Sequence record: LC373201.2 | Direction: 5' to 3' (one strand) | From: Enterobacter phage EspM4VN | Length of the DNA: 64,000 nucleotides | Shown: positions 1-64,000 of the stretch, one piece after another | Layout of the letters: each line of letters begins with the position of its first letter | Numbering within the stretch: the first letter of the stretch is position 1 | Made by a program: the position numbers and the translations under genes | The notes under the pieces: generated by a model | What the model was told of the DNA's origin: nothing | The model's database searches: none | Seen by the model: only the letters and a program-made list of their open reading frames with translations

Positions 1-1
1 C

Positions 2-382
2 GTGAAGGACGTTCCTTACGTCCACCCTGACAACCCCAAGGGATTAACCCCACGGCAGATCTGGCTTCATCTCGGCAGCGATACGGGCTTGCGTTATGTG
101 CAGCCCGATCTGTTCCTGGCATTCTTCAAGCGCTTCCAGCTTCCTCTGGTAGAGCAGAACCCTCATGTACATTATATCGTGAGCGATCTGCGTACCCCTC
201 AGGAATATGAATGGGCGCTGAGTACGAAATGTCCTATCACCCGCATTTCAAAGGCCGACCGCGCTGGTATCATAGAGGACGATATAGAGGCTTTCATTGA
301 CAAGATGGAAGTCAACTACGAATTCCTCAATCCATTTGATGGTTGGGCACCGTTCGTTAAATTCTACGGAGAACGTAAATGA
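2..382 (+). CDS. 1: dNMP kinase (T4 gp1-like), C-terminal part; 5' end lies outside the window
   Basis: HYIVSDLRTPQEYEWA aligns with the T4 gp1 C-terminal YYIVPDTRQDHEMDAA block; sits with dCTPase and uvsX. Confidence 0.45.
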   Translation: MKDVPYVHPDNPKGLTPRQIWLHLGSDTGLRYVQPDLFLAFFKRFQLPLVEQNPHVHYIVSDLRTPQEYEWALSTKCPITRISKADRAGIIEDDIEAFIDKMEVNYEFLNPFDGWAPFVKFYGERK

Positions 383-933
383 TCACAGCAGGGCATATCC
401 AAAGCCTGCTCGAACTCCAAAAGGCCACCAATGTGGCCTACTTTGGGGAAGAGTGGAAGAATGTATGGAGTCAGAACGCAGTCGTCAACTCCATCTATCG
501 CGAGTGGGCAGAGTTCCTTGACGAAACCAGCCGCGACTGGAAGGTCTATGGCAATGACATCGGGTTTGACCACACGAATGCGGTCTATGAAATGGTTGAC
601 GTGGTACACTTCATGCTGTGCTTCATCCTTATGGACCGTACCAAAGGCGAGATCGAAGAAGAATTCGAAATCCTCAGTGGCCGCGAATTCACCCCATTTG
701 CTTTGGGTGCTGTTGGGCATCGCGGTGTGACGTATCGCCTTGGGCAGTTCATGAACGAACCTTGTGTCGAGACTCTCATGTTCTTCCTGTCAGCTGCGTG
801 TTCTTACATGGAGATCGATATTGAGACCTACATGCTGGCACACAAACGCAAGAACGATCGCAATCGTCTGCGTGCTGCTGGCGGCGCGGATTACGACAAG
901 TCTGCCGAAACCCCTCTGACCCTGGAGTTCTAA
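379..933 (+). CDS. 56: MazG-type all-alpha dNTP pyrophosphatase (T4 gp56 dCTPase/dUTPase-like)
   Basis: EMVDVVHFMLCFIL matches T4 gp56 ELVDIFHFVLNMFV; acidic EWAEFLDE helix typical of the MazG/dimeric dUTPase fold; ATGA overlap with upstream gene. Confidence 0.5.
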   Translation: MITAGHIQSLLELQKATNVAYFGEEWKNVWSQNAVVNSIYREWAEFLDETSRDWKVYGNDIGFDHTNAVYEMVDVVHFMLCFILMDRTKGEIEEEFEILSGREFTPFALGAVGHRGVTYRLGQFMNEPCVETLMFFLSAACSYMEIDIETYMLAHKRKNDRNRLRAAGGADYDKSAETPLTLEF

Positions 934-1475
934 TGTTTACAGTCGTCGTTTCATACCATGCGGAAAATGCTGCTGATGCATCCGCCAAATTCGCCGAGCA
1001 TATCAGGGGTGGCGGCCACAACGTGTTCATCACCGAATACACCAGGCCTGTTAAACCAGGCGACGGTCTTTCGGCGACTGTGACACACAAGATCACCAGC
1101 AAAGAACCTGAATCTCTGTTCAATAGGATGGAAGAGTATGCGAGCGGCGGGGTGGAGATACCGGATGAACTGGTAGACGTCTACTTCGAAGGCTTGATCT
1201 ATTACATCCACGCCATGCCGAAGGATGTGACCAACGAACAGATGATGTATATCCTGAATATTGCATTGAACGCTGCGTGCATCAACCGCACGAACTACAA
1301 CAATCTGCGCAATATGTACCTAACCGATCGGCACAATGATGCGGGACCAACCGTTGAAATGTTGTCGCTCAGAAGCATTCAAGAAGCAGTCAACATTTTG
1401 TCTAACAAGGTGTTGGGTGTAGAGTTATTAACGACGATTAACAACAAAGAGGAAGTGAAATGGCCAGTTCATTAA
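933..1475 (+). CDS. hypothetical protein
   Basis: 180-aa ORF, start overlaps upstream stop, same codon usage as neighbours. Confidence 0.35.
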   Translation: MFTVVVSYHAENAADASAKFAEHIRGGGHNVFITEYTRPVKPGDGLSATVTHKITSKEPESLFNRMEEYASGGVEIPDELVDVYFEGLIYYIHAMPKDVTNEQMMYILNIALNAACINRTNYNNLRNMYLTDRHNDAGPTVEMLSLRSIQEAVNILSNKVLGVELLTTINNKEEVKWPVH

Positions 1476-2551
1476 TGGAACGCATGTTGAAGACTGCGAA
1501 GAAGCATTCTCCTGAAGCAGAAGTCTTGAGCAAGACAACGCTGCTGGACAAACAGGTGATTGCATCCACTGGTATCCCTCTGCTGAATATCGCCTGGACA
1601 GGTCGCCCTGATGGTGGTATTCATTCCGGCTCAAAACAGTTGGTTGGGGATTCGCGTACATTCAAGACCATGTTTGGGTTGGTTGACGTAAAGGCATATC
1701 TGGACACGTACGATGACGCGATCTGTGTGTTCGGTGACTCTGAGTTCGGTGCCAACCAGAAGTATTGGGACGCCATGGGCATCGATATGAATCGTGTGGT
1801 TCACGTGCCGATTGTATCGGTAGAGAACATGCAGATCGTGTTCATGCAGATGTTGAACGATACCCAGCGCGGCGAGCACATTATCTTCTTTATTGACTCC
1901 ATCAGCCAGTTACCTTCCACCAAAGAAGTCAATGATGCGATTAAAGGCGAAGACAAGCAAGACATGACCCGCGCTCGTGCCCTCAATAGCTTCTGGCGCA
2001 CCGTTACCGTTCAGCTCAACATGAAGAACCTGCTCATGGTATGGATCAACTCCTACTATGACGAGATCGGTAATGACTATGCCGAGCCTAACCTGAAAGG
2101 TGGTAAGCAGGGCTTCCTGTCCTGTGATCTGATCTGGTTCATCACTCGTCGCCAAGTTAAAGAAGAAGGCGACAAAGAAATCCGTGGTTGGCAATTCGTG
2201 ATCAATATCATGAAAGGTCGTCACGTTAAAGAGAAGGCTAAATTCCCTGTGACGGTGCTGTATGAAGGTGGTATTGACCGCTGGAGTGGTCTGCTTGAGA
2301 TCGCTCGCGCTCTGGGTTATGTAGAGTTGGTGAGCGGCTCTTGGTACCAGCGCACTGCCAAGGGTGGTTTCAACCAAGAGAAGGAAACCAAGCTGCGTAA
2401 AAGTCAGCTGGGCGAAGACTTCTGGTATCCCTTGCTGGAGAACCCGCAGTTCTGTGATGACATTCACGCCATGTGTGGCATTTCCACTGGTCCGGTGATG
2501 CCTGCTGACATGTTGGAGAAATTCGACAATGTTATCAAATCATCCGAGTAA
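1460..2551 (+). CDS. uvsX: UvsX RecA-like recombinase
   Basis: Alignable along its length with T4 UvsX (TGIPLLNIAW.GG.SGSKQ, FIDSISQL, DMTRARAL, QFVINIMKGRHVKEKAKF blocks). Confidence 0.9.
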   Translation: MASSLMERMLKTAKKHSPEAEVLSKTTLLDKQVIASTGIPLLNIAWTGRPDGGIHSGSKQLVGDSRTFKTMFGLVDVKAYLDTYDDAICVFGDSEFGANQKYWDAMGIDMNRVVHVPIVSVENMQIVFMQMLNDTQRGEHIIFFIDSISQLPSTKEVNDAIKGEDKQDMTRARALNSFWRTVTVQLNMKNLLMVWINSYYDEIGNDYAEPNLKGGKQGFLSCDLIWFITRRQVKEEGDKEIRGWQFVINIMKGRHVKEKAKFPVTVLYEGGIDRWSGLLEIARALGYVELVSGSWYQRTAKGGFNQEKETKLRKSQLGEDFWYPLLENPQFCDDIHAMCGISTGPVMPADMLEKFDNVIKSSE

Positions 2552-2858
2552 CAATGGAGGGGGAGGTAACTCCCCCAATAACTACACACTCATCGACCTT
2601 GGTGCTGATCAGCTGGCGATTGTCAAGATCACTTCTGGCAAATTCCGTGGTGTTCAGTTTAGGTTCGGCAAGGTTGCCATCAACGAAGTGGACGGCGAAC
2701 CCCGCCTGTCTTTCGTGACCGATATACTGAAGAAGCCACTGCGTCTGATGTTTGTGAATTTGAAAGAAAATGGCTTGTTCACTGAGGTGACAGGGGATAT
2801 CCTTGTAACCCTCATGCAGCGTAATGCTCAGGAATACAATAAATTTTTGGTGGGGTAG
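2529..2858 (+). CDS. small hypothetical protein in the position of T4 gene 40
   Basis: 109-aa ORF between uvsX and the gp41 homolog; no recognisable motif; start uncertain. Confidence 0.3.
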   Translation: MLSNHPSNNGGGGNSPNNYTLIDLGADQLAIVKITSGKFRGVQFRFGKVAINEVDGEPRLSFVTDILKKPLRLMFVNLKENGLFTEVTGDILVTLMQRNAQEYNKFLVG

Positions 2859-4292
2859 TTGCCAATGTTACTCGAATCTGTCGTGCTTTCACAGTTGATT
2901 TACAATGAGCAGTACCAAAGAAAGATCCAGCCGTACCTGAAAGCCGATTATTTTGACAACGAAGGCGAAAAGGTCATCTTCGGCCTGATTGACAGTTACA
3001 CCTCAGAGTACAATGCGCGCCCGTCTATCGAAGCGCTGTCGATCATCCTTGAGCGCACCAAACTGAACGAACATGTGTTTGAGCAGTCTATTGCGGCGCT
3101 TGAGAACATCAACGACAACACCTTCAACGAAGAGTGGTTGGTCAAAGAAACAGAGGCATGGGCGCGTCAAAAGGCTGTACACAACGCGATTAAGACTGCC
3201 GTTAACATCTATGGTGACGAGAAACGCAAGGATGAGATGAACAACATCCCGACCTTGCTGCAGGAAGCCCTGGCGATACAGTTCGATTCGTATCTTGGCC
3301 ATATCTACTGGGAAATGGCTGAGCAGCAGTACGACCACATGAACTCCAACGAAGCCAAGATCCCGTTCGCGGTTGAGATATTCAACAAGGCCACCCGTGG
3401 TGGTGTTGGTAAGAAGACCCTGAACATCGTCACAGGTGCGATCAACGCAGGTAAGACAACAACGCTGATTGATCTGGCAGGTGGTTACTCTGAGCAGGGG
3501 CTGAACGTCTTTGTATTCACCCTCGAAGTGGCCGAGAACGTCTGGCGTCACCGCCTTGATGCCCGTATGATGCGTCGTGACTTTGAGTCCTTAGAGAAGC
3601 TCCCAAGGCACGAATACATCGCCACGATAGAGAAGCTCCGCAGTCGTCAAGATGGCGCACCCAAGGGCGATATCGTCATCAAGGAATATCCGTCTGGCGC
3701 TGGGCACACAGGTTTATTCCGTCGCGACATCCTTGAGTACATCCAAGCAACAGGCCGCGCCCCTGACGTCATCATCATTGACTACCTTGGTGAAGCTGCT
3801 TCCTCGCGCCTACCTGCTCATCTGATGCAGAACACGAACGTCTATTACACGTCTGTGGCTCGTGAGTTCCGTGCGCTGGGATTTGAGTTTGATGTTCCTG
3901 TATGGACGGGTATGCAGTTCAACCGTGAGACTCAGAACAGCACTGACGGGGGCATCAGTGATCTGGCGGATGCTATCGGTATCCCGAAGGTGGCGGATTT
4001 CATCATGGCGTTCTATGCTCCTGACGAACTGGCGGCGGTCAAGAAAGCCCGAGCCTCAATCCTCAAGAACCGTTATGCCAACAAACAGAAGCTCAAGTCG
4101 TTCCTGTTTGGTATGGACCAAGACAAACAGATCCTGTTTGACCTGGACTGGAATGAGGTGAAGAAGGATCTGTCCGAGGCCGAGGCGAAGTATGTTGAGA
4201 ACGTACACATCAAACATGATCTCAACAAGTCAGGTTCGGCGACGAGCGATGAGCAGAAAGCCCAGACCGTTAATTCTTGGAATTTCGGTTAA
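2859..4292 (+). CDS. 41: DnaB-like replicative DNA helicase (T4 gp41)
   Basis: Walker A GAINAGKTT, DnaB-family architecture, syntenic with uvsX as in T4. Confidence 0.9.
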   Translation: MPMLLESVVLSQLIYNEQYQRKIQPYLKADYFDNEGEKVIFGLIDSYTSEYNARPSIEALSIILERTKLNEHVFEQSIAALENINDNTFNEEWLVKETEAWARQKAVHNAIKTAVNIYGDEKRKDEMNNIPTLLQEALAIQFDSYLGHIYWEMAEQQYDHMNSNEAKIPFAVEIFNKATRGGVGKKTLNIVTGAINAGKTTTLIDLAGGYSEQGLNVFVFTLEVAENVWRHRLDARMMRRDFESLEKLPRHEYIATIEKLRSRQDGAPKGDIVIKEYPSGAGHTGLFRRDILEYIQATGRAPDVIIIDYLGEAASSRLPAHLMQNTNVYYTSVAREFRALGFEFDVPVWTGMQFNRETQNSTDGGISDLADAIGIPKVADFIMAFYAPDELAAVKKARASILKNRYANKQKLKSFLFGMDQDKQILFDLDWNEVKKDLSEAEAKYVENVHIKHDLNKSGSATSDEQKAQTVNSWNFG

Positions 4293-4333
4293 ATTCAATA
4301 TCGTGGGTCATAGGGTATAATTCTATGATCTGA

Positions 4334-4690
4334 ATGTTAAACCAGGAGCACATCATGTTACACAATGATTTTATGGCTGGCCTGGTGCAGGCCGCCAAAC
4401 AGGTGTGCCACACCAAACAAACGATTGAACTGAGTCCGGAGCAGACTCTGGAGTTCTTTAACAATCGTAAAATCTGGGAGGAATATGGTATTGGCATGAT
4501 CTGCCAAGAGGGTGAACTCGTACAGCTGGATCTGCCGTCATTCCCCCTTCCAGTGCGCACCAACACAGTGGAATGGTATACGACGGAAGATGGTGTCGAG
4601 ATCATCCCGAAGTTCCAGTATCACTCAATCGTAAACTTCTTTTTACGCCGTTGCGGGACTAACCTGATCCCACAAGGCATGAGATCTTAA
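4334..4690 (+). CDS. hypothetical protein
   Basis: 118-aa ORF with RBS-like AGGAG upstream. Confidence 0.35.
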   Translation: MLNQEHIMLHNDFMAGLVQAAKQVCHTKQTIELSPEQTLEFFNNRKIWEEYGIGMICQEGELVQLDLPSFPLPVRTNTVEWYTTEDGVEIIPKFQYHSIVNFFLRRCGTNLIPQGMRS

Positions 4691-4705
4691 CAAGAGGAAC
4701 ACCAA

Positions 4706-5020
4706 ATGTCTGTAGAACAAATCGGCTTTTATGCACTGCCGTCTGATCCTGAAACCCGTCGCAAGCTGATGGGCGCTATCGAAAACTGTCGCGCCGCTTC
4801 AGTTCGCATCAAGTCGGAGCAGACCTTTATCACTGAGACCCTGGCCGAGCTGGCGAAGGAAACGGGCATCAAGGCCGCCGACCTGCGCAAGGTTGTGACT
4901 GACCGCGCCAACGGCACCTACGCCAAGACGATCGAAACGAGCGAGAAGTATCAGGACCTCTACGAGTCCCTGTTCCCGAACGCCAAGCCTGATCGCGACC
5001 CAAATACAGACGCTGAATAA
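4706..5020 (+). CDS. hypothetical small acidic protein
   Basis: 104-aa ORF, GAGGAAC RBS, followed by a terminator. Confidence 0.4.
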   Translation: MSVEQIGFYALPSDPETRRKLMGAIENCRAASVRIKSEQTFITETLAELAKETGIKAADLRKVVTDRANGTYAKTIETSEKYQDLYESLFPNAKPDRDPNTDAE

Positions 5021-5038
5021 GTCAGCCGAACACCAAGA

Positions 5039-5064
5039 AGCCCAGTCAAGTACTGGGCTTTTTA
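5039..5064 (+). terminator. rho-independent terminator
   Basis: AGCCCAGT-caagt-ACTGGGCT hairpin followed by TTTTT. Confidence 0.7.
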
Positions 5065-5075
5065 ATTTCAATAAC

Positions 5076-5104
5076 TTTACTTTCAAGAATTAAGCGCCTA
5101 TCAT
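5076..5104 (+). promoter_or_regulatory. sigma70/T4-early-like promoter
   Basis: TTTACT, 17-bp spacer, TATCAT, directly downstream of the terminator and upstream of the 409-aa gene. Confidence 0.4.
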
Positions 5105-5135
5105 TTAATCTCTATTGAAGAGTTACAACTACATC

Positions 5136-6344
5136 ATGAGGCTGGAAATGAACGCCAAAACATTCAACATTCCGATCGACAATGAAGGGCTGGTAGTTGA
5201 GCGACTGAAGAAGCTCGAGCGCACTGCCGAAAGGCTGGGTGTCCCGTTCCCGACTGTGACTTATGGTGAACCCTTCAAGACCCACACCCGCGACACCACT
5301 GGTGAGATCCTTACTCACTGGTGGAAACCCGTCACCCTCGAAGGCGAAGGTATTGACCGCCCCGTTTCTTACGGTGGGTGGAAGATCATCGGACAGTTCA
5401 ATCACGAATACCCGAAGGTCATTCTTAACCGCCTGTCCGACAATATCAACGCTGACTTCATCCGTCGCTTCGAGACAGAGAACGTTTCTTGGTGCCAGCA
5501 TTGCAACCTGCTCATCAATCGCAAGAACACATATGTGATTGAAAACGAGGAAACGCATGCCCAGATGCTGATCGGTAGCACCTGCATGCATCATTATGTG
5601 CCTCATCAGAAGTCCCTCGACGCGATCATGTCTTACTATCTGGGGATCCAGGAATTCTTCATGCCGGACGAGGATGATCCAGAGGGTATCTACCGTGTCC
5701 GCAGTGAGCGCTTCGCCGACACCCACAATTACCTGCGCACATGCTTCCAGGTGATGCTGGCTGGCGTGGATATCAAGTCTGAACTGTTTGACAAAGTCTT
5801 GGGCTATGTCAGGTCTTACCAGAAACCAAAAGCAGGTTCCGATGAAGAGCATTTCGTAATCAAGGCGCACGAATACCGTGAAGACGCCGAGTCAGAAATG
5901 TACCATATGATGCTCTTCATCAGTGCGCTGTCTGAATCCAACGAGTTCAATGTTCGCCTGAAACGCATGTGTGAACCTGGCTATCACCTCATCAAGGATT
6001 CCAACACAGTCCGCTGGGGTGCCAAGAAGTATTACGACTACATTCACCGTCCTCGCACTGTCCGTAGAGGCGCGGAGAACAAGTGGGTGGCAGAAGTCGG
6101 CGAAATGCTGGAAGTGCAGGTCAGGTTTGACAAGCGCACCTTCCTCTTCTCCAACGAATACGGTGACAGCTATCTGTTCACTTTCAAAACAGCAGAAGGT
6201 AATACGATTACCTGGAAGACCTCGTATATGGATACAGAGTTCCTGCAGGGCGATATGATCATCCGTGGCCGTGTCAAAGAACTGACTGAGTACAACGGTG
6301 TTAAACAAACTCAGGTCACCCGAGCCAAATTGAGGAAGTTATGA
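5136..6344 (+). CDS. uncharacterised Zn-binding protein with C-terminal OB-fold-like domain, occupying the T4 primase (gp61) position
   Basis: CQHC(x24)CMHH cysteine/histidine cluster; beta-rich C-terminus LEVQVRFDKRTFLFSNEYGDSYLFTFK; no TOPRIM DxD found; ORF track starts at a TTG at 5115, ATG at 5136 more likely. Confidence 0.5.
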   Translation: MRLEMNAKTFNIPIDNEGLVVERLKKLERTAERLGVPFPTVTYGEPFKTHTRDTTGEILTHWWKPVTLEGEGIDRPVSYGGWKIIGQFNHEYPKVILNRLSDNINADFIRRFETENVSWCQHCNLLINRKNTYVIENEETHAQMLIGSTCMHHYVPHQKSLDAIMSYYLGIQEFFMPDEDDPEGIYRVRSERFADTHNYLRTCFQVMLAGVDIKSELFDKVLGYVRSYQKPKAGSDEEHFVIKAHEYREDAESEMYHMMLFISALSESNEFNVRLKRMCEPGYHLIKDSNTVRWGAKKYYDYIHRPRTVRRGAENKWVAEVGEMLEVQVRFDKRTFLFSNEYGDSYLFTFKTAEGNTITWKTSYMDTEFLQGDMIIRGRVKELTEYNGVKQTQVTRAKLRKL

Positions 6345-6457
6345 AACTGATTGAGTTCGTACTGAAATCCATCGCCTTTGGCCTCGTGGTATGCGGGGCA
6401 TTGGTGGCGCTGCTCGTTCTGCTGGCGTTGGCAGATCGAATTAAGAGGAGATAGAGA
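6341..6457 (+). CDS. 38-aa single-TM membrane peptide
   Basis: ATGA overlap with upstream stop; hydrophobic core FVLKSIAFGLVVCGALVALLVLLALA. Confidence 0.25.
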
Positions 6458-6657
6458 TGAAACGTGAAATCATGGATGTGTACGAGCCTGGTTCTTGTTG
6501 TCCTGGCCATGACAAGTATCCATCCGATGCTTACAAGAATCGGCGTTCCAAAGCACAGCGCTCCAAGAGTATTAAGAAGGAGCACCGCCACGCTCGTCGT
6601 GTCAAGCGTCTGGGGTTGAAAGCTGACCTGAATACCATTACACGGGAGGACTTTTGA
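6457..6657 (+). CDS. small basic Cys/His protein
   Basis: 66 aa, CCPGH plus Arg/Lys-rich tail. Confidence 0.3.
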   Translation: MKREIMDVYEPGSCCPGHDKYPSDAYKNRRSKAQRSKSIKKEHRHARRVKRLGLKADLNTITREDF

Positions 6658-6869
6658 TGGAATGTTCATGCGGAGGGCAGGGCACAAGTGCTTACATGCC
6701 ATTTACCACTGTGAAGGAAGCCGAAGCCGCCGGATTTGCCGTAAGCAAGGCTCCATGCGTAATCGCCACGAAGGACTGCCCGTGCTGTAAGAGGCACTCT
6801 CAGGACGTCTTCTACGCCCCTGATGCCCGTCCGGCTACGGTCAACCTGCTTTCACTGATGAGGAAGTGA
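6654..6869 (+). CDS. small Cys-rich protein
   Basis: CSCGG ... CPCC motifs, 71 aa. Confidence 0.3.
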   Translation: MMECSCGGQGTSAYMPFTTVKEAEAAGFAVSKAPCVIATKDCPCCKRHSQDVFYAPDARPATVNLLSLMRK

Positions 6870-6870
6870 C

Positions 6871-7218
6871 ATGCGCGAGTATTTCAATTGGTTGCTGGGC
6901 AAGCCCCTGAGCGCCGAAATCCGTTGTCTGGTAGATGCTATCGACGCTGATGACGTTGAATGGAATGGCGAGCGCTTCGTCGGGATTGATGCTGTGATTT
7001 ACAACGGTGTTAGAGTGTATGCCTACACAGTCAACAGTTGTTCAGGTTATACTGTCGATATCGGTTTCCGTTCTGATTGTCTGCCTCGCCATGAAGCCAA
7101 GGCTGTGTACAGAGCCCTCGTCCGACATCATAAGCGCCGGATTAATCGCACAGAGACTCAGACCGAAATTAAAAATCGTGAAGAAGTCCGCAAGGCTCTG
7201 GGATTCCATAACAAATAA
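6871..7218 (+). CDS. hypothetical protein
   Basis: 115-aa ORF, tightly packed with neighbours. Confidence 0.35.
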   Translation: MREYFNWLLGKPLSAEIRCLVDAIDADDVEWNGERFVGIDAVIYNGVRVYAYTVNSCSGYTVDIGFRSDCLPRHEAKAVYRALVRHHKRRINRTETQTEIKNREEVRKALGFHNK

Positions 7219-7277
7219 TTCAATAAACGATTTACCCATATAATACATGGGAACTTACACAAACGAGGATTACACTA

Positions 7278-7886
7278 ATGTCACTGAAAAACTTACTGAA
7301 ACGCATCTTCACCACTGTTGAAGCCAACGTCACCACAGGTCTGGATAAACTGACCGACACCGAAAAGCGCCTGAACCTGGCTGCTCGCAAGCTGTCTGAC
7401 GAAATCCGTCGCCTGGAAGAAGCCCGTGTCACCAACGTTCGCAACGGTGTCAAGCTGAAGAAGACCGCCGAAGAGAACCTGGGTGAAGCTGCCAAGCGTG
7501 AACAGGTTCTGAAGGACGCTATCGCCCGTGGTGCAACCCCCGCTCGTGCAGAAGCCCTGATCGTCCTGCACCGCCGTCGTATCGGTGAAGCCCTGTTGGC
7601 TCAGGTGAAGGGCATCGAAGCGAGCAGCGACAAACTGAACGGCGCGATCATCCAGCTGGGCGACAAACTAGACGAAGTGAAGTCTAACCTCGAGCTGGTT
7701 CGTGTTCAGAAAGAGACCAACGACCTGGGTCTGGTGCTTCCTGAAGATATCGATTATGCCGCTGGTATGACCACCATCGATATCGATGCCATCCTGCGTG
7801 AAACCGAAATCGCTGATTCGAGCTACTCCGCCAACAGCCCGTCGTCTATCGAAGCTGACAACTACCTCGCCAGCCTGAGCAAATAA
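7278..7886 (+). CDS. PspA/IM30 (Vipp1) family coiled-coil protein
   Basis: N-terminus LKRIFTTVEANVTTGLDKLTDTEKRLNLAARKLSDEI parallels E. coli PspA [37 protein letters not shown]; about 150 aa of heptad coiled coil; extreme optimal-codon bias (ctg, cgt, gaa, aaa); GAGGA RBS. Confidence 0.6.
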   Translation: MSLKNLLKRIFTTVEANVTTGLDKLTDTEKRLNLAARKLSDEIRRLEEARVTNVRNGVKLKKTAEENLGEAAKREQVLKDAIARGATPARAEALIVLHRRRIGEALLAQVKGIEASSDKLNGAIIQLGDKLDEVKSNLELVRVQKETNDLGLVLPEDIDYAAGMTTIDIDAILRETEIADSSYSANSPSSIEADNYLASLSK

Positions 7887-7888
7887 CA

Positions 7889-8470
7889 TTGGAGGGGCAT
7901 AAGCCCCTCTATCACTTCGGGGATCTTATGATCATTCTTGACAAATACGACATCCTCGCGTACACCATACAAGCCATGGTAACGATCGGTACGATCCACT
8001 TTACCCTGAAATTTTTGCGTAGAAGAAAACGGAAATTCATATCCTACCGCAATCGCGTGGACATCCACACAATAATGCTGGATAGAACTTGCAAACACGG
8101 TCCCAGCGGTGACTTCCGTTTGTATTATGTGTCGGATGAAGTCACCCCTTCGGAATTCTTCAATTATGCGATGACTGGTTTGCGTTGGCCGGAGATAAAT
8201 GGCGTTGTTCAGAAAAACGATTACGTGTACGCGAATATGTCCTCTCTGAACAAGCATGGGGAACGTGACGATCTGCGGATGTGGTTCTTTGGAAGAGAGG
8301 AACAAAAAGGGTTCGTAAAAGAACTTGCTCTATTTCTTGAAGCATATGAAAGGGCTGGCTGCCCAGCGCTCGAGTTAGAAGAAACAGTGGAATCTATCGT
8401 GGCTCGCGCCCGTGGTGAAACCGTGGATCTACTGAACAAATATGGGTTTGTTTGGGCGGAGGGTTCATAA
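7889..8470 (+). CDS. hypothetical protein (AT-rich island)
   Basis: 193-aa ORF whose codon usage is clearly more AT-rich than flanking genes. Confidence 0.4.
   Translation: MEGHKPLYHFGDLMIILDKYDILAYTIQAMVTIGTIHFTLKFLRRRKRKFISYRNRVDIHTIMLDRTCKHGPSGDFRLYYVSDEVTPSEFFNYAMTGLRWPEINGVVQKNDYVYANMSSLNKHGERDDLRMWFFGREEQKGFVKELALFLEAYERAGCPALELEETVESIVARARGETVDLLNKYGFVWAEGS
7893..7910 (+). terminator. stem-loop terminator after the PspA-like gene
   Basis: GAGGGGC-ataa-GCCCCTC hairpin; weak U tract. Confidence 0.45.
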
Positions 8471-8886
8471 TGGAAGACTTCAAATTGATTTTGGCATTTG
8501 TTGGAGCATTTGGTATCGTTTCGGTGGTGATCAACGCAGAAAGGCTGGACGAAAAATTTCATGAATGGCGTAAGGAACGCAAGCATGTCAGGGAATTGGA
8601 CCGACTTCCGCATGTTGACCTCATCGTACATAATGCTAGGAGGAGACAGAAATGACTTTCATTGAGATGGTGATGGCTGCTGGGATGACAGCAGGGGCAT
8701 TGGTTGGCATAGCCCTGCTGTTCTTCTTGTTCTTCTACATTGGTGTCCAATCATTAATACCCAAGAAGAAACATCACCCAAAGAACGTCGACATCATTGT
8801 CAGCCAAGCAAAATCCCGCGCCCGACAATAATCTATTGAAGTCTCTGGGGTTATAATAGCAGCACATATAACCCTGGAGGCACCAC

Positions 8887-10314
8887 ATGATCCCCATCCT
8901 TGAAACAGTCCACCGACTTCGCGAAACCAAAGGCAGCAATGCGAAGAAAGCTGTGCTGACCGAAGCATTCAAGAACAACCCCGACTTGGCAGACTTCCTA
9001 CAGTATGTCTATGACCCAATGACGTCTTTCTATCGCACTGAGTTGAAGCTCAGCGCGTATCCTCGCATGCTCGTCCGTGAGAAGACTGATGACATCAGCG
9101 AAGTCTATGACGTCCTCGACCAGATGGCACAGCGCCTTGTCGGTGGTCAAAAGGCTGATGCCCTGCTGGCATCTGTCGCCCTGAAGATGGATCCCCAATA
9201 CCAAGAACTCATCCAGATGATCCTGGACCGTGATATCAAGGCGGGTATTGCCGAGAAGGGTATCAACGCTGCATTCAACGCCGCCGGAGGCACTGGTCGC
9301 CTGATCAACATCCTTCCATATCATCGTTATGACAACATGACGATTGATCTGCTGAAGAAGATGGACTTCAAGCGCGGCGTTTACAGCCAGCTGAAGTCAG
9401 ACGGCATGTTCGCCAACATCATCTGTCGTTACAACAAAGAACCTGAGATTCGCTCTCGCTCCGGTTCCCTTATCGCAGGCGGTTCGGTTGACAATCTGTC
9501 TCTAGTGTTCAAGGACATCATCTATGATACGGGGATTGGCGAAAGCGTATTCCATGGTGAACTGCTCGTTGTTGACCTCAAGTCGAATGCGATCCTGCCT
9601 CGTGCTGTCGGTAACGGCAAACTCAACAGCGTGATTCAGACTGGCGAACCCCTGGAAGATCGTTATCAGGTGATCTATCGGGTGTGGGATGTCGTGCCTT
9701 ATGAGAAGTGGTTCAACGCAGAGCGCGTAGACCTGCCGTATGAAACCCGCTTCGACATGATCATGCAAATGTTCTACGAAGAAGACGGCCTGGTTCAGGT
9801 TCAGGAAACCCGTGTTGTCCACTCATTTGCCGAAGCCGTCGACCACTTCAAAGACGCGCTGGCTCGCAAAGAAGAAGGCACGATCTGTAAGGCCGCTGAC
9901 ATGCCGTGGGAAGACGGGACTTCCTCCGAAGGTCTGAAGCTGAAGATGGAGGTTGAGTGTGACCTTGAAATCGTGGGCTTTAACGAGGCCGACAAGAAGG
10001 GAAAACACGCCAAGACCTTTGGCTCCCTGCTGTGTAAGACTTCCGACGGCCTGCTTGTTGTTGGCGTCTCAGGGATCTCAGATGAGCTGAGGCTCCGGAT
10101 GTGGGAGAACCAGGGCGACTACATTGGCAAGATTGCCGCAGTGCTTTCCAATGGCGTACAGGATAAGACGGATGATGCGCTGAAGTCATTGTTCCTGCCT
10201 CGCCTTGCAGAAGTCCGCATCGACAAGAAAGTGGCCAACACGCTGGATGAAGTCTACGCGATTCAGAAAGCGTACATCGAAAACATCGTATTCCTGCTGG
10301 AGTCCGCAGCATGA
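8887..10314 (+). CDS. 30: ATP-dependent DNA ligase (T4 gp30)
   Basis: Nucleotidyltransferase motif I KSDG (LKSDGMFANI), 475 aa, ligase-length. Confidence 0.9.
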   Translation: MIPILETVHRLRETKGSNAKKAVLTEAFKNNPDLADFLQYVYDPMTSFYRTELKLSAYPRMLVREKTDDISEVYDVLDQMAQRLVGGQKADALLASVALKMDPQYQELIQMILDRDIKAGIAEKGINAAFNAAGGTGRLINILPYHRYDNMTIDLLKKMDFKRGVYSQLKSDGMFANIICRYNKEPEIRSRSGSLIAGGSVDNLSLVFKDIIYDTGIGESVFHGELLVVDLKSNAILPRAVGNGKLNSVIQTGEPLEDRYQVIYRVWDVVPYEKWFNAERVDLPYETRFDMIMQMFYEEDGLVQVQETRVVHSFAEAVDHFKDALARKEEGTICKAADMPWEDGTSSEGLKLKMEVECDLEIVGFNEADKKGKHAKTFGSLLCKTSDGLLVVGVSGISDELRLRMWENQGDYIGKIAAVLSNGVQDKTDDALKSLFLPRLAEVRIDKKVANTLDEVYAIQKAYIENIVFLLESAA

Positions 10315-10535
10315 GCAAAGACAGCACTGAACTGAAATGGAGGGATCTTGCCCTCCAGTTCGACGGGCACCGCATGCAGGCTCTTTGTTTCCTGAAACAG
10401 ATCCTGAGCGAATTGCCAGAAACCGAGTTCACAGAAGCCCGTGAATTCCTGAAAGCAGGTCCGATCCCTGGGGAGGAAGTCCTCCGACAGCGTTTGGCCG
10501 ACATGGTATCCAAGCAGGAGAAGAGTAATGGGTGA
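10311..10535 (+). CDS. hypothetical small protein
   Basis: 74 aa, ATGA overlap with ligase stop. Confidence 0.3.
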   Translation: MSKDSTELKWRDLALQFDGHRMQALCFLKQILSELPETEFTEAREFLKAGPIPGEEVLRQRLADMVSKQEKSNG

Positions 10536-10773
10536 GTATATGAGTTTCTGGTGGGCGAAGTTCTTGGTTGAACTTCAGATATCCGGTATCGTGTTCCTGG
10601 TCCTCTTCTCGATCGCCATGATCCCAGTTGCCCGTTCGGCGTTCAAGCAATGGCGCTGCAAACACAGCACCTATCGTGAGAACCGTGCTTGCCATGCTAT
10701 CTGCACCCACTGCGGGAAGGATCTAGGGTTTGTCGGCACTGTCCGGAAGATGAAGAATCACAAAGAGGTGTGA
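10528..10773 (+). CDS. small membrane protein with C-terminal Cys cluster
   Basis: TM helix ISGIVFLVLFSIAMIPV; CKHSTYRENRACHAICTHCG. Confidence 0.35.
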   Translation: MGEYMSFWWAKFLVELQISGIVFLVLFSIAMIPVARSAFKQWRCKHSTYRENRACHAICTHCGKDLGFVGTVRKMKNHKEV

Positions 10774-10774
10774 T

Positions 10775-11032
10775 ATGGACGAGCTATTTGCATTGGTGTT
10801 TACATTAACGTTCTTGCTGTCCTTGGTTGTCAGCTCGCTGGTGATGGTGCTGGTGTGGATAGCTATTCCCGACATCAAGAACCACAGGGTTCTCATCGCC
10901 GTGATGATCCTCGGTCTGAGCGCTTCCCTTACTATTCACTATTCCAAGCAGGAGTATAATCCTGACAAACATTACAAGACATTAGCGGACAAATATCATG
11001 ATTTCAAAACTTCGAGAAGTCAAGGAAAATAA
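10775..11032 (+). CDS. small two-TM membrane protein
   Basis: Hydrophobic LVFTLTFLLSLVVSSLVMVLVWIAIP and LIAVMILGLSASLTI. Confidence 0.3.
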   Translation: MDELFALVFTLTFLLSLVVSSLVMVLVWIAIPDIKNHRVLIAVMILGLSASLTIHYSKQEYNPDKHYKTLADKYHDFKTSRSQGK

Positions 11033-11339
11033 TGACTCTCTGTTCCTATTGAAATTCTTGAAGATGATGGGGATGAACCAGAGCGCATTGACAAGGGCGT
11101 TGTCGTGCTCCAACGTAGTGAACCATTGGACAATGGGGTATCGCCAGATTCCTGTTTCCTTCAAGCGGTTCATGCTGGTGTTGCGGTTTATTCACGAACT
11201 GGATCTCATGCCCGAGTTGATGAAATACATCAAGCACCATGAATCTCAGGACTGGGGGTCTTCTGATATCAAGGACACCAACTGGCTGAAACTAAATGAT
11301 GTGGGCGCTGGAAGAAATAAGAGGAAGCACAAATGCTGA
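10998..11339 (+). CDS. hypothetical protein
   Basis: 113-aa ORF. Confidence 0.3.
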   Translation: MISKLREVKENNDSLFLLKFLKMMGMNQSALTRALSCSNVVNHWTMGYRQIPVSFKRFMLVLRFIHELDLMPELMKYIKHHESQDWGSSDIKDTNWLKLNDVGAGRNKRKHKC

Positions 11340-11992
11340 CAGAGTGGCAAAAGATGGAGTATGAACGGGCGTTCAACGTTTATTGTGTCTTCATGGCGAT
11401 CAAGTTGCACTTCACCACCAAGGACTTCGACTACAGCTTGTATGGACCGATGAACTACAAGTTCGAAACGTTCTTGGCGAAGGAAGCCGTGTGCAAACAG
11501 TTTGCTCGCCTTGCCCGTCGGTTCGAGTCATCACAGGGTGAAGTGGTAGAGAACTACATCATCGCCAACTTCATCAAGTCCCCGAAGGTCTGGGTGACTA
11601 CCCTGCTCACCAAGCAGGCTCAGTCCAATTATGATGAATATCGTAAGCTGTACGAGAACTTCACATACAACTTCCTTGAGGAGTTCGAGCGGGAGATGAT
11701 CCCTGTCATCAAAGAGCGGAACATGACGTTCATTGAATATGTGAAAGGAACGGGCGTCGGCCACCCTGCGCTGTTGACGGACATCATCACCAAGCGTTAC
11801 CCCATGTGGTTCTTGGTCGGGTTGAACAAGATTGTTGGATTCATTCATCTGTATGACACGGCGTTGAAGGATGACATCTACTGGAACTCAGAGGCGTTCT
11901 TGCTCAGGAAGACAAATGCTGTAGTGCCGGATGAGGATACAACGTATTCGAAAGGAAGACTCCGTGAGCTAATACAAGCCCACGGAATCTGA
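11333..11992 (+). CDS. 59: gp59-like helicase loader
   Basis: FNVYCVFMAIKLH and VENYIIANFIKSPKVW parallel T4 gp59 YKLYLMIKQH and LALIFISNLVANQDAW; similar length (219 vs 217 aa). Confidence 0.5.
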   Translation: MLTEWQKMEYERAFNVYCVFMAIKLHFTTKDFDYSLYGPMNYKFETFLAKEAVCKQFARLARRFESSQGEVVENYIIANFIKSPKVWVTTLLTKQAQSNYDEYRKLYENFTYNFLEEFEREMIPVIKERNMTFIEYVKGTGVGHPALLTDIITKRYPMWFLVGLNKIVGFIHLYDTALKDDIYWNSEAFLLRKTNAVVPDEDTTYSKGRLRELIQAHGI

Positions 11993-13944
11993 TCACCAAT
12001 CCCAGAGGATACGAGCCGAGTCGGTCTTGTTCTCTGGTTCGAGCGAAGAACTGTTGAAGTTGTTGGTTGTGTTGATCTTCTTGGAAGCGTCCACGTTCTG
12101 TTGTACGGGCATGACGACGCTGGCCGGAGGATTGGCATAACCACCCTGAACCTGCTCGATGTTAGACAGCGCCCTTCCCTGTGAAGGTAAAGCCCCGCCC
12201 AGAGTACCACCACCGATAGACCCATACGCATTCTTCAAACCAGCCGTGTTGTCATCAGTCACGTTCTTGTAATCAGAGGACACACCAGATGGCATCGGTG
12301 TAAGGGTCTGAGGATCGATATTCGGTTGTGGTGCCGTCTGTGGCTGTGAGGTCGCCGTCGTGTTCGGAGACGGATTCTCATCAGTACCAATCAGCATAGA
12401 CTGGCGAGCCTCATCCATCTTCTGCTTCGCCGCCGCGCCGCCAAGAGAGTCAGGGATGATGCTGACGAACTTGTCAACGATATCGAACATCGCGTTGGTG
12501 ATAGCGTTCAACATGTTGAAGAAAGGCTTCTTCACGTTGTCCGCAAATCCCTTCTTGATGTCGTCGATGACCTTGTTGGCCACACCCATACCCTCGTCGA
12601 TAACACCACTGATGCCACCTGTGATCCAGTCGACCAGCTTCATCAATTCCGACTGAAGGTTGTCTGCCAGCTTGCCAGGGATATCCGTAAGAGACGTCCC
12701 TCTCCCGATTCCTGCAAACAAGTCGTTACTAATCCAGTCTACAATACCATTCAGCCAGCGAGCAGGAGCCTCAGTGAGCATGAGGGTATATTTGCGCAGG
12801 GTTTCGCCAGCCTCTGTATCAAAGCCAAAGATCTTAGACACCCAGTCAAATAGGTCACCAAACCCGCCGACCAGTTCTGATATCCCCGCCCGTACCCGGT
12901 CAACGATTGTCACCGCGCCTTTACCCAAGATCTCCTTCGCGTTGATGAAGCCTTTACCAAAGTCCCAGATCATAGACAGCAGAGCCAATGGGCCGACTTT
13001 CAGGAACTTGAATACCTTGCCAAACGGACCAAGCAACTTGCTGATACCGTCACCCAGCTTGGAGAACATCCCGAGGAATGTGCCAACAACGCCGCCGATG
13101 ATCTTGAATGGCTTGAGCAGGAACCCTTCAGTGCGTTCAGGCCAAGCATGGCGGCCACCGCCGCGCCGATACCGGAAGAGTCGTCCTTCTGATCATCGTC
13201 TTTGGGGATAACAGAACGCGCCTGAGGATGGCCGCCCGTTTCTTTGTCGGTTTCCCCACGGCGCATCTCGTCCTTCTCACGCCACTTCTGGTCTTCATCG
13301 AAGATACGGGTTAACGCCCCGACAATGTGACCGCCGACACGCCCCAATTTATCTTCAATCTTGGAGAGGCGCACGAGGCTCTCATCAGAGTTCTTCTTGA
13401 CATCGGCAGTGTCATCACGGATCTCAATGAGTACCCCATCCATCATGTTCAGGAAGGAACCCATGCGCACCAGAGATAGACCTTGTTCATCCATGCGCTT
13501 CAGAGAGTCGTCGTTGGAGGCCTTCAACTGATCCGAAATCAGATTAAGATATTCCAAAGACGTGTCGTCGGCTGGCATGCGAGTGATGTCACCAAGGCGT
13601 TCAATCTTACCAGCGATGTTCTCCAGTTCACGATTGCCCTCAACATTGGTGTCAATGCTGTCTTTCATCCATACGCCGAAGTCGCGGGTGAAGATCGGAG
13701 ACATACGGGCAAAGCCCTGGACTATCTCTGTGACAGTCGGGAAGCGGATTTCAAAAGGCTTGGCATCAGCCTTTTGCTCTTGTTTAGAAGCCGACTCCAG
13801 CTTGGACAGATTTTTGTTCATCCGCTCGAGCTGTTTGTTGGTCTCGTTCTGTGCACGGAGTTGCTTGCGCTGCATCATCTCCGTCTTGATCTTGTCTAGA
13901 ACTTTGACCACATCGGATTGTGACTTCTCTGCCGGATCTGCCAT
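11993..13944 (-). CDS. 29: baseplate hub/tail tape-measure-like protein (gp29-like), reading frame interrupted about 13135-13145
   Basis: Two overlapping ORFs (13000..13944 and 11993..13069) read as one protein ...AAMLGLNALKG/FLLKPFKIIGGVVGTFLGMF... if one base is added or removed in aagggtt; Gly-rich hydrophobic core typical of tape-measure proteins; sits next to gp27. Confidence 0.45.
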
Positions 13945-13954
13945 GATTCACCTC

Positions 13955-15343
13955 TTAAACCTTCTGGGACTGCCCTTTTTCAATCGCGGTTGGGGTAGTG
14001 GTGGAAGCGGTTGTCTGATTAGTTTGTGGTGGTAACACCTGCTCCAGCATACTGTCCTTGGCGATCTCGGCAATGCACTGATAATCTTTTGTCAGGCGGG
14101 ATATCTTGTGACGTACCTTGGTCACGATATAGTGGCCTGTAGATAACTTACTTAACTCAGCCAGGTTTTCATTCTTCTTAGGACGGTTGGACTGGTCCTC
14201 GATATAGAATACCTTCCCAACATTGAGGCGGTTATCCCCGACCAGCAATACCCGCATGACAGTACTCGCCAGGCTGAAATTGATTACACGGCGAGCATAA
14301 TCAATCTGCTCCGCGCCGTCCGGCTGGGCTTCAATGTAACGGACGTTCTGTCGATCAAATTCATCGGAGAACATCGGGAATGGATCCAGGTGAGCCGTCT
14401 CTGCAAACCATTCAGTATAGACACGCTGCGTCGCAGTCGCAGTCTTGGTTTCGAAGTCATAGACGCGTTCATTCACCGCCAAGATATCACGGTAGTTGGC
14501 CATGTACTGGTCACGAGCCAGCTTCTTCTCTGCCTTGATGATAGTGCGCATGAAGCGCTCAGAGTTGAAGTTGTTGTCCTGCATGAGCGGGGCGTCCTGA
14601 GGATCACGGAACAATTTGTTCTGGTTCGCCAGTTCCTGCTTCTCTTCGGCTGTCAAAGACTGGTTGCCCTGGTTGAACAGAGTCGTCAGGCTCTTGAAAT
14701 GGTAGCCATCAAAGTCCTCGTAGAAGACGAATGGCATGAACAATTCGTCATAAGAACGACTCGCCATATAATCGATGGACCGAAGCACAGGCCAGAGAGG
14801 CGTTGCAAATCTCTCTTGGATACCATATGTCGGGTCGATGTCTTCGAACTTCGTACGGGATTCCAGCTGATTGAAGATCGTGGCCGCCATCTCTGAATAC
14901 GAACCACCGAGGCCGATAGAACAACGGATCATGCTGTCCTTGTACGCATCAGAGGTCACGAGGTGAAGCCAGAATGCCTTCTTGGACGAACTGTTGGATT
15001 CGTCAGCAACACGCCCGACACGGCTCACGCGCAGAGACAGCGTGGTGTAATCGGAAGCTGCTGGGGTCTTGAACGCAACAACCACTTCTTCGCCGCCGAG
15101 GATAGGCATCGTGTCAAGGATATCCCAGCCCTCTTTGATAAGGATGTTCGCAGTCAGGGATGGAGAAGCCTGCCCTTCAAGACCCAGATCCTGAAAGACG
15201 TTGAACTCCTCAAACAGCGCCGTCAGGTCATATGGCGTGGGTGTGCCGCCCTGTGGGGTGTGAGGAAGGATCGCCATGTACTTCAGGTCAAATGTTGTCG
15301 ACGGTGTTACGATACCGTCTTGGGTCTCTCTGTTTTCGATCAT
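13955..15343 (-). CDS. 27: baseplate hub subunit gp27-like
   Basis: CSIGLGGSYSEMAATIFNQL matches T4 gp27 [21 protein letters not shown]; size and position next to the gp29-like gene. Confidence 0.5.
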   Translation of the reverse strand: MIENRETQDGIVTPSTTFDLKYMAILPHTPQGGTPTPYDLTALFEEFNVFQDLGLEGQASPSLTANILIKEGWDILDTMPILGGEEVVVAFKTPAASDYTTLSLRVSRVGRVADESNSSSKKAFWLHLVTSDAYKDSMIRCSIGLGGSYSEMAATIFNQLESRTKFEDIDPTYGIQERFATPLWPVLRSIDYMASRSYDELFMPFVFYEDFDGYHFKSLTTLFNQGNQSLTAEEKQELANQNKLFRDPQDAPLMQDNNFNSERFMRTIIKAEKKLARDQYMANYRDILAVNERVYDFETKTATATQRVYTEWFAETAHLDPFPMFSDEFDRQNVRYIEAQPDGAEQIDYARRVINFSLASTVMRVLLVGDNRLNVGKVFYIEDQSNRPKKNENLAELSKLSTGHYIVTKVRHKISRLTKDYQCIAEIAKDSMLEQVLPPQTNQTTASTTTPTAIEKGQSQKV

Positions 15344-15894
15344 TTCGCCAACTCCTGCTCCAGCTGATTGACAAACGAAGACACATAATCTGGGTCGAGT
15401 ACTTGGATGTTCCGTTTGGCATCATTCTTGCTGATTGCGTCATCATGGTAAGATACTGCTGTCAGACCGTAGTTAGCAATGATGGACGGCTCGTCAAGGT
15501 CTAGACCGTATGCAAATTTGATCGCCCGAGCATCGGTCACGTTGTTGAACTGGTCGACGTAATAGGCTGTGTCCCACATACCGTCGATGCCATAGTCCGC
15601 AGTCAGTTCTTCAACAATGCGACGTTCCGGTTTCGGCCAGTCCTTATTGATATCCATGATGCCGTTTATCAGGCATGGTATCCAAAACAACTCGAAGGAT
15701 CCGTAGACGCGCTCTGCGAATGACCTTGGGGTTTCCCCCTCTTGGACAGAATAAGGCAGGAGAAGTCCTTCGATGTCCTTAATTTTCTGTAGGATCATCA
15801 CCCGTCGCGTTAAGTTTTGCAACAGGATGGTATCACTCTCCTGTACATCGATCAACTGGTGCCAGACGAGCGGGAATTTCTCAAAATATTTCAT
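15340..15894 (-). CDS. hypothetical protein in baseplate cluster (gp51/gp28 position)
   Basis: 184-aa ORF, start overlaps downstream gene. Confidence 0.3.
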   Translation of the reverse strand: MKYFEKFPLVWHQLIDVQESDTILLQNLTRRVMILQKIKDIEGLLLPYSVQEGETPRSFAERVYGSFELFWIPCLINGIMDINKDWPKPERRIVEELTADYGIDGMWDTAYYVDQFNNVTDARAIKFAYGLDLDEPSIIANYGLTAVSYHDDAISKNDAKRNIQVLDPDYVSSFVNQLEQELAK

Positions 15895-15905
15895 GGCATC
15901 CTCTC

Positions 15906-16873
15906 TTAGAAGCTATCGCCTTCGGTGTCAAAGCGCCCTTTATGCAGAGGCTCCAGTTCGATGAAGGTCATGTCAACCTGCGTGGACACGATTCCATCGT
16001 CCTTGTGAACAGAATATGAACTGTCCGGCGTTTCGTTCACAAACATGTTGGACAGCACACAGGTAGAGATGCGATGCAGCCACTGGTTGCGCTCTCCATT
16101 GACCATGAAGGTGATGTCGAATGTCGATGGGTGCAGATAGAAGGCACTGGAGTTCTTGTTGTATTTGTACTCTGGGTACATGTGCATCTTGAACAACCGG
16201 ATGATCTCACGGACCATCTTGGCTTCCTTCTGAGAGCGCGGCGTGAATTTGAAGGTGAACGGGATCTCACGGTTGCGAACCCCTGGAAGATCATCTCAAC
16301 ATAGGGGTTGGTCATCGTTCCCGTGAACAACTCAAGGGTGTCATGGGCGTTAATGGTTGGTAGGAATGGAATAGACTCCGATGCAGATTGGATAGCCTTG
16401 GTGGCAGCGAATCGCCCCATTTCCTTCCCGACGTTCAGTGCATCACCCAACTTGAACTGAGTCATATCCTGAGCGGCGCGGGAAAGGAATTGCGCCCCCA
16501 TACCAGCCAGACCCAGCTCGCTGCCGTTCCAGCCAACGCCATAGTTGGTTGTAATGGACTCTGGCATACACAGGACGATGGATTCGTTTGAACGAACGTG
16601 ACGCGCCCATGCATACTTGGTGATGGAACCGGACTTGGCTCCATAAACCACAGGAGTATTCCCCAGAGGGTTCTGGATTGGGTTCTCAACAGTCTGGGTG
16701 GCCGTGTCACCGTAAGATGAACCGGAGATGCGGTTGATGTTGAATAGGACATAGTGTCCGAGCGTTTTACCGCCCGTGACGTCCAAAGGATAGACCAGTT
16801 GCTTCTGAGCCTGGGACAATCCCTTCGTGTTCAGAACTTTGATCTTATCGATTGTCTTCTTGAAGTCGGCCAT
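15906..16873 (-). CDS. virion structural (baseplate/tail-tube-associated) protein, frame interrupted near 16245-16262
   Basis: ORFs 16037..16873 and 15906..16217 join as ...PYVEMIFQGF/NREIPFTFKFTPRSQKEAKMVREII... with a 1-nt indel in caggggttc; beta-rich sequence. Confidence 0.4.
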
Positions 16874-16923
16874 GGTCTCAGCCCTTAAATAGATAGAGTG
16901 TTATGGCTATTTAGGACTAAATT

Positions 16924-17538
16924 ATGAGCAACTATCTTCAGGGGAAGTACACCCCAGTCAATCCCAAGAAGTATCAGGGGAATGTGAACAACATCATCTT
17001 CCGCTCTTCGCTGGAGTTGGTGGCTTTCAAGTTCTGTGATATGAACTCCGCGATAGTGAAGTGGTCGTCTGAAGAGACTGTAATCCCATACGTGTCTCCA
17101 GTGGACGGGCGCACGCATCGTTACTTCATGGACCTCAAGGTCTGGACGCGCCGTGAAGGGCAAGAGGAACTGCAGGTCACCCTCATTGAGATCAAGCCCA
17201 AAGACCAGATCAAGCAGCCGAAGAAGACTCCGAACATGAAGGAGTCGACATTCAACAATGCGATGCGAACCTGGCTGGTCAATTCTGCCAAGTGGGAGGC
17301 TACCCGTGAACTGTGTGCCAAGAAGAACTGGAAGTTCATTATCTGGACTGAAGAGCATCTTGTTCCAGGCGAAGATCCTGATGTGCGCAAACAGTTTGAG
17401 CTGAAGTCGAAGAAGAAACGGGATATGGAGATGCAAGACCGCCGACATGCCGAACGCGTCAGGGTGCTGAAGGAACAGATGCGGAAGGAGATTAAACCCG
17501 CCCCAACGGAGCGGGATGATGGACTTCTATTGCCTTAA
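16924..17538 (+). CDS. 2: DNA end-protector protein gp2
   Basis: N-terminus GKYTPVNPKKYQGNVNNIIFRSSLELVAFKF nearly identical in pattern to T4 gp2 GKYTPKHPEKYVGDVNNIVYRSSWELEAFKF. Confidence 0.85.
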   Translation: MSNYLQGKYTPVNPKKYQGNVNNIIFRSSLELVAFKFCDMNSAIVKWSSEETVIPYVSPVDGRTHRYFMDLKVWTRREGQEELQVTLIEIKPKDQIKQPKKTPNMKESTFNNAMRTWLVNSAKWEATRELCAKKNWKFIIWTEEHLVPGEDPDVRKQFELKSKKKRDMEMQDRRHAERVRVLKEQMRKEIKPAPTERDDGLLLP

Positions 17539-17747
17539 CTTCTCTTGTGCCCAGGGGCGTAACAGGTATGCCTGTCGCGCCCGATTTGCCAACCATCAGC
17601 CCGAGCCTGTCTGGCACACTCACCCCAAGTCTCACCAGTGTATTGTTTGAACCCACACTTGGGATGATGCTCTTCCCAAGCCCAACTGCATGCTTTACAG
17701 TCTGAGCATTCACAATACAGGTCGATGGTGTAGCCTGAAGTGATCAT
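17535..17747 (-). CDS. small Cys-rich protein
   Basis: CECSDCKAC ... HHPKC ... C, 70 aa. Confidence 0.3.
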   Translation of the reverse strand: MITSGYTIDLYCECSDCKACSWAWEEHHPKCGFKQYTGETWGECARQARADGWQIGRDRHTCYAPGHKRS

Positions 17748-17749
17748 GA

Positions 17750-18157
17750 TCAGTCGTCCAGTTGATCGTAGATCTTCTGACGGAACGCATTACCGCCAGC
17801 ACAACCCGTGGCCAGCAGGCGAGTACCACCCGTGCCGATCACGCTGATGGTAGAGAAGCCCAGGATGCGGCCTGTGATGGACTGATCGACCTTCACTGTC
17901 TCTACCTTACCGATGCGCAGTTCGTCGGCATCACGACGGATGAACCCGCGCTTGACGATGACACGCTTGTTGGTCACAGCGAATTCAGTGGTCAACACGT
18001 TCAACACAGTCGGGATCAGGAACAGCAGACTGACGCCGAAGGTTGGCACAAACAGCAGAACAACCAACACATACATCCAGAAGCCGCTCCACCAAGTCGG
18101 GCGGGTGAAGGCAATAACTTGCTCGTCTTTGCCGAGCATACGATCTACATAACGCAT
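17750..18157 (-). CDS. membrane protein with bacterial PH (bPH/YdbT-like) domain
   Basis: Two N-terminal TM helices (WWSGFWMYVLVVLLFVPTFGVSLLFLIPTVL) followed by a FAVTNKRVIVKRGFIRRDADELRIGKVETV fold typical of DUF304/bPH_2. Confidence 0.45.
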   Translation of the reverse strand: MRYVDRMLGKDEQVIAFTRPTWWSGFWMYVLVVLLFVPTFGVSLLFLIPTVLNVLTTEFAVTNKRVIVKRGFIRRDADELRIGKVETVKVDQSITGRILGFSTISVIGTGGTRLLATGCAGGNAFRQKIYDQLDD

Positions 18158-18167
18158 GATAAATTCC

Positions 18168-18674
18168 TTACTTGTCAGGGTTCACTAAAACAGGGGTGGA
18201 TACTAGTTCGCCGTTCTTCACAGAATGCTGGACTACAGCAAACTGATCGACCATGCGATACACTTCAATCCCAGCAGCCAGCATCTCAATAATGCCGTCT
18301 GTGATCCGGTACGGTATATTGTAGATGACCTTCTTGATAGCGCAGCTTTTGATTATCAGCTGAGTGCAAACAGGGCATGGGCTGTGTGAGACGAACATCG
18401 TCAGATCAACGCGGTTGTCCAATGCTTCAGGGATGCGCATCAAAGCGTTCTCTTCTGCGTGGACAACCCCGACTGATACCAACTCACCGTCCACTTCTTG
18501 CTCACAGACATTAGGAGCGCCAGGAGCAGTCCCATTCCATCCGATGGCAACAGGTTGGTCGGTCTGTTCATCAACGATAACACAACCGACCTTCAGGCGC
18601 TGTGCATAGCTGGACAGAGCGTATGCATGAGCCGAGCGCATATGCGCAAACAACATACGGGGTTTGATAGCCAT
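18168..18674 (-). CDS. cd: dCMP deaminase
   Basis: Zinc-deaminase signature HAEENAL ... SPCPVC. Confidence 0.85.
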   Translation of the reverse strand: MAIKPRMLFAHMRSAHAYALSSYAQRLKVGCVIVDEQTDQPVAIGWNGTAPGAPNVCEQEVDGELVSVGVVHAEENALMRIPEALDNRVDLTMFVSHSPCPVCTQLIIKSCAIKKVIYNIPYRITDGIIEMLAAGIEVYRMVDQFAVVQHSVKNGELVSTPVLVNPDK

Positions 18675-18988
18675 TACAACACCAGTTTCTTTTCAAGGAG
18701 GAAGATCATGTCGTCCTGGTCTGCGCGACCGAAGATCTGACCCATAGCGACCATCTGATGAACTTCCCTGACAATGATTTCCTTGCCAGGAGTAACTTCA
18801 TCCAGGTCCATGATTGTGCTGACGCGATCTACCATGCGCGGCGGGTGATTGATGTAGCGCTGAAGATACTTCTCGCGAGTGGCGATCAGGTTGTTCAGCT
18901 CGGCGATTTCAGACTCTTCTTCTGAGAATCGCTTTTCCTTCGCCTGCAGTTCAGACAGGCGCTCGTACATATCTTTTAATGGGGTCAT
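18674..18988 (-). CDS. hypothetical protein
   Basis: 104 aa, AAGAGGAAC RBS, TTATTGAAGAAG motif plus hairpin upstream. Confidence 0.35.
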   Translation of the reverse strand: MTPLKDMYERLSELQAKEKRFSEEESEIAELNNLIATREKYLQRYINHPPRMVDRVSTIMDLDEVTPGKEIIVREVHQMVAMGQIFGRADQDDMIFLLEKKLVL

Positions 18989-19058
18989 TTCTGGTTCCTC
19001 TTAATAAACTAAGGGGAAGTATATACTCCCCCTTCTTCAATAACCGCTGAATCTTTAT

Positions 19059-19484
19059 TCAGAGGTATGACTTGCCGAGTTCGGTCAGACGGTAGAACGT
19101 CACCTCAGTGTTCGGCCAGTTTACGTACGAACCGTCATGAACCATTGAGCCTGCTGGTTCGATCAGCCCCTTGGCGAGCAGGGAAGCCCCGGTGCGGGTA
19201 TCCCAAGAGCTACCTTTCACAGGACGCCCCTCTTCTGCATGGACAGTCCAAACCATTTTCCCTTTATTATTGATCCAAGACTTCGGGTGAAAATACCGAG
19301 CCACCTTTGCGATGTCCTTATTACCGAATTCAAAATTCCGCATCCCGTAGAGAATGCGGAATTGGTGACCTGTGATGCGTGGCTTTTTCATAACAATACC
19401 CCTTTCAGAGCCAAAACAGAAAGCACACCGATAATCAACCATGTCGGGATAATCGGCTTGCAGTTCATGTGGGTTATTCCGCAT
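19059..19484 (-). CDS. hypothetical protein
   Basis: 141-aa ORF; an internal start near 19391 would avoid the overlap. Confidence 0.3.
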   Translation of the reverse strand: MRNNPHELQADYPDMVDYRCAFCFGSERGIVMKKPRITGHQFRILYGMRNFEFGNKDIAKVARYFHPKSWINNKGKMVWTVHAEEGRPVKGSSWDTRTGASLLAKGLIEPAGSMVHDGSYVNWPNTEVTFYRLTELGKSYL

Positions 19485-19756
19485 GTAATCTCTGGGCTAC
19501 CCTGTATAGAAACATGGTCGGCGGTTGCTCTTAATGTCATCACACTACCCATCAATACGATAGGTCTGACGTAATAACCCATTTTGGTTCGTTTTACGAT
19601 GCATGGAGAGGAGAAACGCAAGTTGGGATCTCCTCCCTGATAACCCGTGATCTCCACCTTCTCCACTTCAGAAGGCACCTTTTGGCCAGGAAAATAAATT
19701 TTCATAGTACGCCTCTCTTCTCTAACATGCGTTCCACCTCTGGCCAGTTCACGCAT
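19388..19756 (-). CDS. hypothetical protein with C-terminal TM anchor
   Basis: C-terminal IIPTWLIIGVLSVLALKGVLL. Confidence 0.3.
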   Translation of the reverse strand: MRELARGGTHVREERRTMKIYFPGQKVPSEVEKVEITGYQGGDPNLRFSSPCIVKRTKMGYYVRPIVLMGSVMTLRATADHVSIQGSPEITCGITHMNCKPIIPTWLIIGVLSVLALKGVLL

Positions 19757-20184
19757 GGGCGATTGGAAACTTCATCCCATACCAGAGGGCAGCCAAGGGC
19801 GGCGTCGTCGATGTAAACCTGGGCGTATGCCTTTGGTGACTCCGTCCAAGTCTTCTGTGATGGGTTTGTATTAACCCCATACAGAGGGATCCCACGGACA
19901 TGGAACCAGGTTTTCGCTTGCTCCAATTCCGCGCCGGAACGCATTGTGAACAAAATCAGCTGATGCCCTTTGGCAACGAGCCTCTTCAGGCAGGCTTCAG
20001 CACCGATGTCCCGCCCGATCTTTGGGTACTCATGTGTCACACAAGTCCCGTCAAAATCCACTGCAATGATCATGATGACAATACCGTTTTTACAATGATT
20101 AACACGAGGAGGCATACAGCCCCCATACAGAAAGCCAAGGTGACGTCTCTCATATTTCAAACTCCGACAGGCTGAAGAAATCAA
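19702..20184 (-). CDS. HAD-superfamily phosphatase
   Basis: IAVDFDGTCVTHE (DxDGT motif I) and a later GHQLILFTMRS block; the functional start is probably internal, near 20070. Confidence 0.45.
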   Translation of the reverse strand: MISSACRSLKYERRHLGFLYGGCMPPRVNHCKNGIVIMIIAVDFDGTCVTHEYPKIGRDIGAEACLKRLVAKGHQLILFTMRSGAELEQAKTWFHVRGIPLYGVNTNPSQKTWTESPKAYAQVYIDDAALGCPLVWDEVSNRPCVNWPEVERMLEKRGVL

Positions 20185-20362
20185 CCTTCATGATAAAGTT
20201 TGGTGGTGGTCATGATAGCGCCAGTTGTGCTGTTGAAATAGGAGGCGTCCATGGACACGTGATAACAGATATCATCGGCTTCCTCTATTGAAGCGCATTC
20301 CACAATTTCAGTAGAAACGCCGTTGCCGCTTACAACAGAGATAAGGACACGATATTTCTTTT

Positions 20363-20922
20363 TCATATTTCAATCCCCAGATTGGTATAGAGCAGCTCGG
20401 CCAGCGTTACAGGGCGCTTGAATTGTTCCCAGCTGCAGTTCAGGTATTCGCGTTCTTCACGCATTTCGCCGTGAAGATGACCATGGATATTATACGCCCA
20501 GCGGTCTAATTGATAAGGAACGTGAGTGGTCAACACACGACCAACCGGAGTATCACGCTCATACATGGCACCAAAGGACCTAATCCAGCCATCTAAGTAC
20601 AGAGACAACAGCATCTTGAAGCTGTCGTGGTTGCCCTGTGCCACCCTGATGATAAAGTTCGGACGCCAGTCATCAGGGACAGGGTGGCGCTTGAACTCAT
20701 CAATGTTCCGCTTGGCACCCTCGCGCATCAGGCGAATGAACCCCTCAGCCCCGATGAAGCAGATGTCCCCAGCCAGTTCAAGGACGTCTCGGGACTTCAG
20801 CCCCTGAAAGATACTGTCGATGACCGCAGCGTCGTGTGCCTCTTGGGTATCGAACCCACGGGCTTGAAGATCTTCTTGTGTCCGAGGTGGGTGTCGCCCA
20901 GGTACTTTACAATTCCTGCCAT
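20363..20922 (-). CDS. calcineurin-like metallophosphoesterase (MJ0936/YfcE-type), frame interrupted near 20855
   Basis: N-terminus [15 protein letters not shown] (GDxHG) in one frame, GNHD and HGHLHG motifs in the downstream frame; junction at cccgtggg; TAATG start coupled to upstream stop. Confidence 0.5.
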
Positions 20923-21263
20923 TATGGTTTCCTCAGCCATTCTAAAATCGGTACGTTCACAAACCCTTTATGCCAGCGATGTGGTTTGTGGCCTCTGTTA
21001 TGTTCCAGCAAACAAGTGTCTGGTGGTACTCTGAAGTGGATGCCTTCGATGTCGTAATAATTCCCATCAATCAGAGTATACACATGACCTTCGGTCTGGC
21101 TGTAATGGATCTCTGCTTGGGGATACACGTGCTTCAACAACAGAGCAACCTGGTAACACTTCCCGTTCTTCCCCACATACTCAGCATCCACCTGTTGTGG
21201 GAACACATCTTTGACATAATTTATCAACATGGTGATGTCGTTCACCACAACAGAAGGTTTCAT
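20922..21263 (-). CDS. hypothetical protein
   Basis: 113-aa ORF. Confidence 0.35.
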
Positions 21264-21269
21264 ATCACC

Positions 21270-22040
21270 TCACTTAGAGACTTTTTGCTCGAATACAGAC
21301 AGCTCATGGCGATGGCGCGCACAGGCGGGGCATTCACAGTTCTTTTTCAGAACGAGATATTCACACCAGGTCATCAGCCCGTAGATTGGAGACAGGGCTT
21401 CATAGAACCATGTCTTCTTCATGCTGGCGAGAGGGAAGAGAACGGTGATCTCATGCCCGTCTTTGGCCAACATGTTATAACCCTCCACGATCTTGTTGAA
21501 GGCAGGGATCCAGTGGAGAGCGTCGTCTCCGTTGACGTATGCCATCACATAAGTTCTTGGCAGTCCTCGATCAAAATGTCCACCCACGAATTGGGTGTTC
21601 ACCAACCACACAGGGGCTTGAGCCAGACAAGGCCGGAACTCACCAGACTGGATGCTCATTTTGCTGATCGGGGTTTCCCTGTGATGCCAATGAGTGTTCA
21701 ACCTCGGCGAATTGGCAGTTACCCACTCCCTGATCTTCTTGCGTGCCCAGTTCTCACGCTTCACCTTGAAGGAGTTGTTCTCCAGTTCGCAGTAGATGGT
21801 GTGAACTTCGTAGCCGTGAGCCAGCAACCAGAATAGCATGTACGTGCTGTCTACACCACCCGACCAGAACAGAGTAACCTTCTTGCCGTTGTATGCAAGA
21901 GGGTCTTTGTTGTTTGTCATAACATCGTGAACGAAATCACGGTCGTTTATTGATACGTTGATCATCATTCGCTTCCTAGTTTGTGGTGTGTTGACAGGAT
22001 TTCCTGACTTGGTGTATCTGCACCAAGGTAGACGATACAC
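21270..22040 (-). CDS. PP-loop ATP pyrophosphatase, QueC-like (7-cyano-7-deazaguanine synthase family candidate)
   Basis: PP-loop SGGVDS after beta strand KKVTLFW; C-terminal C-x8-C-x-C-x2-C cluster (CEYLVLKKNCECPAC) like the QueC zinc site; the true start is probably internal (MTNNKDPLAYNGKK...). Confidence 0.5.
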   Translation of the reverse strand: MYRLPWCRYTKSGNPVNTPQTRKRMMINVSINDRDFVHDVMTNNKDPLAYNGKKVTLFWSGGVDSTYMLFWLLAHGYEVHTIYCELENNSFKVKRENWARKKIREWVTANSPRLNTHWHHRETPISKMSIQSGEFRPCLAQAPVWLVNTQFVGGHFDRGLPRTYVMAYVNGDDALHWIPAFNKIVEGYNMLAKDGHEITVLFPLASMKKTWFYEALSPIYGLMTWCEYLVLKKNCECPACARHRHELSVFEQKVSK

Positions 22041-22465
22041 CAGAAGTCGTCGCCCTCATATCCTTTCTGGTATCTGAATCGATATCCTGGGAAGTTCAAT
22101 CTGAGTTCGTCCACCTGCCCTTCACTGAGACTCAGGCGATAGTCTAGGTCGTATTCCGCACCCATTATGTGCATCCCGTTGAGCAGCTGATATCCGATGA
22201 TGAAATTCCTGACCATCAGATAATTGTTGTCCCCGCCGCAGAATGTCTTTTCGTATTCTTGGAACAACTCTTCCACCAAGAGCGGGTTCGCTTTGTACAG
22301 CGACTGATACATCTCCTTGAATCGGGCGTAATTGTAATGAGGGGAGTACGCCTTCAAATTACGGCGAGGCATATCGAGTTTCGTGTACTTCACCCCACGG
22401 GAAGAAACCTTCGTTGCAGTGGGGAATGGGGCACCCAAGAACATTTTCATTAGTGATTTAATCAT
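21965..22465 (-). CDS. hypothetical protein
   Basis: 166-aa ORF. Confidence 0.35.
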   Translation of the reverse strand: MIKSLMKMFLGAPFPTATKVSSRGVKYTKLDMPRRNLKAYSPHYNYARFKEMYQSLYKANPLLVEELFQEYEKTFCGGDNNYLMVRNFIIGYQLLNGMHIMGAEYDLDYRLSLSEGQVDELRLNFPGYRFRYQKGYEGDDFWCIVYLGADTPSQEILSTHHKLGSE

Positions 22466-22586
22466 TTGATCCCTCTCAGGCCGTCATTGATACGGCGAAG
22501 CTCGTTTTCGACTTTCATTTTCATTTGCATGTGTGGTTTGTCGTTGGTGAAACAATGATACTCTATTCCGGATATAGAAAAGCCCC

Positions 22587-22892
22587 TCACGGGGCTTCTT
22601 CGTCTTCAGGTTTGTACACTTGCCATCGGCCTATCCCACACCATTCTCCCATGTTGTTGGAATAACGGGTTGTTCTGACTCCTCCAATCTCGTACCCCCA
22701 TTTGAAGAAATTCCATTTCTCTTTCAGGGTCGGCGACTTATTCCCCGCCGATAATGAGCAAGCCGTGAACCAACGCATGATACTGATGGCCTGGAACACA
22801 GGATGAACAAACAGAGAGTAGAGCATACCGATTACGACCACGAGGAATACCGTCACTGTAAACATACCAACGAGTTCAAAGAAGCGGTTCAT
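22587..22892 (-). CDS. small membrane protein
   Basis: Two hydrophobic helices; terminator hairpin AAGCCCCtcacGGGGCTT downstream at 22583-22600. Confidence 0.3.
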   Translation of the reverse strand: MNRFFELVGMFTVTVFLVVVIGMLYSLFVHPVFQAISIMRWFTACSLSAGNKSPTLKEKWNFFKWGYEIGGVRTTRYSNNMGEWCGIGRWQVYKPEDEEAP

Positions 22893-23521
22893 CCTACCAC
22901 CTCCAGACCCATCAGGTCTTCCATGGTCTTCTGAATGCGCAGCCAGTCGAGCGCGGCGTCGTAACGAGGATCATGATAGACCATTCCTTCCAGTTCCCAT
23001 GCCTTGATACCAGCATACCGATCCTGTTGCCCAACGCCCTTCAGCCAGCTCACGATGTCGAAGGTGTGGTGGTAATCCCATGGCTCGTTGGAGTCCTGCT
23101 TACACGTCACCTCAATGATGTGCTGAGCCTTGCGCAGATCGAACAAGTTACGGTCACACCAGTCAACCGAGCGCGGGTCTATACCACGGCGATGACAGCC
23201 CTTGCGGATTTCGTCGGCCAGTTTGAAGATGGATATGTCGTCTTCCTTTGGATACAGGCTGACAGCACGAGCAGCATCACATGGATTGCGTTTGCCAGTA
23301 CCGAGCCACCATTCGACGGTGTCCTGATCTTTCACGCGTCCAAGTTCGATCTGCTCTTTGACATCCAGCTTAATGAAATTCGTGTGTTCTTCTACCAGCT
23401 GTTGGAGAGTATAGCGTTTGGTCAGATCGGCGATGGTGTCTGCCCAAGATAATACGACAGCATCATCCCAGCGCCCCAGGGTTTCGCTGTCGGCCACGGC
23501 CAAGAAGTTAGACTTGTACAT
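22889..23521 (-). CDS. dexA: DEDDh 3'-5' exonuclease (DexA-like)
   Basis: Exo I FLAVADSETLG, Exo III YHDPRYDAALD (H-x4-D); size similar to T4 DexA. Confidence 0.55.
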   Translation of the reverse strand: MYKSNFLAVADSETLGRWDDAVVLSWADTIADLTKRYTLQQLVEEHTNFIKLDVKEQIELGRVKDQDTVEWWLGTGKRNPCDAARAVSLYPKEDDISIFKLADEIRKGCHRRGIDPRSVDWCDRNLFDLRKAQHIIEVTCKQDSNEPWDYHHTFDIVSWLKGVGQQDRYAGIKAWELEGMVYHDPRYDAALDWLRIQKTMEDLMGLEVVG

Positions 23522-23906
23522 CGATTTCTCCTGCCTTTTCTAAGAGGATCTGCAGTGAAGTCCTTCCAAACTTAGAAGCATAATCCACGGATTGGTATGA
23601 GTTGTCGAAGGTTCTGAAGTTGCGATGTGGGAAGTACTCCCCATCATCAGCCCAATCACCGCCGACTCGATACTGCTTCAGGGTGTACTTCCTTTCTACA
23701 GCAGGGATTTCCCCTCTCGCAAAGGCCGCATATTCGAAGATGTCAGACTCACAGTTTGCATACAGGCCGATAGGAGCACGAACATACGGCTCCAGCCAGA
23801 TCCAGCTTCCGTCATGCAAACGTACTGGGAAGAGGGCAAACTTCTCTTTGGGGTGGAGAGCGGCTTTCGCCAGCATCTCCTCAGTCACGGGTTTGCGGGA
23901 CATCAC
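23508..23906 (-). CDS. hypothetical protein
   Basis: 132-aa ORF. Confidence 0.35.
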   Translation of the reverse strand: MMSRKPVTEEMLAKAALHPKEKFALFPVRLHDGSWIWLEPYVRAPIGLYANCESDIFEYAAFARGEIPAVERKYTLKQYRVGGDWADDGEYFPHRNFRTFDNSYQSVDYASKFGRTSLQILLEKAGEIDVQV

Positions 23907-24517
23907 GCCTCCTCGTCGATGACTTCTTGCTCATCGTTGACAATCATGATACCATCTTCAATCAGATCTGACAGATCCATCAGATCATCATCGAACCCGT
24001 CCCCTTCCCTGATATAGAAAACAGGGACAACGCGGCGGCGTGTTTCTTCAAACACGGATACTGCCACCTTGTTGATCTGACAGACAACGCTGAAGAGCTT
24101 CAGGCCGCCGATGCCACAGCCGATAGCAGGTAGGCCAACATAGACGGTTTCATCGTCGGTCGCTTCAACAATTTCGTGAGCTTGTTCGAATAACATTTGA
24201 ACTGAACTGATGACAGACGGCATGCGAGCGTTCGGACCTGGGTAGAACTGAGTGTAGAGGTTCGCACCCCAGACACCCTTGCTGTGGTCGAATGCATAGG
24301 TCATACCGCCCAGGCGCTGCTCCGGACCACGAGGGTCGTTTGCATCGGCTTCACGCAGGGCTGGGAAGTTATTGCCGATATGCAGGGCAATACCCGCACC
24401 CATGGTAGACCAGCAGTTGGCACCGTGGGCAAAGATGTTGATCAGATTAAAGCTACAGGCGGCTTTCAGTAAATCACCGCCATTGATTACATAAGTGGTC
24501 ATGCGTAACGTCTCCAT
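23903..24517 (-). CDS. macro-domain protein (ADP-ribose / ADP-ribose-1''-phosphate processing)
   Basis: LINIFAHGANCWSTMGAGIALHIG matches the macro [21 protein letters not shown] block; GLPAIGCGIGGL matches AFPAISTGVYGYP. Confidence 0.65.
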   Translation of the reverse strand: METLRMTTYVINGGDLLKAACSFNLINIFAHGANCWSTMGAGIALHIGNNFPALREADANDPRGPEQRLGGMTYAFDHSKGVWGANLYTQFYPGPNARMPSVISSVQMLFEQAHEIVEATDDETVYVGLPAIGCGIGGLKLFSVVCQINKVAVSVFEETRRRVVPVFYIREGDGFDDDLMDLSDLIEDGIMIVNDEQEVIDEEA

Positions 24518-24741
24518 TCAATGATGCTGTTGTCAATGCATTTAACGTGGAAGATGCCAGAGCCATGACGATAGTCGGACATCTGTATGATGAAGTTGTC
24601 ACCGTTGCGCACAAGCGTACCAACATGGATACCCCGCGCCGCCAAACGGGAGATGATCTCTTTGCTCAGGCGGTCCATGTATCCTGCCACAGAAGCTGGC
24701 TCAAAGCAGCGCTCGAATAGGTTTTCAAATTCTGGGTTCAT
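24499..24741 (-). CDS. hypothetical protein
   Basis: 80-aa ORF. Confidence 0.3.
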   Translation of the reverse strand: MNPEFENLFERCFEPASVAGYMDRLSKEIISRLAARGIHVGTLVRNGDNFIIQMSDYRHGSGIFHVKCIDNSIIEWRRYA

Positions 24742-24791
24742 TCTTTGCTTACCAATAAGGGGTCAAGGCGGTAATGATACCGCCTTTTTCT

Positions 24792-25202
24792 TCAATAGAG
24801 GTCTTCGGAAAAGAGTTCGCGGAAAGGCGTGTTCTTCAGGCGTACCTGATTGATCTGTCCGGCTTCACGGGCTACGACGCAAGCCTCTTCCCGAGTGAGG
24901 AAGTTGCCCTGGTTGTCAATGAACCCCTGCTCACGGGTGTGGGTGGTTGTGATGACTCCAGCTTCCTTCAGGATTTTTAATTGGCGATTCATGAAAGGGC
25001 TGTGGTGACGATCTGCCACCACAATCACTTCACCATACTTGTTTGCAGCGGCAACCACACGGCGTTGCCATGCGTCATGGGCTGGTAGGTCACGAGTGTA
25101 CAGGGGAATCACCGTATCACCGATGTCATTCCCCTTCACCTGTGAGAACAACTTGCCTTCAGTGCCCATCGGCAGTTCGCGAAAATAACCGAGTAATTTC
25201 AT
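24792..25202 (-). CDS. hypothetical protein
   Basis: 136-aa ORF. Confidence 0.35.
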   Translation of the reverse strand: MKLLGYFRELPMGTEGKLFSQVKGNDIGDTVIPLYTRDLPAHDAWQRRVVAAANKYGEVIVVADRHHSPFMNRQLKILKEAGVITTTHTREQGFIDNQGNFLTREEACVVAREAGQINQVRLKNTPFRELFSEDLY

Positions 25203-25205
25203 AAT

Positions 25206-25516
25206 CTATTCAATCCAAATTTCAGGTTCAGGGATGTCGACCATATCCACTGTCTGGTTCTTCAGATCATGGAAACAGTCGCCGAGGAATTGTATTTTGC
25301 CGTCGGTCAGGAACAGATGGCAACGTGATGCCGGATCAGATACATTCACCAGCAGGCTTGGCGTGAACGTGGGAAAATCAACATTGTTGTTCCACGACCA
25401 CATCGGACCTTGGGCTTCGCCTTAATGCGGTACGGGTGAAGCATATTACATCCAGGACAGTGAAAATACAGGGAACCACCCATGGACAGAAGTTTAGGAC
25501 TCAGAAGCTGTGACAT
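25206..25516 (-). CDS. small zinc-ribbon protein, frame interrupted near 25415-25430
   Basis: MSQLLSPKLLSMGGSLYFHCPGCNMLHPYRIKAK in one frame continues as QGPMWSWNNNVDF...CHLFLTDGKIQFLGDCFHDL in the next; junction aagcccaagg. Confidence 0.3.
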
Positions 25517-25518
25517 GA

Positions 25519-25808
25519 TTAGCCCTCCACAGTGGCTTCAGGATCGTATGGACGCAGTTCGCCGATCAATGTCGGGAAGAGTGCGAACCCAAACAAGTTG
25601 AAAGAACGCATGGTGCCGACCATTACAACCCCGGCTCACCCTCAACGATGTCTTTCAATGCACATATTGGGAAGTATTCATCGACCTCTGGGTCTTCCGT
25701 CTCACCATAGAGGCCGAACGCAACCTCTTCTTTGATAAAGCGAGGAACCAGGAAATCAAAGAGGAACATAAGGAACATGATAGGCGCTGCAGTACGGAGA
25801 TAGAACAT
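25519..25808 (-). CDS. small membrane protein, probable frame interruption near 25618
   Basis: The 61-aa ORF 25623..25808 ending ...VEGEPG continues as VVMVGTMRSFNLFGFALFPTLIGEL... after an indel in gccgggg. Confidence 0.25.
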
Positions 25809-25850
25809 AGCACAACCCTCGCAGGTGAGGAGGGGCGAACCCCTCCGATA

Positions 25851-27263
25851 TTATAGGCCAAGAGCCTTTTCAAGGTCATCAAGGTCTTCGGTGTAAAGAT
25901 CGATGTCCTCTTTCTTACTTAATTCCTTGTGTTGTGCTTCAAGGTTCTCTATCTGCTTGAGCAGGCGCTCACGGGCATCCAGAGTGATAGACGACAGAGG
26001 CATCTTGAACAACTCGTCAAGGTCACCATCAAAGTCCGGGTAGTCCGTCTGGAACAATGCCTTCAGTTCATCAAGGCTCCGACGCAGATCGATCACCACA
26101 GCCCATGAGATAAACAGAGCACGATTGGTCAGCTTATGGATCCGGTCGGCCATATCCTTCAACAGGTACTGGCGACGGTCTTCGTAGCGAGCCAAGCGAT
26201 AGTTGAAGAACGGCAGCAGCATATCCTGCCAACCCGCATAGCGGTGGATCACCCCGTCTTCATCCCAAGCAGTCCAAACAGGCTTGTTGGCGGAGTACAG
26301 CTTGAACATCTGCTCAACCTGTTCATCACTCAGCTTAGAGAGTTCGCCGCGCTTGAACACGACAGTGATGTCCCAACCATCCTCCGTCGTGTCGTTGGCG
26401 TACTCAGTGAGGACACCCGCCTTGTACAGAGGCAACAGTACTTTGGTCTCATAGGTTTTGGCGAACCAGCCGATAGGGACTTCTGTGATGTTGAGGGTGG
26501 TGGCATTGACGCGAGTGAACAGACCACGACTGTATGCTCTTCCTTCCTCAGTATAGCCTGTCTCCCCTTTGTAGCCGTTCCAATACGGTTTTAAGTCTTT
26601 CGGGTCTTCGCCACGGAGAAGCGCTCTCAGGGCATTCAGCACGGACTTAACGCAATGGCACGGGGTGTCGGTGGCATAACCGGAGCCGATGCCATTAATA
26701 CCGTTCACGAGGAACATGGGAAGAATGGGGAGGAAGAACTTCGGCTCCAGCTTCTCTTCACCAAGGTAGTTGTATTCCAAGATACCCTCATCCTCCTTGC
26801 GGAAGATCTTGCGGATAACATCAGACACGGCCACCGAAATGTAACGAGCAGAAGACGCATCGCGCCCCATGATAGAACCAAACTGCCCGTCGCGATCAAA
26901 GTATGGGATGTTGTTCGTACCTGGGAACCCCTGAGCCATGTTCACGATAGTGCCGCTCATGTTCTCACCACCGGACTTGTAGTTGGTGCGAGCGGCGGCG
27001 AACATACCAAGGCGGTCAACGATCTCCTCCTTGTTGTACTCAAGAGCAGCGAAGAGGATCTTGCGCTGGCTGGGCTTGAGGCTGTCAATCAGCTGAGGGA
27101 TCTGACGGATGCTGTTGACCACAGAGAACTCCTTGTGGTCGGTGTTGACAAAGTCCGTTACAGTAATGCTCTTGGCAACCATCTTATTCATCCTCAGTTT
27201 CAAACAGGCAAACATCGCTAAACCAGGTTTTGCGGTAATCGGCGGCCTCATCACCGAAGCCAT
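25851..27263 (-). CDS. 52: type II DNA topoisomerase medium subunit (gp52, GyrA-like)
   Basis: GyrA/ParC N-terminal domain character; adjacent to and co-oriented with the large subunit. Confidence 0.8.
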   Translation of the reverse strand: MASVMRPPITAKPGLAMFACLKLRMNKMVAKSITVTDFVNTDHKEFSVVNSIRQIPQLIDSLKPSQRKILFAALEYNKEEIVDRLGMFAAARTNYKSGGENMSGTIVNMAQGFPGTNNIPYFDRDGQFGSIMGRDASSARYISVAVSDVIRKIFRKEDEGILEYNYLGEEKLEPKFFLPILPMFLVNGINGIGSGYATDTPCHCVKSVLNALRALLRGEDPKDLKPYWNGYKGETGYTEEGRAYSRGLFTRVNATTLNITEVPIGWFAKTYETKVLLPLYKAGVLTEYANDTTEDGWDITVVFKRGELSKLSDEQVEQMFKLYSANKPVWTAWDEDGVIHRYAGWQDMLLPFFNYRLARYEDRRQYLLKDMADRIHKLTNRALFISWAVVIDLRRSLDELKALFQTDYPDFDGDLDELFKMPLSSITLDARERLLKQIENLEAQHKELSKKEDIDLYTEDLDDLEKALGL

Positions 27264-29097
27264 TCTTCAGTGACTGCTTGTAACCGTCGTCCAGCGTGAC
27301 CGTCGTAGTATACGCATCCAGGTTGTTTAGAATACGCTTGAAGTCTTCAGTGCTGTTACCACCAAGACCTTTCAGATATTTCTTCTTCGTGATCTTCTTG
27401 GCATCAGGTGTCTTCAGGAACTCCTCATACTCGGCGTTGTTCATGAACTCATGCATCACCTTACCACACCACACGCGCATGTAAGGAGTGCGCAGCAGCT
27501 TCAGCCTGCCCTGACGGACGTACTCCGGCCAGAACGTGCAATACAAGGTGATCAACAGCCCACGGATGTGGATGCCGTCATCGTCCGCATCGGTAGCCAC
27601 AACAGTTTGCGGGTAACGGCTGATGTCAAGGGGCTGGCCTGGCACTGCGCCGCCGTGAATCGTACACAGGTTCTTGAACTCTTCGTTCGCCATCACCTTT
27701 GAGCGCGGGGCGTTCAGGCAGTTGATGAACTTGCCACGAAGCGGGAACAAACCGATCTTCTTGGTGTCACGGGCGTTCAGGATTGGGTTGGAGGCACTAT
27801 CACCCTCAGTCAACAACAGGGAGCAACCACTGCGGTCACCACGGGCGGTCGCCGGATGATACTTCTCAATCTCACGGTAATCGCGCTTGCTGATATCCTT
27901 CTTGGCCTTTTCAAACTCGGCATCATCCTGGTCATTGCGCAGAGCCGCCAGTTCTTTGCTCAGGCCAGCTGTAACGAACTCAAGCGCCTTGCGGATGAGT
28001 TTATCGCTGGGTTTGTAGGATGTGCCGAACTGGCTGACAGGAGTCGTCATGCGCTCCTTGGTCTGGCTGTCAAATCGCGGGTTGTTGATGTCAGCAGAGA
28101 TGAACAAGGACATGTGGTTCTTGATCATTGCTGGCTTCAGCTCTGTCTTGAACTTCTTCACCAGCTGAGGGCGGATCGCAGCCACGATCTGGTCGGCCAC
28201 ATAATCAACGTGAGGACCACCGATGTGGGTGGCGATTGAGTTCACGTATGAAGCATGCATAAACACACCAGAAGATGGCGTGATAGCCACAGACCAATCA
28301 CCCGTCTCATCAACAGCAGAGCCAGCGTGGAAGTAATCCACAAAGTGTCCAAAGCGATCAATCCGGATTTGTTTGCCGTTGAGAACAACCTTCAGGCGCG
28401 GGTTACAGGCCGCCACTTCAAAGGCACGGCGGCATATCATCAGGAAGTTGTTTTGGTCAAGCCCTTTAACACCCAGGCGCGCATAATCAGGGATCCAAGC
28501 AATGGTGGTCCCAAACTCTTTTGGCGCATTGCTGATGACCGGATTAGACTTCTTGCTCATGTTGTCTTCAAACAGCTGAGCATAAGACTTCTTGCCGTCA
28601 CTGGTAGCAACACGGAACCACTTTGAGAACACGTTGACGAGGGAAGCCCCTTCACCGTTCTGGCCGCCGGACTTCTGGTTGTTGTACTCTTCGTCATCGT
28701 CGTTGAAGTTGCTGCCCGCATACAGGGAGCCAAACAGCATCTCAGGGAGCCATTCCTTGGTCTCAGCGTGTTTAACGACAGGGATGCCCCCGTTGTCGGC
28801 CACGATGATCTGCCCGTTCATAGGGGAGACAGTGACGGTAATTTCCGTCAGGGATTTACCCTCAGGTGTCTTGCTGTGGTCAACGCAGTTGGTGATGATT
28901 TCGTCAAACTGTTTGATCAGGGCAGGGGAGTACTCAAAGTTGTCTTTGAACACGACCTTGTCCTTGGATGGGTCATACACCCACACCGTACCAACAGACG
29001 AACGGATACTGCCCAGATGACGCTCTGGGCGAAGGAGGATATGCTCGACGTGAGTGAGCTTCTTGTACTTGCGTTCAATATCAATTTTATCAGACAT
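27184..29097 (-). CDS. 39: type II DNA topoisomerase large subunit, single-chain gp39+gp60 (GyrB-like ATPase plus TOPRIM)
   Basis: GHKL ATPase N-terminus; TOPRIM EGDSA; 637 aa covers both T4 gp39 and gp60 in one frame. Confidence 0.9.
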   Translation of the reverse strand: MSDKIDIERKYKKLTHVEHILLRPERHLGSIRSSVGTVWVYDPSKDKVVFKDNFEYSPALIKQFDEIITNCVDHSKTPEGKSLTEITVTVSPMNGQIIVADNGGIPVVKHAETKEWLPEMLFGSLYAGSNFNDDDEEYNNQKSGGQNGEGASLVNVFSKWFRVATSDGKKSYAQLFEDNMSKKSNPVISNAPKEFGTTIAWIPDYARLGVKGLDQNNFLMICRRAFEVAACNPRLKVVLNGKQIRIDRFGHFVDYFHAGSAVDETGDWSVAITPSSGVFMHASYVNSIATHIGGPHVDYVADQIVAAIRPQLVKKFKTELKPAMIKNHMSLFISADINNPRFDSQTKERMTTPVSQFGTSYKPSDKLIRKALEFVTAGLSKELAALRNDQDDAEFEKAKKDISKRDYREIEKYHPATARGDRSGCSLLLTEGDSASNPILNARDTKKIGLFPLRGKFINCLNAPRSKVMANEEFKNLCTIHGGAVPGQPLDISRYPQTVVATDADDDGIHIRGLLITLYCTFWPEYVRQGRLKLLRTPYMRVWCGKVMHEFMNNAEYEEFLKTPDAKKITKKKYLKGLGGNSTEDFKRILNNLDAYTTTVTLDDGYKQSLKNGFGDEAADYRKTWFSDVCLFETEDE

Positions 29098-29146
29098 CGG
29101 TCTATCCCGTCAATGGTAAACACACAAGATTATGTATGGGCTTGGG

Positions 29147-29728
29147 TTATAGACCAAATTTAATACGCCATTTTTCGACTTTGTGGTTAAATGCTTGCTC
29201 CACTTTGATACGGGTGGCCATCGTGCAATTGCTGTGCAGCGCCCCTTCTCCACATGCCATGCGTGCGACTTGTGTAATCAGTTGGGCAACAAGTCTCTCC
29301 AGAACGTCTTCACTGCGATAAGGCTGATTACACAATCGGATGATCCGGCCATGGTAATGGTGGATGAGGTTCAGATGCTTCTGGGGATCACGGTCAATCA
29401 GTCGGAACCAATCTTCTTCAAGATATTCGGGTGAACAATTGCTGTGCATCCCCAAACGCGTCTGCACCGAGTCAATCAACTCTTCTTTGGTCATACAGCC
29501 GTGCAGCTGCTGGTCTGTGAAATCCATGACGTACAGAAGGTCAATGGCAGAGATAATGACGTCGGCAACTTCACCATTCAACGGCTCAGAAGAGGCTATG
29601 CCGTGAAACACATCAGACAGTTCACAGATCTCTTCACCCAGTTTGTTCAGAACAAATACAGGCGAGCGGTTTGGCTCGTGCGCGGTGCAATCATAGGAAG
29701 TACCGACGATGGTGTGTATAAATTTCAT
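29147..29728 (-). CDS. MazG-like all-alpha NTP pyrophosphohydrolase candidate
   Basis: KLGEEICELSDV ... EVADVIISAIDLLYVM resembles the EExxE...D metal-binding helices of MazG/HisE. Confidence 0.35.
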   Translation of the reverse strand: MKFIHTIVGTSYDCTAHEPNRSPVFVLNKLGEEICELSDVFHGIASSEPLNGEVADVIISAIDLLYVMDFTDQQLHGCMTKEELIDSVQTRLGMHSNCSPEYLEEDWFRLIDRDPQKHLNLIHHYHGRIIRLCNQPYRSEDVLERLVAQLITQVARMACGEGALHSNCTMATRIKVEQAFNHKVEKWRIKFGL

Positions 29729-30288
29729 TTCAAAGTTCCTTGTATGCGGAGACGATTAATGTGCTCTATGATAAAGTCCATAGAGTTTTGAAAACTATAT
29801 TTCCCGTTCCGAACATATGCATGGATCAGAGGCAGGCGACTGTACGCCAATCTGAGTTTCAACAGATCGGGCATGGTCTGAAGTTTCATGCTGGTTGCGA
29901 ATAGGATATCGCGCTTGAATTCTTCAGATGACGGGTCAAGGACGATGATGCGGGAGGCCGCCAACCCCTGCCCATATTGCTTGGCTTCATAACCGTCGAG
30001 CACACGCAGGTTGTCATCCCTGTACTTCAGCCAATACCAGTATCCCTCCATGGAGTTAAACACACCATGTTCATAGGTAGTCACTGGGTGATGGGCAAAA
30101 TGCGAGAGGAAGCGCCCGAGTTCCGTTTGGCTCTGGCTGTAGATGTTGAAGTGATTCTTGCCCTCTGTTGCAGGGGTCATCTTGTTCTGTGGAACACTCA
30201 TTAGCAGCATCATGATATAGACTCTCAAATCAAAAGGGTATTGCTGTGTGTAGACAGTTATTTCTTGACGCAGCCCAAGTAGGTGCAT
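29725..30288 (-). CDS. hypothetical protein
   Basis: 187-aa ORF. Confidence 0.35.
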   Translation of the reverse strand: MHLLGLRQEITVYTQQYPFDLRVYIMMLLMSVPQNKMTPATEGKNHFNIYSQSQTELGRFLSHFAHHPVTTYEHGVFNSMEGYWYWLKYRDDNLRVLDGYEAKQYGQGLAASRIIVLDPSSEEFKRDILFATSMKLQTMPDLLKLRLAYSRLPLIHAYVRNGKYSFQNSMDFIIEHINRLRIQGTLK

Positions 30289-30500
30289 CCGAGGCCAATG
30301 GCCGAAAAGATAATAGCAAGAAGGAAACGTGTCACTTGCATTTCTGATATTGTAAGCAAACCAATGACACTCTCAATCGTCAGGAAGAAACAGATTCCAG
30401 CGACGACACCGAATTTGAACGAGTTTCGTTCTTTGTTGATTCTGATCTTGTACATATGTGCCTCCTGGTTGAAGCGGGGAGTTTCCTCCCCTGTAACTAT

Positions 30501-31001
30501 CTAGCCCAGAAACACTACTAAAGTCAAATTAGTGAGGGCGCTGCGACCTTCCCGCAGCATTTCATGCGCAGATGCAAGGCGCTTGGGGTCATGCAAAGTA
30601 TCAGAGAACACGATGATGTTTGCTTTATCGATACCCGTGCCCATGTAATGGGAGGTGGTTGTCGTGTGCTGTTTCTTGTCTACATCGGGCAATGATACAT
30701 CCGCGCCTGCTCGGGAGTGGAAGAAAGAATCGCGTTCACGAACGCTGTGAAAGACGCCCATGATGTTGAGGTTGTTCTCTGTCTGGAAATCATAGGACAG
30801 AATCTTCTTCAGCGCGGCGGTGTGCCCAGTCTGGCGCAGCATGCGATAGTACAGTATGTTTCCAGGACAGGTGGGGTCCGTCACGCCTCCCCTCGATTGG
30901 CGATCTTTCTGGATTTCATACGCATCCAGGATAAGTTGTTGGACCATTTCAATATGGGCAGTCAGGGAGATTTCTACTTTACGCTTGATCATGGATTTCA
31001 T
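30501..31001 (-). CDS. hypothetical protein
   Basis: 166-aa ORF; no motif recognised. Confidence 0.35.
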   Translation of the reverse strand: MKSMIKRKVEISLTAHIEMVQQLILDAYEIQKDRQSRGGVTDPTCPGNILYYRMLRQTGHTAALKKILSYDFQTENNLNIMGVFHSVRERDSFFHSRAGADVSLPDVDKKQHTTTTSHYMGTGIDKANIIVFSDTLHDPKRLASAHEMLREGRSALTNLTLVVFLG

Positions 31002-31358
31002 TTGGTGTAACCTCAGTTAGGTTCCGCTCATGGGGAACGGGTACATTATACGCCGAATGCCGGAAATGAAAAAGAGGCCGGAGCCTCTTTTGTTAACCCA
31101 TGATGATCGCGTTCATGACTTATTCCTCTTCATATTTGCCTGTCCTGAAGTTCCACTTTCGCGCATTCTTCAGATCCAGGTCTTTGAAGATATTCCCAAA
31201 GATCTTTTGGAAGTCGGTCTGCTCTTGTTCTTCCTCAAGATCCTTGGGCTTCTTGACAGGCTCCTTCACCATACCGCCTTCGGGTTTCCCCACATCGGCG
31301 GTCGTGGTTCCAGGGGCTGCCGAACCGTCCTCAAGGAAGTCCTGGAAGCCCTTCATGA

Positions 31359-32180
31359 TTAGACCACAGCCATTTCACAACGGGTGGAGGTCACAGAGTG
31401 GCCGTCGGCGTCTTCAACTACACACCAGTACTCACCCTCGTCGGCGGCATCAACTGCCGTGATAACCAGGCTTGCGGTAGCTGCAGTGGCGTTAGCGCCT
31501 GCATCAATCACCGTACCAGCGCCGCCAGGGACATCAGAGAAGTACCAAGCATACGTGTACGGTGTTGTGCCGCCTGTAGCAGCGATGGTGAAGGTTGCGT
31601 CAGCGCCTGCTGTCACATCCTGAGAAGCGGCCAGATCAGTAGACAGAGCCAGCGCACCCGCTACTGTGATGACGGTGGAGTCAGTGTGGCCGCCTTCGAT
31701 GGTTACGCCATAGACGGTCACCGAACCGGAAGCCAGCAGCTTGAATTTACCACCACCGATGTGTACTGCTTTGGTGATGTCGCCAGAGTACCAGTTGACG
31801 CCCTGATAGGTCGCGTTCGCCGGAGCGACGGTCGCCAGCAGTTCAACAACCTGACCGGCTTCGCCAGCAGCAGTCGCGGGAGTAATGGTCAGGCCAGTGG
31901 TCAGCACGGCGCTTGGGTCGTGGATTTCGTAAGAGATCTCGAAGCCGATAGGCTTGGTTGGATCAACTTTGGTCACGCCATCAGCCTGCAGATTGCTCTG
32001 AGTCAGCAGGGCGTCCAGGCCTTTACACTCGGTCAGGATCTCATCTGGGTCTTGGTTAAGACTGGTCTTTTCCCAACCCAGAGCAGTGCCCGTCACAGTG
32101 TGCAGACGCTCGGTTTCCGGTTTGTTGCGAACAACTTCCGGTGCTACTAATACAGTGATTGTTGGCATGGTTTCCTCCAC
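31359..32180 (-). CDS. Ig-like domain surface/decoration protein (Hoc-like)
   Basis: I-set Ig signature ATFTIAATGGTTPYTYAWYF ... GEYWCVVEDADGHSVTS; Thr/Ala-rich. Confidence 0.5.
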   Translation of the reverse strand: MEETMPTITVLVAPEVVRNKPETERLHTVTGTALGWEKTSLNQDPDEILTECKGLDALLTQSNLQADGVTKVDPTKPIGFEISYEIHDPSAVLTTGLTITPATAAGEAGQVVELLATVAPANATYQGVNWYSGDITKAVHIGGGKFKLLASGSVTVYGVTIEGGHTDSTVITVAGALALSTDLAASQDVTAGADATFTIAATGGTTPYTYAWYFSDVPGGAGTVIDAGANATAATASLVITAVDAADEGEYWCVVEDADGHSVTSTRCEMAVV

Positions 32181-32539
32181 TCGCCCAAATCGTTGTTCAG
32201 AGCCATTAATAGCTCGTTATCTGGTTCGTATGAACCGGAACATAAATCATCACGCCATACGCCTAACGTCAACAAAGCAGCCTTGAGGCGTGGAAGCTGA
32301 GACTTATCCGTCTTCAACACAAGCATACGACAGACTGCTTCTGCTTCGAACGTATTGAAGAGAGTAATCAGCTGATTCAATATGAGCCTTGGACTCTTAC
32401 CGGGCACAAATCTCTTCAATGATTGGTTAATTAGCGAAATTCGCTGTATGTCTACCAGCAACTCATCCCATGAGACAGAATCAACAATGTAATGCCTCAG
32501 GGCATACTCCATCAGATTGCTTTCGTCAACGATAACCAT
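32147..32539 (-). CDS. hypothetical protein
   Basis: 130-aa ORF. Confidence 0.3.
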   Translation of the reverse strand: MVIVDESNLMEYALRHYIVDSVSWDELLVDIQRISLINQSLKRFVPGKSPRLILNQLITLFNTFEAEAVCRMLVLKTDKSQLPRLKAALLTLGVWRDDLCSGSYEPDNELLMALNNDLGEWRKPCQQSLY

Positions 32540-32568
32540 ATAGATTAGTTCAGCTGTTGTACACTGCT

Positions 32569-32993
32569 TTATTTAATCTGCAATTTTTCGATCAGCTGAG
32601 CAATCAACGTGATGCGATCTTCTACTGTGATCCCCAAAGGTGCAGCCAGCAGCTTCAGGTCGTCCACGCCCAGAAGGTTCAGAGTCTCTACTGTGATGTT
32701 GGTGGAGATGACAGCACCCTTCTCAAACGGCTTGCCGTATTTGTCACGCCCGTAGCGCTTGAGCGTACCTGCCAACCCAGGAAGCTCCTGAAGGAGTTCT
32801 TTGGTGCCGTCTTGGTATTCGCACACCCAACCATACCCGCCAGCGTAGACGACGCCGTTGTCTCCCCTACGGGCATGTTGTCGACAGCACGTTGGAGGTA
32901 GGATGGGAGGATGCCTTCTTCGGTTGCCTGGATGGCATCAACTGGGGCTGGAGTTTGGGTTTCAACTTTCTTGACTTCTGGTTTCTTGGCCAT
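32569..32993 (-). CDS. hypothetical protein, frame interrupted near 32858-32866
   Basis: MAKKPEVKK...QRAVDNMPVG joins ...DNGVVYAGGYGWVCEYQDGTKELLQELPG... across gtagggga. Confidence 0.3.
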
Positions 32994-33318
32994 GTTCGGT
33001 TCTCCTATAGACTGTTACGTATTTACCACAGCAATTGCAGCAATACACGTGCATTGCATACCCATCATCGTTGAAGTCACACCCACCACAACGACAGAAC
33101 AACTTCACGAACTGGTCGCCATGCACTTCACGGGGAGGGAATTGTTTGTGGGAGTATTCCCTGGTCTCTCCTTCGAATTGGAAAGAGTCAATCAGGAACT
33201 TCGTTATCCGGCGGTGTGGTCCATATGCTTGCTGGGCATATTTGAAGTAGACATCAGTGGTTAACATATCGACCTCAAAGAAAAGGAGGCCGAAGCCCCC
33301 TTGTAGGTTTACTGAAGA

Positions 33319-34881
33319 TTACTTGTACAGGCCTGTCACATCAATAGACTTGTGCTGACGGTTGTACTCAGCCGTGTAATCATCCATCACCATGTATTCA
33401 CAGCAGCGGATTTTACTGGAGCCGTAATCGTTGGTGATAGAAACGATGTCACGTGGGTTCAGCTTACAGCGAACGACACGTTGGCCCACAGAACCGAAAC
33501 ACTCCTTCAGGTAGGCCAGGGAGCACACATGCAGACCGTACGAACACAGGTCGGTGTTGTTGTCGTTAACGAATGAGCGAGCCATACGCACGATGGTGCC
33601 GGGAGCGTTGCTGATCGTGTTGCTGTGCTTGTCCATGTAGTTGCCGCGCACGGATTTATAGAGGATGATGTCACCATCTTCATGAATCTCGATGTCGGAG
33701 TACGCCATGAACTCATAAATGCGCCCAGACTGAACCAGAGCAGCCGACGGGTTCTGGAACATTTTGTCCATGAACTTCGCCATACGTTCCAGATTGTCGA
33801 AATCACCTTTCAGCATCAGAGCCAGAACACGCTTGGCGATAGACGTGCCTGTGATGTCGTGGCCAGACCAGCGAACACGGTTGTCGGTCACTTCCACCAG
33901 ACCAGCAGCATACTTCGCGATGGCATCACGAGGACGCATCAGGGAGTAAGCCAGCTTCACGTCTTGGTCTTTGATCGCCTGAACGATGCGGTCATAGGCC
34001 GGATGAGAGGTGGTGATCGTTTCCGGCTTACCATCAATCGCGATGACAACGCTTTCCGGTAGAATCAGAATCTGGTGTTCGTTCAGGAACACATCCAAGT
34101 CTTTCGCGCCGAAGTCCTGCTTGGTCTTCTTGTCACCAGCCACTTCTTCAACATCTTTGATGACGACGGTGAATTCTACAGAAGACAGAGCCAGGCGCAG
34201 AGTGCGGCCGAGGATGGCATCGAAGTAACCAACACGGCGACGGGCATCCAAGGATCCACGGATAGGATAGGTTTCCCCGTCAACCACAACGCCGATTTCA
34301 ACGTTGCTTGGAACTTTGTCCGCACCTTCTGACAACGCCACAGAAATTTCTGCCATCTTGCCGATAGCTTCAACATTAAAAGCACGGCTGTTGCCTTCCA
34401 CTGCAGTCAGTTCAGACTTTTCAAAGAAAGCGCCTGTGAAATTGCCGTCGTTGGTGAGACACAGATACTTGTTGTGGTTCGGTAGATATGCCCCAACATA
34501 CCATTCTGAGTCCTCTTTGTCTTTGGCTGTCCCACCCGGCTGGACTTCGAATACTTTCTGCTCTTCCGGTTTGATAGGAGAGATCACAGTTACCTTGTTT
34601 TCCTCCTCGGTAATGCGGACCAGCAGAGCGCGAGCAATGGTCTTGGCACTGACGCTGAATGCTTCAGCCAGGGCGCGATTGCTCTCACCAGCCTTACTCT
34701 TCACCTGAATCTGCTGGATGTCTTCGGTAGACAGGGATTTCAGCGACAATGGATTGACGCCGAGTTCCGTGTCTGCAACACGTTGTACAGTCGAGCGGGG
34801 TATGCCCAACAGAGTAGCAATTGCGCTCTGGCTGGCGCCTGCCTTCAAATGCTTGAGGATCTTTTCATCAATCTTGTTCAT
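33319..34881 (-). CDS. rIIB: rIIB-like protein
   Basis: Directly downstream of and co-oriented with rIIA; N-terminal helix-turn-helix-like segments; start taken at MNKIDEKILKH. Confidence 0.45.
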   Translation of the reverse strand: MNKIDEKILKHLKAGASQSAIATLLGIPRSTVQRVADTELGVNPLSLKSLSTEDIQQIQVKSKAGESNRALAEAFSVSAKTIARALLVRITEEENKVTVISPIKPEEQKVFEVQPGGTAKDKEDSEWYVGAYLPNHNKYLCLTNDGNFTGAFFEKSELTAVEGNSRAFNVEAIGKMAEISVALSEGADKVPSNVEIGVVVDGETYPIRGSLDARRRVGYFDAILGRTLRLALSSVEFTVVIKDVEEVAGDKKTKQDFGAKDLDVFLNEHQILILPESVVIAIDGKPETITTSHPAYDRIVQAIKDQDVKLAYSLMRPRDAIAKYAAGLVEVTDNRVRWSGHDITGTSIAKRVLALMLKGDFDNLERMAKFMDKMFQNPSAALVQSGRIYEFMAYSDIEIHEDGDIILYKSVRGNYMDKHSNTISNAPGTIVRMARSFVNDNNTDLCSYGLHVCSLAYLKECFGSVGQRVVRCKLNPRDIVSITNDYGSSKIRCCEYMVMDDYTAEYNRQHKSIDVTGLYK

Positions 34882-34912
34882 CTTGTAGTTCCCACGTTGG
34901 TTAACAGGACTA

Positions 34913-37669
34913 TTATGCCCTGACAATGGAATTTGAAATAACGTCCAAGTAATCCGAAGAATTTTCAATCGGGTTCAGGGCGCTTGGTTTGTAGTTCTCT
35001 TTCAAGAACCGAATAACACGGTGTCGCTCGATGGTCAATCGATTGTCCCGCCTTGCCTTTAATGTCGGCGTCCGCGCAATATCGAATCGTGTAAACCCAT
35101 GTGTTTGCAGGGCATCCGAAGCGTATCCAAAGATCTGCAACATCTGGTGTTCTGAACGGAATATCTTTTCGTCGCGCTCGTTACTGTACAAATTCACGTT
35201 AAGAGAACTTATCGTGTCTTGGAAATGACTAAAACGACGTTTATCATGGATCGACACTGGGACTTTTGCCATGCTTTGATAATGGCGCACAGTCTGCTCA
35301 TCTAAGATGTCGTCCACAACTCTCATTAACTTGTTGTAACGTTTGACCAATTTGCCATAACGATCGTCTTCAACAACACCGAACGCCTGTTCAACCAGAT
35401 GGATCCCATATTTCAATCGGTCAGCCCCAAGTCGCATACGGCGGTATGATTCCAGTATGCGCCTGGCGCTATCGCGCTCCATCATAGGCTTCACGTTTTC
35501 CAACATGATCTTCAGAATTTCATCGATCGGGATGAAGACTTCTGGGAACTTCTTCATCATCGGAACCGATTTACGACGAGCCAAGAATATTCTGTCGTGA
35601 ATGTTCAGCATATCTTTGATGTACACAGGCTTGCCATCTTCATCCGCGTGAACGGCATGTTTGTACAGAGCCTCGCGGATGCCTCGCGCCGCAGCTGTGG
35701 TCAACGTTCTATCCATCACCTGGTGGATACACTCGTGGCCAGACACCTCAATGTAGACGATGCGCTCGCCCTTATTGATGATGTCAGAGATTTGTTCACC
35801 AGTCAGTTCTTCGTATTGGCGAATATCAAAATCACTTCTTGTGAACGGAAACAAACCAGGATCTTTGGTGACCGGAGGCGTGACATATGTCAGTTCATTC
35901 ATGAACTTGACTTCAGCAGGCTCCAGCACCGCACCCAACCAATCCATGAACTTGTCGGCGAAGAACAGATAATCGATCGTCGTTTCTTCTTCGCCAATCC
36001 AGGACTTGAAGAAGTCATGAAGTTCTTGGGCATTCCTGAACGCAGGGTTGTCCTTAGACTGGTTGCGCTTGGTGACATAAGAAGTGTTCGGTTTGGCCAC
36101 GATGACCATCGTCCCTGTATCTTTCAGTTGCTTGATCTTCAGGTTACGAGCACGGACACTGTCTTCTACAACCACAGTAACATGTTGACCGCGATCAATC
36201 CACTTCTGGATTTCTGAAATGGTCAAAGTACTGGACTCACCCCAGTCATAGAAGATCTCCATGGAGAACGGCGATGACAATTCATTGAACGGAGCGGTGT
36301 GGTCGTAGTCGCGGTCGATCTCAACAGGCAGCGGGTAACGGTAATATGAATCATGGAAGCGCTTGTCTGCCGGATATTCCTTTTCAACCATCTTGCGGAA
36401 CCCGCTGCCGAACATTTCGCTCAGTTTCGCCTTCTCCATATAGAGAGCAAGAGGACCGCGCTTACACGCCATCTCCAGGTCACGCATTTTATCCGTCAGG
36501 ATTGCATTGGCGGTCTCTTTAAACTCCTCAGAGAGCGTCTCACGCGTAAATTCGTCATATGAGAGGTCTTCACGTGATGGCGGTACGTTCAGGGAACCGA
36601 GTTCGAAGAACGTATAGGACGACGGAAACTTGCTCATGATGGAGGAAGTGTCTGGGTCCAGCTGATCCAGGTCAATCGGGTACGACACGCCACCCATCAC
36701 AGCGTAATGGGTGTGGTCGTTGCCCTTCGGCTGGATGTACGTGTTGTTGACCTTGAAATCGTAGCTGATGTCTTCCCAGCCGAAACGGTATGAAGCGTTC
36801 TCAACAACTGGACGTTGTTCAGGGCGCATGACACGACCAAGACGGACCAGTTCATCGGAGAACGCAGAGAAGCGAGCGTTCTTCACTGGGATCTTCACCG
36901 TCATGCCGTTGAATTCATCGGTGTCTTCCGGCTTAGGATCACGGGTTTCAAGATCTTTGGTGATCAGATCGACCGTTGGGATGCGCTTGGCGTTCAGGTA
37001 CATCAGGAAGCGATGGAGTTTGCCGTCCATGCGGCTTTCCACAGTGAACGAATCCGATACCGCAAATGGTGATTTTGAACCAAGGCCGAACGCCCCGATC
37101 TGATCATCGTCTTCTTCCTTCGTACTGTGGAAGAGTGTCGTGTACAGGCCGGGTGAACGGATGATCTCGCCATCTTCACGGCGGAACACCAGAGACCCAT
37201 TGTAGAACCCTGGGACGCCGATGACTTCAGCCGAGTCAGGGATCTCGTCTTCCTTCACGACCATGTTGCCTTCCAACAGCACTTCGTCTTCTTGGGCTGG
37301 GATGGCTTCGCCAATGATCTTCTCAAGCGGCAGGCCGATACCGTAATCACGGATTTCCAGCCATGGCTCAAAGTCGTCAGGTAGATGCACGACAACTCGT
37401 GTGCCCTTCGGTGCAAGGTATTTGCCGTGACGGGCAGGAGGGGGAGTGAGAGGCGCGTAGTGGGATGCTACCATACGGTGCATACGATCACGCATGCCAT
37501 GGGAGTCGATGGCGTTACAGGTGGTTTCACGCAGGGCTGCTGCCTCTTTGTAACGATATAATGATGAGAACAGAGTCTCAAACATCTTGTCGTTCATTTT
37601 GACGTTAAACGCCTGCCCCTGAATGGAAGACGACGAGCGGATAAAGTGCTCGGACTTGCGCATTTTCAT
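34913..37669 (-). CDS. rIIA: rIIA protein
   Basis: GHKL-type N-box RETTCNAIDSHGM and FGLGSKSPF match T4 rIIA RELITNMIDAH and GGFGLGSKSPF; 918 aa. Confidence 0.8.
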   Translation of the reverse strand: MKMRKSEHFIRSSSSIQGQAFNVKMNDKMFETLFSSLYRYKEAAALRETTCNAIDSHGMRDRMHRMVASHYAPLTPPPARHGKYLAPKGTRVVVHLPDDFEPWLEIRDYGIGLPLEKIIGEAIPAQEDEVLLEGNMVVKEDEIPDSAEVIGVPGFYNGSLVFRREDGEIIRSPGLYTTLFHSTKEEDDDQIGAFGLGSKSPFAVSDSFTVESRMDGKLHRFLMYLNAKRIPTVDLITKDLETRDPKPEDTDEFNGMTVKIPVKNARFSAFSDELVRLGRVMRPEQRPVVENASYRFGWEDISYDFKVNNTYIQPKGNDHTHYAVMGGVSYPIDLDQLDPDTSSIMSKFPSSYTFFELGSLNVPPSREDLSYDEFTRETLSEEFKETANAILTDKMRDLEMACKRGPLALYMEKAKLSEMFGSGFRKMVEKEYPADKRFHDSYYRYPLPVEIDRDYDHTAPFNELSSPFSMEIFYDWGESSTLTISEIQKWIDRGQHVTVVVEDSVRARNLKIKQLKDTGTMVIVAKPNTSYVTKRNQSKDNPAFRNAQELHDFFKSWIGEEETTIDYLFFADKFMDWLGAVLEPAEVKFMNELTYVTPPVTKDPGLFPFTRSDFDIRQYEELTGEQISDIINKGERIVYIEVSGHECIHQVMDRTLTTAAARGIREALYKHAVHADEDGKPVYIKDMLNIHDRIFLARRKSVPMMKKFPEVFIPIDEILKIMLENVKPMMERDSARRILESYRRMRLGADRLKYGIHLVEQAFGVVEDDRYGKLVKRYNKLMRVVDDILDEQTVRHYQSMAKVPVSIHDKRRFSHFQDTISSLNVNLYSNERDEKIFRSEHQMLQIFGYASDALQTHGFTRFDIARTPTLKARRDNRLTIERHRVIRFLKENYKPSALNPIENSSDYLDVISNSIVRA

Positions 37670-37775
37670 AGTGTAGAAATCCTATCAATGTCAAAGGGAA
37701 ACATATTGGTTGAGTGGGTATGATACTGTGGTGGGCTTCAATTGAAAAAGCCCTCGGCTGAGGGCTTTGTTCAGA

Positions 37776-38123
37776 TCAATCTTCAGTGGCAAATCGTGCC
37801 TGGAAGTTGAATGTCGGTCGGGTAGCGCCAGGCTCAAGAGTTTCCTCAAGGTAGCCCACGACGGTGCGGGTGACTGACACAGGCTCTTTGCGAGGGTTGA
37901 CCGGAGTCGCCAGTGCGATGATAGATGCCTTCTCTTCTTCAATGCGAGTGTAGTCCACATTGAAGTGATAACGGCTACCGAACGCGGCCACTTCAACTTC
38001 AGTGATCTGTAGATCTTTCAGGTCAGTGCTGCTCAGGGTTCCCACGTTTAACTGTGAGCGCAGATGCTCAACAATGTTGGAATACACATACTGTGGGGTG
38101 ATCAGCTGTTCAATAGAACTCAT
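37776..38123 (-). CDS. hypothetical protein
   Basis: 115-aa ORF; terminator-like hairpin AAGCCCTCggctGAGGGCTT at 37750-37769 downstream. Confidence 0.35.
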   Translation of the reverse strand: MSSIEQLITPQYVYSNIVEHLRSQLNVGTLSSTDLKDLQITEVEVAAFGSRYHFNVDYTRIEEEKASIIALATPVNPRKEPVSVTRTVVGYLEETLEPGATRPTFNFQARFATED

Positions 38124-38478
38124 AACATATCCTCTACTTTTCGGGTTCAGTTTTACTTAATCGAGCGACCTCTGCGCGAAGGAAGAGGATTTCATCGGCC
38201 ATCATCTTACCTTCTTCAAACATCACCCAAGACCTGGACAACTTAGGCTCACCAACGGAAATATCCTTCAGGCGCTCCTCACTTACGTTTGCGCTTGTTC
38301 TTTCCATGGGTCTTCGCCTTCTTCTTGCGGGTTACAGATGGACGACCATGGCCTGGCATGCCTGGACCTTCATGGTTGGTGTAGCGTTCTGTCCAAAACT
38401 CACCACGGTGCTCCGCAAGGGAGACACTTTCTGACATAGCCAAAGCAGCAGCGATTACAACCGAAGACATCTTGGGCT

Positions 38479-39147
38479 TCATTTCGTTTCCCCTTTAGCA
38501 GCGTATGCCAGCGCCTGAACGATCATCACCGCCAGATCGATGGGTGAGTAGGTGCCGTTCAGCTCTTCGCGAACGATTTCCTCGATCTCATGATCAGACT
38601 GAACCACAGGGCAATTCTTTTCCTGACGGCGACGTTCTGTGTTGATCAGGTCACGCAAGAGCAGGTCGGTGAAGGAGTACTGGTCAAAGTTCTCCAGATA
38701 ATTCTGAATACCTGTGGATGCCGGGGCTTCCTGCTTGCCCTCTGCGGATTCACCTTTCAGTGCCAGGCGGGTGCGATATACGATACCGGATGCCTTCTCA
38801 CGGAAGTTGTTCACCTCTGTGAAGTTCACTGGTTTACCCCACGCGTTGGTTACAGGGTTGGAGCAGGTCTGAGCGAATAGTTCAGACCATGCGTCATCCA
38901 GATGCACTACAGCAGCAGCCAGTTCATCCTGGTTTGGCATTCTAGGGGAAGCCACCGCATTAGGATCCCTCAGGGCGGCGACAGTGGCATCAATATCCCA
39001 CAGAGGGTTCAGCAACAGCAGAAGATTGACTGCGTTACCTGACTCTGAAGTCGGATTCTTGCCCAGCACCTTGTACAGGGTCTTCAGTGTATCGTCAAAT
39101 GTCAGAACGGTGTGTGCCAGTTCTTCATAAGTTGGTTTGGTAGTCAT
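38479..39147 (-). CDS. hypothetical protein
   Basis: 222-aa ORF. Confidence 0.4.
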   Translation of the reverse strand: MTTKPTYEELAHTVLTFDDTLKTLYKVLGKNPTSESGNAVNLLLLLNPLWDIDATVAALRDPNAVASPRMPNQDELAAAVVHLDDAWSELFAQTCSNPVTNAWGKPVNFTEVNNFREKASGIVYRTRLALKGESAEGKQEAPASTGIQNYLENFDQYSFTDLLLRDLINTERRRQEKNCPVVQSDHEIEEIVREELNGTYSPIDLAVMIVQALAYAAKGETK

Positions 39148-39521
39148 CAGCGTTTGCTCCGGCGTTTGTTCTTCATTTTAGTGGCCTGACGTTTTTGAGC
39201 AGCGGCTCCACGCAGGCGTGTGGGTTCTTGATAGCGGCGGTCGGCATAGAACTCCCGCATATCACATTCAGCAGACATCTCCGTGTCTCGTTGTTTCAGC
39301 TTGGCGATCAATTCCTTGGTGCCAGGCATCTGCTGTAACTCGTCGCAGATGATCATGCGCTCGCCAGGTTCACTCCGGCGCTTCGGGATATCATCGGGTG
39401 TAATGTGAACAACTTCCACTCCTGGCAGCTTCTCTTCCAGCAGGATCTTGATCAACCGAGAGCCCAGTCCGGCTCCAACAATCGCAATCTTTCTTGGCTT
39501 GTCTGTCATGTTCTTGTCCAT
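39147..39521 (-). CDS. hypothetical basic protein
   Basis: KIAIVGAGLGS N-terminus, Lys/Arg-rich tail. Confidence 0.35.
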   Translation of the reverse strand: MDKNMTDKPRKIAIVGAGLGSRLIKILLEEKLPGVEVVHITPDDIPKRRSEPGERMIICDELQQMPGTKELIAKLKQRDTEMSAECDMREFYADRRYQEPTRLRGAAAQKRQATKMKNKRRSKR

Positions 39522-39527
39522 GAAAAA

Positions 39528-39559
39528 GGGGATAGAGCAATAATACCCTATCCCCTTTT
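39528..39559 (-). terminator. rho-independent terminator for the minus-strand transcript
   Basis: GGGGATAG-(12 nt)-CTATCCCC perfect stem flanked by an A run and a T run. Confidence 0.6.
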
Positions 39560-39571
39560 ATTGAAGAACGA

Positions 39572-40036
39572 TTAGACTTCAGAGTCGGTTTCTTTTGCGA
39601 TCTGTGTCGTAAGGTCATTAGACCAACGACGCATGTCTAAAACGGGCTTTCCGTTAGGTGCCATGATGTAGATGGTATTGATCGTCTCAAACCAAGACAG
39701 TTCTTCAACCCCTTTAGTGTAAGGAGTTACAGGTACGGAAGTCTTCACATCCTTGCCCTTTACACCAGGATGGGTTTCCGCCAGCCTTAACAGGGCACAG
39801 CGACCAGCTTGGTCTATAACGCCCTCTTCGAACATCACGATCTTCTTGCGAGGATGATTGGCTTCACCCAGGCACACCACCAGATGATGGATCATCTCCG
39901 GACGGTTGATCAACGTGTCGTCACGGATGATCCCCTGCTTAACAGCGGAGATCACCACTTCGTCCAACAGCGCCTGCTGCTGGTCCAGCGTCAGTGATTC
40001 AGTAAGTTTCAGTGCCATTATTCGTACCCCAGGCAT
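39572..40036 (-). CDS. hypothetical protein
   Basis: 154-aa ORF. Confidence 0.35.
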   Translation of the reverse strand: MPGVRIMALKLTESLTLDQQQALLDEVVISAVKQGIIRDDTLINRPEMIHHLVVCLGEANHPRKKIVMFEEGVIDQAGRCALLRLAETHPGVKGKDVKTSVPVTPYTKGVEELSWFETINTIYIMAPNGKPVLDMRRWSNDLTTQIAKETDSEV

Positions 40037-40150
40037 TTGTTTAAGAAGGTCAGAACGTCATCCATGGTCTTGACTTCAATTTCAATACCGAGTTCCTTTG
40101 CCAGCGTGTTAGCATGCTGGACAATTTCTTTATCACGTTCTGACATGATA

Positions 40151-40720
40151 TCAGCCTTTGAAGTTGATCGGTTTCTGAACCCCAGCGTCAAACGCGGCCT
40201 GGGTACGGGTATCGCTCACCACCTGACAGGTCTTATCAAGATCGATGCGCGGGTAGCCAAACATGCCAGCAATCAACGAACCAGGGAACTGAGCCAGCTT
40301 GGTCTCGTACATCGCGCAGATGTCCAGCTTCTTGGTCTGGCTGATGCGGAATTCATCACGCCCAGAACTGATCACCACCTGGATCTCTTTGTACAGGCTG
40401 GAATCAAACTGAATGTTCTGCTCCTGGATCCACTGCATGACAGCCTTGGAACCATCAGCGCCATAACGCCCTTCGAACGTACCTTTGATCACTTCCTTCA
40501 GGCCGTCTTTGTACATGTCAGGAATCTGCGCCGTCTCCTGAACTTTGAGCGTGTAGTTGCTCAGGTAGTTCTCGGAGTCTTTGTTGAACTTCTTGACCTG
40601 CTGCTCAGTGCGGTTGAAGTCGTTGAAGTAGCTGATGACAGTGCCGATGCCGACAACAACAGCAGCCAGTAAAGCCAAACCAACGATCCAACCTGTTGCA
40701 ATACCCTTAGATTGAGACAT
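40151..40720 (-). CDS. LemA-family membrane protein
   Basis: N-terminal TM helix, then the LemA-like core, ending in FPGSLIAGMFGY (LemA FPxNxxAxxFGF motif). Confidence 0.55.
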   Translation of the reverse strand: MSQSKGIATGWIVGLALLAAVVVGIGTVISYFNDFNRTEQQVKKFNKDSENYLSNYTLKVQETAQIPDMYKDGLKEVIKGTFEGRYGADGSKAVMQWIQEQNIQFDSSLYKEIQVVISSGRDEFRISQTKKLDICAMYETKLAQFPGSLIAGMFGYPRIDLDKTCQVVSDTRTQAAFDAGVQKPINFKG

Positions 40721-40739
40721 TCTTTACTTCCTCTTTTGA

Positions 40740-41855
40740 TTAAAAATTAAACGGATAACGACGACGGCCACCATTGTACTCCATTCGCTGCAATATGAAA
40801 ATTGCGGTGAACGGCAGACAGCCCAGCAGAACAACAATCACAACTTCCCAGGTCTTGAGTTCCCGCCACTTCAGGTACTCCATTTCCTTCATCTCAACCC
40901 GGTTGTAACCTTTGGTGATGTTGGCAACAACGTCTGCCATGACGCCGATACCCATATCATGCCCGGTCAGGTCCATACCGTTGCGGGAGTGGAGTTCACG
41001 GTTGTGCATACCATCAGCGAACGAAGTGCTCTTACCCCAATTGATCTTCAGGTCTTTGCTGATATCGGTCACGACGATAACGTCGTTCTTTTTACCGCCA
41101 TCCCAAGCATAGACCAAGCCCTGGAAGTATTCAACTGGCTGACCGGAAGTCACAACCCAGACGATATTCACCTGCTTGGCTGCGCCCAGCTTCTTCAGGA
41201 CATCGTTCAGATAGTCGTTCCAGTATGTGGTCGGCAACGCCAGACCAGACACGTTCAGGACACGAGTGACACGATAATAGTCATAGACTTCAGGATACTT
41301 CGGAATCTTGTCTTTGAAGCGCTCGGCAAACTGCTGGTCTGAGCGAGAGAACAGAGAGTCCTTGTTGCCCAGCACATAGTTCATGTAGGAATGCTCACGG
41401 GCTGCGGGTTCGCCGATCTGAACCTGCGCCCAGCGCGGCGGCTGACCAAGACCACGGCGGTCGATACGGTCGATTGTCAGGTTGCCAACAGTCGTCAGCA
41501 CATCCCAATCCACGTCGTATGAATGCTCATAGCAGGTACTACAATGGCGGGTACGGGTGCAGGACTTGCTGCTACCGGAGCCGGAGCATGATGTGGTGTA
41601 ATAGCAGTTGCATTGATACGAGTGCTCACAGCTTACCTTATTCCGCTCCTTTGCAGTGACGTACCCGTTCAGGATCTCAACATCCCCTGAACTGCCGAGG
41701 GAGAACGCCGCATAAGCCCCGGCCTGAATCAGACATGACAACACCACTACAATCGCCGTTGCGCCCAAGGTCTCTTTCGGCTCATGGGTCTTGCGGTGGT
41801 AGACCACAAACAGGATGGCCAGTATCAATGGCACACCAAACAGGAGGTAGATCAT
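40740..41855 (-). CDS. two-TM membrane protein with Cys-rich module and C-terminal TPM-like (DUF477) domain
   Basis: N- and C-terminal TM helices; CEHSYQCNCYYTTSCSGSGSSKSCTRTRHCSTCYEHSY cluster; KNDVIVVTDISKDLKINWGKS resembles the TPM motif nGVLLLVaxxDRkvRIevGyG; start overlaps the LemA-side neighbour. Confidence 0.4.
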   Translation of the reverse strand: MIYLLFGVPLILAILFVVYHRKTHEPKETLGATAIVVVLSCLIQAGAYAAFSLGSSGDVEILNGYVTAKERNKVSCEHSYQCNCYYTTSCSGSGSSKSCTRTRHCSTCYEHSYDVDWDVLTTVGNLTIDRIDRRGLGQPPRWAQVQIGEPAAREHSYMNYVLGNKDSLFSRSDQQFAERFKDKIPKYPEVYDYYRVTRVLNVSGLALPTTYWNDYLNDVLKKLGAAKQVNIVWVVTSGQPVEYFQGLVYAWDGGKKNDVIVVTDISKDLKINWGKSTSFADGMHNRELHSRNGMDLTGHDMGIGVMADVVANITKGYNRVEMKEMEYLKWRELKTWEVVIVVLLGCLPFTAIFILQRMEYNGGRRRYPFNF

Positions 41856-42328
41856 AACACACCGTCCACGAGTTGAGCCTTGGACATCCCAAGGAGTTGA
41901 TTTCTGTGGGCAGTATGCGCTCCATTTCTTTTCAACAACACCCAGCGTTCATCATGATATTTGGGATCCAGGGCTTCATCAAAAGAAACATGATGAGTAA
42001 ACATAATCGCAGCTACTGAATGAAGAACATGTGCCGTAGCCCTTTTCAAAGCGCGATCACTAACGATCTGATCTTCATATTCAAGACCCATGAGATCCAG
42101 TTCTTTGAAAATATATGCAAAGGACAATTCACCCTGAGAATACATACGAACAATGGCATCCTTTTTAGGATGAAGAGTACCATCTGTTTCTTTCATGAAC
42201 AGATCATACAGATACTGCTTGTATTCAGACTTTGTCATCTTGTACGCCCTCCAACACAGATGATGTTCAGTTCGCCACGGGCAAATCCACTCTTGCCGGA
42301 GGTTTTGTTGCCGTTCAGCATTTTCCAC
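41852..42328 (-). CDS. hypothetical protein
   Basis: 158-aa ORF. Confidence 0.35.
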   Translation of the reverse strand: MENAERQQNLRQEWICPWRTEHHLCWRAYKMTKSEYKQYLYDLFMKETDGTLHPKKDAIVRMYSQGELSFAYIFKELDLMGLEYEDQIVSDRALKRATAHVLHSVAAIMFTHHVSFDEALDPKYHDERWVLLKRNGAHTAHRNQLLGMSKAQLVDGVL

Positions 42329-42459
42329 AGTCCATCAGCGTCGCCCAATTTCGGCATCTGATACTCTACCACAGGGATCTTGCGATCTTCTTCGAGCATT
42401 ACAGACACCATAGATTCGATATCCAGGGAGTCCATATCTTCAATTCGTTGCATTGCCAT
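42235..42459 (-). CDS. hypothetical small protein
   Basis: 74-aa ORF. Confidence 0.3.
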   Translation of the reverse strand: MAMQRIEDMDSLDIESMVSVMLEEDRKIPVVEYQMPKLGDADGLWKMLNGNKTSGKSGFARGELNIICVGGRTR

Positions 42460-42470
42460 GATGTATTTCC

Positions 42471-42504
42471 TTGCAAAAGAAAGGGGAACGGGCTAATATT
42501 AACC
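42471..42504 (-). terminator. stem-loop terminator
   Basis: GGGGAACGGG-ctaatattaa-CCCATTCCCC, one mismatch, T tract follows. Confidence 0.45.
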
Positions 42505-42540
42505 CATTCCCCTTTATTGAAGAACGCAATCGCAGTCAGA

Positions 42541-42708
42541 TTACTTTTTCTTCAGCTCGTCCAGTTTGGCTTCGATTTGTTCCAGGATGTCTTTACCCTT
42601 CTGAACAATCACTTCACCGTCTTGCGCGTGTTTGCGGAAGACCAGAGCACCAGCGATGAAGCCGACAACCACACCAGGAAGTGTATACACCAACAGATCT
42701 TGTAACAT
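42541..42708 (-). CDS. 55-aa single-TM membrane peptide
   Basis: MLQDLLVYTLPGVVVGFIAGALVF... then an amphipathic tail; below the ORF-track size cut-off. Confidence 0.3.
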   Translation of the reverse strand: MLQDLLVYTLPGVVVGFIAGALVFRKHAQDGEVIVQKGKDILEQIEAKLDELKKK

Positions 42709-42744
42709 GATAATATCCTCACTTTATAGGCGAGGATATTTATA

Positions 42745-43980
42745 TCAGCGTTTCAAGAGTGCCATGAGGTTGACGCTGTTGGACTTCGGCTTTTCCTCAA
42801 CCTTGCGTACAGGCATCTTCAGGTTTGTACAGACCTCGGATGGTTCCCAGCGCGTACCCTTTTGCAGGTGCCAAATGTGTAGAGGGATACCAGTCTCAAA
42901 GAACACAGGCATCTTCCACTTCTGGACGCCTGGAACGTGCCCTGCAGGAGCCTTTTCGCACAACAGGGTATCTGGTAGCCAGAGTGATCGGGCTTCCCAG
43001 AGCGCTGCACAGGAGTACTCCGGCCAGATGCGTTCCATGTAGTCGATCTCATCCCAGGTACGCTCGGCATCCCACCCAATGTAACGGGTGTTCTTCTCGC
43101 GGAAGAACTTCTTCAGCCAACAGGCACCTGAGGTCTCAAAGTTCAGGCGGTTGATGAACGTCAGATGCCCGAACTCAGCCACGCAATCCTGGAACGCCTG
43201 TTCAAGGTCGGCCTCAAGGATATCACACTCTTCATCCGTGATAGGACAACCGTTGATCTTTTTCTTCCCGTGCTTAGTCACCCAGTCGTCACGGTTGGAC
43301 AAGAACGCCGCGCCGTTGCGGTTGGACTCACTACCATCGCGGTCACGCAGCATGAAACCGGGGACGTCGATATCCCACATGTTACCGAAGACCATGTTCA
43401 AGGCTTCCAGGAAGTTCCAGGCGCTCAGGCGGCCGAAGTATTTCCAGGACATCGCCGTTTCCCACAACTTAGTGAACTGGTCGCCTTGGGGCTTGGTCTC
43501 CAACATCGGTCGGAATGCTTCCATCTGGGAGCGCCCAGCCAGCCAGTCGATGTAAGACTGAACACATGGAATCATCTTGGACTTGCGGTAGCGGCAGTCG
43601 GTATCGAAGCGCATGCGATCAAAGTTCAGGTTGTACCAATCAGAGAAGCGCTGCATCTCTTCCTTAGACTGAGGAGGCACAGGGAACTCACTGTAGATCG
43701 TCCATGGACCGATGGCGTTATAGCAGCAGCCCCAAAGGAACGACATCCAGATCTTGCGCTCGACCTTCTCAAGCTGTGTGATGCCTTCAGTGACTTCGAT
43801 GGCATAGTCCATCAGACGCATCTGCTGGTTGTGCTCTTCGGTGTAGGACAGCGCCTCCACCCAAGCCTTGAGCAGGTACATGCGATTCTCAGGCTTGCGA
43901 TAGTCAACAGCCAGGTCAATCGGGTACTTCCATTCAGCCGGAGGCGTATAGCCCGTCGGCATTTTAGATAGATGGGTCAT
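42745..43980 (-). CDS. uncharacterised 411-aa enzyme; candidate DNA base-modification transferase
   Basis: Large, Trp/Cys-rich; sits with a P-loop kinase and a 5'-nucleotidase downstream of DNA polymerase, where T4 has hydroxymethylase and glucosyltransferase; no motif confirmed by eye. Confidence 0.3.
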   Translation of the reverse strand: MTHLSKMPTGYTPPAEWKYPIDLAVDYRKPENRMYLLKAWVEALSYTEEHNQQMRLMDYAIEVTEGITQLEKVERKIWMSFLWGCCYNAIGPWTIYSEFPVPPQSKEEMQRFSDWYNLNFDRMRFDTDCRYRKSKMIPCVQSYIDWLAGRSQMEAFRPMLETKPQGDQFTKLWETAMSWKYFGRLSAWNFLEALNMVFGNMWDIDVPGFMLRDRDGSESNRNGAAFLSNRDDWVTKHGKKKINGCPITDEECDILEADLEQAFQDCVAEFGHLTFINRLNFETSGACWLKKFFREKNTRYIGWDAERTWDEIDYMERIWPEYSCAALWEARSLWLPDTLLCEKAPAGHVPGVQKWKMPVFFETGIPLHIWHLQKGTRWEPSEVCTNLKMPVRKVEEKPKSNSVNLMALLKR

Positions 43981-44162
43981 CCGAGTTTACTCCCGAGTTC
44001 AACACGGAACGCCAGATAGAATAAAGTGGCGATCGATACAGGACAAATCACCAGGAAGGGGCGCTGCTCAACCCCTTCAGTCACCATGACGCCGACGAGC
44101 GATACCGTGAAGATAACGAACATCAGCATCATAAAGATAAAATCAACCGACCTGATCTTCAT
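43977..44162 (-). CDS. small membrane protein
   Basis: 61 aa, two hydrophobic helices. Confidence 0.3.
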   Translation of the reverse strand: MKIRSVDFIFMMLMFVIFTVSLVGVMVTEGVEQRPFLVICPVSIATLFYLAFRVELGSKLG

Positions 44163-44219
44163 CTTTCGCTTCCTCTTCAGGAGCCGCAGCTTCAGGAGCC
44201 AGCTGGATATCTTCCGGCT

Positions 44220-44651
44220 TCACGAACCCATCGGGCGCTCCCACATATCGATGAAGCGGCGGTCGGCGGTCACAAACCAAAGACGGGCTGCAGTGTGGGT
44301 CTTACCCGAGATGAACATCTGGGCATTCGTCTGGGTGCGGAACGGAGCCGCCTGCAACCACTTACCGAAGTCTTTGGACGACGGGTTGGCATTCAGCTGG
44401 AACTGAGGGATGACGCGGTTCTCTTCAGGAATCAGGCGCACAGCAGTAATGTGCTTGGCGTTTCCGGTGTAGTCAATTGCGACAGCCACAGCATCGCGAG
44501 GGATTTGAATTTTCATTTTGGTTCCTTGAATATTTTGTAACCAGCAGCGCCGATAGACATCACCGCGCCAATACAGTACATCACAGTCACGTTCAACTTC
44601 TCTGAGGTTGTTAAGTCCAGAGGAGTGAAATGATAGGCCAGGCCAGCGCAC
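44220..44651 (-). CDS. hypothetical protein
   Basis: ORF of 143 aa; an internal start at MKIQIPRD is plausible. Confidence 0.3.
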   Translation of the reverse strand: MRWPGLSFHSSGLNNLREVERDCDVLYWRGDVYRRCWLQNIQGTKMKIQIPRDAVAVAIDYTGNAKHITAVRLIPEENRVIPQFQLNANPSSKDFGKWLQAAPFRTQTNAQMFISGKTHTAARLWFVTADRRFIDMWERPMGS

Positions 44652-44716
44652 ATTGAAACGGCTGCCATAATCAGGCCGATGAACAACAGATAATTAGACA
44701 ACCGTTTCATGATCAC
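44513..44716 (-). CDS. small membrane protein
   Basis: 67 aa, two TM helices. Confidence 0.3.
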   Translation of the reverse strand: MIMKRLSNYLLFIGLIMAAVSMCAGLAYHFTPLDLTTSEKLNVTVMYCIGAVMSIGAAGYKIFKEPK

Positions 44717-45627
44717 CCCTTCTTCATCAGGTCAAGGAGAGAGCGCGACGCTGCCTTCGGTGCTTCTGGCTCGGCACTCGCCTTGGTTTTAGTTTTGGAT
44801 GCCTTCTGCGGCTTCTCAGGCACTCTGTGCGCCAAAGGATCCTGCCCACCGACCTCACGGGTCATTGGGTTGGTCTCACAGAAAGCATAGAAGTCTTTGC
44901 TGTAAAACCCATACGCTCGAGTTTCGTCCAATTGATGGTGGATAGCATTACCAACCACCCACAAAGGAGCATCGAACGGAAGGATAGCCACTTCTGAATT
45001 TGTCGGTGATTTGAACTCCTGGGTGTTGGTTTCCGGCGCTTTGTACAGAATGTCCTGCCCGCTGTAATTGTCTACCACAGGGGTGAAGCCCAGCGCCAGC
45101 ATTTCGGCCTTCGACTTCTCAAACTCCTTGGAGTAAGATTCGTTGCGTGACCAGCCAGAGTCCCCTGCTTCCTTACCAGAGCGCCCACGGATACGCGCAT
45201 CGTACTGGTAGCGGTCAGGGTATGCAAAGTACAGCAGCGCCAGAGATTCAATCGGATAGTTCTTGAACATCCATTCAGGACGCCATTTGTCCGACAACAT
45301 GAGGGGTTCACCCTCACAGACCAGGGTATACCCCTGAGCCAGCCAGCCTTTGACCAGATCACGAGCGATGTCACCGGATCCTGTGGCGGCATGAACGCCG
45401 TCCATAGAAGTCCATGAAGCCAGACCGGACTTGTTGGACACAGTGTACTGGCCGACGAAGATTAACTTCAGCTCTTCGAATTTCAGGCCAAACGGGCGCG
45501 TCTTGTCGCCGATAGTGTAGGTCAGTTCGGTAGGCTCCAGCTTCGTACGGAGCCATTCGATGAACTGTACGACACGAGTGCCTTTACCCGTGCCGGAGGT
45601 TCCTTTGATTACGATGATCTTTGCCAT
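44713..45627 (-). CDS. P-loop kinase (nucleotide or polynucleotide 5'-kinase family; candidate modified-base DNA kinase)
   Basis: Walker A GTSGTGKGT at the N-terminus; 304 aa; Lys/Ala/Pro-rich C-terminal tail. Confidence 0.5.
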   Translation of the reverse strand: MAKIIVIKGTSGTGKGTRVVQFIEWLRTKLEPTELTYTIGDKTRPFGLKFEELKLIFVGQYTVSNKSGLASWTSMDGVHAATGSGDIARDLVKGWLAQGYTLVCEGEPLMLSDKWRPEWMFKNYPIESLALLYFAYPDRYQYDARIRGRSGKEAGDSGWSRNESYSKEFEKSKAEMLALGFTPVVDNYSGQDILYKAPETNTQEFKSPTNSEVAILPFDAPLWVVGNAIHHQLDETRAYGFYSKDFYAFCETNPMTREVGGQDPLAHRVPEKPQKASKTKTKASAEPEAPKAASRSLLDLMKKG

Positions 45628-45932
45628 TATACAGCATCCTCAATACGCCAGCTCACGCCGCCCATCCAAGGTGCCCAGAATACAGCAACCTGCAGACGAC
45701 CGTTTTCTTCAAACTTCACTTTATACTGGTCGTCGAAGTTATAGAAGATTTCATCCGCTTCAGAGCGCTGACCGATCTCCACCAGTACGTCATGGAGAGC
45801 CTTGGCTGCGCCGATAGGAGTCGGAGTCTCCTGGCGACGAATGAAGTTGTTCACATGGATAATCACTCCATCCATATCACTATCACCAGAGCGTTTGTCT
45901 GGGGTTTCCCCGAACTTATTCTGTTCTTGCAC
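45627..45932 (-). CDS. hypothetical protein
   Basis: 101-aa ORF. Confidence 0.3.
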   Translation of the reverse strand: MQEQNKFGETPDKRSGDSDMDGVIIHVNNFIRRQETPTPIGAAKALHDVLVEIGQRSEADEIFYNFDDQYKVKFEENGRLQVAVFWAPWMGGVSWRIEDAV

Positions 45933-45941
45933 GATGTCCTC

Positions 45942-46700
45942 CTATCGGACGTATTGATAATGACCAATCAAGCGGTTCACCACTTCAACAATATTGTGAT
46001 TCAGGAAGTCGAAGTGGTTCTGGCCTTCTACTGGTTTAATATAAAGCATATCTTCCGAGTTCGAAAGATCCAGTTTTTCATAATTGCCCTGAGGAACAAA
46101 GATGACGAAGATGTTGTTCAGGCCGCATGGCTCGACATACTTCGGATTGTCATCAATCAGGACATCGCCAGCCAGCAGGTGCTTTTCGTCGGTGCTGACA
46201 AACCCGTTGAAGATGCCTGGGAACTTGTCGTAGACAAACTGGCGCTTGCTGCGCTCGTGTTCCGGCTCGCACTTAGACACTGCGATGAATTCAACATTGT
46301 CAAAGTCTTCGAGCAGAATCTTCTTCAGATTCACTAAGAACTCGTAAGCACCAGGGAGCGGGTTCATCTTGGCATACAGGTCAGGGCGACGCCACCAGTC
46401 CATAGGATCGTTACCGCTCGGCACACGTTGTTTGTGCAGCCCCAATTGGACTTCACGGTACAGCCACGCCGGATGCGCACGTTCGCGCATCAGGATAGCC
46501 AGGTCGCCAGCATGGGCCATATAGCACTCTTTGGTGATCGGCTGGAATGGCGCTGGTCCATGACCGTCATAGTGCTTGGACACGCTGAGGTTGTCTTCGT
46601 TGAACCACTGTACCCAAGGGAGAGGCTATCAACCAGCGTCAGGTCAACATCCACGAGGACGCGATACAGACCACCGACCTTTGATTTCATATCATAGAGG
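45942..46700 (-). CDS. HAD-family 5'(3')-deoxyribonucleotidase-like protein, frame interrupted near 46630-46640
   Basis: MKSKVGGLYRVLVDVDLTLVDS (DxDxT) in one frame continues as LPWVQWFNEDNL...GHGPAPF in the next; junction ctcccttggg. Confidence 0.5.
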
Positions 46701-46713
46701 CAGACCAGGTTGT

Positions 46714-47055
46714 TCATTTGTCTTCCTCAACTTTGTCATAGCCTGTAGCAACACACTGTTCTTCTGTGCAATCAGCGTACAGAACAACAGACGCCTGCTT
46801 CACATAGGTGGTGCAGTGGTAGGTTTCGTCTTCCTGGATGGAATCGTCATAGTTGCAGACAGTCTGCAGGGGACCAGGAGTGGTGTTTTCCAGAGCCGCA
46901 TGAGCCTTGATGGTGTCTTCCATCTTAGACGTGGCCTGCTCATTAGTGAACGTCGGCGCGTCGAGGTCAACGGTAGACGCAACGTCCAGTAAGGTGGAGC
47001 ATGCGGTGGTAGAGAAAGCCAGAGCACACACCAGAAGAATCTTATTGAGTTTCAT
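46714..47055 (-). CDS. lipoprotein (signal peptide plus lipobox)
   Basis: MKLNKILLVCALAFSTTAC; occupies the immunity/superinfection-exclusion position next to the DNA polymerase gene. Confidence 0.4.
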   Translation of the reverse strand: MKLNKILLVCALAFSTTACSTLLDVASTVDLDAPTFTNEQATSKMEDTIKAHAALENTTPGPLQTVCNYDDSIQEDETYHCTTYVKQASVVLYADCTEEQCVATGYDKVEEDK

Positions 47056-47116
47056 TTCAATCACCTGTTTGTCAAAGGATAACAGGGGGAATTATATCCC
47101 CCTTTGGTTTATTGAA

Positions 47117-64000: not shown

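Follow-up and report, generated by a model that had tools for sequence, protein, structure and literature searches.

The open reading frame at positions 7278-7886 of the Enterobacter phage EspM4VN DNA analysed here (LC373201.2; a 64,000-nucleotide stretch, called the window) encodes a compact member of the PspA/IM30 family, homologous over helices α0 to α3 to PspA and Vipp1, which form the bacterial branch of the ESCRT-III superfamily, whose proteins remodel membranes. The lineage to which this protein belongs is old, restricted to phages and includes the product of the T4 gene e.6. With a probability of roughly 0.55, we infer that the protein acts as an abundant peripheral membrane-stabilising polymer which the phage itself supplies.

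Both the identification and the idea of an 'anti-suicide' role date from 2022, as the paper by Gendre et al. (2022; PMC9409062) describes phrog_1203 as a PspA homolog and proposes an anti-abortive-infection or proton-motive-force role for it. In addition, NCBI names both P0003 (94% identical to the EspM4VN protein) and the ortholog in Kuttervirus sal1 (79.7% identical) 'PspA/IM30 family protein', so the view in the sequence-only reading that this was not yet described as a phage function fails. The authors regarded the gene as something peculiar to SeF3a and a few Kutterviruses, and in the available part of their paper no link to T4 e.6 is drawn and the adjacent membrane protein is not mentioned (Gendre et al., 2022; PMC9409062). 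What is added here is the compact phage-restricted lineage that includes T4 e.6, the accessory status of the gene, and the arrangement of gene, RNA hairpin and membrane-protein gene.

Homology to PspA and Vipp1

The coding sequence, whose coordinates were confirmed exactly, starts with ATG and specifies 202 residues (22.1 kDa; Table 1). Its product matches Pfam family PF04012 (E = 1.1e-11; residues 5-147 on profile positions 1-144 of 220), the score of 45.2 bits lying above the gathering cut-off of 33.9, and a precomputed match to this family is present on most orthologs. Only 7 of 35 family representatives match PF04012 at E≤0.01, and T4 e.6 taken alone gives no match to it. The PspA equivalog model TIGR02977 reached 13.1 bits where its cut-off demands 243, and the LiaH equivalog model was also far below its cut-off.

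Profiles were needed to detect relatives in the PDB, because a phmmer search there with the single protein found no match. A profile of 22 Ackermannviridae orthologs returned only Vipp1 and PspA as its top eight PDB entries, in register (6-144 against 3-142; E = 0.002), and a Straboviridae-only profile independently placed Vipp1/PspA at the top, in register from residue 1 (E = 1.7e-4), with the hairpin crystal structure 4whe among its matches. Comparison of the wider family with enterobacterial PspA by hhalign gave a probability of 89.5% (E = 2e-6) and a further hhalign comparison 82%, both of which are probably underestimates since the PspA profile was shallow (the relatives listed were all at least 86% identical). 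In a shuffle control (heptad-block and mononucleotide), none of 2000 shuffled PspA sequences reached the 20.9 bits of the real one, the maximum being 15.1. A homolog search with the ortholog alignment, limited by its word index, recovered the same Ackermannviridae proteins, and a 3868-residue bacterial protein (P0060; E = 2e-19) was rejected as an additive artefact without homology, its score being the sum of 17 weak repeats of 5-9 bits each in an adhesin-like sequence.

The AF2 model contains helices at residues 3-83 and 90-149, with pLDDT values of 87-97 across the α1 / α2-3 hairpin, and when it was compared with the PDB by Foldseek the top 11 matches were all Vipp1. At the level of fold, the match to eukaryotic or archaeal ESCRT-III was not better than that to unrelated coiled coils. 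The PspA/IM30 assignment made in the sequence-only reading is thus borne out by the PF04012 score, the PDB profiles, Foldseek, hhalign and the shuffles, and the contrary outcome, a generic coiled coil with no PF04012 match, did not arise.

The N-terminal region aligns to PspA/Vipp1 residues 1-22, and as a putative membrane-binding element it has a hydrophobic moment of 0.47, compared with a family median of 0.41 and 0.49 for E. coli PspA; amphipathicity and positive charge are kept across 35 representatives, with a net charge of +1 to +4 in most members. The hairpin that follows is the core common to PspA, Vipp1 and ESCRT-III, and at its tip lies glycine 85, which is invariant among Ackermannviridae orthologs and forms the consensus across the wider family. 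The protein is basic up to residue 147 (pI 9.8) and acidic from residue 148 onward (pI 4.05). The C-terminal module ends in an E..YL..L helix and also contains a conserved LG(L/I) hinge and a D-x-D motif, and its conserved short helices (156-163, 169-175 and 190-201) are modelled with low pLDDT (45-63). The region corresponding to α4/α5, the helices through which PspA-family polymers make contacts, is shortened, divergent and alignable only in part, with hhalign reaching PspA residue 171 at the start of α4.

Table 1. Features of the PspA-like gene and its surroundings (positions in the window)
Feature	Position	Strand	Basis
TATAATA, -10-like, possibly part of the gene's own promoter, 33 nt before the start codon	7239..7245	+	Upstream pattern scan
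Shine-Dalgarno GAGGA, 8 nt before ATG	7265..7269	+	Read from sequence; kept in Ag3 and sal1
Compact PspA/IM30-family coding sequence	7278..7886	+	PF04012, phrog_1203, CAI; ortholog of Ag3 orf00049 and T4 e.6
α0 equivalent, cationic amphipathic N-terminal helix, putative membrane-binding element (residues 3-22)	7284..7343	+	Hydrophobic moment, PspA/Vipp1 alignment
α1 / α2-3 helical hairpin (residues 23-149), tip at residues 84-89 (RGATPA)	7344..7724	+	AF2, Foldseek
Acidic family-specific C-terminal module (residues 150-202), shortened α4/α5 equivalent	7725..7883	+	Two alignments, hhalign, pI
9-bp G+C-rich hairpin, ΔG -17.1 kcal/mol, no T-run, directly 3' of the gene	7890..7911	+	Scan and fold energy
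180-residue N-terminally anchored single-pass membrane protein, phrog_11433, predicted cytoplasmic C-terminal domain	7928..8470	+	PHROG match
Two small single-TM ORFs (61 and 59 residues) ahead of DNA ligase	8470..8831	+	ORF list, hydropathy, PHROGs 'membrane protein'

Like E. coli PspA and B. subtilis LiaH, the phage protein has an amphipathic α0, a hairpin with a tip glycine, no transmembrane segment and a similar size (202 residues against 222 in PspA), while its identity to PspA is ~15% across the profile alignment and the acidic module ending in E..YL..L stands in place of α4/α5. Vipp1 (IM30; 6zvr, 7o3w, 8qbw) provides the best structural and profile matches (top 11 in Foldseek, top 8-9 in hmmsearch) at 18-21% identity; a cationic α0 is common to both, but the phage protein is without the C-terminal extension (α6) of Vipp1. 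Unlike the Psp and Lia systems, the phage gene is not accompanied by PspF/PspB/PspC or LiaI partners, as its neighbours are replication genes and genes for unrelated membrane proteins, and it is carried by virulent phages rather than induced by stress from a σ54 promoter as PspA is. With eukaryotic and archaeal ESCRT-III (CHMP, Snf7, CdvB) the protein has in common the hairpin core and the basic N-terminal and acidic C-terminal halves; unlike in those systems, neither a Vps4-type ATPase nor a MIM motif turned up for it.

A phage lineage that includes T4 e.6

The EspM4VN protein matches phrog_1203 over almost its entire length (E = 4.2e-67; residues 4-201 on profile positions 1-199 of 200). T4 e.6 (msp3; NP_049742, P39224) is a full-length member of the same family, as hhalign of the family against e.6 gives a probability of 100 (E = 2.3e-41) and the pairwise alignment shows 24% identity over 196 residues with one gap (E = 4e-14); it is also assigned to this PHROG in a published supplement (PMC11879866). 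The search across Ackermannviridae and T4-like phages that the sequence-only reading had suggested uncovers a phage-restricted family of ~200-residue proteins with 1107 phage records, mostly from T4-like phages.

In the literature on T4 e.6, main texts gave nothing and mentions were confined to supplementary tables. These data place e.6 in the early RNA class and the middle protein class, with the protein detected, and report that transposon insertions are tolerated at 43 of 43 sites and that knock-down leaves laboratory growth of the phage without a phenotype; a role of the gene, if any, would thus be conditional. The promoter-gene-hairpin arrangement is also seen at T4 e.6, with annotated -35/-10 elements directly upstream and a stem-loop directly downstream; e.6 differs in lying in the e to tRNA neighbourhood and in having no phrog_11433 partner. 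Across the Straboviridae, family members lie in settings that bear no relation to that in the Ackermannviridae, namely the nrdD region or e to tRNA.

Within the Ackermannviridae the PspA-like gene is accessory and patchy: 84 records contain it, compared with 269 that contain the neighbouring ligase (both at 60% identity or more), and for Salmonella-phage records the corresponding counts are 43 and 164, so that about two thirds of relatives are without it. Where present, it occupies a variable slot between conserved replication genes, located between the gp41 helicase and DNA ligase/gp59; in EspM4VN the flanking genes are orthologs of UvsX, gp41, DNA ligase and gp59, which agrees with the replication-gene setting first read from the sequence. 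The same position, between phrog_2319 and ligase, is taken in Kuttervirus SeF3a by the ortholog Gp_125 ('shock protein A'; 79.7% identical). A literature search found no Ackermannviridae transcriptome. As for a possible place in the virion, the PspA-like protein is not among the identifications from Ag3 proteomics, in which only six bands were analysed.

Codon usage and neighbouring membrane-protein genes

The codon adaptation index (CAI) of the PspA-like gene, calculated with weights after the Sharp and Li E. coli table, is 0.549, which ranks first among 98 ORFs of the window, and its ENC of 34.0 is the lowest. This CAI lies ~8 standard deviations above the expectation for the same protein written in window-average synonymous codons, and none of 5000 simulations reached it. 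The claim that this codon usage is the most optimised in the window therefore holds by rank, but the lead is tiny and the top effectively shared with three further ORFs (0.545, 0.543 and 0.543), and the accompanying statement that lysine is encoded almost exclusively by AAA is wrong (AAA 7, AAG 9). That the protein is made in large amounts is a prediction from codon usage only.

Candidate expression signals lie on both sides of the gene (Table 1). Ag3 and Kuttervirus sal1 do not have the TATAATA element, the space being taken up by another ORF in both, which makes its case as a promoter weak. The downstream hairpin, with a compensatory change (G-C to A-T), is kept in Ag3 and sal1, and it is likely to be a 3' mRNA stabiliser or partial terminator between a gene of high and one of weak predicted expression; the three membrane-protein genes immediately downstream have CAI values of just 0.215-0.275, with the phrog_11433 gene at 0.275.

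The order of gene, hairpin and ~180-residue membrane-anchored protein was found in every Ackermannviridae genome checked. There are 84 phage records for phrog_11433 (43 from Salmonella phages), directly downstream of the PspA-like gene in all matches listed; it is found in four Ackermannviridae genera, with homologs in IME250 and, by architecture, Bue1, and in phage S8, the one PspA-less genome examined, the PspA-like gene and the membrane-protein gene are both missing. Ag3 orf00048, which is 95% identical, is reported to have a transmembrane segment, and an RRRKRK stretch follows this segment; AF2 from the single sequence gave no usable fold (pLDDT 37.9). This neighbour is not conserved in the Straboviridae, as the gene that follows in Margaery, Aes012 and T4 (e.5) encodes a soluble, unrelated protein, and T4 e.4 compared with the 2-TM neighbour in PSTCR6 gave only E = 0.033. 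The phrog_11433 protein is a candidate for a partner to the PspA-like product. The two small single-TM ORFs complete a cluster of membrane-protein genes, although their membership in any module is uncertain. It can be proposed tentatively, with the odds leaning against it, that the Ackermannviridae PspA-like gene, the hairpin and the gene for the ~180-residue protein form one mobile two-gene 'membrane-guard' module, in which an abundant polymerising soluble part, the counterpart of the T4 e.6 protein, would be combined with a scarce membrane anchor, nucleator or client.

The sequence-only reading had also placed the gene in a dispersed envelope toolkit, which stands in part. Its bPH assignment was confirmed, as the ORF at 17750-18157 (minus strand) matches bPH_2 (PF03703; E = 2.1e-12), its 47.5 bits being well clear of the cut-off of 22. 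Its LemA/TPM pair is unsupported: the supposed LemA (40151-40720, minus strand, 189 residues) has only a partial PF04011 match with E = 0.053 and 13.8 bits against 26.2, and belongs to phrog_1383, a 'virion structural protein', whereas the supposed TPM protein (40740-41855, minus strand, 371 residues) matches no Pfam family even at E≤1 and has phrog_2087, a PHROG of unknown function, as its sole match. What is left of the toolkit is therefore a single confirmed additional gene (bPH_2), plus rIIA/rIIB (33319-37669, minus strand), which were absent from that reading.

Proposed function and alternative explanations

If the protein is a membrane-stabilising polymer, it would be made abundantly before or around replication, α0 would bind the cytoplasmic face of the inner membrane, and the hairpin and C-terminal helix would promote polymerisation, by analogy with PspA and Vipp1. 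The polymer coat would then seal or stabilise stressed membrane and preserve the proton-motive force; in the Ackermannviridae, the weakly expressed downstream membrane protein would be a likely anchor, nucleator or client of this polymer. Shut-off of host transcription is established for T4 and presumed for EspM4VN, and we propose that the phage needs its own PspA because the σ54-dependent host psp response could not be induced after such a shut-off. The stress to be countered could be self-inflicted (by small phage membrane proteins, superinfection or holin leakage) or defence-inflicted (by depolarising abortive-infection effectors), and it is plausible that the protein keeps the cell energised or counters depolarising Abi systems. 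A functional analogy can be drawn with T4 rIIA/rIIB, which are also phage-encoded, membrane-associated and non-essential and protect against a depolarising Abi system (Rex), but which are unrelated to it in sequence and fold and, in contrast to the patchy PspA-like gene, occur in nearly all of these phages. Points that weigh against the membrane-polymer reading are the shortened, poorly modelled α4/α5, the small share of family representatives that match PF04012 (7 of 35, with T4 e.6 not among the matches), the absence of a pspB/C/F-like partner, the lack of conservation of the membrane-protein neighbour in the Straboviridae and of the promoter-like element, the derivation of high expression from codon usage only, and the lack of a laboratory phenotype for T4 e.6.

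Several of the same observations would suit a dedicated counter-defence protein, one that patches lesions made by membrane-permeabilising or depolarising effectors (for example RexAB-type, AbiZ-type, or the transmembrane effectors of CBASS, Thoeris or retrons) and provides a second anti-Abi layer beside the rIIA/rIIB of the window. The patchiness in Kuttervirus (the 43 against 164 Salmonella-phage records), the variable slot between replication genes and the dispensability of T4 e.6 on laboratory strains are in keeping with this explanation, which has already been put forward as a hypothesis (PMC9409062). We regard it as unlikely, since no genetic link to any defence system is apparent, the sole PADLOC match, a coiled-coil one to a Type I S subunit, was spurious, 1107 records from mostly T4-like phages suggest a housekeeping accessory more than an arms-race gene, and such extreme codon optimisation, with the structural-protein-like abundance it predicts, is unusual for specific inhibitors.

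The constant position between the gp41 helicase and DNA ligase/gp59 throughout the Ackermannviridae, and the labels 'tail completion protein' or 'host specificity protein' on some records, could instead point to a generic coiled coil with a non-membrane role, as a replication or recombination scaffold or organiser or a morphogenetic chaperone, whose similarity to PspA reflects distant ancestry. This is improbable, as the phage protein resembles PspA/Vipp1 specifically, with the register kept from residue 1 and α0 included, and unrelated coiled-coil proteins score nowhere near it by sequence profile; the Straboviridae copies lie in neighbourhoods of other kinds, the labels are automatic and evidence-free in the records seen, and the gene's absence from ~two thirds of related Ackermannviridae and dispensability in T4 argue against a core role in replication or morphogenesis. 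Very improbable is a regulatory mimic that imitates host PspA and manipulates the envelope-stress response by binding PspF, thereby silencing the psp operon, or PspB/PspC. The conserved part of the phage protein is the α1-α3 hairpin, which in E. coli PspA is the part that contacts PspF, but identity to host PspA is only 30% over 50 residues (E = 0.015), so surface mimicry is unlikely. In addition, hosts of the family have differing Psp systems (Aeromonas, Erwinia, Providencia, Klebsiella), titration of a low-abundance regulator needs no very high expression, and a shut-off of host transcription is in any case to be expected from such phages.

The practical value of these results is as a pointer to experiment rather than as a discovery, and because the family includes T4 e.6 and genome-wide screens of T4 are at hand, the question is open to the T4 model system now. 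If the membrane is indeed sealed and kept energised by this protein, it would establish a new class of 'host-maintenance' or counter-defence factors encoded by phages, and this would be relevant to phage-therapy candidates in Kuttervirus, Agtrevirus and Taipeivirus. Should the module reading also be true, ESCRT-III-type membrane repair would be an activity that large virulent myoviruses widely encode themselves.

Homology and predicted fold of the PspA-like protein

The 202-aa reading frame for which a sequence-only reading had proposed a PspA/IM30 identity was found at the proposed position, and its product matches Pfam PF04012 (PspA_IM30) at E=1.1e-11; the score of 45.2 bits exceeds the curated cut-off of 33.9, and aa 5-147 align to profile positions 1-144. 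Because this match is significant, the proposed likeness holds and the protein is not a generic coiled coil devoid of a profile match. When a profile of 22 Ackermannviridae orthologs was compared with the PDB, the eight best matches were all Vipp1/PspA chains (6-144 aligned to 3-142), and unrelated coiled coils appeared only at E>0.3; for a Straboviridae-only profile the first nine matches were Vipp1/PspA entries, including E. coli PspA (4whe), with E=1.7e-4 to 9e-3 and 1-146 aligned to 1-147. Alignment by hhalign to enterobacterial PspA, for which the profile is shallow, gave probabilities of 89.5% (whole family) and 82% (Straboviridae branch). In a shuffle control, real E. coli PspA scored 20.9 and 17.6 bits, values attained by 0 of 2000 shuffles (1000 heptad-block and 1000 full; mean -5, sd 2.8, maximum 15.1). 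These comparisons, all aligned from the N-terminus, agree in supporting a PspA likeness, and at the level of sequence they establish homology to PspA/Vipp1 over the predicted alpha0 to alpha3.

The AlphaFold2 model (mean pLDDT 78.8) contains the expected long hairpin, formed by helices 3-83 and 90-149 at pLDDT 87-97; the three short helices after it are poorly supported. Features conserved family-wide include a glycine in the tip of the hairpin, a hinge with the sequence LG(I/L) beyond alpha3, a D-x-D motif and a terminal E..YL..L helix. The family N-terminus is cationic and amphipathic (median hydrophobic moment 0.41, compared with 0.49 for E. coli PspA alpha0; most members carry a net charge of +1 to +4), and a hydropathy scan of the phage protein found no transmembrane (TM) segment. 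Its pI is 9.8 over the N-terminal 147 residues and 4.05 over the last 55, a charge asymmetry like that of ESCRT-III subunits, which typically have a basic N-terminal and an acidic C-terminal part.

Extent of the family and its T4 member

An exhaustive profile search over 1.84 billion representative proteins yielded no more than 43 clusters with E<=1e-3. Almost all have 195-205 aa and align over their entire length; just one (P0086, 230 aa) looks like a cellular PspA. The phage protein barely resembles the PspA of its host (30% identity over 50 aa). The family is therefore judged to be an old, compact, phage-restricted lineage and not a recent host capture. A 3868-aa bacterial protein (P0060, E=2e-19) was rejected, since its E-value arises solely from summing 17 adhesin-type repeats that each weakly match the LGL..P.D.D segment (5-9 bits), a case that urges caution with summed repeat scores.

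The annotation of Shigella phage Ag3 labels the ortholog "e.6", and T4 e.6 (197 aa, annotated "conserved hypothetical") proved to be a full-length homolog of the family (hhalign probability 100, E=2.3e-41). In a pairwise alignment the two proteins share 24% identity across 196 aa with one gap (E=4e-14). A published table places it in the same PHROG, phrog_1203 (PMC11879866 supplement). By itself, T4 e.6 has no PF04012 match even at E<=1. By tblastn, the e.6 family was seen in 1107 phage records.

Expression, neighbourhood and the accessory module

With CAI weights from the Sharp and Li E. coli table, the PspA-like gene has the highest CAI of the 98 window ORFs (0.549) and the lowest ENC (34.0), so the view that it is the most optimised gene stands, with three ORFs practically tied at 0.543-0.545 (a Hoc-like structural protein, DUF7292 and phrog_4823) and four in all at 0.51-0.545; the uncharacterised products among them (DUF7292, phrog_4823, DUF7254) are presumably abundant. 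The accompanying statement that lysine codons are almost exclusively AAA was wrong (AAA 7, AAG 9). Re-coding the protein with window-average synonymous codons gave a CAI of 0.307 +/- 0.030, and 0 of 5000 simulations attained the observed value; flanking replication genes lie at 0.27-0.43 and the three membrane-protein genes directly 3' at 0.215-0.275. These figures suggest that the gene is highly expressed. In a T4 multi-omics data set, e.6 falls in the early RNA and middle protein classes and its protein was detected; 43 of 43 transposon sites were tolerated ("Non-essential"), and dCas13d knock-down of e.6 had no fitness effect. By homology, the PspA-like gene may share this timing and dispensability.

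A GAGGA ribosome-binding site lies 8 nt 5' of the ATG. The hairpin that follows the gene separates it from a membrane-protein gene (CAI 0.275) and is conserved from Agtrevirus (Ag3) to Kuttervirus (Salmonella phage sal1) with one compensatory G-C to A-T change. The upstream TATAATA has no conserved counterpart in Ag3 or sal1, in which this space is taken up by an additional ORF. In Ag3, sal1 and SeF3a, an ORF of ~113 aa (Ag3 orf00050, phrog_5022) lies between the PspA-like gene and the gene 5' of it; the window lacks this ORF and has a 59-nt spacer with TATAATA instead (7219-7277, against L001:7590-8000). The layout is comparable to that of T4 e.6 (msp3), which has its own -35/-10 directly 5' and a stem-loop directly 3' (GenBank L13089).

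The best DNA relatives of the window are Shigella phages MK-13 and Ag3 and Salmonella phage SKML-39 (90-93% identity), and the phage is Ag3-like (Ackermannviridae, Agtrevirus). The location among replication genes was correct, because a local tblastn comparison with the Ag3 annotation confirmed, on the 5' side, dUTPase, UvsX, the gp41 helicase and a phrog_2319 protein of ~400 aa and, on the 3' side, DNA ligase and gp59. Identity to Ag3 falls to 68.6% in the UvsX ortholog, against 88-98% in flanking genes, which suggests a mosaic or recombinant segment. Small ORFs (59-85 aa) lie on both sides of the ligase gene, at least four with predicted TM segments, which is unusually many membrane proteins for a replication block.

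Measured against the neighbouring ligase, found at >=60% identity in 269 records, the PspA-like gene is rarer, with only 84 records at >=60% identity. Salmonella phages number 164 among all ligase-carrying records and 43 among PspA-carrying ones. In Kuttervirus S8, the one PspA-less genome examined, the flanking genes are kept and both the PspA-like gene and its 3' neighbour are absent. This neighbour (phrog_11433) occurs by tblastn in 84 records, of which 43 are Salmonella phages, the same Salmonella count, and lies ~190-250 bp 3' on the same strand in all matches listed. Its product is N-terminally anchored, the Ag3 ortholog having a reported TM segment; the RRRKRK stretch that comes next implies a cytoplasmic C-terminal domain; a single-sequence model reached pLDDT 37.9. 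Taipeivirus IME250 (a Serratia phage) has a 177-aa homolog (26% identical, E=2e-11) of which just a 49-aa fragment is annotated, and Nezavisimistyvirus Bue1 has a 178-aa protein with the same architecture right after its e.6-like gene. The pair is thus an accessory two-gene module in Ackermannviridae; the linkage was not found in the Straboviridae neighbourhoods examined. T4 e.4 and a Providencia phage PSTCR6 gene, 3' of the e.6-family gene (two genes off in T4, adjacent in PSTCR6), encode ~130-aa two-TM proteins with a basic coiled-coil tail, their kinship unproven at pairwise E=0.033.

Coordinates of features in the window and in related loci
Feature	Position	Strand	Remarks
UvsX ortholog	1460-2551	+	
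TATAATA	7239-7245	+	5' of PspA-like gene
PspA-like CDS	7278-7886	+	ATG start, 202 aa
Hairpin	7890-7911	+	dG -17.1 kcal/mol, no T-run
Membrane-protein CDS (phrog_11433)	7928-8470	+	180 aa, PHROG match
Small ORFs around ligase	8470-8831; 10311-11032	+	
bPH_2 protein	17750-18157	-	confirmed
Ig-domain Hoc-like structural protein	31359-32168	-	CAI within 0.51-0.545
rIIB and rIIA homologs	33319-34881 and 34913-37669	-	PHROG E 1e-280 down to 0
Supposed LemA	40151-40720	-	189 aa, N-terminal TM segment; LemA E=0.053, below threshold; PHROGs "virion structural protein"
Supposed TPM protein	40740-41855	-	371 aa, Cys-rich, TM segments at both ends
DUF7254 protein	45627-45875	-	CAI within 0.51-0.545
DUF7292 protein	46714-47055	-	CAI within 0.51-0.545
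phrog_4823 protein (unknown function)	51119-51646	+	CAI within 0.51-0.545
Membrane-protein counterparts in relatives	L008:4646-5179; L011:3190-3726		
T4 e.4	L006:402-794	-	two-TM protein
PSTCR6 neighbour	L012:3102-3509	+	two-TM protein

Proposed role and prior knowledge

A rationale is offered by T4, in which infection is known to shut off host transcription; the sigma54-dependent host psp response would then not be inducible, and the phage would have to supply such an effector itself. The PspA-like protein would be produced in large amounts from the pre-replicative stage to the middle period, bind the cytoplasmic membrane on its inner side, polymerise in the manner of PspA and Vipp1, and seal or stabilise stressed membrane and sustain the proton-motive force; the scarcer phrog_11433 protein may be its anchor, nucleator or client. 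We give this general membrane-guard model a probability of about 55%. The stress countered could be self-inflicted or defence-inflicted, the data fitting either, and a guard directed specifically against abortive infection (Abi) seems unlikely. A coiled-coil role away from the membrane is improbable, and mimicry of PspF or PspBC slightly more so.

The suggestion that the phage carries a dispersed envelope-maintenance toolkit held in part: the bPH_2 protein was confirmed, whereas the LemA identity found no support (sub-threshold score, structural-protein label) and the supposed TPM protein has no Pfam match. That suggestion had passed over the membrane-associated anti-Rex genes rIIA and rIIB. 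In phages of this kind, these two are better documented as membrane-associated genes acting against Abi. The codon adaptation of rIIB is among the better ones in the window (CAI 0.47).

The sequence-only reading erred in regarding the function as undescribed in phages. NCBI names a 94% identical ortholog (P0003) "PspA/IM30 family protein", the sal1 ortholog (79.7% identical) bears the same name and that of SeF3a is called "shock protein A"; a BFVD entry from Acinetobacter phage ME3 with the name "PspA/IM30 family protein" is a different protein and closer to the canonical form. Gendre et al. (2022; PMC9409062) describe phrog_1203 as homologous to PspA and put forward the same functional hypothesis, against Abi and for the proton-motive force, and a large survey of PSP evolution includes viral lineages as a figure column only, without discussion of phage copies (PMC11237479). 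The feature is therefore real and correctly identified, yet not a discovery, because it was already annotated and already hypothesised in print. The present analysis adds the outline of a PspA lineage that is compact and specific to phages, the accessory module of PspA-like and membrane-protein genes, and an explicit tie to T4 e.6 that opens the question to testing in a model phage.

Follow-up and report, generated by a model that had tools for sequence, protein, structure and literature searches.

A conserved LemA-TPM-like gene pair in Enterobacter phage EspM4VN and other large phages, with a putative role at the host envelope

We identified two adjacent genes of Enterobacter phage EspM4VN (sequence record LC373201.2) that encode membrane proteins, a TPM-like protein of 371 aa and a LemA-like protein of 189 aa, and that are found side by side in a fixed order in a wide variety of large phages and phage-like contigs, among early/middle, non-structural genes. 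The window that we analyzed is a stretch of 64,000 nucleotides. EspM4VN is a virulent phage of the Ackermannviridae, close to Agtrevirus and Limestonevirus, in agreement with an earlier note, made from the sequence alone, which took the phage to be virulent. We consider it probable, by analogy, that the pair is a phage-adapted form of the bacterial LemA-TPM membrane module that acts on the host envelope. No phage LemA-TPM module was described in the literature that we searched.

Both genes are located on the minus strand, with the TPM-like gene (40740..41855, ending in TAA) upstream of the LemA-like gene (40151..40720; phrog_1383, E 1.6e-86), exactly at the two co-oriented ORFs of the earlier note. 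The claim that they overlap does not hold, as a 19-nt spacer (40721..40739, minus strand) lies between the TAA of the TPM-like gene and the ATG of the LemA-like gene; its GAGGAAG ribosome-binding site can be read directly from the sequence. The sole overlap at the locus is an ATGA that joins the 371-aa gene to the ORF upstream. Both ORFs are far above chance, with hundreds of homologs each and E-values down to 1e-247 and 1e-117. The possibility of a single frameshifted gene was rejected, because each ORF has its own start codon, a ribosome-binding site is present, and the two are separate genes in nearly all relatives; the only natural TPM-like/LemA-like fusion is a singleton, a metagenomic gene call that could be a read-through error.

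The pair lies inside a five-gene unit with a terminator at each boundary. The upstream terminator (hairpin and U-run, 42480..42526, minus strand; dG -25.8 kcal/mol, z -6.6) has the 20-nt motif CGTTCTTCAATAAAGGGGAA preceding its hairpin, and the downstream terminator (hairpin and U-run, 39527..39570, minus strand; dG -24.3 kcal/mol, z -7.1) carries the identical motif. In phage LIMEstone1, terminators are annotated at the equivalents of both boundaries. The transcription unit is shared with an upstream neighbor (41852..42238, minus strand) and a downstream neighbor (39572..40036, minus strand; 154 aa, phrog_4236), the latter with zero Pfam matches. The upstream neighbor is probably 128 aa long, starting at an internal ATG: phrog_5047 matches residues 31-158 of the 158-aa ORF, which points to the shorter form, and the homolog in SKML-39 is annotated as 387 nt. 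Neither neighbor is kept beside the pair outside Ackermannviridae, for which reason a third conserved component was rejected; the upstream neighbor is without similarity to the upstream genes of the pair in Vibrio phage ICP1 or Saclayvirus, and a counterpart of the downstream neighbor is absent from both. Farther out, the neighbors in EspM4VN are DNA polymerase, thymidine-hypermodification genes and rIIA/rIIB.

The 189-aa protein has a single N-terminal membrane helix in the hydropathy profile (approximately residues 9-31; nucleotides 40628-40696), as had been claimed, followed by a helical domain, and its structure model is all-helical (pLDDT 83.8). The C-terminal motif that the earlier note described, FPGSLIAGMFGY, is located at residues 145-156. 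The protein thus has the architecture sought for LemA: its length is within ~185-195 aa, its only membrane helix is N-terminal, the remaining domain is all-helical, and a C-terminal FP....A..FG[FY] motif is present, although this motif is variable among other members of the phage LemA-like family. The family has an invariant motif of its own, GRYGADGSKAVMQWIQEQN, in the helical domain.

Assignment to the LemA family, as proposed in the earlier note, is borne out by profile-profile comparison, whereas the Pfam search that it had suggested stays below the cut-off. The PF04011 profile scores 13.8 bits (E 0.053) against the 189-aa protein, covering only residues 125-158, compared with a curated Pfam gathering cut-off of 26.2 bits, and the weak matches in 9 of the 61 LemA-like relatives (best E 0.0016) are all under this cut-off. 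By contrast, alignment of the 61 phage proteins with 34 canonical LemA sequences (hhalign) gives a probability of 96.5% and an E-value of 8.5e-10 over 146 columns. A profile of the LemA-like family searched against PDB sequences has LemA itself as top match (2etd, E 0.0039), with query residues 30-158 aligned to residues 10-155 of the chain, which is nearly the full domain, membrane helix excluded. Scored with an HMM of canonical LemA, 48 of the 61 phage members exceed all 1,220 shuffled decoys. On these sequence comparisons, we regard the 189-aa protein as a remote LemA homolog.

From its N terminus, the 371-aa protein has a pair of membrane helices followed by a beta domain rich in Cys and His, then a domain with the TPM fold, and it ends in a further membrane helix with a short Arg-rich tail. 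Its hydropathy profile contains three hydrophobic segments (~1-20, 28-54 and 335-358), and not one helix at each end as previously described. The first two occupy residues 1-54 (41694..41855, minus strand; helices 7-20 and 26-54 in the model) and are linked by the basic loop HRKTHEPKE, while the third, at residues 335-358 (40782..40853, minus strand; helix 335-361 in the model), is followed by the basic tail RMEYNGGRRRYPFNF. Between them are a beta-rich ectodomain with long hairpins (residues 55-160; 41376..41693, minus strand), in which D58, G64, K69, W117, G135, P139, R141 and N159 are invariant polar residues, and the TPM-fold domain (approximately residues 185-333; 40857..41303, minus strand) with the conserved motifs YDYY, KQVNI and W-GGKKND.

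The AF2 model of the 371-aa protein (pLDDT 91.7) contains the alpha/beta/alpha sandwich of solved TPM domains, and according to this model the protein carries a TPM-fold domain with membrane helices on both sides. The C-terminal TPM resemblance noticed earlier is therefore retained at the level of fold, and 11 of the 66 relatives match PF04536 weakly (best E 1.8e-4, below the cut-off), which is the only recurrent family; the 371-aa protein itself gives zero matches to the profile, even at E 1, so that the PF04536 search put forward in the earlier note failed for this protein. Comparison of the 371-aa family with four bacterial LemA-linked TPM proteins (hhalign) yields a probability of only 9%, with the expected motif aligned and a bacterial alignment that was too shallow. 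Because family profiles, of the whole protein or of the TPM part alone, found no TPM chain among PDB sequences, the TPM link rests on the fold and the weak Pfam matches. The phage domain shares 10-16% identity with solved TPM domains (AtTLP18.3, 3pw9; Psb32, 8c7i; BA41, 5anp; Rhom172_1776, 7tbr; PG0361, 2kw7; cg2496, 2kpt; mycobacterial AscF, 6adq_J) and, unlike these, is joined to a new beta domain and located between membrane helices.

The beta ectodomain (residues 55-160) has no match among solved structures, and the Cys/His-rich domain is specific to the family. A 38-residue segment was indeed found at residues 76-113 (CEHSYQCNCYYTTSCSGSGSSKSCTRTRHCSTCYEHSY; 41517..41630, minus strand), but it contains 7 Cys and 3 His (H78, H104 and H111) rather than the 9 Cys reported before; nine is the count for the whole 371-aa protein, with two of them in membrane helices. 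Nor is the segment an unusual insert, as the Cys-rich part is conserved family-wide: in 66 diverse relatives C76, H78, C82, C90, C99, C108 and H111 are almost invariant, H78 and H111 being the near-invariant histidines. C84/C105 and C90/C99 are opposite each other across the 80-91/98-108 hairpin. Among the 66 relatives, both members of the C84/C105 pair are present in 54, neither in 11 and a single one in 1; for C90/C99 the corresponding numbers are 60, 3 and 3. On a neighbor-joining tree, the two pairs change state at least six and at least five times, respectively. We conclude from these sequence patterns that C84/C105 and C90/C99 are probably disulfides. C76, H78 and H111 are all found at one end of the sheet, within the two turns there or next to them, and the lone conserved Cys76 together with His78 and His111 could be a metal-binding or catalytic site.

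The charge distribution around the membrane helices of the 371-aa protein follows a positive-inside pattern. The mean number of Lys and Arg residues in the 66 relatives is 2.2 in the loop between the N-terminal helices, compared to 0.2 before helix 1 and 0.65 after helix 2, and is 2.3 in the first 15 residues past the C-terminal helix. From the charge pattern and the Cys pairs that are gained and lost together, we infer that the N-terminal loop and the C-terminal tail are cytoplasmic, and that the soluble domains of both proteins are periplasmic. The LemA-like proteins have a Cys pair as well, C135/C165, with both residues in 34 sequences, neither in 27 and a single one never; this pair changes state only once on the tree, and thus represents one event. 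We propose that the TPM-like and LemA-like proteins would form one inner-membrane complex.

The earlier suggestion to look for the same pair in related phages proved productive. The TPM-like protein is present in 485 phage records and the LemA-like protein in 500, with nearly identical counts per genus, and the order is conserved; among 50%-identity clusters, 2,139 representatives belong to the 371-aa family. Phages bearing the pair include Ackermannviridae, jumbo, T5-like, ICP1 and Saclayvirus phages. In ICP1 and in an Acinetobacter Saclayvirus, the TPM-like gene is followed by an adjacent LemA-like gene, and in the Saclayvirus the neighbors are ribonucleotide reductase and thymidylate synthase. 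Related loci in bacterial or MAG assemblies have an adjacent LemA-like gene in 20 of 26 cases (19 immediately downstream and one in reversed order), and 2 of the 6 loci lacking it are cut at a contig end. At the Achromobacter and Variovorax loci, for which a cellular origin was considered, the neighbors are mostly unidentified ORFs plus a RecA.

The earlier note had also described LemA-TPM as a bacterial gene pair, and we found, in two distant phyla (Thermotoga and Neobacillus), a LemA gene with a translationally coupled TPM gene immediately downstream. Like the bacterial operon (for example Thermotoga TM0961, PDB 2etd, or that of Neobacillus), the phage locus consists of two adjacent co-oriented genes, encoding a ~190-aa, one-helix LemA protein with FP....A..FG[FY] and a membrane-anchored TPM-fold partner with a C-terminal membrane helix and a tail, Gly/Arg-rich in bacteria. 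The order of the genes differs: in bacteria LemA comes first, with a stop/start overlap, whereas in phages the TPM-like gene comes first, with a spacer, so that in EspM4VN the TPM-fold gene is immediately upstream of the 189-aa gene. Where the bacterial TPM protein starts with a signal peptide or a single helix, its phage counterpart has two membrane helices at the N terminus, and it has in addition the extra Cys/His-rich beta domain of ~105 residues; the phage LemA-like proteins, for their part, have the invariant motif of their own. The phage proteins are too divergent from bacterial LemA and TPM to reach Pfam cut-offs.

A PspA homolog is encoded in the window, as had been noted, but not together with the pair. 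This PspA/IM30 protein (7278-7886, plus strand; PF04012, E 1.1e-11, 45.2 bits compared with a cut-off of 33.9) is a homolog of T4 e.6, found in 249 phage records that are largely T4-like, and its gene is 32 kb away from the pair, on the opposite strand and in another transcription unit. The pair thus has no operon or neighborhood linkage to pspA, and a different spread among phages. In the PSP envelope-stress system of Bacillus subtilis, the pspA (ydjF)-ydjG-ydjH operon encodes PspA together with the Cys-rich zinc-ribbon membrane protein YdjG and the membrane-associated TPM protein YdjH (PMC11237479), the latter a conserved PspA partner in Firmicutes (PMC11237479). The phage genome resembles this system in encoding a PspA/IM30 homolog, although an unlinked one with a different phyletic spread; LemA is not reported for the ydj operon, and we do not claim homology of the phage beta domain to the YdjG zinc ribbons. 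Induction of both lemA and a TPM gene is described for a Flavobacterium mutant under membrane stress (PMC13236525), and TPM domains serve as adapters for membrane complexes (PMC13456599).

The pair carries virion-protein labels in database records. The annotation of phrog_1383 is 'virion structural protein', with the same label in many RefSeq records, an Erwinia jumbo phage record reads 'putative structural protein', and in phage DU_PP_V a 195-aa LemA-like protein is labeled 'major capsid protein', which is implausible. We consider it very improbable that these are structural proteins of the virion: they have the architecture of integral membrane proteins, their genes are outside structural gene clusters, and the homologs in one close relative, LIMEstone1, are absent from the 39 proteins detected in its virions by mass spectrometry (Table 2 of PMC3296691). 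These homologs are ORF194 (TPM-like, 98.7% identical) and ORF195 (LemA-like; 97.9% identity in close Limestonevirus relatives). The labels 'virion structural protein' and 'major capsid protein' need correction, being unsupported at least by the LIMEstone1 virion proteome. The complex would instead be made during infection and act on the host envelope.

We hypothesize that the complex would most likely serve to maintain an intact and energized inner membrane and periplasmic face in the infected cell until lysis. This proposal is based on analogy with stress-linked bacterial LemA and TPM proteins, and with TPM adapters and assembly factors of membrane complexes. The bacterial LemA-TPM analogy gives little mechanism, since that pair is itself uncharacterized. 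T4 Imm and Sp, and also RI and RIII, are early, small inner-membrane proteins that act in or from the periplasm and change the host envelope during infection; they are functional analogs only, and no sequence or fold relationship to the pair was found. A block of second infection, which the earlier note had suggested next to membrane homeostasis, is the nearest alternative to the envelope-integrity role: a periplasm-facing complex would prevent DNA entry or cell-wall penetration by later phages, as Imm and Sp do from the inner membrane. The presumed periplasmic domains of small inner-membrane proteins, the location among early/middle genes, the presence in many virulent phages and, in an ICP1 isolate, a position in a gene block with none of the legacy GP numbers used for the reference phage (a hint of an accessory trait) are consistent with exclusion. 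We nevertheless find it unlikely, because the matched PHROG families are without exclusion annotation and the proteins are very highly conserved in phages whose receptors and injection machines are unrelated. Such conservation is more in keeping with a universal target in the envelope than with a block that is phage-specific. Neither PADLOC nor PHROG placed the pair in a known anti-phage defense or exclusion family: PADLOC gave no meaningful defense match, only a marginal LeoBC match (E 7e-4, 16.7 bits) that spans residues 9-112, corresponding to the membrane helix and the first part of the helical domain.

Somewhat less likely still is an enzymatic function, with the TPM domain, the Cys76-His78-His111 group or both hydrolyzing or modifying an envelope component in the periplasm (for instance a nucleotide, peptidoglycan or a phosphorylated lipid carrier), and the LemA-like protein as membrane partner. 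Binding of Ca2+ or Mg2+ and phosphatase or ATPase activity are described for some TPM proteins (PMC13456599), yet metal or phosphate binding and such activities are not universal among TPM domains, and where reported the activities are weak or disputed, several TPM proteins being non-catalytic adapters (PMC13456599). The phage protein does have a lone near-invariant Cys beside a His, and a dense set of invariant polar residues (C76, H78, H111, D114, D116, R130, R133, R141, N159, D192, N257 and D258), but its beta domain has no match to known enzyme folds. Control of lysis timing, by sensing the state of the envelope or periplasm and modulating the holin or lysis inhibition, appears improbable. 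T4 lysis inhibition also acts via periplasmic domains of small inner-membrane proteins, and rIIA (34913-37669) and rIIB (33319-34968) are encoded on the strand of the pair, 2.5 kb away; however, this proximity is found in Ackermannviridae only, the neighbors in ICP1 and Saclayvirus being different, the pair is in its own terminator-bounded unit, and there is no holin or antiholin similarity in Pfam or PHROG.

We speculate, tentatively and with considerable doubt, that the pair may be a pan-phage, periplasm-facing LemA-TPM complex in which Cys76, His78 and His111 of the extra beta domain constitute a metal-binding or catalytic center that senses or chemically modifies a universal component of the diderm envelope. 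If true, this would provide the first experimental handle on the bacterial LemA-TPM pair, because the phage pair is present in genetically tractable virulent phages (Ackermannviridae, T5-like and ICP1). In bacteria, LemA and TPM are widespread membrane proteins whose genes are often neighbors. The pair described here is a strongly conserved, phage-specific version, distinguished from the bacterial one by the reversed order of its genes, the additional Cys/His-rich domain and probable disulfides in the periplasm. Phage deletion and expression experiments could reveal the role of the module. Its spread points to a common interest of large virulent phages of Gram-negative hosts in manipulating the inner-membrane and periplasmic side of the host.

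The TPM-like gene (40740-41855, 371 aa) and the LemA-like gene downstream of it (40151-40720, 189 aa) lie on the minus strand exactly where the earlier note placed them, and the sequence motifs quoted there are found in both proteins. The claimed overlap of the genes is absent: the 371-aa ORF stops at TAA, and a 19-nt spacer follows with a GAGGAAG ribosome-binding site ahead of the LemA-like ATG. The large protein has three hydrophobic helices (about residues 1-20, 28-54 and 335-358) rather than a transmembrane helix at each end, and the 38-residue segment said to contain nine cysteines (residues 76-113) carries seven, nine being the count for the whole protein. Nor is this Cys-rich region an unusual insert peculiar to EspM4VN, as it is kept across relatives; C76, H78, C82, C90, C99, C108 and H111 are near-invariant when 66 diverse relatives are aligned.

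The small protein scores below the Pfam cut-off for LemA (PF04011; E 0.053, 13.8 bits, cut-off 26.2), but although formal family membership fails, several comparisons support its being a remote LemA homologue, hence the name LemA-like. The best match in the PDB for a profile of 61 members is 2etd, a solved LemA (E 0.0039), over nearly the entire soluble domain with the membrane helix left out. Profile-profile comparison of the family with 34 canonical LemA proteins gave 96.5% probability (E 8.5e-10, 146 columns), and with a canonical LemA HMM 48 of the 61 phage proteins outscore all 1,220 shuffled decoys. The AlphaFold model of the protein has a pLDDT of 83.8; helical bundles commonly give uninformative fold searches. 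The TPM resemblance of the large protein shows weakly among its relatives: the window protein itself has no match in Pfam, but 11 of the 66 relatives match PF04536 weakly, the sole recurrent Pfam family. A shallow profile comparison aligned KQVNIV...W.GGKKNDV to the equivalent TPM motif, with a probability of just 9%. We count the remote LemA homology of the small protein and the TPM fold of the large one as established.

The premise that LemA and TPM form a conserved bacterial gene pair is sound, because in Thermotoga and Neobacillus a canonical LemA gene is followed by a PF04536 TPM gene, with overlapping stop and start codons. In the bacterial LemA-linked TPM protein the TPM domain is preceded by a signal peptide or membrane helix and followed by a C-terminal membrane helix with a Gly/Arg-rich tail. 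The phage pair can be recognised as a variant of this arrangement. Its gene order is reversed, with the TPM-like gene first, and the TPM-like protein differs in having two N-terminal helices and an extra beta domain, whereas the C-terminal helix and basic tail (GGRRRY) are kept. We found no description of a phage LemA-TPM module in the literature on LemA/TPM in phages; a few database records name the phage protein ‘LemA’.

The same pair recurs in other phages: tblastn gave 485 phage records for the TPM-like protein and 500 for the LemA-like one, and the counts per genus are nearly the same for both. The positive records include Ackermannviridae, Aeromonas T4-like phages, Vibrio phage ICP1, Acinetobacter Saclayvirus, jumbo phages of Erwinia, Escherichia, Klebsiella and Cronobacter, Xanthomonas and Sinorhizobium phages, and phages of roughly 105-120 kb, which we take to be T5-like. 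In ICP1 and one Saclayvirus the genes are adjacent and in the same order, with unrelated flanking genes. In ICP1 isolate 2017_DRC_32 the pair (3989-5582) sits within a block of eight genes without the legacy ‘GPxx’ names that the flanking genes bear, which suggests an accessory cassette that not all ICP1 isolates carry.

Adjacency is conserved also in bacterial and metagenome-assembled genomes, where a LemA-like gene adjoins the TPM-like gene in 20 of 26 related loci (19 directly downstream, one in reversed order); two of the other six end at a contig edge. Since most of the 26 loci are short metagenomic contigs, the TPM-like family looks essentially viral. The pair occurs on large contigs of two isolate genomes, Achromobacter anxifer LMG 26857, where RecA is encoded next to it amid many unknown ORFs, and Variovorax sp. 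WDL1. It is also present on contigs that binning assigned to Saccharibacteria, Paceibacterota and further candidate phyla radiation bacteria; such loci may be prophages, phage contigs placed in the wrong bin, or phages that infect those bacteria. An exhaustive profile search yielded 2,139 representatives among 50%-identity clusters, nearly all of 345-390 aa. One 553-aa protein, P0363 (1012-2673 of a JGI metagenome contig), has the TPM-like and LemA-like modules in one chain, head to tail, and the short linker between them resembles a translated intergenic spacer. This metagenomic singleton (one cluster member, one contig) may reflect read-through or a lost stop codon, or be a real fusion.

That the carrier is a large virulent phage was confirmed: the 2.9 kb surrounding the pair share 88-91% DNA identity with Agtrevirus and Limestonevirus phages (Ackermannviridae), namely Salmonella phage SKML-39, Shigella phage Ag3 and Dickeya phage LIMEstone1. 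Upstream on the same strand lie a DNA polymerase and two genes of thymidine hypermodification, for a 5-hmdU DNA kinase and an amino-acid:DNA transferase, and rIIA/rIIB lie downstream; the genes of this region are early or middle and non-structural. The thymidine-hypermodification genes are typical of ViI-like phages; they are at 42745-43980, 44713-45627 and 45942-46583 (all minus strand) and comprise the transferase (PF18724, E 4.5e-61), 5-hmdU DNA kinase 2 (PF18747, E 2.3e-158) and an NT5C-like nucleotidase. The rIIB homologue (33319-34968, minus strand) has several significant Pfam matches to helix-turn-helix families in its N-terminal 115 residues (HTH_38, E 3.9e-11; HTH_23, E 5e-9), a surprise in a protein generally regarded as membrane-associated.

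The pair belongs to a unit of five genes (74, about 128, 371, 189 and 154 aa) bracketed by two strong terminators (hairpin plus U-run; -24.3 and -25.8 kcal/mol, z about -7), and terminators are annotated at both equivalent places in LIMEstone1. Each belongs to an element of roughly 50 nt on the minus strand, in which the motif CGTTCTTCAATAAA(A)GGGGA is followed by the strong hairpin and the U-run. The two elements flank the unit exactly (downstream copy, motif 39551-39570 and hairpin to about 39527; upstream copy, 42507-42526 and about 42480). The shared 20-nt motif has two copies in the window versus none expected by chance; the stems differ in sequence with pairing kept, and the loops carry a -10-like TATTAT or TAATAT. 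The ORF directly upstream of the pair (41852-42328, minus strand; 158 aa from a GTG) probably starts at an internal ATG at 42238, giving 128 aa: its PHROG match spans residues 31-158, and SKML-39 has a homologue with an annotated length of 387 nt.

Many RefSeq Ackermannviridae records and phrog_1383 label the LemA-like protein ‘virion structural protein’, and in Pectobacterium phage DU_PP_V (MF979564.1, 39878-40348) it is annotated ‘major capsid protein’. This assignment was not borne out. The LIMEstone1 homologues, ORF194 (TPM-like, 98.7% identical) and ORF195 (LemA-like, 97.9% identity in close Limestonevirus relatives), are not among the 39 virion proteins identified by mass spectrometry (PMC3296691).

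The PspA homologue reported alongside the pair is a genuine PspA/IM30 gene (7278-7886, plus strand; PF04012, E 1.1e-11, above cut-off) homologous to T4 e.6, but 32 kb and a change of strand separate it from the pair, its spread is mainly T4-like, and the link to the pair is weak. The 249 phage records that have it are mostly of Ackermannviridae and T4-like phages, with Enterobacter and Citrobacter phages of 170-180 kb among the latter. Judged from the listed genera, Enterobacter and Citrobacter fall outside the ten most frequent genera for the pair, though each is present at least once, and the jumbo, roughly 105-120 kb, ICP1 and Saclayvirus pair-carriers are absent from the genera listed for the PspA-like gene. 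Phage-encoded PspA homologues seem little discussed. ORFs directly downstream (7889-8470, plus strand) are annotated as membrane proteins in SKML-39. Another phage membrane-associated protein is the small bacterial PH-domain protein at 17750-18157 (minus strand; bPH_2, E 2.1e-12), for which the SKML-39 annotation reads ‘membrane-flanked domain’.

Lys and Arg residues across TPM-like relatives cluster in the loop that joins helices 1 and 2 and again beyond helix 3, and residues 55-334 are therefore predicted to be periplasmic. In each of the pairs C84/C105 and C90/C99 the two cysteines lie opposite one another on the 80-91/98-108 hairpin. Among the 66 relatives, C84/C105 are both present in 54, both absent in 11 and single in one (at least six independent changes on the tree); for C90/C99 the numbers are 60, three and three (at least five changes). 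Disulfides formed in an oxidising compartment would be expected to give such co-occurrence. In the LemA-like family 34 sequences have both C135 and C165, 27 have neither and none has just one, with one evolutionary change only. The charge bias of the LemA-like protein weakly favours an N-in, C-out orientation, and P0363, if a real fusion, would place both soluble domains on the same side.

We infer that the two proteins form a complex, with periplasmic orientation, that acts on the host envelope. By analogy, we favour a role in which the pair would keep the infected cell's inner membrane and its periplasmic face working up to lysis: TPM proteins function as adapters of membrane complexes or in their assembly (PMC13456599), the TPM protein YdjH is a conserved PspA partner (PMC11237479), and membrane stress induces lemA as well as a TPM gene (PMC13236525). 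Rival explanations are that the pair acts in superinfection exclusion or in controlling the timing of lysis, or that it is a periplasmic enzyme whose activity would be centred on either C76/H78/H111 or the TPM pocket. The phage form of the LemA-TPM pair is widespread rather than exotic.

Follow-up and report, generated by a model that had tools for sequence, protein, structure and literature searches.

Enterobacter phage EspM4VN very probably encodes two core enzymes of the Ackermannviridae 5-NeOmdU pathway next to its DNA polymerase gene

The minus-strand region following the DNA polymerase gene in the 64,000-nucleotide stretch of Enterobacter phage EspM4VN analyzed here (LC373201.2, hereafter the window) very probably encodes two core enzymes of the Ackermannviridae pathway to 5-(2-aminoethoxy)methyl-2'-deoxyuridine (5-NeOmdU), with a third encoded in the same window. 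The protein families, the orthology, the conservation of catalytic residues and the synteny were observed directly. From these we infer that the phage would produce 5-NeOmdU, the identity of the final base resting on 86–92% identity to the enzymes of Salmonella phage ViI (Vi01). The window proteins keep the P-loop of ViI gp243, the invariant Cys and Glu residues of gp247 and the PLP lysine of gp226. The first-pass annotation had proposed a thymidine-hypermodification system, and its kinase, transferase and PLP enzyme all turned out to be ViI orthologs. What it missed is that the system, which it put forward as a candidate, is already known, published and family-wide; the ViI orthologs have been characterized biochemically.

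The window DNA was ~89–92% identical to P46FS4, Ag3 and SKML-39 and is that of an Agtrevirus-like phage of the Ackermannviridae (Aglimvirinae), whereas ViI is a Kuttervirus. Ag3 and SKML-39 belong to the ViI-like group in which 5-NeOmdU was predicted (Lee 2018, PMC5889632). According to a 2024 review, the hypermodification genes are kept across the whole Ackermannviridae family, and LC-MS confirmation for one Taipeivirus was published in 2026.

All of the ORFs named in the region by the first-pass annotation were present on the minus strand, in the order polymerase, lipoprotein, NT5C, DUF7254, kinase, small ORFs and transferase, which is identical in ViI. The ORF of the family B (T4-type) DNA polymerase (47117–50116) is syntenic with ViI polA and is followed by a DUF7292 lipoprotein-like gene (46714–47064; Pfam PF23964, 181 bits), which is given as context only, with no modification role implied. 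A 101-aa DUF7254 protein (45627–45932; Pfam PF23912, 176 bits) fills the slot between the nucleotidase and the kinase, a slot that is also occupied in ViI, RPN242, P46FS4 and Bue1. On the other side of the kinase lies the ORF of a small hydrophobic protein of 67 aa (44513–44716; phrog_4514), which shares 4 nt with the kinase stop and has the same position as ViI orf244. The next protein, of ~98 aa (44220–44516; phrog_4163; ViI homolog orf245), probably starts at ATG 44516 within a 143-aa ORF, since the PHROG match starts at residue 46 of that ORF. The last of the small ORFs (43977–44162; 61 aa; phrog_7943 'membrane protein') shares 4 nt with the transferase start. In Vibrio and Aeromonas relatives this ORF was not found between the kinase and the transferase, and the small membrane protein that it encodes is therefore probably outside the modification pathway. 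Compared with ViI, the 98-aa and 61-aa ORFs have a slightly different arrangement here.

The 411-aa protein (42745–43980, minus strand) had been put forward as the base transferase, an assignment supported by three results: a match to Pfam PF18724 (ADDT, amino-acid:DNA transferase; 207 bits, E = 4.5e-61), 91% identity over 411 aa to its ortholog ViI gp247, a serine:DNA transferase, and a fold search of the PDB with the AF2 model (pLDDT 89.7), in which the best matches were 8Z2N and 8Z2M, both PaMx11 gp46 (probability 1.00). The 'pyrophosphorylase-type' class given to the protein was also apt, as ADDT is the former aGPT-Pplase clade 2 (aGPT-Pplase2). For ViI gp247, serine transfer has been shown, and Cys and Glu mutants lose activity (PMC8989533). 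Among 32 homologs, down to 39% identity, C129 and C287 were the only invariant Cys residues, and E74, E192, E282 and E311 were the invariant Glu residues. Within the motif E-T-S-G-A-C-W, Glu282 and Cys287 are the predicted catalytic residues. An hhalign comparison, weak overall (probability 1.1%, E = 0.047), placed E282 and C287 opposite Glu243 and Cys247 of PaMx11 gp46, which lie in the active site of the gp46 crystal structure (PMC11472151).

PaMx11 gp46 (PUGT) belongs to Pfam ADDT like the window transferase, and its catalytic E-T-x-x-C motif aligns with the window protein. In contrast to these similarities, the two proteins share only ~15% identity, gp46 has 292 aa rather than 411 aa, and it is without the polymerase-like C-terminal tail described below. 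Moreover, gp46 is a 5-PmdU glycinyltransferase that attaches glycine via N, whereas the window transferase would attach serine via O. PaMx11 itself is a siphovirus, and no clamp gene was seen in the region examined.

The third enzyme, a PLP-dependent decarboxylase (53628–54821, minus strand), is encoded ~10 kb from the kinase and transferase and shares 92% identity with its ortholog ViI gp226, in line with its earlier listing as a pathway member. The motif INGSKLRQ is kept, and K65 would be the Schiff-base lysine, as the counterpart of K92 in gp226, the ViI enzyme that decarboxylates O-serinyl-T to 5-NeOmdU (PMC8989533). The Pfam PALP match (E = 1.5e-7) scored 31.5, below the gathering score of 35. 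The leader of this gene contains a conserved RNA hairpin (54821–54875, minus strand) with a predicted minimum free energy of -25.1 kcal/mol (z = -5.3), the stem of which is predicted to take in GGAG, the Shine-Dalgarno sequence, together with the start codon's A. About 70 nt of the leader show no differences between the window, ViI and RPN242, unlike the diverging flanks, and the element occurs once in the window.

ADDT substrates vary, with glycine used by M6 gp51 and PaMx11 gp46, serine by ViI gp247 and putrescine by PhiW-14 gp109, and a diaminopropane variant was newly published in 2026. The same machinery might thus make another final base here, with glycine, putrescine or another amino acid as the nucleophile instead of serine. 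The 35 substitutions between the window transferase and gp247 leave some room for this; two of them, C113S and E121D, could in principle matter, and both columns are non-conserved. We nevertheless consider a different base improbable. All family-invariant residues are retained at 91% identity to gp247, and the partner decarboxylase is equally close to gp226. The same 301-Da nucleoside is found in Vibrio phage 1.255.O, termed ViI-like by the authors (PMC5889632), and the Vibrio-phage ADDT homologs examined are only ~49% identical to the window transferase. Serine, and hence 5-NeOmdU, is the reading that we carry forward.

An HAD 5'(3')-nucleotidase had also been reported in the region. The ORF and a Pfam NT5C match (33–35 bits, cut-off 24.8) uphold this identification, but the gene (HAD-superfamily 5'(3')-deoxyribonucleotidase-like; 45942–46717, minus strand) is not intact: one nucleotide is missing from a C-run at about 46618–46621, which breaks the reading frame. 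Alignments showed that CTCTCCCC is reduced to CTCTCCC in the window, and the region is 1 nt longer in the nearest relatives. The N-terminal fragment (46490–46717) bears HAD motif I, DVDLTLVDS, and the C-terminal ORF of 213 aa spans 45942–46583; in a three-frame translation, DVDLTLVDSLS and PWVQWFNED... were found in different frames. Intact NT5C homologs with motif I adjoin the polymerase in Vibrio and Aeromonas phages, and the frameshift also distinguishes the window phage from ViI. It represents some local decay or a sequencing error.

Taken as a signal of pathway loss, this 1-nt deletion would mean that the module is decaying and that the DNA is unmodified or contains 5-hmdU only, a reading into which the PLP protein, 27 N-terminal residues shorter than in ViI, might also fit. 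We regard such decay as very unlikely. The ORFs for the kinase, the transferase and the PLP enzyme have their full length and intact catalytic residues, and the PLP deletion is in frame, in a variable stretch, with the start codon and leader unchanged. NT5C is not among the five proteins that sufficed for reconstitution of the ViI pathway in lysates (PMC5889632), and a lone homopolymer indel is also typical of sequencing error. No role for NT5C was found in the ViI papers, and the word 'nucleotidase' is absent from PMC5889632.

The other core enzyme is the 304-aa P-loop protein (44713–45627, minus strand), the ortholog of ViI gp243. It matched Pfam PF18747 (HMUD2, 5-hmdU DNA kinase 2) over its full length (526 bits, E = 2e-158), which, with 86% identity to gp243, agrees with the earlier view of this Walker-A protein (P-loop GTSGTGKGT, residues 9–17) as a 5-hmdU DNA kinase. 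Public records (RefSeq, PHROG) name it 'guanylate kinase' and mostly label the 411-aa protein 'hypothetical', but the chance that these labels are right, with a guanylate/nucleotide kinase acting on free nucleotides and a 411-aa protein without nucleic-acid function, is close to nil: they are already contradicted by membership in the curated HMUD2 family and in ADDT, by phosphorylation of 5-hmdU in DNA by ViI gp243 in vitro (PMC8989533), by the lack of any guanylate-kinase Pfam match for the 304-aa protein at E <= 0.1, and by the nearest solved structure to the transferase, a DNA-bound 5-PmdU glycinyltransferase.

The nucleotide-pool genes listed elsewhere in the window by the first-pass annotation are likewise real. 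The 3' part of a dNMP kinase gene (2–382, plus strand; ViI 'dnk' homolog; phrog_139) showed 92% identity to ViI orf65 residues 64–189 by tblastn, and its product may feed 5-hmdUMP towards the triphosphate. An all-alpha NTP pyrophosphohydrolase of the dUTPase_2 family (379–933, plus strand; Pfam PF08761, 33.8 bits; phrog_173) is 62% identical to ViI orf63. The dCMP deaminase (18168–18674, minus strand; Pfam dCMP_cyt_deam_1, 65.7 bits), with 65% identity to that of ViI, is a likely supplier of dUMP. The second pyrophosphatase homolog (29147–29728, minus strand; phrog_1247 'MazG-like pyrophosphatase') shares 49% identity with ViI orf11; it had no Pfam match at E <= 0.01. Searches with tblastn detected no homologs of ViI thyA, gp67 or gp160 in the window, in keeping with the earlier remark that it holds no hydroxymethylase. 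In the closest relative the hydroxymethylase lies ~190 nt past the window's left edge, and in P46FS4 the hydroxymethylase and a gp67-type kinase are directly left of the window start. By synteny, the dUMP hydroxymethylase and the second kinase (gp67) would lie just past this edge, and all three of the six pathway genes that fall outside the window (these two and gp160) are expected on the same basis.

The proposed mechanism is carried over from the ViI orthologs, which convert 5-hmdU to 5-PmdU, O-serinyl-T and 5-NeOmdU (Lee 2018 PNAS, PMC5889632; Lee 2021/22 NAR, PMC8989533). dCMP deaminase would provide dUMP, from which 5-hmdUMP would be made by a thymidylate-synthase-like dUMP hydroxymethylase encoded just past the window edge; this nucleotide would be phosphorylated with the aid of the phage dNMP kinase and then incorporated into DNA by the polymerase. 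The HMUD2 kinase would act after polymerization, with DNA as its substrate, and move the gamma-phosphate from ATP onto the 5-hydroxymethyl group to give 5-PmdU. Cys287 of the ADDT would then attack C6, with expulsion of the phosphate and formation of an exocyclic methylene, to which the enzyme would add the side-chain hydroxyl of free L-serine to form O-serinyl-thymidine. Decarboxylation by the PLP enzyme, through Lys65, would yield 5-NeOmdU. This base accounts for ~40% of T in ViI (PMC5889632), and ~40% and ~16% of T are replaced in CBA120 and phiHS2, respectively. 5-NeOmdU protects against many restriction endonucleases.

With the C-terminus of the DNA polymerase, RRVNLLAMMQKKKG, as the reference for a shared tail motif, the extreme C-termini of the kinase (SRSLLDLMKKG), the transferase (SVNLMALLKR; 42748–42777, minus strand) and gp160 were found to resemble that of the phage's own polymerase. 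The transferase tail is a candidate sliding-clamp-binding peptide on a disordered linker; in the AF2 model, residues 381–402 have low pLDDT and residues 405–410 form a short helix. The tails co-vary with the polymerase C-terminus in most, but not all, distant lineages (VNLLxMM, KKLW, RRLF, xALW and SLFDF). A tail scan also recovered a Cys-rich protein (CPCC) of ~70 aa (6657–6869, plus strand; phrog_4789) that ends in the same motif, ATVNLLSLMRK, the ViI homolog ending in KVNLLSLMRK.

Because the tails of the kinase, the transferase and gp160 resemble and co-vary with the polymerase C-terminus, the sequences suggest that these enzymes may be tethered to the sliding clamp. We found no description of such tethering. 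T4 offers two precedents: its alpha-glucosyltransferase, which modifies DNA, is a ligand of the phage's sliding clamp, and the clamp ligands gp43, gp55 and gp33, unrelated proteins, have in common the C-terminal epitope with which the polymerase binds the clamp, carried on a flexible linker. The T4 chemistry, glucosylation of 5-hmC, is unlike the pathway proposed here, and the T4 clamp motif is acidic and hydrophobic, whereas the window tails are basic and hydrophobic, with clamp binding a prediction in their case. The shared polymerase-like tails are thus one new lead beyond a pathway that is otherwise known, and may point to hypermodification enzymes held at the sliding clamp.

Between 42745 and 47064, directly downstream of the 999-aa family-B DNA polymerase (47117-50116), a series of genes follows in one orientation, on the minus strand. 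From the polymerase side, the run holds a DUF7292 lipoprotein-like gene (46714-47064), an NT5C/HAD-like gene (45942-46717), a DUF7254 gene (45627-45932), the gene for a 304-aa P-loop protein (44713-45627), three small ORFs (44513-44716, about 44220-44516, and 43977-44162) and, last, the gene for a 411-aa protein (42745-43980), all on the minus strand. Several neighbouring genes overlap by 1-4 nt, as expected of one transcription and translation unit, and the interval between the polymerase and lipoprotein genes contains a promoter-like site and a hairpin. The same gene order is found in the record of Salmonella phage ViI (polA, orf237, orf239, orf240, orf243, orf244, orf245, orf247). At the DNA level, Salmonella phage P46FS4 shares 92% identity with the region, and Shigella phage Ag3, SKML-39 and MK-13 share about 90%; the first 25 kb of the window show about 89% identity at 88% coverage to these four phages. 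By this DNA identity, the source is assigned to the Ackermannviridae (Aglimvirinae) as an Agtrevirus-like phage. The small ORFs between the P-loop and 411-aa genes were considered as pathway components and rejected, as Vibrio, Aeromonas and metagenomic relatives lack them at this place. In many relatives, including P46FS4, Ag3, RPN242 and Vibrio D531, DUF7254 and the kinase gene are separated by a SegD-like homing endonuclease (7039-7725 in locus L001 and 4118-4804 in locus L003, corresponding to the window junction 45627/45628); none was found just upstream of the window kinase. PHROG 15209 models a fusion of this endonuclease with the kinase.

The first-pass annotation had likened the gene set to thymidine-hypermodification systems with a 5-hmdU DNA kinase and had suggested that the 411-aa protein could be the base transferase, and both ideas are borne out by family profiles and by the ViI counterparts. 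The full-length 304-aa protein scores 526.5 bits against Pfam PF18747 (HMUD2, 5-hmdU DNA kinase 2), residues 1-303 aligning to profile positions 1-298 of 298. Its P-loop, GTSGTGKGT at residues 9-17, is the same in ViI gp243, to which the whole protein is 86% identical. Purified ViI gp67 and gp243 phosphorylate 5-hmdU in DNA (PMC8989533), and given this identity to gp243 the window kinase is predicted to phosphorylate the 5-hydroxymethyl group of 5-hmdU in DNA. The HMUD2 kinase is genomically associated with an ADDT partner: the ADDT gene lies about 0.7 kb downstream of the kinase gene in the window, and the two genes are adjacent in Vibrio, Aeromonas and metagenomic relatives.

That ADDT partner, the 411-aa protein, matches Pfam PF18724 (ADDT, aGPT-Pplase clade 2) with 207 bits against a cut-off of 26.2, spanning profile positions 2-231 of 232, with an additional sub-threshold match to the related Pfam family aGPT-Pplase3. 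It is 91% identical to ViI gp247, from which it differs at 35 positions, and about 49% identical to the transferases of Vibrio D531 and Aeromonas phiA8-29. Among the 35 differences are C113S and E121D, at positions that are not conserved among 32 homologs. The alignment of these homologs, which reaches down to 39% identity, leaves only C129 and C287 as invariant cysteines and E74, E192, E282 and E311 as invariant glutamates. A conserved cysteine and a nearby glutamate are essential for serine transfer by ViI gp247 and also in M6 gp51 (PMC8989533). In the 5-PmdU glycinyltransferase PaMx11 gp46, which matches the same Pfam family, Cys247 is the nucleophile, and Glu243 and Thr244 bind metal (PMC11472151). 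Family invariance, together with alignment to Cys247 of PaMx11 gp46, identified E282 and C287 as the catalytic pair: hhalign pairs E282-T-S-G-A-C287 of the window protein with E243-T-I-L-C247, in a profile comparison whose overall score is weak.

When searched with phmmer against PDB sequences, neither the 304-aa nor the 411-aa protein gave a match at E<=1, and the sole match of the 32-homolog ADDT profile, to a Rab protein, was spurious. As PDB sequence searches gave no real match, the link to PaMx11 gp46 had to be drawn from hhalign, Pfam and a fold search. With the AF2 model of the window transferase (pLDDT 89.7), the best two Foldseek matches in the PDB were the PaMx11 gp46 structures 8Z2N and 8Z2M (probability 1.00, TM 0.54 on target), well separated from all other fold matches. 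The model thus predicts an all-helical, DNA-glycosylase-like fold in common with the solved ADDT member. ViI gp247 moves free L-serine via its side-chain oxygen onto 5-PmdU (PMC8989533), and the identity to gp247 suggests that the window transferase likewise adds free serine through oxygen to 5-PmdU in DNA.

The PLP enzyme encoded at 53628-54821 (minus strand), which had been proposed to take part in hypermodification, is indeed 92% identical to ViI gp226, the PLP decarboxylase that converts O-serinyl-T to 5-NeOmdU and for which K92 is the predicted Schiff-base lysine (PMC8989533). The counterpart of K92 in the window is K65, within the conserved motif INGSKLRQ. The window protein lacks 27 variable N-terminal residues found in ViI gp226 and RPN242, and the difference is an in-frame deletion immediately after the common start codon. 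The leader of about 70 nt in front of the gene (54821-54890, minus strand) shows 100% identity among the window, ViI and RPN242, while its flanks diverge. It is predicted to fold into a hairpin (-25.1 kcal/mol, z = -5.3) in which the Shine-Dalgarno sequence and the start codon are occluded. The hairpin occurs once in the window, and it was therefore rejected as a repeated element. An Rfam scan of the whole window returned three tRNAs only and no known family at the hairpin; these are clustered tRNA genes at 56911-57672 (minus strand, 55-76 bits).

The three enzymes belong to a pathway that has been reconstituted for ViI, where lysates with gp67, gp160, gp226, gp243 and gp247 converted 5-hmdU DNA to the native base 5-NeOmdU, and in ViI, CBA120, CBA6 and Vibrio phage 1.255.O about 40% of T is present as 5-NeOmdU (PMC5889632). 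The base has also been confirmed by LC-MS in virion DNA of a Taipeivirus (phiHS2) in a 2026 preprint; a 2024 review describes the genes as conserved across Ackermannviridae. Ag3 and SKML-39, the nearest relatives of the window, were placed in the ViI-like group already in 2018 (PMC5889632). Searches of the window by tblastn with the ViI thyA-like orf66, gp67 and gp160 gave no match, in agreement with the first-pass statement that the window holds no hydroxymethylase; the dUMP hydroxymethylase, the gp67-type kinase and gp160 are all missing. In Pfam these fall into the classes Thymidylat_synt (orf66), HMUDK_HMUD1 (gp67) and HMUDK_hel (gp160). Their absence reflects the bounds of the window rather than the content of the genome. 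Window base 1 falls inside a dNMP-kinase gene, at the position of residue 64 in its ViI counterpart, and in P46FS4 the thymidylate-synthase-like and gp67-type kinase genes lie immediately left of the matching point; gp160 is about 50 kb away in ViI.

In Vibrio D531 and Aeromonas phiA8-29, the pathway genes form one compact block. It opens with the polymerase, NT5C and a small ORF, joined by a homing endonuclease in some genomes, continues with HMUD2, ADDT and a gp160-like gene and, after a gap, ends with a gp67-like gene, which phiA8-29 alone was found to carry, followed by thyA, dnk and dUTPase. The modification cluster that had been proposed next to the polymerase in the window matches this retained arrangement, and the nucleotide-pool genes that had been listed with it are real: a dUTPase_2-type NTP-PPase (379-933), a MazG-like gene (29147-29728) and a dCMP deaminase (18168-18674). 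The original observation was hence real and its interpretation right, and the system is the already known, published Ackermannviridae 5-NeOmdU pathway in a new isolate or species. A QueC-like gene of the ATP-pyrophosphatase type was also seen at 21270-22040 (minus strand; PF06508, 28.5 bits; 61% identical to the 'QueC-like' orf of ViI). Public records (NC_015296, NC_049509 and others) systematically carry the HMUD2 kinase as 'guanylate kinase' and ADDT as 'hypothetical protein' or 'thioredoxin-like', and the gp67-type HMUD1 kinase appears as 'terminase small subunit', including in P46FS4. In this phage group, the name 'guanylate kinase' should give way to 5-hmdU DNA kinase, and 'hypothetical protein' to serine:DNA transferase. 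Many restriction enzymes are expected not to cut the DNA of this phage, and some sequencing chemistries may be distorted by it.

The HAD nucleotidase gene is split by a frameshift in the window sequence. Relatives encode NT5C in a single ORF of 258-260 aa; here a 75-aa ORF (46490-46717) holds motif I (DVDLTLVDSLS), and a 213-aa ORF in another frame holds the remainder. The split is caused by one C missing from a C4 run at about 46618-46621 (minus strand), where the two nearest relatives are intact and exactly 1 nt longer; after repair of the frame, the 258-aa product still matches NT5C. The 1-nt deletion may be a sequencing error or may mark a real pseudogene. A programmed frameshift is unlikely at a plain C-run site with a continuous ORF in the nearest relatives. 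In most loci examined, the ADDT gene has a companion gene at this slot, either from the NT5C family or unannotated. NT5C is absent from the five proteins sufficient for reconstitution (PMC5889632), and a role such as draining dTMP is conjecture.

What the window adds to the published pathway is a peptide at the C-termini of some of its enzymes. The polymerase ends in RRVNLLAMMQKKKG (47120-47161), the transferase in SVNLMALLKR (42748-42777), the kinase in SRSLLDLMKKG (44716-44748), and ViI gp160 in SVNLLDRLKKPE. Among all window ORFs with 60 aa or more, a strict motif search picked out only the polymerase, the transferase and, with the same tail peptide, a small Cys-rich protein (6657-6869); a looser scan added the kinase and a few out-of-frame ORFs. 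The tail was not found in gp67, gp226 or thyA. In the transferase and the kinase the motif sits on a variable, unstructured linker: residues 381-402 of the transferase model have pLDDT below 60 and precede a short helix (405-410), and the kinase tail follows a low-complexity K/A/P/E linker.

The tails were compared between the window and loci L002, L005, L007, L008, L011, L013, L014 and L016. In Vibrio D531, the polymerase ends in ARKLW, HMUD2 in TKKLW, ADDT in TRKLW and the gp160-like protein in TKRLW; only 4 of 115 ORFs end in LW, and these are exactly the four proteins, all with [KR][KR]LW. In contig L013, the LW-ending ORFs (5 of 118) are likewise exactly the polymerase (SALW), two HMUD2 proteins (NDLW and SSLW), ADDT (NALW) and the gp160-like/HMUDK_hel protein (NSLW). 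Contig L014 has ARRLF in both polymerase and ADDT, KRLW in HMUD2 and TRKLF in the gp160-like/HMUDK_hel protein, and Erwinia Bue1 has RRVNLMAMLKK... in the polymerase, NSILRHFGASK in HMUD2 and NNLLSLFGR in ADDT. On the T4-like, TET-carrying contig L011, to which the HMUD2 and gp160-like comparisons do not apply, the polymerase ends in VSLEDFFS and ADDT in ELSLFDF. The one exception is Aeromonas phiA8-29, in which the enzymes share a KKLW-type ending (TKKLW in HMUD2 and the gp160-like protein, TKRLW in ADDT) but the polymerase tail differs (VNVLKFFK). In most of the distant lineages examined, the tail thus co-varies with that of the polymerase, in the forms VNLLxMM, [KR][KR]LW, RRLF, xALW and SLFDF. 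Separately from its tails, L011 (Logan ERR12510853, 8616-11734) carries a Tet/JBP dioxygenase directly upstream of its ADDT homolog, which is 68% identical to the window transferase and is followed by a kinase of the Ploopntkinase3 type and by an NT5C gene. Such an arrangement suggests a variant route, with oxidation of T on the DNA in place of 5-hmdU incorporation.

The shared tail peptide may be a sliding-clamp-binding epitope. In T4, gp43, gp55 and gp33 have 'highly similar' C-termini on flexible linkers, which are interchangeable clamp-binding epitopes (PMC2988020), and the T4 alpha-glucosyltransferase also binds the clamp protein gp45; the window kinase and transferase, and gp160, have polymerase-like tails in the same way. 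ViI encodes homologs of gp45, gp44 and gp62, and the clamp gene lies outside the window. By analogy with T4, the kinase, the transferase and gp160 probably use their tails to bind the phage gp45-type clamp. We see an even chance that thymidine hypermodification is tethered, via these tails, to gp45-type clamps left on newly replicated DNA. Such tethering would couple modification to replication and could account for only a fraction of sites being modified. The idea of a clamp tether finds no mention in PMC5889632, PMC8989533 or PMC11472151, nor in full-text searches.

The pathway part of this analysis re-identifies a published system, and its added value lies in the tail covariation and the lead to the clamp. 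If true, clamp tethering would parallel the binding of gp45 by the T4 alpha-glucosyltransferase. It would be a parallel as well to eukaryotic DNMT1, which binds PCNA. If the tails bind the clamp, the way in which post-replicative hypermodification enzymes reach newly made DNA would have a concrete explanation that is easy to test.
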